Made by a program: the position numbers and the translations under genes
Notes under the pieces: model-generated
What the model was told of the DNA's origin: nothing
The model's input: the letters and a program-made list of their open reading frames with translations, nothing else
Databases searched by the model: none
Shown here: positions 1 through 64,000 of the stretch, piece by piece
How the letters are laid out: each line of letters opens with the position of its first letter
Position numbering within the stretch: position 1 is the first letter of the stretch
From: Macrostomum lignano
Lineage: Eukaryota
Length of the DNA: 64,000 bases
Assembly: GCA_002269645.1 (NCBI GenBank)
Contig: NIVC01000728.1
Location: 62,001 to 126,000 of the forward strand
Reading direction: 5' to 3'

Positions 1-24
1 TATTGCTCAACTTTACTTTCATAA

Positions 25-3000
25 ATGAAAATGTCGAAACTAATTGTAACTGTTGATAGCGCTGCAAATCTACCAAATGTTGACACGTTTGGGGAGAGTG
101 ACCCATTTTGCATTGTCGAAATTAAAGGTATGTTGTATTTTTTTAGTTGCTTCGAACCTATTTTTGTTGAAACTTATTTTTACAATAAAAGCCTGAATGA
201 AAATCTTATTCTAAAAATAAAAAAATGTAGTATAACTCTCAAACAATTTACAATTGTTTAATTTTCTTTTTTAAATATAATTACGCCAGATCAGATCTTA
301 TTCGTTATTTAGACACTCTTAAAAGCAAAAGTAACAGCAAAAATACTTCTGGGATTTAAGTTTGTTTTACTTGGCTCCTGAAGAGCTGACAGCTTAACTT
401 GATTTGTGTCAATTCTGTTCTTAAATCTTCATTGTCTAATAATAAATTATTGAAGAAAGGAATTTATTGTATTTAAAACAATACTCTCCACTGAATCAGG
501 CTATCGTTTTTTAATATTGTTTTTAACTGCAACAAATTTCAGGACTGAAGGGTCAGACAAAGGTCATTGACAATGATTTAAACCCAGTTTGGAAGGAGAA
601 AATTGAGCTGGATTTGGGCCCGCCTCTAAGCCCAGATGATAAACTGACAGTGACAGTGAAAGACCATGAAACAATTGGGCCGGACAAGTAAGTAAACTTT
701 AAATTCAAACGATTTGTTTTTATTCTAATCCACAACAATTACTCATGGTTAAATTCACAGACTGCTTGGCATGTGTGAAATTGCTCTCAAAGACCTGGTC
801 AAAGGCGGAAAGTCCGAGATGGAAGTGAACGCTCCGCTGCAGGATGCCAACAAGAGAGCCGTCGGAGTGCGTCAGCCTGAGGCTTAGCAATCTTTTATAA
901 TCAGAAAGCTTACAGAAACTATAAAGGCAACAATTCACCCTAAATTTCAGGCAACTGTCAAAGTGATGATCGTCTATGTTGGACCGAAAGGAAAAGGTAG
1001 CGCCTTGAAATCACAGTTTCTTTATCTATAACAATAACTGCTTAGACACACGTTTACATGCAACTAAATAAATATTTTAGGAACAGGAGTGCATTGTAAG
1101 TCTTTTAGGTTTTAGATAGTGTTGTACATAATCATAAACTTTGCTGATAAAACAGTTCGTGTGTATGCACATGTAAATCACATTTTTATTGCCGGTACTT
1201 TTGTGAATTGGTGTAAAGCTCTTTAGTTCTAGCTGTTCTTACTGTCAATAAATTATATAACAAGGCCCAAAGTAGCTTGTAGCTAATATATTATCTGTCG
1301 TGACTAATTATATCTATCTATCAATCAACAAATAATCGTGAGCTGTCTTATTTGCGTGAACTGACTCAATGCAGACACGACTGACTCGTCGCCGAGCGGT
1401 GGCGGCGGCGGCCAAACAATGGATGCCGAAGATGACGACGAGGAAGAAGAGGCCTTCGATCAGGCTGACGGCGGCGGCGGTGGCGGCGGCGGCGGTGGCA
1501 AAAAATCGCGGCGAAAGCGAAACGTCGGCGGAGCGGCAAAGCGAAAGACTCGGGCCAAGCTGAGCACGAAGCTGCAGGACTTTCAGGTGCGGCTTTGAGA
1601 TGGTTGCGAAGGGCTTACAGCAGGGAGTAGAGCTGAATGGACGGGGCTCAAGATGAGAAAAAGTCAACTTCAAATAGTGGAGCTTGAATCAGCGATTTCT
1701 ATGGACTAGTAAAGAACAGCTCAAGTCTGCTCAAGAATAAAAGGAACCAGGTGAAGAAGGAGGAACCAGGTAGAAGGGAAGGAGCCAGGTAGAATGGAAG
1801 GAGCCAAGTAGAATGGAAGGAGCCAGGTAGAATGGAAGGAACCAGATAGAATGGAAGGAACCAGCCAGAATAAAAGGGACCAGGGATAATGGAAGAGACC
1901 AGGCAGGATGGAAGGGATCAGATAGAAACCAGGTAGAAGGAGTCAGATAGGAACCAAGTAGAGTGGAAGGAACCAGGCAGAATGAAAGGAACCAGGCAGA
2001 ATGGAAGGGACCTGATAGAAACCAGGCAGAATGGAAGGGACCTGATAGAAACCAGGCAGAATGGAAGGGACCTGATAGAAACCAGGCAGAATGGAAGGGA
2101 CCTGATAGAAACCAGGCAGAATGGAAGGGACCAGATAGAAACCAGGCAGAATTGAAGGGACCAGATAGAAGCCAGGCAGAATGGAAGGGACCAGATAGAA
2201 ACCAGGCAGAATGGAAGGGACCAGATAGAAACCAGGCAGAATGGAAGGGACCAGATAGAAACCAGGCAGAATGGAAGGGACCTGATAGAAACCAGGCAGA
2301 ATGGAAGGGACCAGATAGAAACCAGGCAGAATGGAAGGGACCAGATAGAAATCAGGCAGAATGGAAGGGACCAGATAGAAACCAGGCAGAATGGAAGGGA
2401 CCAGATAGAAATCAGGCAGAATGGAAGGGACCAGATAGAAACCAGGCAGAATGGAAGGGACCTGATAGAAACCAGGCAGAATGGAAGGGACCTGATAGAA
2501 ACCAGGCAGAATATTTTCGAGGTTTTTATTAAATAACTTTTATTAAATAACTTTTTTTAAATTTAGCAAAAACCAGCGCATGGTAAATCCCCGACACTAT
2601 AGACAAGGTTGATGCGTAAGGCTCTCCGAGTACACCGGGTACATTGACTATGTATGAATATCAATGGACTACGATGTACTCTAGACGGAGCCAACTGTGC
2701 TCTGCCTGGGTGGGGTGTTTACAAGTATCAGGAATTTCTGTTTTGATAGAAGAATATACCAAGATGTGAGCAGAGATGAATAATAGAAATAGCAGACTGC
2801 ACAGTCAGATAGATGCTTTTTGAGTTCATTTCTCGTCTTCTGCTTGTGCACAGCAACAGGGGCCGATGCGAAGGCATGCACGTTCTTTTATTCTCAACCG
2901 AAGCAAACAATAGTTGGAGACATTAGAAGCATATGGGTGTCTCCCATTGAGACCTGAATGCATGTAGCACCCCGGCAAATGCAAAGTGAAAGCAAAATTG

Positions 3001-6000
3001 CAGAAAAAAATGAAAAATGCGCCATTTTAGAAGCAATCTAACTGAGCCAATACAGTATGGCTCTAGTTGCTAAAAATAGCACTTAATTACACCGCAGTTG
3101 TATCGGAATTCAACTCGCACGTTCTTTGCTATTCTCTCAATACCAAATCAACCCAGAGACTCACAGGTTCGCCCCCCCCCCCCACCTCGGCTCTCGATCC
3201 CGTTTTTTTTCTTTCAGTCTTCTTTCAGTGCGCAAGTATTTGCTGTTGACAATCGATATTGACTGGGCAGGGGAGTGCAGGCATGCACAGGCTGCGGAGC
3301 AGGGCAGCGTACATTCAGTTTGGCAGCCGATTTTGCCTTTTACGCACCAATTTTTTGACCCACCCCCTTTTTACTGGGCGCTGAAGAGCGGGGCTGTACG
3401 AGTGTAGGGCGGCTCCTAATCTCTTAGTTGCTAAGCTGAGCTCTATGGTAGCGGCAGGCCAGAATTTTTCCTGGCATTCACTTCTGAAACTGTCCCTTAA
3501 TCCTTTCTCTCGTCTTTCACTTCCGGTCCAGATACGGAGAGAGGGGGACTGTTCGAGAAGGTGCCTGTTGCCATGGCGATTCTCTCTTGTCTCTCTCTCT
3601 CTCTCCCAGACTTGAAGCAGCACTCAATATAGCGGAGTCGGAAGTGCAGCTTAGCGCAACTCCCTATATTTGCCATTTCATTCAGCCCACTGCAGCTCAT
3701 GAGCTCTGGGGCCATGCGATTTTGGAACCAACAGGCACACCTGTTGTTCTATAACCCCCCCCCCAGCCCAGAAATCCCTGCCCAAGAGCGGCAGTGAGTG
3801 CCAGTCAGAAATCGGTATACTGTAGGTAGAGGTCCGATCGCAGCCACTCTCGCGGAGCGGGGGCGGTCAGCACAGAGAAAAAAGTATTTTATTTCTCAAC
3901 ACTTCTTTTTTTGGGAACAATTTTTGACGCGGAGAGCAGCTATTCCCAAAGTTGTGACGCGGTTCTGATCGACCAGGAAAAAGTGTTCTGGAAGAGTAGG
4001 ATTGAGAAACTATAGAAATCTGTCTCTCTGTTCTCTCTTTGCTTCAATTCTTTGCATTAAGATCAAGCTCAATTTTTTTACACTTGTCCGCATATTGTTA
4101 GCATATTGATATATTAAATTCGCAAACCTTTTATTGTGCACTAGTAGGTAGCTATGTGTACATTGGGGCGGGGTTAGAATTCATTTCAGGTAGACTGTAG
4201 GTATGCAATATATTCTACAGTGTCTTAACCTTACTACTTATCATAAAGTATACAGCGTTACTTAAAATTATAATGTTAAATTGAAGATTACGATTATAAA
4301 ATTTTAAGATTATTAAATAAAATGACTTCTTTAATATAGATATAGAGTAGACATCTTTAGAGACGATGAAGTCGGAAATTCCTTTGCTACGAGGAGGCTA
4401 TGGGTCGGTATGGGTTGTTACGGGAGGCTATGGGTTGCTACGGGAGGCTATGGGTTGCTACGGGAGGCTATGGGTTGCTACGGGAGGCAGTATGGGTTGT
4501 TACGGGAGGCTATGGGTTGTTACGGGAGGCAGTATGGGTTGTTACGGGAGGCTATGGGTTGTTACGGGAGGCAGTATGGGTTGTTACGGGAGGCTATGGG
4601 TTGTTACGGGAGGCTATGGGTTGTTACGGGAGGCTATGGGTTGTTACGGGAAGCAGCGTGGGTTGTTACGGGAAGCAGCGTGGGTTGTTACGGGAGGCTA
4701 TGGTTTGTTACGGGAGGCTATGGGTTGTTACGGGAGGCAGTGTGGGGTGTTACGGGAGGCTATGGGTTGTTACGGTAGGCAGTATGGGTTGTTACGGGAG
4801 GCTATGGGTTGTTACGGGAGGCTATGGGTTGTTACGGGAGGCTATGGGTTGTTACGGGAAGCAGCGTGGGTTGTTACGGGAAGCAGCGTGGGTTGTTACG
4901 GGAAGCAGCGTGGGTTGTTACGGGAAGCAGCGTGGGTTGTTACGGGAGGCAGTGTGGGTTGTTACGGGAAGCAGTGTGGGTTGTTACGGGAAGCAGCGTG
5001 GGTTGTTACGGGAAGCAGCGTGGGTTGTTACGGGAAGCAGCGTGGGTTGCTACGGGAAGCAGCGTGGGTTGTTACGGGAAGCAGCGTGGGTTGTTACGGG
5101 AGGCAGTTGAGTAAATCTCTGCCACCGCGCTGCGCCGTCACCCTCCAGATCCGCATCCGCATTGTGGAAGCCCGCCAGCTGCAGGGCGCCAACATCAGCC
5201 CGGTGTGCCGAGTGACCTGCTACAACCAGATGAAGCAGACCAGGATTAAAAAGTCCACCAATTCGCCATACTGGGGCGAGACGTTCTTCTTTAACTTCAA
5301 CGTGTCTCCGGCCGATCTCATGGAAGAGCTGGTCGAATGCGGGGTGAGTTTTTAGGTTTATTGATTGATTTCTGCTCTGCAGTTCCTCAGTTCCCCACCT
5401 GACGTTGCTCGCTTCTCGCACCAATCCACCGCGATCAGGTGTTCAATTCTCGCCGTCTGCGCTCGGACGCCATGATTGGCGCCTTCAAATTCGACCTCGG
5501 CATGCTATACGAGGAGGACGGGCACGTCTTCCTGAACAAGTGGCTGCTGCTCAGCGACCCCGAGGATCCGCAGGGCGGCGCCAAGGGCTACCTGAAAATC
5601 TGCGCAGTCATCCTGGGACCCGGAGACGAAGCGCCCGTGAGCTTCTGCCTGCTTTTGTCTTTGTGACTGTCTGCTCCCTGTGTCTTTGTGCCCGTCTGCT
5701 GTCTGTGTCTTTGTGCCTGTTTGCTGTCTGTGTCTTTGTGCCCGTCTGCTGTCTGTGCCTTTGTGCCTGTCTGCTGTCTGTGTCTTTGTGTCTGCCTGCT
5801 ACCTGTGTCTTTGTGTCTGCCTGCTACCTGTGTCTTTGTGTCTGTCTGCTGCCTGTGTCTTTGTGTCTGTCTTCTGCCTGTGTCTTTGTGCCCGTCTGCT
5901 GTCTGTGTCTTTGTGTCTGTCTGCTGCCTGTGTCTTTGTGTCTGTCTTCTGCCTGTGTCTTTGTGCCCGTCTGCTGTCTGTGTCTTTGTGTCTGTCTGCT

Positions 6001-9000
6001 GCCTGTGTCTTTGTGTCTGCCTGCTAGCTGTGTCTTTGTGCCTGTCTGCTGCCTGTGTCTTTGTGTCGGTCTTCTGCCTGTGTCTTTGTGCCCGTCTGCT
6101 GTCTGTGTCTTTATGTCTGTTTGCTGCCTGTCTTTGTGTCTGTCTGCTGCCTGTGTCTTTATGTCTGTTTGCTGCCTGTCTTTGTGTCTGTCTGCTGCCT
6201 GTGTCTTTGTGTCTGCCTGCTAGCTGTGCCTTTGTGCCTGTCTGCTGGCTGTCCTTGTGCCTGTGTATTTTTGCCTGTCTTGCTCCATGCCTGTGTCTTA
6301 GGGTCTGCCTGCTGTCTTTCTGTCAACGTCTTATTGTCTGTCTTCTGCCTGCCTGCCAGCTGTATCTTAGTGTCTGTCTCAGTGTCTTTGTCTCCCACCG
6401 ATTACAATGCCCCTCATCGCCTGCCACCCGCAGAGCTTCAAGCAGGCGAGCAGCGCTGATGAGGATGAGGACATCGAGTCCAACCTGTTGCGACCCGCCG
6501 GTGTGCAGCTGCGGCCGGCGACATTCACGCTGAGGGTCTACCGGGCTGAGGACCTGCCAAAAAGTGAGTCTTAAGAGCCATCTCGAGTCGTTGGATGAAA
6601 TGATAATTAATGGTTCAGTTTCCTGCCATGCACAATTATGTTTTTCTGTTTCTGACTTCAGTGGACACGGAGATATTCCAAGGCGTAAGGAAGATCTTCA
6701 CTGGCACGTCAACGAAAGAGCTGGTGGATCCTTATCTTGTGTTTCAATTTGCCGGCAAAGAGGTTCGCACCGAGACAAAGTACACAAACGACCATCCTGA
6801 GTGGAATGAAGAACTGCGCATGGGACTGCAGTTTCCGTCAATGTGCGAAAGAATCAAATTTCAGATGTTTGATTGGTAAGTGGCCAGCGGATTTGATAGG
6901 AATAGGGGCAAGAGTGAATGCCGTTCCGGACAGCCAATCAGCGAAGAAAGAGGGGAAGGGAGAGAGAGGTTAGCGTAGCACTAAACTTGGGCAAGGGTTT
7001 ATTGCGATCTTCAGCCAATAAAATAAGAGGGAAAGGACGCGAGAGCAAATGTACACATATAAATTGACCTCTTTAATGAACCAAGGAGATAAGGAAGGGA
7101 GTGAGTGCAAATGTACACACTTAAATTAGCCTCCTTAATGAATCAATGAGATAAGGAAAGGGAGCGAGAGCCTATGTACGCATTTAAATTGGCCTCCTTA
7201 ATCAACCAATGAGATAAAGGAAGGGATCGAAAGCCAATGTACTCGCTAAACTTGGCAAGTGGTTTATTGGTATCAGTAGCCAATAGAAAGGAGATAAGGG
7301 AAGGAGAGCAAGTGGCACTCATATGATCGGGAAAAATGCTAAATTTCGTCGCGTCTTGCTGCCAGCAATGATCGGTCTCAATGTACATTTAAATCTTGTG
7401 TCAGCGAATCAGAGAAGAGAGAGAATATCGCAAATCTTAATTTTGACACAAATTATTTCAGGGACCGCATGACAGAAGACGATATAATCGGAACCAATTA
7501 CATCGACATACCGCTCATCTCAGCTCAAGGCGACACAGGTGAGACAAAAACATCTGTTCAGTAGTCAACGCTCGAGGGAAATTATGAAAAAAATCGCAAT
7601 GAATTCCTCATTGATAGGTTTCCTCTAAAGATCAGACACCCAGCCAGAAGCATTGTCAATCCTGCGATTAAGAAACCTGACCTGAAACAACCTTTTTGGT
7701 ATTTAGACTAACCTTTTTCATAAAGTTCGTCATTGTACTGTATTTTTTGTATAAATAGGTACAAATCCGTAAAACTAGTTGAGGTTGGATAAACCGTCCT
7801 TCGAAAAATCTGTTCTTTGTTGCAGATAAAGACTCGGAAGGTAAAAAGAGTGGTAGTTGTTTGTTTTACTGTTTACCCTTCGATTTATTCCTCCGCTAAT
7901 CTGCAGTCGAACCCGCGATGGAGGTCGCTTCTTTTACCTGTGGAAGCTTGCAGGAAATATAAAATAAAAGCATAAACTCAATGAACTAACCCAAACTGAA
8001 AGATCAGAGGGTTGTTTTAATGAGTCACTGAAGGATCAGAGGGTAGCTTTGGTGAGTCACTGAAGGATCTCGGGGTAGCTTTGGTGAGTCACTGAAGGAT
8101 CAGAGAGTAGCTTTGGTGAGTCACTGAAGGATCAGAGAGTGGCTTTGGTGAGTCACTGAAGAATCAGAGAGTGGCTTTGGTGAGTCACTGAAGGATCAGA
8201 TAGTGGCTTTGGTGAGTCACTGAAGGATCAGAGAGTGGCTTTGGTGAGTCACTGAAGGATCTCGGGGTAGCTTTGGTGAGTCACTGAAGAATCAGAGAGT
8301 GGCTTTGGTGAGTCACTGAAGGATCTCGGGGTAGCTTTGGTGAGTCACTGAAGGATCAGAGAGTGGCTTTGGTGAGTCACTGAAGGATCAGAGAGTGGCT
8401 TTGGTGAGTCACTGAAGGATCAGAGGGTAGCTTTGGTGAGTCACTGAAGGATCAGAGGGTAGCTTTGGTGAGTCACTGAAGGATCAGAGAGTGGCTTTGG
8501 TGAGTCACTGAAGGATCAGAGGGTAGCTTTGGTGAGTCACTGAAGGATCTCGGGGTAGCTTTGGTGAGTCACTGAAGGATCAGAGAGTGGCTTTGGTGAG
8601 TCACTGAAGAATCAGAGAGTGGCTTTGGTGAGTCACTGAAGGATCAGAGAGTGGCTTTGGTGAGTCACTGAAGGATCAGAGAGTGGCTTTGGTGAGTCAC
8701 TGAAGGATCTCGGGTAGCTTTGGTGAGTCACTGAAGAATCAGAGAGTGGCTTTGGTGAGTCACTGAAGGATCTCGGGGTAGCTTTGGTGAGTCACTGAAG
8801 GATCAGAGGGTAGCTTTGGTGAGTCACTGAAGGATCAGAGTGTAGCTTTGGTGAGTCACTGAAGGATCAGAGGGTAGCTTTGGTGAGTCACTGAAGGATC
8901 ATTGGTAGGGGAGTGAGGTCCTCGATTCGTGTTGTACCTGATGATTTGAAAGTACCTCTAGCGTCGCTTGATCAGAAACTTCGTTGCATTCATCAAAGCA

Positions 9001-12000
9001 GCTATATTTCGTGGTAACGAGTGCTTTCCATGAAGATTATTTCTTTTTTTTTATTTACGGATTTTTGCTTAATTTTTGGTAGACAATTATTGCAATTTTT
9101 TACCGAATTCAATTATCGGAACAATTAATGGTTGACAAGTTGGTAAACTTTTGAATTTATGCAAATTCAAGCAGAATACAGAATACAAACCGGATGGCTC
9201 CCATTGCAGTTTAGCAATAATCTTAAATGCCTAGGTGGTCTCATTCTAGAACTCGAATAAGTGATAAAAGAAAGTCAGAAAGAAGAAGCCAAATTCAAAC
9301 AAGCTACTGTCAGTAGCAATATAAAAATCTTAGGTGCATTTTTGAACAAGAATATCAAGGCTACATGTAGGAGACGTGACAACCGCCACCCCGCAGGCTA
9401 CCTGCCCATGTTCGGGCCCTGCTTCGTCAATTTCTACGGATCTCCGCGCGAATTCTCCGAACTCGGCGACCAATACGAATCGTTGAACGAAGGCAAAGGC
9501 GAAGGCGTCGCCTATCGGGGCCGCGTGCTGCTCGAGCTGAAAACCGAGTTAGGTGAGACGCCCGAGCAGAGCAAAGAAGAGATCGGCGACGACCAGCTGC
9601 TGAAGGTGCAGAAGTTCCTTCGCCGCCGGAAGTACCGCCTGCACGCGGCCTTCTCCAGCGCCAGCATGATCTCCGAGGTGGACGCGCCAGTTGAATTCGA
9701 GATTAGCATCGGTAACTATGGCAACAAGCTGGACGAGTCGGTACCACCGACTGCGTCGACCACGCAGCCGACTAATGCTGTGTTCGACGGCGTGCACTAT
9801 TACTTCCTGCCGTGGGGCAACACCAAGCCATGTACGGTGGTGGAGAGCCAGTGGGAGGACATCGGATTCCGGCTGCACTCCATCAATTTTCTGCACAGAA
9901 TCCTGGAGAAGCTGGTGATTGTCACTTCAGTTCTTTATAGTTTATACCGTTTATTTAGCAAGAACAGCTACACTAGATCGCGCCAATTAGTATTCAGAGC
10001 GCGACGATAGACTGCCGACAAGTTATATGCTATAGGGTTATAGGTTCAGGATAGCGTTAGGTTTGACAGTCAATGTGGCATAATGTGACCACAAAAGGTG
10101 GGGGTCGAGCCAGACAGACCGAGACCGGTTTCCGGCTTTTTTGCCTTCTTCAGTCAGTCATAGCCACCCGCCGTCCTCACCCATCACTCTTAGTGTGCAC
10201 AGACGTTTCTTTTATGCAACATTTTTCGGGCTATGTGAGATATTTTGCGACTCAAATCTTTATTGGTCTACTTTTCTCAGTAGCCTAAATTGAATCTCTC
10301 ACAGACAATTCGTAGCCATGGTAAAAAATGTGAAAGTATTCAGCCTTTGTAAAAGCTAAACTGGCAGCATCTTCTGGGCTATCGAGTAAAGTCTCGTATG
10401 ACTCACAAACTTATCAAGCTGATGTTTCCAGAATGTTAAGACGCATTAAGAAGGCGCTGCTAAAGTTGGGCTTGGGCTAAAGGAAAACATTCTCTTCTTT
10501 GATTAGGAAACAGAATAGGGTGAGGGAAAGAGATGAGAGCGCGCCCACTCTTCACTTGAAAAAAAACGCGCTCCCACATCATCCTCCGAACGCGTCCAGG
10601 ACGAGAACATCGAGAAGATCCACGTGGCGATAAAGGCCAAATTGCCGGACGAAGAGCAAGCCCAGTTCACCATCGCTGCCATAGATGATCTCATTGTGAT
10701 GTGCAAGTGAGTCCTCCCAATGTTTTAATGCAGCCAGCAACAAGTGCAAGAGCACATTGGGTAATCCTAAAAAAGATTAACGTACACTTCTAAGCTCAAT
10801 AAGGGGCGGAGCGGCTCAGCGGTAAACACGACACCCAGTTTGATTCCGTTACGTCAACAGTGTACATGCCTGACGATTAGAAAGTCAAAGTGCCACTGTA
10901 CACCCTGTATGAGCGTGTGCATGAGTGCGTGCCTGCGTACAGTATTGACGCGCTTGCATGTGGTCAGGAGTCAGCGGAATGGCCAGTGTTGCCGTCAGTG
11001 CTGGTTGTGTGACGATGTCGCCCGATGGCAATTTGGCCTTCCGAGACAAATATATAGTTCGATAAAACCGACCAGTGAATCTTGAATCTATCAGTTGGAT
11101 ACATGGATTATTCAAAACTCCCTCCTTCAGCAAAGACTTGCCCGAATGGGAGCCGGGCCAGAGTCCAGCCAACGAGCTCGACCTCAACCTGCAGTCGTTG
11201 CGCGAAAACGAATTAAAAAACATTCGTCGCGCGGCCAGCAAGCTGCGCGAAGAGTGCACCTCGGTTGAGGAGGCCGTCAACGAGTTGGATTCGTTTAGAA
11301 ATCAGATTCGAGCCATCGCAATCGAGGTAAGGTGTGGGGAACAGACTCGATTGTTGCTTGCTGACTCTTTACTACTTTCCTCTTAAAACGAGCATTGAGT
11401 CTGCATAGGTACAAAATCTGGTAAGACACATTAGCTACATATTCAGTCTCTGACCAGGCCAGTAAGACATCTATTCAGTCTGCTAGTTTGGCTAATAAGA
11501 CACGATCTATTCAGTCTATGGCCAGTAAGACAATACATATTCAGTCTATGGCCAGTAAAATACATATTCCGTCTATGACCAGTAAAACACAATACCTATT
11601 CAGTCTATGGCCACTAAGACACAATACATATTCAGTGAATGCCACTAAGACACAATACATATTCAGTCTATGGCCAGTAGGACACAATACATATTCAGTC
11701 TATGGCCAGTAAGACACAATACATATTCAGTCAATGCCACAAAGACACAATACATATTCAGTCTACGGCCACTAAGACACAATACATATTTCAGTCTATG
11801 GCCAGTAAGACACAATACATATTCAGTCTATGGCCAGTAGGACACAATACATATTCAGTCTATGGCCAGTAAGACACAATACATATTCAGTCAATGCCAC
11901 AAAGACACAATACATATTCAGTCTACGGCCACTAAGACACAATACATATTTCAGTCTATGGCCAGTAAGACACAATACATATTCAGTCAATGCCACAAAG

Positions 12001-15000
12001 ACACAATACATATTCAGCCTATGGCCACTAAGACACAATACATATTCAGTCTACGGCCACTAAGACACAATACATATTCAGTCTATGGCCAGTGGGACAC
12101 AATACATATTCAGTCTATGGCCAGTGGGACACAATACATATTCAGTCTATGGCCACTAAGACACAATACATATTCAGTATATGGCCACTAAGACACAATA
12201 CATATTCAGTCTATGGCCAGTAAGACAATACATATTCAGTCTATGGTCAGTAAAACACAATACCTATTCAGTCTATGGCCACTAAGACACAATACATATT
12301 CAGTCTATGGCCAGTAAGACAATACATATTCAGTCTATGGCCAGTAAAACACAATACCTATTCAGTCTATGGCCACTAAGACACAATACATATTCAGTCT
12401 ATGGCCAGTAAGACAATACATATTCAGTCTATGGCCAGTAAAACACAATACCTATTCAGTCTATGGCCACTAAGACACAATACATATTCAGTCTATGGCC
12501 AGTAAGACAATACATATTCAGTCTATGGTCAGTAAAACACAATACCTATTCAGTCTATGGCCACTAAGACACAATACATATTCAGTCTATGGCCAGTAAG
12601 ACAATACATATTCAGTCTATGGCCAGTAAAACACAATACCTATTCAGTCTATGGCCACTAAGACACAATACATATTCAGTCTATGGCCAGTAAGACAATA
12701 CATATTCAGTCTATGGCCAGTAAAACACAATACATATTCAGTCTATGGCCACTAAGACACAATACATAATTCAGTCTATGGCCACTAAGACACAATACAT
12801 ATTCAGTCTATGGCCACTAAGACACAATACATAATTCAGTCTATGGCCACTAAGACACAATACATATTCAGTCTATGGCCACTAAGACACAATACATAAT
12901 TCAGTCTATGGCCACTAAGACACAATACATATTCAGTCTATGGCCACTAAGACACAATACATATTCAGTCTATGGCCACTAAGACACAATACATATTCAG
13001 TCTATGGCCACTAAGACACAATACATATTCAGTCTATGGCCGCTAAGACACAATACATATTATTCAGTCTATGGCCAGTGGGACACAGCCTAGCTTGTAT
13101 TAGGTTGTTAAAAGCAGTTTCAACCCCTCCTGAAATCCGACCTCACAGCCTCAGAACTCGTTCCCGGATGTGGTGATTTGGATGCTGTGCGCCGACAAGC
13201 GGATCGCCTATTACCGAATTCCTGCCTACGAAGTGCTGTTTAGCAAAAACGAAGATTTTTGCGGCAAGTTCTGCGGTAAAGTGCAGAACGTGCAATTCAA
13301 GCAATTCCTTAAGGTAAGCTATACTACTCTGGGTTACGGACTCCGTTTTGTTGGCAGCTGTTTCCTCAAATCAGATATTCCAATTCTAAACCTTCATCGT
13401 AGTATTTAAACTTAAGTACGTGTCTTTAACTTGGCTAATTTTCCATCTATAATTATAGCATGCTTTTATTATATTTTCAAAATATTGTACCAATTTGGAT
13501 TTCAGCAATTCCTTAAGGTGAGGCTGGTTCAATTGGATGTATATAATGGAATGCGTAACTAATTGTGTCCAAATCCCGTGATTAATTAGCTGTCTATCTG
13601 ACATCGTTTGTCTAACTTTCTAATTTATCACAGATTTGTTTTGGATTGTTTGCTGAAATTTATTAACCAATTAACTATTGGGTTGTGTTAATTAAATGTA
13701 ATAAATGTATTAGATGTATTCAATTATGTAGCCTCATTGGCTAAAATAATACCATAATGCATAATCATATCATAGATTTACATGGATTAGAGTGTTAAAA
13801 TATAATTCACTGTATACGGTGTGTAGCCAGGATTTTTCATTAGGGTGGACGCTTCATTGGAGTGAAGGCGTCATTTTGTTTGAGAGGGCGCCGTTTCGTT
13901 TGAGAGGGCGCCATTTTGTTTGAGAGGGCGCCATTTCGTTTTAGAGGGCGCCATTTTGTTTGAAAGGGTGCCATTTCATCTAAATAGGGCACCATTTCGT
14001 TTGAGGGGGCGCCATTTCGTTTGAGAGGTGCCATTTCGTTTGAGAGGGCGCCATTTCGTTTGAGAGGGCGTCATTTTGTTTGAGAGGGCGCCATTTCGTT
14101 TGAGAGGGCGCTATTTCGTTTGAGAGGGGCGCCATTTCGTTTGAGAGGGGCGCCATTTTGTTTGAGAGGGCGCCATTTTGTTTTAGAGGGCGCCATTTTG
14201 TTTGAAAGGGTGCCATTTCATCTAAATGGGGCGCCATTTCGTTTGAGGGGGCGCCATTTCGTTTGAGAGGGCGCCATTTCGTTTGAGAGGGGCGCCATTT
14301 TGTTTGAGAGGGCGCCGTTTCGTTTGAGAGGGCGCCATTTTGTTTGAGGGGCGCCGTTTCGTTTGAGAGGGTGCCATTTCGTTTGAGAGGGCGCCACATA
14401 CTTTTGCCAGCCGATTACGGTGAGGGGCGGCCTCTCTAGCACCTCGCCATCATATGTACAGGATTCACATAATATCCTGTAATATATATTATAATCTAGG
14501 CAATTACAGAATTCGTCTACTGACAAGTAGAAAGTATAGAGTGTGGCGCTTAAGTTTGCATAGCGGGCAAAGAAATATCGCCATCCGAGAGCGCAGAGTT
14601 ATTAGTAGAAGTTCTGTACAGAATGGGGTCCAGCTGAAGAAGTCTTGAGCGACAGCATCACCTGCACCTGGGTTCAATTATATCACGAACGTAGCTAGCT
14701 CTAAAAATTAAACTTTTTACTATGTGGAATGCATGCCAAAAGTTTTCCCACTAATTGCTGCACTAACTAAACGACTCACCCGTCAAAGTTGATGTTTCTA
14801 GTAATTCAATACAACGGATATCACGACTCCTGACTTCAGTATCCGCAAAGATTTCGAACTCAATTGTTGAGCAGCTTTGGCGATGTTCCGGTAAACCGAT
14901 GTTGCTTGATTCTTTTTTTGGATGTTTTTCTGTAAAAAACGTTTACAGAAACTGAGCTTCCTATAGTCACTTGCATTGGCACAAGTTGCAGTCACTAATG

Positions 15001-18000
15001 GATTCTGCATCCCCAGCTTCTCACTATATAAGCGCACATTTGGCAATTATAAATCACTCTTTTCTAAATGCGCAGAAAGTTTTGTTTGAACTCGTCAACT
15101 ATTAATTAGTATGAAAATTTCTAAAGTAGGAAATAATCGCATAAAAAATTGAAAAAAATTCTCTAATTTTTTTGAAATAAAACAAAACGGTACAGCTACT
15201 GTTTATTAGCAGGAACAATCACCAAGGAGTACTCAAGTAGAAGGAAGAGAAACAATGTTTATTGGAAAATTTTGGGAGGTTTTACCGAAAAAGTACATTA
15301 CGGAGATAGGTTTTCATTTTTCAGCAAATATAAAGCAATAAACATAAACAAACATGATGTAATATTAACATAGAACCCAAATTTTCTAAACGAAAAGCTT
15401 TGTAATTATCAGAAGTGCTATTAGAAGGCGACATAAAAATATGAATACTTGGTCTCCATTCTATCAAAAGCAGTAATCATTTTTGTGCTTGAGTAGTCCT
15501 TGGCAGTCACAAAGCGCAACATCAATGAAGGTTACTTTTGTTCTGCATTTTGAGACGCAGCTAACCAGATGGAAATCGCACTCGCCACCCGCAGTCGCCA
15601 ACGGTGAAGTCGGACGACCCCAAGCTGCAAATCCCGGCCCTTGTCCGCCTCATGGTGTGGCTTGGCCACGAGAAGGACGAGAACGAATGGCACAAGATGC
15701 AGCGCGAGGGCAACCTGTCAGTCCTGGCCGAGACTTACGAGAACGAATGGTTCATCATCAAGTGGATGAAGAACGGGCCCGGCCGGCCGGCCTGGTCGGA
15801 CGCGTCCGGTCGAGTTGAGATCCTCAAAGAGAAGCTGAACCCGCCGCCAGGCTGGAAGTGGGACAAAGACTGGTACGTGAGCCCCGAGCTCAGCCTGTTC
15901 TACGACAAAGACGCCGGGCACTCGGAATTCACCGAGGACGTCTACGTGAACGAGACCCGTCTGCCTGGCGGCGCCTGGCAGGACGCCAAAGTGAAGTACA
16001 CTGACGTCAAAGGCGATCCGTACAGCGACATGCAGAGCGTCAAGCTGCCAGAAGGCTGGCGCTGGAAGGACGAGTGGAAGGTGGACTTCAACCGGCCCTG
16101 CGACGAGGAGGGCTGGGAGTACACGGTGGAGGCATCCATGGGCGGCTACGTTCCAGTGGAGAAAATGTTTCACATGTGTCGGCGCAGGCGCTACATTCGA
16201 GCACGCGTTCTGGCGCAAGCCGCTGCGGTAGAAGAGAATCAGGTTGGTACCGCGACTCCCATTTTAGTGGGACTCTGGCTGGCTGAGAATCGCACTATGA
16301 CAACCCGCTTACCTACACCCACCCCATTTGAGGTTCTGCCTTGCTGAGAATTGCACTAGGCCAACCCGCTTAGCTGCGCCCACCCCATTTGAGGCTCTGC
16401 CTTGCTGAGAATCGCACTATGACGACCCGCTTACCTACACCCACCCCATTTGAAGCTCTGCCTAGCTGAGAATCGCACTAGGCCAACCCGCTTATATGCA
16501 CCCACCCCATTTGAGGCTCTGCCTAGCTGAGAATCGCACTAGGCCAACCCGCTTATCTGCGCCCACCCCATTTGAGGCTCTGCCTTGCTGAGAATCGCAC
16601 TAGGCCAACCGTTTATTTTGAGGCTTCCGTAATCGAGAATGCCTTTGGCCCAGCCCCCTTGACTACCTCACCGCGTTTTGAGGATCTCCTTCACGCACGC
16701 TGAATATCAAATAGGGCAATAACCCGTACGCAACTCTATAACTCTAAAAAGTAACGCTTCACTTTACTTTCAGCCCCGGAAAGGAGTAAGCAAGCTTTCA
16801 ATAATATATTTAGCATCTTTCAAAATCTAATGCATGCTGATTATAACGATTTCCTAGCTTTTGACTAAAACATTTTGGCTTACAATGCATCGTTTGATGC
16901 GCCTCACTGACGTGTATTCGCTAAAAAAATTCTTTCAGAGTAAATCTGTCAACGAAAAAAGGAATATGAATTTTGCTATAAATTTTGAATTTAATTTCAG
17001 CCGGCTGAGATCACGGACCCGGAGCAGTGCTGGGAGTACGCCATCGGGTTCGGTCAGAAGTTTCACACCAACAAGCGCCCAGTGGACATGGTCCGTCGGC
17101 GCCGCTGGCACAGGAAGATGGTGCCTACTAAGCCTGGAGCGCCGTGCTTTTTCAACATGACCGAATCGTCCGGCGACAATGTAAGTGGCCTGTCAGCCAA
17201 TCAGCGCAGAGCTAGGGATAGAAATAGAAGCGGGTGGAGAGGGGTGGCGGGGCGGGCGGTGTGGTAGATCTGATAGCGAATCAGGTTGAAGCTGAGGAAA
17301 GAACCTGCTATAGGTGGGTCTCAGGGCAAATAAAAACAGATCTAGGGCTAAGGCACGGGATAGGTCTGGACAGGTACTTTTTTGTCTAATACATATAAAA
17401 AACTATCCATCTTTCAGTCGTCTGCCAGGGTAAAATGAATCACGAACGTATAAACCAAGTCATAAAATGTAGAGTTTTGGCAAATAAAATATATTAATCC
17501 CCAATGTTCTAGCCTGCTTCTTGTACTAATTTTGATGATAAAACAGCTTTTCAACTACGAACTAATGTATGATACTCTAATAAACGTTTGCTATTTAGCA
17601 GCATGGCTAAATGAACTTTGAACACTAGCTAATGCCGTTTAATCAACTAACAAATTTTAACGAAAATATTTTCCATGAATGAAATCTAAAAGATAAAGCA
17701 TTATTCAATGTTTCAGAAAGCCTTGATGGCGGCACCAAGGATGGTTTTGCTATACGACAGTGAGTAGACCTAAATGACCTTTGTTGGCTGATCTGTTTTA
17801 ATAAAATCTGTAATACTGATGCATAATCATCTAGTAGTCAGTTCTCAGAATCAAATATTTAGGAGGTGGGTTCGAGTTTACTTTCTGGATGATGCAATCG
17901 CACCTTAACGACTCTTAAACAATCTATTTGGGTGTAAAAAATCGCAAAGATGGTAGCTTATAGAAGACGGTCTTCAAGTAAGAAGCTTCTATAACTCGAA

Positions 18001-21000
18001 CGAATGTTCTAGGGTAGGTTAGGTCAGACCGATGGTCTGTTCTAAGGTTGATTCTTGTCAAATCTCCGTGAAAACTACAGGTAATGTTCAGATTGTTATT
18101 GTCAGATTATGGTCAGGGCCGGGCTTCTGATTCAGGCCAACCCCCAATGCACAGAGTGTGTACATGCCTGACGGTAGCTACAGCATGTGTGCGTGCTCAG
18201 GGGTCAGCGGAATGGCATGACTGCCTGCCTCCTTGCTGGCTGCGGATAGACTGTCATTTCAAATTCATTTCAAAGTCCCCAATGTACTTCCATCGCCCCG
18301 ACAGACTCTCGCAAGTGGCAGCTGCGCGCCTACGTTTTCCAAGCCCGCGACCTGCTGGCTGGCGACCAGTCCGGCCTCTCGGACCCCTACGCCAGGGTCT
18401 GCTTCCACACCAGATCCGGCGTCACTGAGACCATCGACCAATCGCTCTGCCCGACCTGGGACCAGACGCTCATATTCGACAATGTCGAAATGTTCAGCGA
18501 TCCCTACAGCATCGAGGCCAATCCACCGCCGGTAAATTGAGCCAAAAATTTGCGCTTCGACTTTTCAAATCCCGAAACTGGTTTTACGGTTTATGGCCTG
18601 ATCATTGGACGCATTTGAACTAACTCACCTAACAGCTGATTCAGGATGACTTTAAATTCTAGCGTTTTACGAACACCTATAGCCTGAGACAGATAACCTA
18701 CAATTTGATGCAAATAACCTACAAATTGACACAAATAGCCTACAATTTGACGCAAATAACCTACAATTTGACGCAAATAACATACAATTTAACGCAAATA
18801 ACCTACAAATTGACACAAATAGCCTACAATTTGACACAAATAACCTACAATTTGACGCAAATAACCTACAAATTGACACAAATAAGCCAAAAACTAACTT
18901 GAAAACACCCACATCATTAGAAAAATGCGTCGTAGCTAATCAACGAAGGGCACATCTGACTCAAGTTTCCTGCAATTTCAACCAAACTCGTACACACGTA
19001 GAGCCTAATCCAACGTAACCCAAAAATTCTTTTAAAGCTACATTGATTGCTAAGTAACTTAAGTAACCTTGTCTCAAAAAGTACATTCCGACATGCTCAG
19101 CATGTAACCGCATGTATCGCTCATTCGACGCTTAACCACCCACCCGATTCGCTTCGCCAGGTTGTCGTCGAGATATTCGACGCGGACCAGCTTGGTGAGG
19201 ATGAATTCCTCGGCCGCGCCCTGGTCCAACCGATGGTGAAGCTGGACCCCACAGATCCACGCCGCCCTGTGCTGCAATGGCACCCAATCTTCAAGGGCAG
19301 CAAGGAGGGCGGGGAGCTTCTGGCCGCGTTCGAACTCTTCCTGTCGGCCGATCCGATGCCGCCAACGCCGCCGAAACGAGGCTCCGATCTTTTCGTCGTG
19401 CCCGACGGTATTAAACCGGTGCTGCAGCGCACTGGCATAGAGATCCTCTGCTGGGGCGTCCGCAACATGCAGAGCTTCCAACTGATGTCCGTCACCTCGC
19501 CAAGTGTGGAATTTGAAATCGGAGGCCACCAAGTCATCTCGGACGTGATCAAGAATACCAAACGGAATCCGAACTTCCAACAGCCGCTGCTGTTCATGGA
19601 CGTCATGCTGCCGAAAGAGACGCTCTACTTGCCGCCCATGAACATCCGGGTTCGGGATCATCGCCAGTTCGGCCGGAAGCCAATGGTTGGCCTGCACGTG
19701 ATAAAGTGTCTGGACGAGTACCGCACAGAGCCACTCAGCGAAGAGTTCGACGCTATATCCAACTTTCCTGGTGAGTGTTTTATGTAAAACCTACGCATTT
19801 AATGGGTGTTTACAGGTGTCTAGGTCTGTGTTAATAGTGTGTACATTCAGCCAGTCGTGGGCGCACTTGCGACCGAGAGGCTTTCAAAGCTACGTTTCGC
19901 TTCTACGAGCAAAATTCATCTTAAGCTAGTCTGAATCTACGCTTGTACATCCGCACTTGGGCTCCCTGTGGGCTCTCTGCGTCTGTCTTTTTTTTCTCTT
20001 TTGCTACCGTTTCTACGAGCTATTTCGCTTCTCTGGTACTCCTCTTCCGCTTCTCTGCAACCGTCTGTTTCCGTTTCCCTCTTCCGGCTTTTATTCGGTT
20101 GCTGTTGTGCTTCTTTCCCTCTCTCTCGCTTCTCTTATTCCCATTAATCTTCCTAGCTACAAACCTACGCAGATTCTAAGAAACCGTGGCTAAACACCGC
20201 AACGCGAATCATTTCAGCGCTTCTGAACGCCCACTCGAACGAACGGCCTGTCAATCTGGCGCCAAAGGTCGAAACGGAGGTCACTACAAAAGCCAAGGTA
20301 AGTAGGCCATCTGGTTGGATGCTTCTTGTGCTCATACGAGCAATAGTACCAGCGCATTTATACAAACCGAGCAAGAAAAGAAGTGTCCAGATGCACTTTT
20401 TATCAACTGAGCGCATTCGATCAACTAAAGTTGAATGAACCGCTTTGCAATAAAACAACTGTACAGGACCAGCAGCAGCTGCAGAGACAGCAAAGCGATG
20501 GAGCTGGAAATTCAGCTTCCAGCGTCCACCCAGTAGGTGTCTGTGCGACCCATCCAGCTATGGGACTTTTCGAGAGGCAGTTTGAGCACTGCCTTGTAAT
20601 TATTCTATGTTGTGTTCTGTGTAGCTTAGAGGTGTCAGCTAGTCTTCAACTCCGTCTTACTTGAGTCACGTCTCTTATTGTGCTACGTGAAGATTGTAAA
20701 GATGAAACTTCACTAAAAAATAAGCGGCATGAACTGTCATAAAAGTGCAGTTGGGTTTGTGTTAAAAAAATTAGCGCAGCCTCCCCACTCCGCAGCCACC
20801 TCACTCCGCAGTCATCTCACTCTGCATCCACCCCACTCCGCAGCCACTCCACTCCGCAGCCACCCCACTCCGCAGCCACCTCACTCTGCAGCCACCTCAC
20901 TCCGCAGCCACCTCACTCCGATACCCACGTCACTCCGATAACCACCTAATTCAGACTCTACTTTTTTTGTAGAATCCAGCCACCACATGACAGTTCATAC

Positions 21001-24000
21001 CATTTTTTACCACGCACAAAGTTTTCAAAATCTATCAACAAACATCGCCAACTAAATTTGATTAATGTTAGCTGTTAGGCCATCTGTGTAATCGTTTTCA
21101 TGAAAAAATCAGAAAGCTCAGTGTAGTTATCCATGGTGGTGACTGTCCAGCATAATGTACATAGCTTGCAAAGTAGTTCCGGACAGCCTGGTCTCGTATA
21201 GAAATGTGTTTGGTAAAAGGTGATTCTTCAACATACTTGTAAGTTTATGTCTAACCCGGATAATAATTAATATCGAGTTAAAGCAGGGTCTTCAAAAAAG
21301 CACTCAGGTAAGAGGTTACAGATTGAAACTCGATTTTCAGTTCCCTTTAAATTTCGGATTGTAGCTCATAGCAGCTGCGTGTGAATATTTTTACAGTTAT
21401 AAGTTGTCAATGCAAAGGTGCTAAATTAGTTATTATAGCTCTTTCAGCTGCGTAATGTTTTGAGATGCGATTTTGTTTAATTTTTGTTCAACCCCGTGCA
21501 ACTTGATTGTCGCGCCACAATCAGGACTTCTTTCAGGGAATTAAGAGCAATTTCGAAAAGATTAAGGACACCGTTAATCCAGACGAGTTCAAGGTTTGGA
21601 AAAAGAAATTATTTTAGTACCTATAATAAACTAGAGCTATCTTTTTGCTCTTGCATGCTGTTTTATGAGTAGTTATGGCGCGTTTTCTTCTTGCGCATGT
21701 CGAAGCACGCAGAACGCGAGTTAATGGTTTAAAGTCTGTCTGTCTGAATTCTCTATCTATAATCTTGAACTGCAGAGCTGTCTATCTAGTACTGTCTACT
21801 AGTCTGACCTCTTGTAGACAATTGCACACTTGGGCCGAGCATTGTTGAAGAGTCGGGGAGGGTTGCTTGGGTCAATGGGTCGATGGGTCAACAAGTCAAC
21901 GAGATTCGATAATTCACCAAAACAGTTGACCTGATTAAACAAAAAAACTCGTGAAAAAAGACAAGTGCTCAAGCAGACTCCTCAAGTAGACTGACTGGTC
22001 CAATGAACACCGCCACCGAAACTCGCGCGGCACCGCACGCAGGCTGACGCCGCCGACGCGGCCTCCATGCAGACGCAGCAGCCGCCCAGCCGGCAGATGA
22101 GCGAGACGCAGGGCCTCATCGACCCGCCGCCAAAGAAGAAGCGCAGCAGAATTCCCGGCTTTCTTAAACGCCGAAAAAAGAAGAACAAAGTAAATACACC
22201 TGCCTCCTGCTGTCGTCTCTGTAGTTGGATAAAATAGTTGCTAGGAGAGCATTTGAGGGAGCTCCGAAGTTTCCGAAGTTTCCTGTGCGGCTGAGCATTC
22301 TGGTTGGCTTTTAAAAGTACAAGTAGCGAGCCTCGAAATCGTCAATAATCGTCGAATGTAACATGGATATGAAATCGTTAGCACAGTGATCTCACTTTTT
22401 TAAACTTCTAAATTGTAAATTGAGCCAGTTTAGACAAGGGCAAGGCGGAGAACAATTCCGTTTACAAAAAAACTTTATCAGAATAAACGGCAACCTCGGA
22501 AAAGCATTGTCATTGTCAATATTTGCTGCCAAAATGGCTTATCCTAAATAAAAATGACAAAGTCGCACAGGACTCTGAGCTCCTTAGTGAATAATTAGAT
22601 TAAAACTTAAAGACCAGGTTAGACCATCCAGCTTCCAGCTCGACAATTTTGGCTTCATCTGATCGACGTCGAATTATTATATACGCAATCTCCGCAGGAG
22701 CTCAAGGCCAAAAAGATGAACTTCAATTTTTTCAAATCCGACGAGGGTAAAACGGTCAGTTTGGTGACAGCAGGAAGCCAGAGCGAAATGGCTTCAGTAC
22801 AGCCTGTAGAATTTCCATTGATAAAAACTCCCCACTAGCCGCTTGATCCCATGCCGGTGGTCGAAGTGTCGCTAATTAGTTCGCCAGCACAGCAACCCAG
22901 GTGGCGGCGGGTTTGTTGTTCAATGGGTCACTCAAATTTTTGCTTTATTTGTTGTCCCCCCGCTTTGCGACCTCATATTTTTCTCCGCTTATCCCCCTAC
23001 TTTGCACTCGCTGACATTCGGGTGCGGTTTTATGTGCGAAAATCTTACTTAGTCCACTTTTATTCTAGTGTACTCGTTCAAATGCGATGTGTAACACCAT
23101 AACTCTTAGAAAATCCCATACCGTATCCCATACCATATCCCATACCGTATCCCATACCATATCCCATACCGTATCCCATACCGTATCCCATACCGTATCC
23201 CATACCGTATCCCATACCGTATCCCATACCATATCCCATACCGTATCCCATACCGTATCCCATACCGTATCCCATACCGTATCCCATACCAGTATCCCAT
23301 ACCGTATCCCATACCGTATCCCATACCGTATCCCATACTGTATCCCATAACCGTACCATATCCTACCCCCATACTACCCCATACACCCACAGCCCCCTAT
23401 AACCTTACCCCAACCCGCATACCCATTTTAGTTGCAGCACAATGATTCAGAATAGGCCAAAAGTTACCACGCACCACTTTTCTTTAAAATTTTCGACCAG
23501 TTTCCAGCATTTTGATGTTGTTGAAAGCTAGCGCACTAATTGAAGCTCAAACACGACACTGCCAGGCTCTCGTGAACCTGCTGACATCCTTAGTGGTCTG
23601 GCACTAATGCTGAAAACAAAATTGTCCCTGAAGTTTTTTTTTAAATCGAATAATCGGAATTTTTCGAACCGAAATCAGGTCCCTCATATCGGCGGGGTTG
23701 GAAAGGGAAACTTCCTACAGTTTTAGCAAATTCTCGCTACTTAGATTTCGTTGAAATGAATGGCAGCGATAGAGTGCAATGATAATTAATTGATTGATTA
23801 ATACGCACAAACTTCCTGCTAAGTATAATATATTTATTTCCTCATCTTGTATCTGGCAACGGTCACTGTTTTTCAATTTATTATTTGTTAATCTTACAAT
23901 GGTTTTATTCGAATGTACTCTGGTACACGTAGTACAGCTTTTGTCAGTGAAGTTGATAACCAAGCAGATCAAGCGGGGAATCCCCCATTGTCGATTGTCC

Positions 24001-27000
24001 CCTAGACTATTTCATTCCTGCACGGCAGCTAGGCCTTCAGAGTAATTGCTGAAAACACACTCTGCGCTCGTGCATTGACCCAGAGTGCAGGAATGCAACT
24101 GTCTATGAACGAAAGTCCCTTCTCCAACCATAACTAAGCGTGTTAATTACTCAAGAAAGACTATTAGAAACCGGAAGCTATCTAAAGTAATGCACGTGTT
24201 CTATACATGGAATTTTGTAGAATGCATAACATAAACAGGGCGTTATTGGAATATTCAGAAATCGGTACGCAGGCGCATAGGAAGAGAAAGCCGGTTTTGT
24301 GCCAAGAAACCTGGCTAGTTCAGGCTTTGAAAAGCAACTTCCTTAGTTTTATTGAATGTTAAGTTCTACCATCAGCCAATGAGATAGGAAAATATCTGTT
24401 AATACGAGGCTTTTTATAAAAAAACAGTTGAAAAAGGGCATGCCAACAGGGCAACGTTCTTAGACTTCTAAGGAAAAGTTAACTGACTTCAAACTCTTGT
24501 CAATAAACAATACTAACACCTACAGATTGACATCTCGCAGCTAGATGAAGACATCGATTGGTGGTCCAAGTACTACGCCAGCACTGGCGATGTTAAAAAG
24601 TGTCGCAAATACGTCGACCTTGGCTATGACACGCTCAAATTGTACACGCATTCTCTGGAGTTCTCGGAGAACTTCGACAACTTCAGCGATTTCTGCAGCA
24701 CCTACGGCTTCCAGCGCGGCAAAAATCTGGACGACGATGAGGGTAACGTTGTCGGCGAGTTCAAAGGCACGTTCAGGATCTACCCGCTTCCGGAGGACCT
24801 CGGACTGCCGTTGCCGTTGAAACAGCTGGAAAAAGGCATCCCGGATTCAAATCCCGTCGACTGCATTGTCCGGGTCTACACCATCAAGGCGATCGATCTG
24901 CAGCCGAACGATCCAAGCGGACTGGCCGATCCCTACGTTGAAATTGAGCTGGGCAAGAAGCGAGTGGACAACAAGGACAAATACATTCCAAACTGCTTGT
25001 CACCTGTGTTCGGACAGTAAGCCTAGCGCTTTGACCATGTCTTTGCTCCCCTCAATCTTTCTGTTCTTAGATCCTTCTTCCTTCCTTCCTTCCGTCTTTC
25101 TCTCTTCTTCTTTCCTTTTCAAAATGTAAAGATCCCTATTATAGATTTAATCATCAAATTGCAGAGTCTTCGAGCTAAAATGCATCCTGCCAATCGACAA
25201 GGATCTTTACATCCGCATCAAAGACTACGACTTTCTCAGCTCGGACGACGTAATCGGCGAGACGGTGATCGACCTGGAGAATCGCTACCTGAGCAAGTTC
25301 AACGCCTGCGTCGGCCTGCCGCAATCCTACTACGCTGAGGGCCCAAATCAATGGCGTGACTCTCGCAAGCCCAAAGAAATCCTGGCCGACTTCTGCGGCA
25401 AGAACTACCTGCCGGAGCCGCAGTTCGAAGGCACGGACTGTCTTCGCCTCGGTGCCAAGACGTTCTACTTGGACAGCTTCGAGCCCAATCGCAAATCGAA
25501 TCCGCACTACGGGCCAGACGATGAGCGACTGGCGCTACACGTGCTAAACTGCCTGCCGCTGGTGAAGGAGCACGTTGAGACCCGGCCGCTGTACTCGCCG
25601 CTGCAGCCGGGCATCGAGCAGGGCAAGCTGCAGTGCTGGGTGGACATCTTCCCGGCGCAGTTCGGCACGCCGCCAATTCCCATCAACATTGAGCCCCGCA
25701 AGCCGAAAGACTACGAGCTGCGCATCATCATCTGGAACACGAAGGACGTTGTCTTGGAGGAGATCTCCATCACTGGCGAGGCCATGTCCGACATCTACGT
25801 CAAGGTATGTTACCTCGAATGAACTTTGATGCACTATCAAAACTTTCAATGCTAAATTCTTTGAGTTTTTTCAACATTTTTTCGTTCAATTACCTGAAAC
25901 CGACCTGTGCTTGGTCGCTTAAGTTAGTTCATACGAGCTAGCTACGTTAGCTACGTTAGCTCATAGCTACGTTAGCTACGTTAGCTCATAGCTACGTTAG
26001 CTCATAGCTACGCTAGCTCATAGCTGCGTTAGCTCATAGCTGCGTTAGCTCATAGCTACGTTAGCTGATAGCTACTCTAGCTCATAGCTACGTTAGCTCA
26101 TAGCTACGTTAGCTCATAGCTGCGTTAGCTCATAGCTACGTTAGCTCATAGCTACTCTAGCTCATAGCTACATGTACGCCATCACTCAATTAAAATTGGG
26201 TGTTATGTGCAACTTCTAGTGGTCCATGACTGACTGACTCTCTGACCAACAGTGGCCTTTGCTTTAAAGTTTTTAAATGAGCTCTCCGTTAGAGTCGGTC
26301 GTTACATTCTTCAACTTAGCTCAGATTTAGTTTTCAAGCATTGAACCATTAATCGACGTACATCAAATCGACGCGCTTCTCCCAGGGCTGGCTCGCCGGC
26401 ATCGACGAGAAGCAGGAGACAGACGTGCACTACCGCAGTCTTGACGGCGAAGGTAACTTCAACTGGCGGTTCAAGTTCCCCATGCAGTACCTGCCGACAG
26501 AGAACGTGATGGTGGTGAAAAAGAAGGAGCACATCTTCTCCCTGGACGCCACCGAGCAGTTCCTGCCGCCAAATCTGGTGGTCCAAATCTGGGACAACGA
26601 CAAATTCTCGGCTGACGATTTCCTTGGCACTCTGGAGCTCAACTTGTCCAGCATGCCGGCGCCTAAAAAGAAGTCAAGGCAGTGCGGCGTCGACCAGCTG
26701 CCAGCCTACAACAAGGATATCAAGCTGATCAACCTGTTCGAGTGCAAGCGCGCCTACGGATACTGGCCCTGCGTGAACGACGAGAAACCGGAGGACGAAC
26801 GGCTCACGGTGAGCTGGAGTTTGGGAATTGATTTGGTTGGCAAGCTGGTCAGATAGCAGGGAAAGTCGGTTGGGGTTGTTTGGGCGTGGATTTGTTAGAC
26901 TTTTCAAATAGATGATTGCTGAATTTGTCTAGTTAGAATTCAATAAACTTATCCTATCATCTTTGTGATTTACAGGGTTTCAAACATCGAATAGCAGTAA

Positions 27001-28271
27001 ACACTCTCAACATGCTTGTTTGAGTGCATTGCTTTGAAAAAAACTAATTGTCTGTCTAACTGCGATCTATTTATATACTTCATAAACTGAATTTGTAAGC
27101 CCAGCTAATAAGTAAAACACCAATATAAACTTCCTGCATTTGACTTTGATTTTAAACCTAAAACATAGCGCTAGAGACACGCAGTATTGTTGATCTGCAC
27201 TTTCTTGCTAACCCCTGATACGATATAAGCGCTTGTAAGCGTTAAACTTGCAACGTCTAACAAATACGTTTGTAAAACACCCGTGTAATCAGATATTTTT
27301 AATAAAATTCTCTCACTATCTGTCTTGCAGGGCAAAATAGAGATGGAGCTGGAGCTGCTGACGGCCGAGGAGGCCGCTCTCCGACCGGCCGGACTCGGAC
27401 AAGACGAGCCGAATGAGAATCCGCACCTGGACCCGCCAAAGTGAGTTGGTATCTCAATTTGATGCGAAAAAGCAGAAAAAATTTAATTCTGTTCTCGCTA
27501 CGGCGAAGGAAAGTGGGCCAAAAATTATGTTTGCCCATGATTTTGAAGTGTCACTTCCTACTGCTACCTGCGGTAGCAATAGACGGACAGATTCCGCTCT
27601 GCATGGGGAGTGCTTATCATTCCAAATTTTTAGCTAAGGAGATGCAATCCAGGTGAACTGATCACAATACTATTTGCTTTCAGGCGCCCGGAGACCTCCT
27701 TCCTGTGGTTCACATCTCCGTGGAAGACCTTCAAGTACATTGTGTGGAAAAACTTCAAATGGTACATCATTGGCGCTCTGCTAACTGTTGTGTTCGGCCT
27801 GCTTCTAGTGCTGTTCATCTATGCCATTCCGGTGAGTAAAGGGGGGAAAAGACGAATCAAGAACTAGGGAATTGGGACTGCCAGGGAGGAAAAGGGATTT
27901 GGGATTAAAATGTGTGACACAATAAGGCTGCTTCTTGGATTTCACTGGTTGGGATTCCACCGTGAGCGGGTTTCGAACTGATAGTCCCGCCGTAGAGGAA
28001 CTATCACCTATAGTTGACCGTTGACCGTTGAACCCCTGAACAGAACAAGGTGCAGAGCGGTCCTGACTTTCTCATTGTCAGACATACAGATGGGGGGGCA
28101 CGAGTCCCAGATGCATGTCACGGTGGACAATATCAATTTCTAGCAGTTCAAGCGGGAATCCAGAACGAAATTTTTAATTCTCGTCGATCTATGCCCAAAA
28201 AATCCAAATGAAACCATGCATACATCGTTTGTTTTCAGGGCCTCGTTGCCAGAAAAGTAGTCGGAGTTTGA
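25..28271 (+). CDS. Type I ferlin (myoferlin/dysferlin-like): C2 domains, FerA/FerB, nested DysF, C-terminal transmembrane anchor; complete multi-exon gene, ~2119 aa
   Basis: Exons reconstructed by hand with GT-AG sites and consistent phases: 25-127, 543-687, 761-866, 951-996, 1375-1586, 5149-5343, 5439-5636, 6434-6563, 6662-6875, 7462-7538, 9397-9914, 10600-10706, 11131-11326, 13149-13313, 15595-16242, 17001-17180, 17717-17759, 18305-18531, 19161-19770, 20173-20297, 20467-20532, 22043-22189, 22698-22754, 24526-25016, 25165-25804, 26386-26808, 27331-27440, 27684-27831, 28239-28271 (6360 nt including TGA). Ferlin motifs: [47 protein letters not shown], DysF (PPGWKW...GWEY...RRRR), [43 protein letters not shown] followed by a TM helix. 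The linker exons between 20173 and 22754 are less certain. Confidence 0.95.
1081..1095 (+). CDS. Candidate 15-nt ferlin microexon (GTGVH)
   Basis: atattttag|GAACAGGAGTGCATT|gtaagt; phase 1 to phase 1, no stop codon, fits between exons 951-996 and 1375-1586. Confidence 0.55.
1760..2510. repeat. 30-bp minisatellite (intronic)
   Basis: Unit ccagatagaaaccaggcagaatggaaggga; degenerate at the left end. Confidence 0.95.
4386..5104. repeat. 20-22-bp minisatellite (intronic)
   Basis: Units tatgggttgttacgggaggc and gggttgttacgggaagcagcgt. Confidence 0.95.
5660..6385. repeat. TGTC-rich ~20-bp minisatellite filling an intron
   Basis: Unit similar to tgtctgctgcctgtgtcttt. Confidence 0.9.
6930..7400. 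repeat. Degenerate ~60-bp tandem repeat with CCAAT and AGATAA motifs
   Basis: Recurrent ccaatgagataaggaaggg...aatgtac...ttaaattggcc. Confidence 0.6.
7826..7840 (+). CDS. Candidate 15-nt ferlin microexon (DKDSE)
   Basis: tgttctttgttgcag|ATAAAGACTCGGAAG|gtaaaa; phase 1 to phase 1, in frame between exons 7462-7538 and 9397-9914. Confidence 0.6.
8021..8900. repeat. 32-bp minisatellite, 28 copies
   Basis: Unit tgagtcactgaaggatcagagggtagctttgg. Confidence 0.95.
10803..11025 (+). mobile_element. SINE family B copy in a ferlin intron
   Basis: Shares gtgtacatgcctgacg, tgagcgtgtg, tcagcggaatggcc and gctggttgtg with 41245-41600. Confidence 0.6.
11490..13085. repeat. ~32-bp minisatellite, about 50 copies
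   Basis: Unit attcagtctatggccactaagacacaatacat, with shorter variants. Confidence 0.95.
13506..13517 (+). other. Candidate 12-nt microexon (QFLK) duplicating the last 12 nt of the upstream exon
   Basis: ggatttcag|CAATTCCTTAAG|gtgagg; the 16-mer AGCAATTCCTTAAGGT occurs at both 13300-13315 and 13504-13519. Confidence 0.4.
13865..14395. repeat. 20-bp minisatellite
   Basis: Unit gagagggcgccatttcgttt. Confidence 0.95.
15595..17180 (+). CDS. Ferlin exons encoding the end of FerB and the nested DysF domain (15595-16242, 17001-17180)
   Basis: W/R-rich DysF signature: YENEW...PPPGWKW...[15 protein letters not shown]...GWEY...MCRRRRYIR, then CWEY...[10 protein letters not shown]. DysF defines type I ferlins. 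Confidence 0.95.
16255..16625. repeat. 61-bp tandem repeat, about 6 copies
   Basis: accccatttg recurs at 16321, 16382, 16443, 16504 and 16565. Confidence 0.9.
18110..18245 (+). mobile_element. SINE family B fragment
   Basis: gccaaccccc...gtgtacatgcctgacgg...ctcaggggtcagcggaatggc. Confidence 0.55.
18695..18885. repeat. 21-bp minisatellite
   Basis: Unit caaataacctacaatttgacg. Confidence 0.9.
20780..20945. repeat. Short C-rich tandem repeat
   Basis: Units similar to cactccgcagccacct. Confidence 0.8.
23113..23350. repeat. 12-bp tandem repeat
   Basis: Unit cccataccgtat. Confidence 0.95.
25935..26170. repeat. 17-bp minisatellite
   Basis: Unit agctcatagctacgtta-like. Confidence 0.9.
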
Positions 28272-30702
28272 TAAGGCAGGTTAATTTCTATAGTTCTGTA
28301 CAATTAGCGGTAATTTTACAGCTTAAGAAGCCATATAGATAACTAACATCTAAAGTAATTCAAAGCCTGGTAGTAGCCTCTGGGTGTTCTCTGGGTAGCC
28401 AGTTTGCAGTACAGTATGAATCAATTGAATTTGGCCCAACTTGTGATAAAACTACTGTACTATTGTCGTATTTTACGCTTCCGCGCTCTAATAGGTACTT
28501 GCTTTAACCAGCTCGCGGCTAAACTGTGTGTGAAGCTTCCCGGGGCATTTACTTTTTGACCATAGACAGCGTTCTCTGATGTTGTGAAGCTGAAACTGCT
28601 CCTGCATTGAATTTGTGCCAGTGGTCAGCAAGCAGACGACTGCTGTCTATAGACTTGGGCCCAGTCTAACCCACAGAATCTGTGGTCTAACCCCAGCTCA
28701 AAACATTCTAACCGAAGTAAGGTTTAGCCATAGACAAAGTTATCCTCAGTCTGAATTGAATTTCCGCTAGTTTTTTTTAGAACTGGACTTTGATCAAAAT
28801 TGAACGTGAAAAGGTGTAATATGATCATTTTCCAGAGAAATTCTCTCTCTCAGTCATCTCATTACAGCTGTTGAAAAAAATGGCTGACTTTTGACCATAG
28901 ACATCATGATCTGTTTATACTTAACTTTTGACAGAATTAATAATAGAAGCAGTATGTAGAATTGCACTCTCTGAACCCGACCGTCCGCAAACCGCACGGA
29001 ACTTGCTTGTGCTGTATTTACAGTGCTGGCACTGTGCTAGGGGTGGAAAGTCTATTTCTACCGCAGCTCACACACCTGCTATCCTATCGGCTATCACAGC
29101 AGGGTGAATTGGAGTTCAGCTTATTCTTCCGATGTTGAGATGAAAATCCACTGCCATTCCAATTTCAGGGTCTCACAGCCAGAAGGATGGTCGGCGTGTG
29201 AATGCAGTGACTTCCAGCTTCAAGCACCTGCTTGTCTGATTTATTTTTACACACAATTAAAAACATTAATATTGATATACGCTCTTTGTGGTATACCTTT
29301 GCGTTATTCAATGCAGTTATATTCACGTTATCATGTTGACTACGTCGCCCAATTACTATAAAACATTGCATAAATATTTATATGACGCACGCTAACCCCT
29401 ATTGGCATCAATCATTCTATCCATTCAAACTTCATTGGCGACTTTACTTGCGTTTTATTTCTAATTTATTACTATATATTTTTGGTCGAATTCCTTTTGC
29501 TTGCATTATACCGACTAACTAAAATTCACACGAACAAATTGCACCGTTTATAACAAAACAGGAATTATAAGAAATTCGAATTGGATTTACACGAATTACT
29601 ATATTCTAAGTATTACTAAACATTAAACAATAGCTAAGTATGCTACAAAATATTACTAAATACTATTCAAGCTAAATTCTGTCAACAGTCTGTTTTGTTT
29701 CTTCGAGTCCTGACATAGCAAAAACACGAACAAATGGAAAAAGCCATTTTTAAAGTCTTACCAAATTTTCTACTAACATATACTTAAGTCATTACTGCTC
29801 ATACTACAGGGTATTGTTGAGGGAAATTATCATTAATTTTTGTGTCGTAGCATGATCGAGTCAGCTCAGACTATGACCTTCCGGTAAATAGTAATCAGTT
29901 AAAGGCTCATTGCACACTATACCCACCAATAGATTTTTCTGTCAGTCTTAACTTCACGGTGTCAAAGTTTTTACTTATTATTAATCAATTAAGGTATTCG
30001 ATGGAATATGAATTCGACACTATCGGATGTCACAATGTTTCTTTTTTCGTGCGTTGAATTTGCTGTAATTGGATATTTTTTAAATGCAGAATCCATGTGT
30101 TTGTGATAAAAAATTTACGGTCTTAAAACCTGTTATTGTGTCAATGTCTTCCAATTTTTCTGTTATACTGTGTCAGCAACAAACTCCGCTAATCTCCGTG
30201 TGTTATAAACTTATATTTCTGTCGTTAATTGATAACTCATATTTCATATTGATGGGTTTCGGTGTCAGGGTTAACCGCATACACATCAGCCCATGCCTGC
30301 ATGGCCTTGGATAGCTAGCCAGAAGCAGCGGTTTATTGTCCATTTGTACCGTAGATTAACCCTGCTATTTTTCACCGTATATCCCAACCCCCCTGGTCAG
30401 TGAAAAGTTATTCTCAAATAAAAATAGAACGTTATGATATTATTATTACGCTCGTATTTGCATATATACACCCAACTGTGTCTCTGCGTTTTACTTAACC
30501 TGGTATCTACTAATTACACATCCGCGATCCTTTCTAGGGGGGGAGGTGGGCTAATTAAAACTCAACGGTAAACATGTCTGAATTTCGTGCTACGACCGGG
30601 CGTTTTTCGTCACGCCACAGCTGTTGAATATGTCAAAAAAAAGTGAGAAACCATGAGTGGACTCAAATTTTAATGGTGGTAAAATGATAAGTGGTAATTT
30701 CG

Positions 30703-33198
30703 TTATTGCCCAGAATGACAGAAAATTTCTAACTTATTAATAATTATTAATAACTTAATGTGCAGAGCTTCAAGAATGTTAAGTTTATGCTCATTTTTGC
30801 TGTTGTCTATGACCTTGAAATGAGAGGTTATGTCTGGCTCATCACAACAACCATGGCATTGCAGCAAATGTTCATGAATCGGAGAGTTTCGTTGCCTATG
30901 TTCCTTGGCTCTCGTGAGTAGGTGTCGCTTGGTTTTACCAATGTAGGTAATGCTCTGGTCAACAGAGCAACGAAAACGATAGATGACACCTGCCTTGAGA
31001 GCACATGGAACACGAGACTTTAAACTCCCAACAAATTGACTGACTTTATGAGTACGGAACACTACATGAATCTTAGTCTTAAAGAATTTTTGGCAAGTTT
31101 TGCGAATTTGCCTCTTAAACACAATCGAAGAGTTGCCCAAAAAAGGAAGAGTCAAGATTGGTTCTCCTGGTTCTCTATCTGGCCGCTTAGGTTTAAGCTT
31201 TTTTTCAATTTTTTCATCTAAGAAATTACCAATAACCTTCATGATGTAGTTGATAGGGTATCCATTGGCAGTGAGAATATTGATAATGTTGGTAAACTCG
31301 TTGTGCAGCAACGACCAAGAGCAACATACTGTATAGGCACGATGAAGCAGACAACGAATGACTCCCGTCTTCCATTCCCTGGGGCACAACGCCTGGAAAT
31401 TAAGCATCAAGTTAGTGAATGTGGGCTTGCGATACACTTCGGTCTCAATAGCGCAGTCCTTCAGATGGATCTCGATGTCAAGAAACGGTAGTTTCTTTCC
31501 ACCATATTCCACGGTGAATTTAATGTTAGGATGGGTGGCGTTTATTGTGTTGAAAAATTGCAGAAAGTCTTCCTCGTTATCAAAAATAGCGCATGTGTCA
31601 TCGACATACCGTTTGTAAAATTTCGGAGCACAGCTTTTTTCCATCCAGGTTTTCTCCCAATGTGACATGCAAACGTTAGCAAGAGTGGGGGCAAGAGGGC
31701 TGCCCATAGCGCAGCCGTCAATTTGCTGGAAGTACTTATCGCCGAATTGGAATATCCCAGACGTGGCAATAACCAACAATTTCTTAAACACTTTCTCCGG
31801 GATTGGTGGCGCTGGGTTGTCTTTGAAGACCAAATTGGTAGCAATGTCGATCGCCAGATTCAGCGGAACATTGGTAAATAGAGAGGTGACATCGAAGCTA
31901 TACAATTGATCTTCGCGAGATGGGGTGTAATTGCTGATGGCTGTTATGAATTCCCTATTGGACCGCAAACTGAAATCCTGAGGGATGCATGGCTTGATAA
32001 ATGAGTCTAGAAATTTAGCCAGCTCATATTCAGCCGTGTTCAGCATAGACACAATGGGTCTCAATGGTTTGTCTTCCTTATGGACCTTGCACGAGCCATA
32101 GAGTTGGCCAGGTTGACTCCCACACGGCATAATCTTCTTGTACACATGGTCACTTATGTGCGGTCTGACATAGGTTCTAATATAGTTTTGGATAGAGCGT
32201 TCAGATTTAAGAACAGGGTGTGACACGGTAACCCTTTCATCGGCAGGTCCTAAGCATTTAAATTTGGTTTTGTCTTGAATTAAGTTGGTCATTTTGGCCT
32301 CATATTCAGCACTGTCTAAAATAGCAACGCCATAGCCCTTGTCAAAGCTCAAAATCTTGATTTGTTCATTATTGCGGATGTCCTTAAGGGTTCTGTGAAA
32401 AAACTTGTTCTGTTTATTGTTGATGGACATGAGAGCACGGGAGCAGAAGTGATCAGTGTCAGAGATAATTCTGTTCTTGCAACCATCGGGAAGGAAGTGC
32501 GCGTCACGGCTACCGGTATTACTAAGAGGTCGAGTACACTTACCAATGGCATTCTCTAACTCAGAGAAGAGGTGAAACTTGTTGAGCTTGGAAGGAAGAA
32601 TCGGGTGTTTCAAACCAAATTGCAGTGCATGTAGCTCATTTAGAGAAAGCTCATGCCGGGAAAGGTTGACAACAGCGTTCGGAATTGGAGAGGCGAATTG
32701 CTTCTCGATCCAGAGACTCTTCAGCTTATTGTCCAGTTTCACCTTGGCAACGTCAGCTTGTTCTTTGGACCTTTTTGAGACAAGTTGACACAGCGTGACG
32801 AAAGAAATCACACCCAGCCGAGAGCTCAGATGCTCTTTCCGTATCTGCAGTTGTTGGCGCAGCCGTCTCAACTTAACTTGGTTGACTCTGAGCTGTCGCT
32901 TCACTAAAGTAGTGTGCAGATCCGAGATGTTGTGAAAGGCCGGGGTACCTGGGGACTTGAATCTAACAAACTTCGGTGTGAGATTCAGTTCCAAACATTG
33001 TTGCAGAAAGGCTTGGTCGATCTGTAGTTTCAGGTATGAAACAGTGAGTCGTTCAAACTTGCGAAGATAGGGGACAGTCACGTCATTGTAGCGCTTGTTG
33101 ATATCGAAATAGAATTGCGGTAGAGAAGCACTCTTAACAGATAATAGTAAGACAAAACTCAATATTATTTGCGACGCGTTTCGGCTAAAACTAGCCAT
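30703..33198 (-). CDS. Penelope-like element ORF: reverse transcriptase plus GIY-YIG endonuclease (831 aa; native C-terminus replaced)
   Basis: RT motifs PLRPIVS, YSFDVTSLFTNVP, QIDGCAMGSPLAP, KRYVDDT, LPFLDI; endonuclease GVIYRF...YIGKTKRHLLTRAKEH...LNILEALHI. The last 15 aa come from flanking DNA; the neighbouring copies end HKPTLNVQLSGGGASEQLLVF. Confidence 0.95.
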   Translation of the reverse strand: MASFSRNASQIILSFVLLLSVKSASLPQFYFDINKRYNDVTVPYLRKFERLTVSYLKLQIDQAFLQQCLELNLTPKFVRFKSPGTPAFHNISDLHTTLVKRQLRVNQVKLRRLRQQLQIRKEHLSSRLGVISFVTLCQLVSKRSKEQADVAKVKLDNKLKSLWIEKQFASPIPNAVVNLSRHELSLNELHALQFGLKHPILPSKLNKFHLFSELENAIGKCTRPLSNTGSRDAHFLPDGCKNRIISDTDHFCSRALMSINNKQNKFFHRTLKDIRNNEQIKILSFDKGYGVAILDSAEYEAKMTNLIQDKTKFKCLGPADERVTVSHPVLKSERSIQNYIRTYVRPHISDHVYKKIMPCGSQPGQLYGSCKVHKEDKPLRPIVSMLNTAEYELAKFLDSFIKPCIPQDFSLRSNREFITAISNYTPSREDQLYSFDVTSLFTNVPLNLAIDIATNLVFKDNPAPPIPEKVFKKLLVIATSGIFQFGDKYFQQIDGCAMGSPLAPTLANVCMSHWEKTWMEKSCAPKFYKRYVDDTCAIFDNEEDFLQFFNTINATHPNIKFTVEYGGKKLPFLDIEIHLKDCAIETEVYRKPTFTNLMLNFQALCPREWKTGVIRCLLHRAYTVCCSWSLLHNEFTNIINILTANGYPINYIMKVIGNFLDEKIEKKLKPKRPDREPGEPILTLPFLGNSSIVFKRQIRKTCQKFFKTKIHVVFRTHKVSQFVGSLKSRVPCALKAGVIYRFRCSVDQSITYIGKTKRHLLTRAKEHRQRNSPIHEHLLQCHGCCDEPDITSHFKVIDNSKNEHKLNILEALHIKLLIIINKLEIFCHSGQ

Positions 33199-33207
33199 CT
33201 TCAGGCA
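33170..33207 (-). ncRNA. Minimal type I hammerhead ribozyme (PLE-type), copy 1; contains the ORF ATG
   Basis: Minus strand reads UGC-CUGAAGA-U-GGCUA-GUUU-UAGCC-GAAA-CGCG-UC-GCA: complete core (CUGANGA, GAAA, UC), 5-bp stem II, palindromic ACGCGU stem III, 3-bp stem I (UGC/GCA). Confidence 0.85.
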
Positions 33208-33347
33208 CTATCGAACAGAATTTATTTCAACCTATTAAATACTGTGTAGACGACAAAATCAGGTATTGAAAAGATATAAAAGGACTAAAGGATCAATGTA
33301 CAGTATAGCAATGTTCATAATATTTTTTGTGGAATGACAGGACAGAG

Positions 33348-33384
<37 letters not shown>

Positions 33385-33411
33385 GCGTATGCGCCCCAAA
33401 TGTACTCTAGC

Positions 33412-34342
33412 TTAGAACACCAACAGCTGTTCACTCGCACCTCCTCCAGATAGTTGGACATTGAGAGTGGGTTTGTGTAACTTAATGTGCAGAGCTTCAA
33501 GAATGTTAAGTTTATGCTCATTTTTGCTGTTGTCTATGACCTTGAAATGAGAGGTTATGTCTGGCTCATCACAACAACCATGGCATTGCAGCAAATGTTC
33601 ATGAATCGGAGAGTTTCGTTGCCTATGTTCCTTGGCTCTCGTGAGTAGGTGTCGCTTGGTTTTACCAATGTAGGTAATGCTCTGGTCAACAGAGCAACGA
33701 AAACGATAGATGACACCTGCCTTGAGAGCACATGGAACACGAGACTTTAAACTCCCAACAAATTGACTGACTTTATGAGTACGGAACACTACATGAATCT
33801 TAGTCTTAAAGAATTTTTGGCAAGTTTTGCGAATTTGCCTCTTAAACACAATCGAAGAGTTGCCCAAAAAAGGAAGAGTCAAGATTGGTTCTCCTGGTTC
33901 TCTATCTGGCCGCTTAGGTTTAAGCTTTTTTTCAATTTTTTCATCTAAGAAATTACCAATAACCTTCATGATGTAGTTGATAGGGTATCCATTGGCAGTG
34001 AGAATATTGATAATGTTGGTAAACTCGTTGTGCAGCAACGACCAAGAGCAACATACTGTATAGGCACGATGAAGCAGACAACGAATGACTCCCGTCTTCC
34101 ATTCCCTGGGGCACAACGCCTGGAAATTAAGCATCAAGTTAGTGAATGTGGGCTTGCGATACACTTCGGTCTCAATAGCGCAGTCCTTCAGATGGATCTC
34201 GATGTCAAGAAACGGTAGTTTCTTTCCACCATATTCCACGGTGAATTTAATGTTAGGATGGGTGGCGTTTATTGTTTTGAAAAATTGCAGAAAGTCTTCC
34301 TCGTTATCAAAAATAGCGCATGTGTCATCGACATACCGTTTG
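33412..34342 (-). pseudogene. 5'-truncated upstream PLE copy (from the RT YVDD motif to the intact GIY-YIG C-terminus)
   Basis: ORF 33412-34239 matches the C-terminal region of the main ORF and has the native stop; the copy breaks at KRYVDD. Confidence 0.9.
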
Positions 34343-34356
34343 AATTTTTACAAACG

Positions 34357-34686
34357 GTCATCTATCGTTTTCGTTGCTCTGTTGACCAGAGCATTACCTA
34401 CATTGGTAAAACCAAGCGACACCTACTCACGAGAGCCAAGGAACATAGGCAACGAAACTCTCCGATTCATGAACATTTGCTGCAATGCCATGGTTGTTGT
34501 GATGAGCCAGACATAACCTCTCATTTCAAGGTCATAGACAACAGCAAAAATGAGCATAAACTTAACATTCTTGAAGCTCTGCACATTAAGTTACACAAAC
34601 CCACTCTCAATGTCCAACTATCTGGAGGAGGTGCGAGTGAACAGCTGTTGGTGTTCTAAGCTAGAGTACATTTGGGGCGCATACGC

Positions 34687-34725
<39 letters not shown>

Positions 34726-34958
34726 CTCTGTCCTGTCATTCCACAAAAAATATTATGAACATTGCTATACTGTACATTGATCCTTTAGTCCTTTTATATC
34801 TTTTCAATACCTGATTTTGTCGTCTACACAGTATTTAATAGGTTGAAATAAATTCTGTTCGATAGTGCCTGAAGATGGCTAGTTTTAGCCGAAACGCGTC
34901 GCAAATAATATTGAGTTTTGTCTTACTATTATCTGTTAAGAGTGCTTCTCTACCGCAA
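34357..34958 (+). mobile_element. Inverted PLE pseudo-LTR (GIY-YIG end, 3'UTR with (CT)15, AATAAA, hammerhead, first codons of the ORF)
   Basis: Reverse complement of 33115-33714, differing by one CT unit in the microsatellite; AATAAA at 34847-34852. Confidence 0.9.
34866..34903 (+). ncRNA. Minimal type I hammerhead ribozyme (PLE-type), copy 2
   Basis: tgcCTGAAGAtggctagttttagccGAAAcgcgTCgca; predicted cleavage after C34900. Confidence 0.85.
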
Positions 34959-35304
34959 AACTTAGACTAGTCGTAGACCTTCATAAAAGATGAGATTTAT
35001 TGGAACCGGTGGCGAGACCGACAGTTTTCTCTCAGAAACAACTGGTCGCCATAAGACTTTGTGGTAGCTGCTGGTCAAACACTTTGCTCTCAACGATGCG
35101 CAGCCCCTTCCATACAGGGGCATAAGTAAACTCTTTTAAATTACCAAGCATGCATTTGGTAAATAATGAGTGGTGCTTGTCTTTGGTTCATGAGTTGGTG
35201 CTTGAATTCCAAGATTCATACCATGGATTCCCAGAAAGTCGGGAAGCTATCCGGCTCGTTCATCTGCCCCGTCGTTGACAACTGTCCATGCGACTTTTAA
35301 TATA

Positions 35305-35490
35305 GAGGCAGAGGGCTGTGTGCCACCCTGCTGGCGCCATTGTCACACAACCGGCGAGAGGCATTACTGCTCACACAGGAGTGTACAGCGGCCCTAACTT
35401 TATTTATCGTTTGGTATGTACACTTCACTGTGCCTTGTGGGTTGGCCCCCTCAAGGGCGTTAATTGCACGAGCAGTGGAGCCGATCTGCG
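35305..35490 (-). mobile_element. SINE family B fragment, reverse orientation
   Basis: acaaccggcgagaggcattactgc...agcggccctaactt...gtacacttcactg...ttaattgcacgagcag is the reverse complement of the body of 41245-41600. Confidence 0.65.
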
Positions 35491-36867
35491 TTATTTTTTT
35501 TAACAATCCATTTGCACTACTGTTAATAGGGTGGATAAAAATATGCTTAAAAGGAATTTTTCCTTAAGCGAAAATATACGAAATAGAAACTAATGCATAC
35601 AAACTGTAAAGTTGATGATCGATAGATCATTAATGAATTTTTGACAACATTTACGGGCGTACATATGTGATTTTCATTTTTACATCACTCTCGCTCATTT
35701 ATTTCAATAAATTTTTGATAGGTAATCATGAAAACCTAAAGGAATGCCTGTAAAGGCGACTTTTAAGGGGTAGCTTTTAACTTATGGATCCTTTCTTACA
35801 AGCAATATCGTCTCATTAGCTTTGGTACGCCTTGTAAGTTTCTTCAAAATCTGACTTTATTGCGCAACACAACGCAAAACGTCGCAAAGTCAGCCACCTC
35901 AAAATGGAAATATAAAAACAAATACGACTAAATTTTGCAAAGCTATGTTGAGCTTGATGGGAAGTAGTGAAGCTGCGCTGTTTCGCGCATACCTAGCTAT
36001 GTTGCATGGTTAAGCAGTGACGCCACAGCGGCTGCACTGCAGCTGTCACACACTGGGACTACAGTCAATAGCTTTTAAAGCAGCAATTTAGAGCTATTGA
36101 GAGCCTTTCTATCCTTGCATGAGGAGCCGGTAAGCTCTCTGACAGTGTCTAGTTAGGGACGGATCCCACTCAGAGCCAGCATTGACTGGTGCGCTTGCAT
36201 GGAATATGCCAGCAACAATTTCCTCGTTTTACACGCTCTATCACCTAGCTGCCTTCAGTTGCCTCCTCTACTCTCTTTCTGTTGCTGCTCCTCTCTCCTA
36301 CCCTCCGTTTTAGTTGTTAGGGGCAACGCAGCAAAACACGGCTTCACCAGTTTTACTCCACAACCCCCACCCCCAGTCGCAGCGCTGAAGACTTTAATTC
36401 CATGCATCCTTCCCAATTCTAAGGCAAGAGAGCAAACAGAGTGGCTGGCAAGGTCTACCCCGACGAAGCAAGGTCCCGGAGGCTGCACGCGCATTGTCTG
36501 CCCAAGCAACACAGCTGCGCAGAGAACCTTGGCAGCCAGCAACTCAAACAACCCACCGTTCTGGCCTTCACAAGCGCTCGCCAACATCGATCTGCTGCAT
36601 GGACGGGCACGGAGGGAAGAGAGGGAGGGGGCGATAGAGCTGAATCTGGAGCCCAGATAAGCAACAGAAATTGAAGAGCCGGGTATGGAGAGGAGGGTGG
36701 GGAAGACCAGAGAAACAATGGGCTGTCAGCCGCTGTTGGGGTGGCGCTAGCAGAGACTGGTTGGCTACAAATTTGGCGTCACTAGGGGAGTCCATAGATG
36801 CTGGCAGGGAGACAGGATTCCAATACTAATCGCTGGTATAGCCTAAGTTCTGCAACATCAAAACGAA

Positions 36868-37473
36868 ATGCGCCACTGGTCTGCGTTGCTTCTTCTGTTC
36901 CTGCCGCTGCTTCTGCAGTCAGCATTTGGGGCTGAGGCAGAGCTTCCAGAAGGCTACAATGAGAAGTGTTTGAAGGACTCGAACCAGCCCTACTCGAAGG
37001 AAAACTACCAGGATTGCACGAATTCTGAAGCGGCCGAGGAGGGTCGCACGGAGTGCTGCACTGTGGGCGGCGAGAAAGGCTGCTGCAAGCCAACCGAAAC
37101 TGGCCGAATGCTGAAGATCGCCTTCGGAATAATCGGAGTGGCCCTAGGCCTGGGCATCATCGTGTACATCTGCACCTGGTGCGACAGGGACACCTGGCCC
37201 TGCATCGGCCGCATCGAGGACGCCTGGCGGCCCAAGCAGCACAAGTTGGAGGAAAGCCTGATCTGCTGTCGGGACCGTGTCGAACGCCGCCGCCTCGAGG
37301 AGGAGCACCGCCGCAAGTACGCCGCCAAGGACGGGGCTGAACACGACGGCGAACCAGACGCGTTCGAAGAAGAGGATGAATCCCCGACGAGTGTCGATGA
37401 CACCAGACGGGCCAATCTGAAGCTGGAGGCACCGGAAGAGTTCAAGGCGAAGGTGCAGGACTCCTGGTTCTGA
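36868..37473 (+). CDS. Single-pass type I membrane protein, Shisa-like six-cysteine (C-C-CC-CC) ectodomain, 201 aa
   Basis: Signal peptide MRHWSALLLLFLPLLLQSAFG; ectodomain C-x14-C-x12-CC-x7-CC; TM segment IAFGIIGVALGLGIIVYI; juxtamembrane cysteines; charged tail ending DSWF; GC-rich codon use. The family assignment rests on pattern only. Confidence 0.8.
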   Translation: MRHWSALLLLFLPLLLQSAFGAEAELPEGYNEKCLKDSNQPYSKENYQDCTNSEAAEEGRTECCTVGGEKGCCKPTETGRMLKIAFGIIGVALGLGIIVYICTWCDRDTWPCIGRIEDAWRPKQHKLEESLICCRDRVERRRLEEEHRRKYAAKDGAEHDGEPDAFEEEDESPTSVDDTRRANLKLEAPEEFKAKVQDSWF

Positions 37474-38422
37474 TTGATGGCCTGAGACACTTGTGCTTGA
37501 TGAAGCTAGAAGAATCTGGGGGAACAAGACCAGTGGACAAGGGAGTCTGGAGGAGCTGAACTGAATCGAACCTGAAAATTTTTAAAGCTTAAAGAAGAAT
37601 TGCGGCAAACTGTTTGCTTCTCATTCTGATAATCTAAAAAAGGAATTCATAATCGCTCTTTTTCATTTACTGAACCCTTTGAGAACACCACCACCTTGCT
37701 GGACGGAAGCCAAATACCTGTTGCTTGCAGTTTCTATGCATCGCCTTGCTTTCTACTATTTATCTGACGAAAATCGACAAAGACAAAAGATTGTTGATTA
37801 TTTTATAAAAATCAGTTTTTTCTATTTTATCCCATTTTTTTCCAAAAAAATTTCAAACGGCGATTGGTGATATTTTAATAAAGATTCTGTGCCGTTGCTG
37901 TACCGTTGATGTAGCTATATCGTTTTTCGCTAAAACTAGACATCGTAAACTTTAAAAAAATATTTTTATTTTTACTGCTCTATGGATCTCTTCGTGTAAA
38001 ACACTGTAGCTAATTAATATGGATATCAATAAATAATGCTATTTTAACTATAGCTGGTCCCGGCCATTTTTTTGTTAAAAGCAACGAGTACGAACATCGC
38101 GGCGGAAAAAATTATAATATTAAATAAAATTTCGCATTGGCTTCTTTGCTGCTTTGAACTAAGTCCGATGTAGGTTCATTAAATTGAATGCTTGCGCCAT
38201 AGCTTAACACTATCAAGCATTAATTTAGCACGAGGACTGATAGCGCTGAAGTCCATGGGTTCGATTCCACAGTCACAGCTTATTCTGATACTCGTTTTTT
38301 TTAATTACACCTGCTTTAATGCGCAGATGTGCAACCGACAGCTCAGCTGCAGCTATTGCGCACCGCATCTGAAGGCTGCGTATGGCTGCTCAGGCTAAAC
38401 ACTAGGGGTCGCCACACACACC

Positions 38423-38560
38423 CTCAACTACCCCAGCTAATGCTGGCACCCATTTTACAGCTGGGTGAGCTGAAGTGATGCAGACCGTTAAGTGTCTTGC
38501 TCAAGAACACAAATTGTTCGGAGTGGGTCGAGAATCGAACCCCCGACCCTAGGCTACAAC
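38423..38560 (-). mobile_element. Second copy of the CORE-type SINE, with an internal deletion in the tRNA head
   Basis: Reverse complement matches 47321-47485 but lacks about 30 nt between gtagcctag and ggtcgggggttcg. Confidence 0.75.
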
Positions 38561-40120
38561 AACTACTCGTGCACTCGTGCACAGAGATTGGCCTGCGGAT
38601 TGGATCTCACGTTAAAAAGTCAGGTTGAAAATTCCCACTACTTTTCAGAGACCCATTGTAAGTTGAAATTCTAGGTTTTACTCATATCTTTCATATAGTG
38701 CCACTGAAAGTAACAAGTATCATCGCCAACTGGTCAGCTGGAAATAAGTCAGCCACAATCCATACATCGGTCGCGTATGCATCATGTATTTGAAAATATT
38801 GGGGCCAGAAATTTAATACCCCAAATGATCAATGAGGTGCTGTTGCATGTAATAGTGCTTTGTCTTCTCGCTACAAATTCTCAGCGGGGTGAGCTATACA
38901 GAGTAGACAGAGCACAGCGAAAACGAAGGCAACCCACTGACCGCAGATTCAGGGACTGACGTTTAGTCCTCCAAGGGCTGCGGAGAATATTAAAATATAT
39001 ATCCTTCCCTTCAGCCTATGCAAACTGACGGATGGCGTGAGTGGACTGCAAACATTAGGCCTTGTGATGGGAGTATTGCAATATTCTATATGCAGCTCGG
39101 CAATATCCTGATGACTGCTTGCGCGTGTTTAAAGCACACAGGATGCGATTCAACTGTCTGAGGACACTGAAGCCTAATATTAGAAAATGGTATCTATGGT
39201 GTTTTTTCTGGGGCTCCGTTTATCAATCTACTTTTTTACCTCGTATATCATGGCTATCTTAAAACCCTCCTCTAAAGTAATATTAAGAAAGGCGGATCAA
39301 ATCCTATCTTAGCTTGCCTTCCTATCGCGGCTGCTGCTATACCTTATCCAGGGTATTGCGGCAGACTTGTCGTAAGTCTTATAATGAAACTAAAAAGACG
39401 CACAAAAGGGGAGTTGCGATGTTTGCCTTGTGGCAGCGTGCTGTTTGCTTGCTAAATCTGACTTGCCAGGTTTGCCTGCCAAATACAATGTGATATTTTG
39501 TGACTTCTGTTTTAATATTCTACTTATGCTAGTAGAAAGCCTACTAATACAGCGGCCACAGACACTTCTATTTTATGAGGCTCACAGCAGATGCAAAACA
39601 AATGCTAGGGTATTGGCTCGAATTATGATACATACGTGTATTAATTAATAATACATCGTACACTGTAGTCCATTAACTAATATGATGCGAACTGAGTGAT
39701 GATACCGACTTGGCCGACACCGACCGATTGAAACAGTTTATCAAGCGCTTCGAATGTGGACGATACGTCTGGTTAACCTAACCCAGGTATTTTTTGTTCG
39801 AAATTTTTAGCGGTAATAGGTTGTTTGACACTCGTAAATAATTACCGTTATTTAAATGTAGCACGCCAAACAAACTATCCAAGTAGCTAGTCAAGAAACC
39901 AGCTAAAAGCTTTATTTTTTGTCAATCATGACCCGATTGCCGCGTAAGTCTGCGACTACAGAATAGTATGGACAACCTAAAGATAAAAAGCTAAATGATC
40001 AGCCATAAATGTCTAGCCATGGGAAAAGTTATGAACGATCACGATTGGTTGATAGTAAATACATTTCTTCCACCTAGTTAGTTTCTCTCTTCCCATCTCT
40101 TCGCAAACAAAATGCAGAGC

Positions 40121-40127
40121 TATAAAG
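40121..40127 (+). promoter_or_regulatory. Possible TATA box of the neuropeptide gene
   Basis: TATAAAG about 125 nt upstream of the ATG; motif only. Confidence 0.3.
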
Positions 40128-40251
40128 AGACCTAGGTGTGCGATTCCCGCCTCCATTTATGAGCTAGCCAAAACCTCTAGATTGCGAGCGCGTAAGCCAG
40201 CAATTGGAAACAAGAGCGAGCAGCAACAGCCTTTATAATAACTGAGCCACT

Positions 40252-40866
40252 ATGGATAAGGGGTAAAAGTGGATATTCCATTTTCTTTTTTTGTTTTATT
40301 GACAAGTTTAACACGAAATTATACTTTTATCCATTTCCAGAGTCATCTACCACATCCTTATACTGGGATTGTTGATTGTAGCACTGGGACCCTGTGGAAT
40401 GGCAGTTCCTGCTGCTTCCGATGATGACGAAGCTGATGAAGGAGAAGTCAGCAATCAAATAGCGAACCAATATTTGGACAAGAAGGGCTACTACTGGCCC
40501 GGAATGTGGAACTTCAACCGAGAGTCATCTGGAAAGCGGTCCTACTACTGGCCTGGAATGTGGAACTTCAACCGAGAGTCATCTGGAAAGCGTTCCTACT
40601 ACTGGCCTGGAATGTGGAACTTCAACCGAGAGTCAACTGGAAAGCGGTCCTACTACTGGCCTGGAATGTGGAACTTCAACCGAGAGTCATCTGGAAAGCG
40701 GTCCTACTACTGGCCTGGAATGTGGAACTTCAACCGAGAGTCAACTGGAAAGCGGTCCTACTACTGGCCTGGAATGTGGAACTTCAACCGAGAGTCATCT
40801 GGAAAGCGTTCCTACTACTGGCCTGGAATGTGGAAATACGACAGCGACTCGACGAATGACTATTAG
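40252..40866 (+). CDS. Neuropeptide precursor (exons 40252-40262 and 40341-40866; 178 aa) with seven YYWPGMW peptides
   Basis: ATGGATAAGGG|gtaaaa...ccatttccag|AGTC joins in frame to give signal peptide MDKGVIYHILILGLLIVALGPCGMA, then an acidic spacer, KK, six 54-nt units (G/S)YYWPGMWNFNRES(S/T)-G-KR and terminal SYYWPGMWKYDSDSTNDY. Confidence 0.9.
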
Positions 40867-41244
40867 CAATTAACTGTTAACTCAAGTAGATTGGAAGCAT
40901 GAAGCATGATGATTCCAACGAGTTTTAGGGTTAGCTAACTAAAGGCTTTAAAAATTCTACTGACCTACACTGGTACTTGAAATTCGATTTCAGGTTTTTC
41001 GGTCTTAAAATCAGACTTCTTTAAAGTTAATTTACGCGGAAGTCATGGCTAACTATTCTTTTCAAAAAACGGAATATAAAAAAACTTTAAAACGATTTAA
41101 TGATAAAAATAAACTGTAATCAAGCAAACGTGTTGTCTCTTCACTTCCATTATTTGAGCAACAGAGCATCGCAGCAACTCATATATTTTTTCGTTTATTC
41201 TGTATAATACAATGTCTTATTTACGATGTAAACAATGCAACGCA

Positions 41245-41600
41245 GGGGGCCGTAGCCCAGCGGTCTAGCGCAGGCTCTGGTGTGCCAGCGACCCAGGCTC
41301 GATTCCAAGTGCAGTCACATTAATTTGGGGCTGAATTGGAATATCGGCTTGGCTCTGCTCGTGCAATTAACGGCCTTGAGAGCCAACCCCCCCCCCAAGG
41401 CGCAGTGAAGTGTACATGCCTAACGATAATATGAAGTTAGGGCCGCTGTGCACTTCTGTGTGAGTGCCTGTGCGTATGACTGCGTACGTATCCGCGCGCT
41501 TGTGTGCCTGCTCAGGGGAGTCGGCGGAATGGGCAGTAATGCCTCTCGCCGGTTGTGAGCCTATCTCGCTTGAAGTGCGCCAGGGTGCACACAACCCCCT
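41245..41600 (+). mobile_element. tRNA-headed SINE-like dispersed repeat, family B (longest copy)
   Basis: A box TAGCCCAGCGG and B-box-like GGCTCGATTCC; body motifs gtgtacatgcct, tgtgtgagtg, gcggaatgggcag and ccggttgtg are shared with four other loci. Confidence 0.7.
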
Positions 41601-42763
41601 GCCTCTACATTCGACAAGGTGACAACAAAAATTACTAAAAGTGAAGTTGCAAACGATTAGCTGCGATTCAGTTTATAAAGTCGAGACGAAAAATCGTAGA
41701 AACATTAACTGTAATAATCGGCAGACTGTAAAAGAGCGACCCTAAAGGCTGAGTGCGGACTAGAAATTAAATTAAAGAAGTCGGTAAACTGCCAGAAGAG
41801 TTGTCACATATGTTAGCTAGTGCCCAGTTTGAGAAAGAAGCCCACAGCAGCAGATGAAGCTTATGCAACATCTTGTGTTGTTTGTCGAATCGAAAAACTA
41901 ATTAGCACGCTGATAAATCAAAGCCAAGCACGTAAAAAAGAGAATCATGTATCTAAGCTACAGGGTCTCAGTTTCCCCCACTGAAAAATCCATACGGCAT
42001 AGCTGCAAAAGAAGTCCCAGGCTAAATTGAGATTTTAATTAAATGCCAAAGTGAATGGCTTGCAAGTCGTATCCTGTGAGTGTGGATTTCAATTAATGAT
42101 TCAGCAGACATCACGCAAGCTGTGCCTGCAAGTGAGAAGCTGCTGCTGCTGGCAACCGGGCTCTGATATGAATACGAGCGCATGGAAATGACAAGCCGAA
42201 AGAATGACAACTGACAAAAATGAGTTACACTGCTAATGTCGATCTGCTTTGCCACAACGGCTGATAAGCATTCGAATATTATAGTGCATTTATTTAATCC
42301 TAGTCAAAAAAAGTTATTATTAACATATTTTAATTCAAATTTGCAGCTCCGAATACATTAACTACAGTTTAATTACAGACAGTTTAATTACAAAGTTTAA
42401 GTTTGATTACAGAATGCGAATTATTTAATGCGAAATTAAATAAAGCAGGAGCTTATGCTGGACAAAAAATTAAAACAAAAAACTATTTATTTTGTCACAA
42501 AAAGAAAATAATGCAAGCACGTTTGACACGAGATATTCGTACGAATACATTTAGTATTCAATAAAATTAGAAGACTATATGCGCGCAACTTTTTACTTTT
42601 AGTAGAAGCAGAAGCAAGCAAAATTCTGGATAAATTAAATACTGTCACAGGAAAAAGTTTTGCAGAAAGCCGATACTGTAAAGAAATAAGACTAGAGGGG
42701 TGTGGTTACTGAGTTACTAAACTACTCCCATGCAAGCGATGCGAAAACAACAATTTCGGCTTG

Positions 42764-43513
42764 CTAAGGTGTAGCAGGGACTGGCATGAAACGGCGTCCA
42801 CTGCGGCAGTTGCCAGACAGGTTGTCTGTCACAATTGTCACATTTGAGTCCCGGGATGCTTCGGCTTCCTGTTCTATTGTCTCCTCCACATTGTTGGCAA
42901 ACAGATCAAGACCAGATTGGATGACTGCAGAGTTTGGAGCAGCAGTAGACGCCTTGGCCACAGAGCCTGACAATTGGATTCGCGGAGTTGAGCAGGGCCA
43001 AGATGATGCAGGAGACTGAGACGCTGGCGGCGACGCCAATAACGCCGAAGCTGGTAGGGCTAAAAATCGAGATTCGGACAAAGTTTCAAAGGCGCCATCA
43101 GGTAGTTGGGCAAATTCGTCATCACAAACTGGCGTGCGGAGGCACAGGCTGCTGTAGCTGCTCGCACCGCCAACGCCAATCGAGGGTGTCAAAAAGAAAC
43201 GCGACGAAGATGAGGGGCAGAAGCTGGAGTTGGAAGACTGGCCAGCAGGGGTTGAGGGAGCTTGGAAATAGAGAGACTCGGCCCTGTCCATGCCATACAA
43301 ATGAGGCGCAAATTCAGACAGATAACAGCGCCACCAGCTGTAACCGCTACTGCTGCTGTCATTTCCTAGCAGACGAGTCAGCAAAGCTCGGTCGCGCACA
43401 TAGCAAGTGAGCAACTTGCCGTCAGTGTCAGCCAGACTGAGACGGCGGGTGGCACCATTTGAAGCTGGTGCAACAGAGTGCACACGGCAGATGACAGCTG
43501 CTTGCTGGCGATT
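42764..43513 (-). CDS. Orphan coding exon (probably terminal) of an unidentified minus-strand gene
   Basis: GC-rich 250-codon open frame in AT-rich flanks, preceded on the minus strand by acceptor tattgttattttccaag and ending in TAG. The N-terminal ~85 aa look globular and beta-rich; the rest is S/P/A-rich. Upstream exons were not found. Confidence 0.6.
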   Translation of the reverse strand, partial: NRQQAAVICRVHSVAPASNGATRRLSLADTDGKLLTCYVRDRALLTRLLGNDSSSSGYSWWRCYLSEFAPHLYGMDRAESLYFQAPSTPAGQSSNSSFCPSSSSRFFLTPSIGVGGASSYSSLCLRTPVCDDEFAQLPDGAFETLSESRFLALPASALLASPPASQSPASSWPCSTPRIQLSGSVAKASTAAPNSAVIQSGLDLFANNVEETIEQEAEASRDSNVTIVTDNLSGNCRSGRRFMPVPATP

Positions 43514-46375
43514 CTTGGAAAATAACAATATGGAGAGAAAACCTTTAGCAATTAGTTGGCTATATTTTAAATCTAGATATCATCTTAGCTCATTAGCTGC
43601 AATTAACATAGCACTAACATAGATACAAGAGCAATACAATATTTAGGAAACCTAGATCACAATAAAACAAGACAAGGCTAGGTCCAAAGTTTTCCTTAAG
43701 GTAAGCTATACCCTTGACCCCTTTGAACTTTTCCTCAAGGTGGGATGAAATCCAAAATTTTTGAGACTAGATAGAATTGAGATTTTATTTTTTGAGATCA
43801 AGGTAATTTAGGATAAACTGAATTTATGATCAGGATTATATCTCCTGATCATATTATAATTTTTTAGAAATTATGGATAACATGTAGATGACAAAGAAAA
43901 ATATTAGGATCATTTAGATTAGAATCCAAATTTTTGTTAGGATCCTAGGATTCTTTAATTTGGGATCCTGTACTAGCCTATTTTTATTAGACATTGACAC
44001 AGCTATATATTAAGATAAAAATAAAGATCATATGCTACTTAAAACTAAGATAATTTAGCTAAGTATAAATATAGCCTAATATATACTGTATTATAGAATA
44101 TAGGGTTTAATAACCTAAAACTTACTTTAAAAAGAATGTGTATATACCCAAAACAATCAATCACACATTGAATATATTAATATAAAAAAGGTCTTTTATA
44201 ACTAATAAATAAGCCTAATAGATAAGCCTACTAATAATGTTAGGTCTAAGAATCTAGTAGGCCTACCTAGTCTACCATAATATCTAAGTGCAAATCCAGA
44301 AAAGTTTTAGAGGGGAAGCAAGCTATACCAAGCATTACAACGGAATGTTAGAGAATGGACCTAGGCCTAGCATATTTTTTGGCTATGGCTAAGGTGAGTC
44401 CATGGCCCATTTGCCTTGCTGAGATTTGCCCTTGATAATATTATTAAAATAAAGTCTTGGAAGTAAAAAATAATTTATTCTAACATTTTAATTCCCTATA
44501 GACCTAGGCCAAAATATAATAGACAATATTCTATGAATCAGGCTATTATACTTTGAACTTTAGGCCTAAGTTTTATAATATCTACTGTTATATTATAACC
44601 TATATTATACTGATAGGTTATAATAACCTATTGTTTAGAGACATTTATATAAATACCTGAATGCTAACTTAACTAATTATATTATCTATGATAATTTATA
44701 ACCCCATTATATAAACAGTTTAATAGCTACACTAAAGCTTAGTCTAAGAACTTATTATGGAAGTCTTAATTAATATGCATATGAGTCTATAACATTTTAA
44801 CATAGTTCTGCTATTATACTATGATAACTTCTGCTATGATAACTGCTTACAGTTGTTAGGCCTATGAACTGAAATTGATTTTTTAAATAATAAACCCTAG
44901 GCCTAACTTCTAAGTTCTATGCTATGCCTATTATGGACTTTGGATGGTAGATTTAAAACTTTAAGTTTTAATTTTAACTTTTAAGCAATTTGACATCAAG
45001 GATAGTTTGTTTTGTAGGCCTAACCAAACCCATTTAGTATATATTCTTAGAAAATATAACCTATAAAAATGATCATATTATAAATATGTAAAGTATGAAC
45101 ATTAAATTACTCATATATATTGGATTCCGGTTAACCCTTCCTTCCTTCCATCAGGTCAGGCATGAGGTCAGGTCCCGATATTTGCATGCTTTCGAGAATT
45201 TCTAGATAATTTCAGTCAGTTGTAAAGAAATAAACATGTACTCCTTACAGGATTTTCGTTGCTTTTAGTTTTGGTTTATTAACCACTGAGCTAGTGTGAA
45301 CGAGGTAAAATGATTCTTATATAAAACATTTGTTTTACTGATATATTGGCGTCTGTGACTTTTTAACTTTCATTTTTACACTGCTTTTTGTTAAATTCAC
45401 TAGCTATGGTGACTACAATTCATAAGATGACAATGGAGTTTACCTTTTAAATATTGATTGTTGGTTTCCATTTTGTATGACTGAGCAGTTAAACTACTAA
45501 ATCAAAATTATAAATCTCATTTTGAACTGTTTATTTCGAAAGCATGACTGTTAAAAGAAAAGGTAATTTCTCTATCTTCTGTCAGCTAAATATGTTCTTT
45601 GTTTCGTTGAGATTTTTCTACGAAAACACACATTTAAGTAAAGATAATGTTTTATTAAGTGAATAAAAACCTTCAATTGCTCTTTAGTAAAACTAAAATT
45701 TCGAATTATGCAAAGCCTCTAGATGGGAACTTGCTCCGGCCTTTGTTGTATCTCTGGGATTTTGTTCCAAAAGTACAATCTCAAGAGCTTGTGCACTGAC
45801 AGAGGCATTCATAGATTAACAGTTTGTAGATAGGCTAATAATATATTAATCGATTAACCAATTTATTTAAGACTGCATGGTACTGCGGCTACTGCCTATG
45901 CGGCTACATTAAACCAAATATTGTTTCAAATAAATGGTAGGGACAGGAACAAGACCATACTTTTTAGATGCTTTTAGCCATTTTTCTGAATTCTGAAAGC
46001 AGAGAAATCAGTTTAAATATATTTGATACATTGATACATTGATACATTTTATTTCCATTAAAAGTTGAAATAAACGCCTATCCTTTAAATTTAAGTGCTG
46101 AAGTCCCAGAAGTATACGCATTTGTAAATGCAGGTTAGACATGTACAGTATGGTTGATTGATCCAATGCTCGTATTAGACTAGAGTTCTAGTTGAAAGAA
46201 TGAGTTTGTCCTTTCACTAGAGAAAATGGGCTCTGTTAGAGCATCTAAAGACTTTTAAACTACCAGATAGGACGGTTCATATCTATTTTCTATGCTCTTT
46301 CTTTACCAATGGAATGGTCGTCTATGGCTATACCTCACAGAAAAATGAAGCCTGAGGATACAAAACAAGTCATAG

Positions 46376-46716
46376 CATGGATGAATGAATAGAATGGATT
46401 GCTATTCTGGCTCTGACTATTTTCGTTTTTGACTCTTTTGCATCCGGTTCCCCCCGTGCCTTTTCATTGGTTGATGATTGCCATAGACAATTGTCAGTTA
46501 CTTGCAGAGAATATCGAGCGCTCGTAGGTCTTCCCCCTTTATTTCAAAACACGAGCGAAAGCGCTTGTGCATCGAAAGAAAGGGGCGAAGGCCGAAAATT
46601 GTCTATGGCAATCATCAACCAATGAAAAGGCACGGGGGGGGGAACCAGATGCAAAAGAGTCAAAAACGAAAATAGCCAGAGCCAGAATAGCAATCCATTC
46701 TATTCATTCATCCATG
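46376..46716. mobile_element. Non-autonomous DNA transposon (MITE), 341 bp, ~117-bp TIRs, 8-bp TSD
   Basis: 46376-46492 is the near-perfect reverse complement of 46597-46716 (starts CATGGATGAATGAATAG); flanked by AGTCATAG at 46368-46375 and 46717-46724. Confidence 0.92.
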
Positions 46717-47315
46717 AGTCATAGGAACTAAACCATAAGCGGGGATTTGCCATTAAGTGTATTTTTAAACTGAAATTGAACATTAAAAAGACAGTTTTAA
46801 TGAATACGCTGCCGAGAATTTCGGTCGAAGTAATTTTAAAGACGATATCGACCCTGTCGTTTTCACCGATGATGGAGACCCGCATATTTAGTAATAGAGC
46901 GGCTGAATTGACTTTTTCATCTAATTGGTTATCGGAGACCACGCCAAGTCTTGATAGCATCGACTCTTACTCCTTTTTCTTGTTATAGGTTTCCTGCCAG
47001 TTAAAGTTGATATCCACTTCTTTCATGTTAAAAACTGAAATAGCGGTATAAAATAGTATTATATTTACCTGTTCTAATTATGTGTCTATTGCCAAAAGGG
47101 CTCTCTGCCTACCCTTTGCCTCAAAATATCTGCAGATTAAATACGATCTGGATCTGTTTCTTCAGTGTCTGTCGTACTTTCTTCTCCATAGTCACCGAAG
47201 GAACACATACGCTTGTGCAAAGATTAATACACAAATTACATTTGAATTCATCAAGATAGAACGGAGAGGTGGCATGCTTGCCCAGGGGGATTTGTAAGTT
47301 GGGGGGTTGCCTAAG

Positions 47316-47485
47316 TGGGGGTTGTAGCCTAGTGGATAGAGCGTCGGACTTACGACTGAAAGGTCGGGGGTTCGATTCTCGACCCACTCCGAACAATTTG
47401 TGTTCTTGAGCAAGCCACTTAACTCTGCACTGCTTCAGTCCACCCAGCTGTAAAATGGGTGCCAGCATTAGCTGGGGTAATTGAG
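47316..47485 (+). mobile_element. tRNA-derived CORE-type SINE
   Basis: A box TAGCCTAGTGG, B box GGTTCGATTC, then tgtgttcttgagcaagccacttaac...cttcagtccacccagctgtaaaatggg, closely resembling the MIR/CORE domain. Confidence 0.75.
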
Positions 47486-47644
47486 GATGTTTGGTGACCC
47501 CGAAATGCTTTCGAAAGAGTAGAAAAATGTTGAAAATGTATATTGACACGCAAACTCGACGGGTGCATATCTCACTCATCTGTCAATTCCTTTCATGCAG
47601 ATTTCCAGAAAGCCGCGGCCAACATTCACCAGTTCCTGCTGAAG

Positions 47645-63694
<16,050 letters not shown>

Positions 63695-63714
63695 GTAAGG
63701 GATTACAATGAGGG

Positions 63715-64000
63715 GGAATCATTGCTCATTGTCTATGGTCTGAGGGTGAATCATTTCTCAGTGTCCATGGGCTGAGGGTGAATCATTGCTCAGTGTCTAT
63801 GATCTAAGGGTGCATCATTGCTCAGTGTCCATGGGCTGAGGGTGAATCATTGCTCAGTGTCTATGATCTGAGGGTGCATCATTGCTCATTGTCTATGATC
63901 TGAGGGTGAATCATTGCTCAGTGTCTATGATCTGAGGGTGCATCATTGCTCATTGTCTATGATCTGAGGGTAAATCATTGCTCAGTGTCTATGATCTGAG
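63715..64000. repeat. 32-bp minisatellite running off the window
   Basis: Unit gaatcattgctcagtgtctatgatctgagggt. Confidence 0.9.

What the first reader, a model, noticed from the sequence alone, without database searches (positions are those of the whole stretch)
40252..40866. Apparently uncharacterised neuropeptide family: seven YYWPGMW peptides from one prohormone
Seen in sequence: a short ATG exon splices in frame to a signal peptide, an acidic spacer and dibasic-flanked repeats. Differences between repeat units are synonymous (CGG/CGT, CCC/CCT) or conservative (S/T), which argues for coding selection rather than a chance minisatellite ORF. Established processing rules (convertase cleavage at KR/KK, C-terminal Gly to amide) predict GYYWPGMWNFNRESS-amide x1, SYYWPGMWNFNRESS-amide x3, SYYWPGMWNFNREST-amide x2 and a non-amidated SYYWPGMWKYDSDSTNDY. 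Inference: I do not recognise this family. The PGMW core resembles the PG(L/M)W ends of GLWamide/MIP-type Wamides, but here it is internal and C-terminally extended. It may be a lineage-specific derivative or an unrelated new family.
Basis: partly seen in the sequence, partly recalled or inferred. Interest (0 to 1): 0.8.

Follow-up and report, generated by a model that had tools for sequence, protein, structure and literature searches.

The report
Orphan WPGMW peptide precursor in Macrostomum
This is a real, transcript-supported flatworm (Macrostomum lignano) gene for a secreted precursor that should be cut into seven near-identical Trp-rich peptides; it belongs to a small, unnamed, apparently lineage-restricted peptide family, which makes it a new orphan signalling-peptide candidate and not a new kind of system.

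Summary
Window 40252-40866 (+) is a two-exon gene: an 11-nt ATG exon, a 78-nt GT..AG intron and a 526-nt exon. It encodes 178 aa: signal peptide, acidic spacer, and seven xYYWPGMW units that each follow KK or KR.

The window is Macrostomum lignano GCA_002269645.1, contig NIVC01000728.1. The public annotation is built from RNA-seq transcript models, and it already calls a 178-residue product at exactly these coordinates.

Exhaustive protein searches found three real relatives. Two are M. lignano paralogues (A0A1I8HFB1, and BOX15_Mlig013514g1 in three genomic copies). The third is a transcript contig from SRA run SRR30276804.

Between genes, the WPGMW core has pN = 0 against pS = 0.76. The preceding dibasic pair is always kept, with varied Arg codons. 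The C-terminal tails evolve almost neutrally (pN/pS 0.89). The conserved part is therefore the N-terminal xYYWPGMW(N/Q/H/R/K)(F/Y/H).

It fails the defining Wamide test, because W is never C-terminal or Gly-extended. Pfam, PDB and full-text searches give no named family.

Neuronal expression and the mature peptides are untested. My verdict is a new member of a known kind (multi-copy prohormone), of moderate interest.

The parts
40121..40126 (+). TATAAA, putative TATA box 131 nt upstream of the ATG
   Evidence: Motif scan. The paralogue P0002 gene has CTATAAAT about 100 nt upstream of its ATG. Promoter function is inferred, not tested.
40252..40262 (+). Coding exon 1: ATG GAT AAG GG (M D K and 2/3 of G), followed by the donor GTAAAAG
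   Evidence: The start coincides with the annotated gene start. The paralogue P0002 has the same design: a 17-nt ATG exon and a phase-2 intron before the hydrophobic core.
40263..40340 (+). 78-nt phase-2 intron, GT..AG, with the pyrimidine-rich tract TTTTATCCATTTCCAG
   Evidence: Retention gives a stop after 4 codons. It is the only donor giving an open 178-aa product, which matches the annotated product length.
40341..40404 (+). Rest of the signal peptide (aa 4-25: GVIYHILILGLLIVALGPCGMA)
   Evidence: Kyte-Doolittle 11-aa maximum is 3.46 at ILILGLLIVAL. The -3/-1 rule allows cleavage at CGMA|VP or AAS|DD. The exon-2-only start (M24) has no hydrophobic region. This is a heuristic; SignalP was not available.
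40405..40479 (+). Acidic spacer VPAASDDDEADEGEVSNQIANQYLD
   Evidence: Translation. It has no counterpart in the paralogues.
40480..40863 (+). Peptide array. KK (40480-40485) is followed by seven units: u1 40486-40533, u2 40540-40587, u3 40594-40641, u4 40648-40695, u5 40702-40749, u6 40756-40803 (each xYYWPGMWNFNRES[S/T]G, separated by KR), and u7 40810-40863 (SYYWPGMWKYDSDSTNDY).
   Evidence: The WPGMW core and the preceding dibasic pair are invariant in all 20 copies across window, L001-L003 and L004. Between genes pN = 0 and pS = 0.76 for the core.
40864..40866 (+). Stop codon TAG
41108..41113 (+). AATAAA, candidate poly(A) signal 242 nt after the stop
   Evidence: Motif scan. Function is inferred.

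Best explanation
Window 40252-40866 is a Macrostomum lignano gene for a small secretory multi-copy peptide precursor of the prohormone type.

Proposed mechanism:
1. The spliced mRNA is translated into a 178-aa preproprotein.
2. The signal peptide, about 25 aa, is removed in the ER.
3. In the regulated secretory pathway a PC2-type convertase cuts after the KK pair and after each KR pair.
4. A carboxypeptidase trims the basic residues.
5. In this gene, the exposed C-terminal Gly of six units is converted to an amide.

The expected products are GYYWPGMWNFNRESS-NH2 (x1), SYYWPGMWNFNRESS-NH2 (x3), SYYWPGMWNFNREST-NH2 (x2) and SYYWPGMWKYDSDSTNDY (x1).

The functional determinant is the N-terminal motif small-(Y/S/T)-(Y/F)-W-P-G-M-W-polar-aromatic. 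It is shared with at least two other M. lignano genes and with one transcript from another sample. It probably acts as an intercellular signal on an unidentified receptor.

What is shown: the gene model, the transcript support, the family, and purifying selection on the core and on the cleavage sites. What is inferred: signal-peptide cleavage, convertase processing, amidation, signalling function and cell type.
For: - **Gene model and transcript support.** The GenBank annotation of GCA_002269645.1 calls a 178-residue product at exactly window 40252..40866. That annotation was built only from genome-guided RNA-seq transcript models with TransDecoder ORFs, after excluding transcripts that overlap repeat annotations.
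- **Same architecture in a paralogue.** The P0002 gene (three genomic copies, L001-L003) has a TATA box, a micro ATG exon, a phase-2 intron and then the signal-peptide core.
- **An independent transcript.** L004 is an intronless transcript contig from SRR30276804. It encodes signal peptide + RR|ASYWPGMW.. + KR|GYFWPGMW.. x2 + KR|ATFWPGMW.. + a Cys-containing tail.
- **Selection.** Between genes the WPGMW core has pN = 0.000 against pS = 0.762. Codons 1-10, which include the dibasic pair, have pN/pS = 0.22. The tails have pN/pS = 0.89. The second basic residue uses five codons: AAG, CGA, CGC, CGG and CGT.
- **Cleavage sites.** None of the 14 distinct cleavage sites has Arg at P4, so they are not furin RxxR sites (sequences; by inspection). 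This fits neuroendocrine-type convertases.
- **Processing enzymes in the species.** M. lignano has a nervous-system-expressed pc2 homologue, and GYIRFamide-type staining of its nervous system has been described.
- **Signal peptide.** Signal-peptide-like N-termini are present in all family members.
Against: - There are no expression-localisation data and no peptide detection for any family member.
- Most neuropeptide families conserve the C-terminus and its amide. Here the N-terminus is conserved, while amidation signals are present in this gene but absent from most units of the paralogues.
- The family was found only in M. lignano and one unidentified SRA sample, so there is no cross-phylum support.
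- UniRef names P0001 'Salivary secreted protein'. This is a weak, probably automatic, hint of a gland product.
- The signal peptide was judged by a heuristic, not by SignalP.
- KK, the first site, is a less favoured convertase site.
Confidence: 0.7

Rival explanations
1. The precursor and its dibasic processing are the same, but the product is exocrine and not neuronal. The peptides would be made in gland cells (pharyngeal, prostate/seminal-fluid, epidermal or rhabdite glands) and released as a pheromone, partner-manipulating, antimicrobial or defensive peptide.
For: - UniRef names P0001 'Salivary secreted protein'.
- The family is lineage-restricted, with fast-evolving tails and copy-number expansion. 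This is typical of reproductive or exocrine peptides.
- Conservation at the N-terminus with no conserved amide is unusual for neuropeptides.
- Multi-copy KR-separated Trp-rich peptides are also how yeast alpha-factor and some insect antimicrobial peptides are made (my own knowledge).
Against: - The motif was not found in the three held supplementary files of the M. lignano seminal-fluid ISH screen, though those files are small.
- The absence of furin-type RxxR sites favours the regulated pathway.
- Absolute conservation of a 5-residue core across saturated synonymous divergence looks more like receptor-ligand constraint than like antimicrobial peptides.
- The name 'salivary' is not based on expression data that I could see.
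Confidence: 0.2
2. It is a diverged member of the Wamide superfamily (GLWamide/MIP). The ancestral ..PG(L/M)W-amide end would have become internal through loss of the Gly-dibasic site and read-through into a C-terminal extension.
For: - The precursor is repetitive with dibasic sites, and it has two Trp residues and a PG(M)W string like cnidarian PGLW ends.
- Drosophila sex peptide shows that a longer, non-amidated peptide with an internal Trp pair can activate the MIP receptor.
Against: - The defining feature, a C-terminal Trp followed by Gly and a basic site, is absent from all 20 copies in five loci. W is always followed by N/Q/H/R/K and then F/Y/H.
- The Trp-Trp spacing is 3 residues. In protostome MIPs it is longer: about 6 by my own knowledge, and the review describes 9-12-aa peptides with N- and C-terminal Trp.
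- No sequence search linked the family to any Wamide precursor.
- A 4-residue resemblance is within chance.
Confidence: 0.06
3. It is an uncleaved secreted structural repeat protein rich in Tyr and Trp, for example an eggshell, adhesive or cuticle-like component. It is not a peptide precursor.
For: - P0002 carries Gly/Tyr-rich stretches (GGGYGERYYDYYGGARY and a C-terminal NNYYYYYD) that recall flatworm Tyr-rich eggshell proteins (the resemblance is from my own knowledge).
- The units are aromatic-rich.
Against: - A dibasic pair precedes every unit in every gene, with K/R exchange and synonymous Arg-codon turnover. This is what cleavage-site selection predicts.
- Spacers vary freely in length, from 6 to 24 residues, and in sequence between units. 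This is unlike structural repeats.
- The proteins are very small, at 160-178 aa.
Confidence: 0.03
4. It is a chance ORF through a 54-nt minisatellite that happens to be transcribed, so there is no functional product.
For: - The window is full of minisatellites with long ORFs.
- Tandem and simple repeats make up 15% of this genome.
- Two forward frames are open across the array.
- Within-array variation gives no evidence of selection.
Against: - The same peptide motif, in the same frame, occurs in non-repetitive paralogues with different codons and spacers, and with signal peptides.
- Between genes pN = 0 and pS = 0.76 for the core.
- The intron design is shared with a paralogue.
Confidence: 0.01

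Closest known systems
Wamide superfamily (cnidarian GLWamide/metamorphosin A; protostome MIP/allatostatin-B/WWamide)
   Same: Both have a repetitive proneuropeptide with multiple dibasic sites and short Trp-containing units. The PGMW string resembles the PGLW ends, and there are two Trp residues per peptide.
   Different: In Wamides the Trp is the amidated C-terminal residue (W-G-basic). Here W is internal in all 20 copies and is followed by polar and aromatic residues. The W-W spacing is 3, whereas in protostome MIPs it is about 6 (my own knowledge). Conservation is N-terminal. No sequence search links the two.
Flatworm orphan neuropeptide precursors (npp/spp families of McVeigh 2009, Collins 2010, Koziol 2016)
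   Same: The precursor logic is the same: signal peptide, spacer, and several copies of a short peptide between dibasic sites. Both are often lineage-restricted and recognised only by architecture.
   Different: No WPGMW, YWPG, FWPG, PGMW or WPGLW string occurs in the main text or in the 8 held supplementary files of the planarian peptide-hormone study. 'WPGMW' occurs in none of the 8.3 million searched full texts. McVeigh 2009 and Koziol 2016 could not be read, so a prior npp number for this family is not fully excluded.
Orcokinin / pedal-peptide type precursors
   Same: Both have many tandem copies of a 13-18-aa peptide separated by KR. The peptides are mostly non-amidated, with a conserved N-terminal part and a more variable acidic C-terminal part (my own knowledge).
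   Different: There is no sequence similarity: orcokinin is NFDEIDRSGFGFx and pedal peptide is PxDSxxGxxGxSGFx. Pfam gave no hit. This is an analogy of design only.
M. lignano paralogues A0A1I8HFB1 (P0001) and BOX15_Mlig013514g1/Mlig027226g1 (P0002), and the transcript SRR30276804_9377 (P0009/L004)
   Same: All share a signal peptide, dibasic sites, the x(Y/S/T)(Y/F)WPGMW(N/Q/H/R/K)(F/Y/H) core, and a micro first exon with a phase-2 intron. These are true family members.
   Different: The window gene has a recently expanded, near-identical 54-nt array of 7 units with Gly-KR amidation signals. P0001 has 16-aa units without Gly. P0002 and P0009 have 3-4 divergent units plus a conserved C-terminal Cys-loop peptide (YWLGKACGETGDxxACSxLNG) that the window gene lacks.

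Membership tests
Wamide superfamily (GLWamide/MIP) | Repetitive precursor with multiple cleavage sites flanking short peptides | tested here: met
   There are seven units between KK/KR sites.
Wamide superfamily (GLWamide/MIP) | Conserved C-terminal Trp that is amidated (W-Gly-basic in the precursor) | tested here: not met
   In all 20 copies (window, L001-L003, L004) the second Trp is followed by N/Q/H/R/K and then F/Y/H, never by Gly plus a basic site. P0001 is the same.
Wamide superfamily (GLWamide/MIP) | Protostome MIP pattern: N- and C-terminal Trp separated by about 6 residues in a 9-12-aa peptide | tested here: not met
   The spacing is invariably 3 (W-P-G-M-W), and the predicted peptides are 15-18 aa or longer. 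The figure of about 6 is from my own knowledge; the 9-12-aa length is.
Wamide superfamily (GLWamide/MIP) | Activation of a MIP/sex-peptide-type receptor or a MIP-gated channel | not testable with these tools
   This needs a receptor assay.
Generic neuropeptide / peptide-hormone prohormone | N-terminal signal peptide | tested here: met
   The test was heuristic only. The h-region is ILILGLLIVAL (KD 3.46) and -3/-1 sites are present. The signal peptide is absent if exon 1 is omitted. SignalP was not run.
Generic neuropeptide / peptide-hormone prohormone | Conserved peptide units bounded by mono- or dibasic convertase sites, with the peptide under stronger constraint than the spacers | tested here: met
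   A dibasic pair precedes every unit. Core pN = 0 against pS = 0.76, and tail pN/pS = 0.89.
Generic neuropeptide / peptide-hormone prohormone | Transcribed and correctly spliced | tested here: met
   The test was indirect. The GenBank gene model has an identical span and product length, and that annotation derives from RNA-seq transcript assemblies. Reads were not inspected.
Generic neuropeptide / peptide-hormone prohormone | Expression in neurons or endocrine cells and storage in dense-core vesicles | not testable with these tools
   No expression data were reachable. The gene IDs were not found in full texts.
Generic neuropeptide / peptide-hormone prohormone | Mature peptides detectable and bioactive | not testable with these tools
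   Predicted masses are given. No M. lignano peptidomics paper was found.
WPGMW precursor family (defined here) | Signal peptide plus two or more copies of basic-basic-x-(Y/S/T)-(Y/F)-W-P-G-M-W-polar-aromatic | tested here: met
   The window gene has 7 copies. P0001 has at least 5, P0002 has 3 and L004 has 4.

The most novel reading that the evidence does not exclude
The WPGMW peptides are ligands of a previously unrecognised peptidergic signalling system in macrostomid flatworms. One possibility is a new neuropeptide/receptor pair. Another is a Wamide-derived ligand whose internal Trp pair still addresses a MIP/sex-peptide-type receptor, as Drosophila sex peptide does. If so, it might be used between mating partners in this hermaphrodite and not only within the nervous system.
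Probability: 0.1. Interest if true: 0.6.

Novelty: new member of a known kind. Interest (0 to 1): 0.4.

Why it matters
Macrostomum lignano is a transgenic model flatworm for work on regeneration, stem cells and sexual conflict, yet its peptide signalling repertoire is barely described. I found no peptidomics study of it.

A small gene family with an absolutely conserved WPGMW core and three or more paralogues gives a concrete set of ligands. They can be synthesised, localised, knocked down and matched to orphan GPCRs.

The family also shows a pattern that motif-based neuropeptide mining tends to miss. Such mining anchors on C-terminal amides, whereas here the N-terminus is conserved and the C-terminus is free.

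This does not change any general concept. Orphan lineage-specific prohormones are found in every phylum that is examined.

Tried and rejected
- **Exact look-ups of the spliced 178-aa product.** The annotation was reached instead through the neighbouring 201-aa ORF.
- **Profile of single 20-aa units (A2).** It was too short for the search tool.
- **Profile of two-unit segments (A3).** It returned only one irrelevant 24-bit hit and failed even to recover the known members. That search is therefore uninformative and not evidence of absence.
- **Profile of the P0002-type precursors (A4).** It recovered only P0002 and P0009.
- **Exhaustive phmmer over 1.84 billion representatives.** It gave 28 hits at E <= 1e-3. 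I read the sequences of 13 of the remaining 25. P0009 is a relative, and the other 12 are unrelated low-complexity or repeat proteins. I did not read the other 12 hits (P0007, P0008, P0012, P0013, P0015, P0020-P0027), and I assumed from their lengths and low identities that they are the same kind of hit.
- **Metagenome scan for two WPGMW-coding cores 33-63 nt apart.** It gave 9 hits, all chance matches in GC-rich simple repeats such as (WPGM)n or in mixed frames.
- **Other databases.** Pfam gave nothing above threshold for any family member. PDB sequences gave nothing. Rfam found nothing real and ARAGORN found no tRNA around the gene.
- **Literature.** 'YYWPGMW' and 'WPGMW' gave 0 papers. The gene and UniProt IDs gave 0 papers. 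The planarian prohormone paper and its supplements contain no related motif. The supplements of the seminal-fluid ISH screen contain no motif. McVeigh 2009 is not held.
- **Minisatellite artefact and structural repeat protein.** I considered both and rejected them; see the rival explanations.
- **C-mannosylation motif.** The motif is W-x-x-W (my own knowledge), and the spacing here is W-x-x-x-W, so I rejected this too.

Full report
**1. What is in the sequence.**
Window 40488-40835 is a clean 54-nt tandem array: 6.4 copies, 97% matches, no indels, TRF score 661. An ORF at 40369..40866 (+) reads through it.

Joining ATGGATAAGGG (40252-40262; donor GTAAAAG) to the acceptor ..TTTCCAG|AGTC at 40341 gives a 537-nt CDS. 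The 178-aa product is MDKGVIYHILILGLLIVALGPCGMAVPAASDDDEADEGEVSNQIANQYLD-KK-[GYYWPGMWNFNRESSG-KR], then five S-initiated units (ESS/EST), then SYYWPGMWKYDSDSTNDY*. This donor is the only in-frame GT that gives an open product. Intron retention stops after four codons.

A TATAAA lies 131 nt upstream of the ATG, and an AATAAA lies 242 nt downstream of the stop.

**2. Where the window comes from, and whether the gene is known.**
The product of the neighbouring ORF 36868-37473 matches exactly a gene on Macrostomum lignano GCA_002269645.1, contig NIVC01000728.1. The 16.6-kb locus fetched around it (L005) is identical to window 28868-45473.

In that record a gene is called at L005 11385..11999, which is window 40252..40866.

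The genome paper says the GenBank annotation is the 'coregenes' subset of a genome-guided RNA-seq transcriptome (StringTie/TACO plus a de novo assembly, with ORFs from TransDecoder). Transcripts overlapping repeat annotations were removed. I did not see the reads themselves.

**3. Is it more than a minisatellite ORF?**
The array on its own does not show this.
- The window holds about ten other minisatellites with long ORFs.
- Tandem and simple repeats make up 15% of this genome.
- A second forward frame is open across the array.
- The few differences among the six full units (2 synonymous and 3 non-synonymous nucleotide positions) are compatible with no selection, P = 0.27.

The decisive evidence comes from relatives.

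**4. Relatives.**
A word-indexed search of 5.8 billion proteins found two relatives, both from M. lignano.
- P0001 (UniRef A0A1I8HFB1) is C-terminally truncated. It has its own signal peptide and then ..NEDKR-[GYYWPGMWNFRNAD-KR]n.
- P0002 (BOX15_Mlig013514g1 and Mlig027226g1) reads: signal peptide, RR-ASYWPGMWQFDR.., KR-GYYWPGMWNFDRYYDESSPLEG, KR-AYYWPGMWRYQQRRPS, KR, and a Cys-containing tail.

An exhaustive phmmer search of 1.84 billion cluster representatives added one more, P0009. I read the sequences of 13 of the remaining 25 hits; apart from P0009 they are unrelated repeat proteins, and the other 12 hits were not read.

P0009 lies on a 926-nt contig of SRA run SRR30276804. Read in full, the contig is an intronless, transcript-like sequence. 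It encodes MATSLSRTAACLVLAVLAVALSPCVASPTGWAVE-RR-ASYWPGMWHFNRDF.., KR-GYFWPGMWHFSRNRKQFE, KR-GYFWPGMWQYRRSDEQ.., KR-ATFWPGMWRHRQ.., RR, and ..YWLGKACGETGDLYACSVLNGIFDY*. It is 48% identical to P0002 and shares its C-terminal Cys-loop.

The P0002 gene occurs three times in the assembly, which fits the known redundancy of this genome. It has the same design as the window gene: CTATAAAT, then about 100 nt, then a 17-nt ATG exon (ATGACAACTCTTGGAAA|GTAAGC), a phase-2 intron, and an acceptor just before the hydrophobic core.

**5. Selection.**
Across the 20 copies in five loci, W-P-G-M-W is invariant at the protein level. Its Pro codon varies (CCT/CCC/CCG) and so does its Gly codon (GGA/GGC). The preceding two residues are always basic (K/R, then K/R). 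The second of them uses AAG, CGA, CGC, CGG and CGT.

Nei-Gojobori counts between genes:

| Region | pS | pN | pN/pS |
|---|---|---|---|
| WPGMW core | 0.76 | 0.000 | 0 |
| Dibasic pair + xYYWPGMW (codons 1-10) | 0.60 | 0.13 | 0.22 |
| Eight codons after the core | 0.66 | 0.59 | 0.89 |

Synonymous sites are saturated, the core and the cleavage sites are frozen, and the tail is nearly neutral. This is the signature of a processed bioactive peptide whose determinant is N-terminal. It rules out a chance ORF.

Within the window gene the units are 97-100% identical in DNA. Its seven-copy array is therefore a recent expansion or is kept homogeneous by unequal exchange. The alternating ESS/EST pattern suggests a 108-nt higher-order unit.

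**6. How it most likely works.**
- *Shown:* the gene, its transcript support, the family, and the selection pattern.
- *Heuristically supported:* a signal peptide. The h-region is ILILGLLIVAL, and cleavage is possible at CGMA|VP or AAS|DD. The signal peptide is lost if exon 1 is omitted.
- *Inferred from established prohormone processing rules:* cleavage after KK/KR, carboxypeptidase trimming, and Gly-to-amide conversion for six units.

None of the 14 distinct sites in the family has Arg at P4. They are not furin RxxR sites, which fits PC1/3- or PC2-type convertases of the regulated pathway (inspection). M. lignano has a pc2 homologue expressed in the nervous system and essential for development, and GYIRFamide-type staining of its nervous system has been described.

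The amidation signal is not a family feature. P0001 units end ..NAD-KR, and several P0002 and L004 units end ..QFE-KR..AEE-KR and ..RPS-KR. An Arg is common 3-4 residues after the core (NFNR, QFDR, NFDR, HFNR, HFSR, QYRR). Shorter, monobasic-cleaved forms such as SYYWPGMWNFN are therefore possible but speculative.

The Pro-Gly between two aromatic clusters would favour a turn that brings the Trp and Tyr side chains together. This is an inference only.

**7. Comparison with known families.**
Pfam has no model for any member, and PDB has no related sequence.

[quoted passage not shown] That feature was tested here and is not met in any copy. The W-W spacing of 3 also differs from MIPs, where it is about 6 (my own knowledge). 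The PGMW/PGLW resemblance covers four residues and is best treated as chance. A derived relationship cannot be excluded without receptor data. Drosophila sex peptide shows that a long, non-amidated peptide with an internal Trp pair can use the MIP receptor.

The strings 'YYWPGMW' and 'WPGMW' occur in none of the 8.3 million searched full texts. The gene and UniProt IDs also occur in none. The planarian prohormone catalogue and its supplements contain no related motif. No M. lignano peptidomics paper was found. The two closed-access flatworm neuropeptide surveys could not be checked: McVeigh 2009 was not held, and Koziol 2016 is known to me only from memory and was not requested.

In design, the nearest analogues are the orphan flatworm npp/spp precursors and the orcokinin/pedal-peptide type, with many KR-separated, mostly non-amidated copies and a conserved N-terminal part. 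This is an analogy, not a membership.

**8. Distribution.**
Members were found only in M. lignano and in one unidentified SRA sample. A motif scan of JGI metagenomes gave only chance simple-repeat hits. Short or single-copy relatives would escape these searches, and one profile search was technically uninformative. 'Macrostomum-restricted' is therefore provisional.

**9. Verdict.**
The gene call is confirmed and was already public as a hypothetical protein. The interpretation as a multi-copy secretory peptide precursor of an unnamed family is well supported.

Three things remain inference: that it is a neuropeptide in the strict sense, what the exact mature forms are, and whether it has any Wamide ancestry. 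The main rival is the same precursor used by an exocrine gland; P0001's database name 'Salivary secreted protein' is a weak hint in that direction.

It is a new member of a known kind. It will interest flatworm neurobiologists and people working with the M. lignano model, but it does not change any general concept.

Noticed in passing
window 54886-55968 (-): A single-ORF rhodopsin-family GPCR of 360 aa (Pfam 7tm_1, 2.7e-14). Its best solved-structure matches are peptide receptors (somatostatin R4/R3/R1 and MCH-R1). It lies 14 kb from the peptide gene on the opposite strand. No exactly matching product is on record. It is a candidate orphan peptide receptor, but nothing links it to the WPGMW peptides.
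   Followed up: partly
window ~4300-29201 (+): A large ferlin gene. The annotated product has 2045 aa with C2, FerI, FerA, FerB and Ferlin_C domains, and its exons are visible as ORFs at 9261-10010, 15604-16347, 19047-19787 and 25265-25822. Its introns carry coding-looking minisatellites at 4366-5355 and 5405-6533.
   Followed up: partly
window 30703-33198 (-) and 33412-34239 (-): A Penelope-like retroelement ORF of 831 aa (RVT_1 plus a C-terminal GIY-YIG). Immediately next to it is a truncated second copy that shares the C-terminal 275 aa.
   Followed up: partly
window 41246-41310 (+): A tRNA-like head (GGGGGCCGTAGCCCAGCGGTCTAGCGCAGG...GGCTCGATTCC) with A-box and B-box-like motifs, about 380 nt downstream of the peptide gene. 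It is probably a tRNA-derived SINE. Neither ARAGORN nor Rfam called it.
   Followed up: partly
window 36868-37473 (+): A single-exon 201-aa protein with a signal peptide, a Cys-rich ectodomain, one transmembrane segment and an acidic tail. It is annotated in GenBank and has no Pfam family. It served as the handle that identified the contig.
   Followed up: partly
window 1963-2532, 50288-51098, 51547-53182, 52958-53741, 57587-58090, 58722-59378, 59672-60505, 61329-63299: A dense set of minisatellites that produce long spurious ORFs on both strands, for example (DRQT)n / (LSVC)n and ([10 protein letters not shown])n. They are a reminder that an ORF through a repeat is not evidence of a gene in this genome.
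   Followed up: no
L001 6913-7039 / L004 (P0002 and P0009 C-termini): The P0002-type paralogues end in a strongly conserved Cys-loop peptide, YWLGKACGETGD(xx)ACS(I/V)LNG, after the last dibasic site. It has 8 residues between the cysteines. It is probably a second, disulfide-bridged bioactive peptide from the same precursor, and the window gene lacks it.
   Followed up: partly
L003 11985-12888 (-): A neprilysin-like Peptidase_M13 gene lies about 5 kb downstream of one copy of the P0002 paralogue. M13 peptidases degrade neuropeptides. This is likely a coincidence.
   Followed up: no
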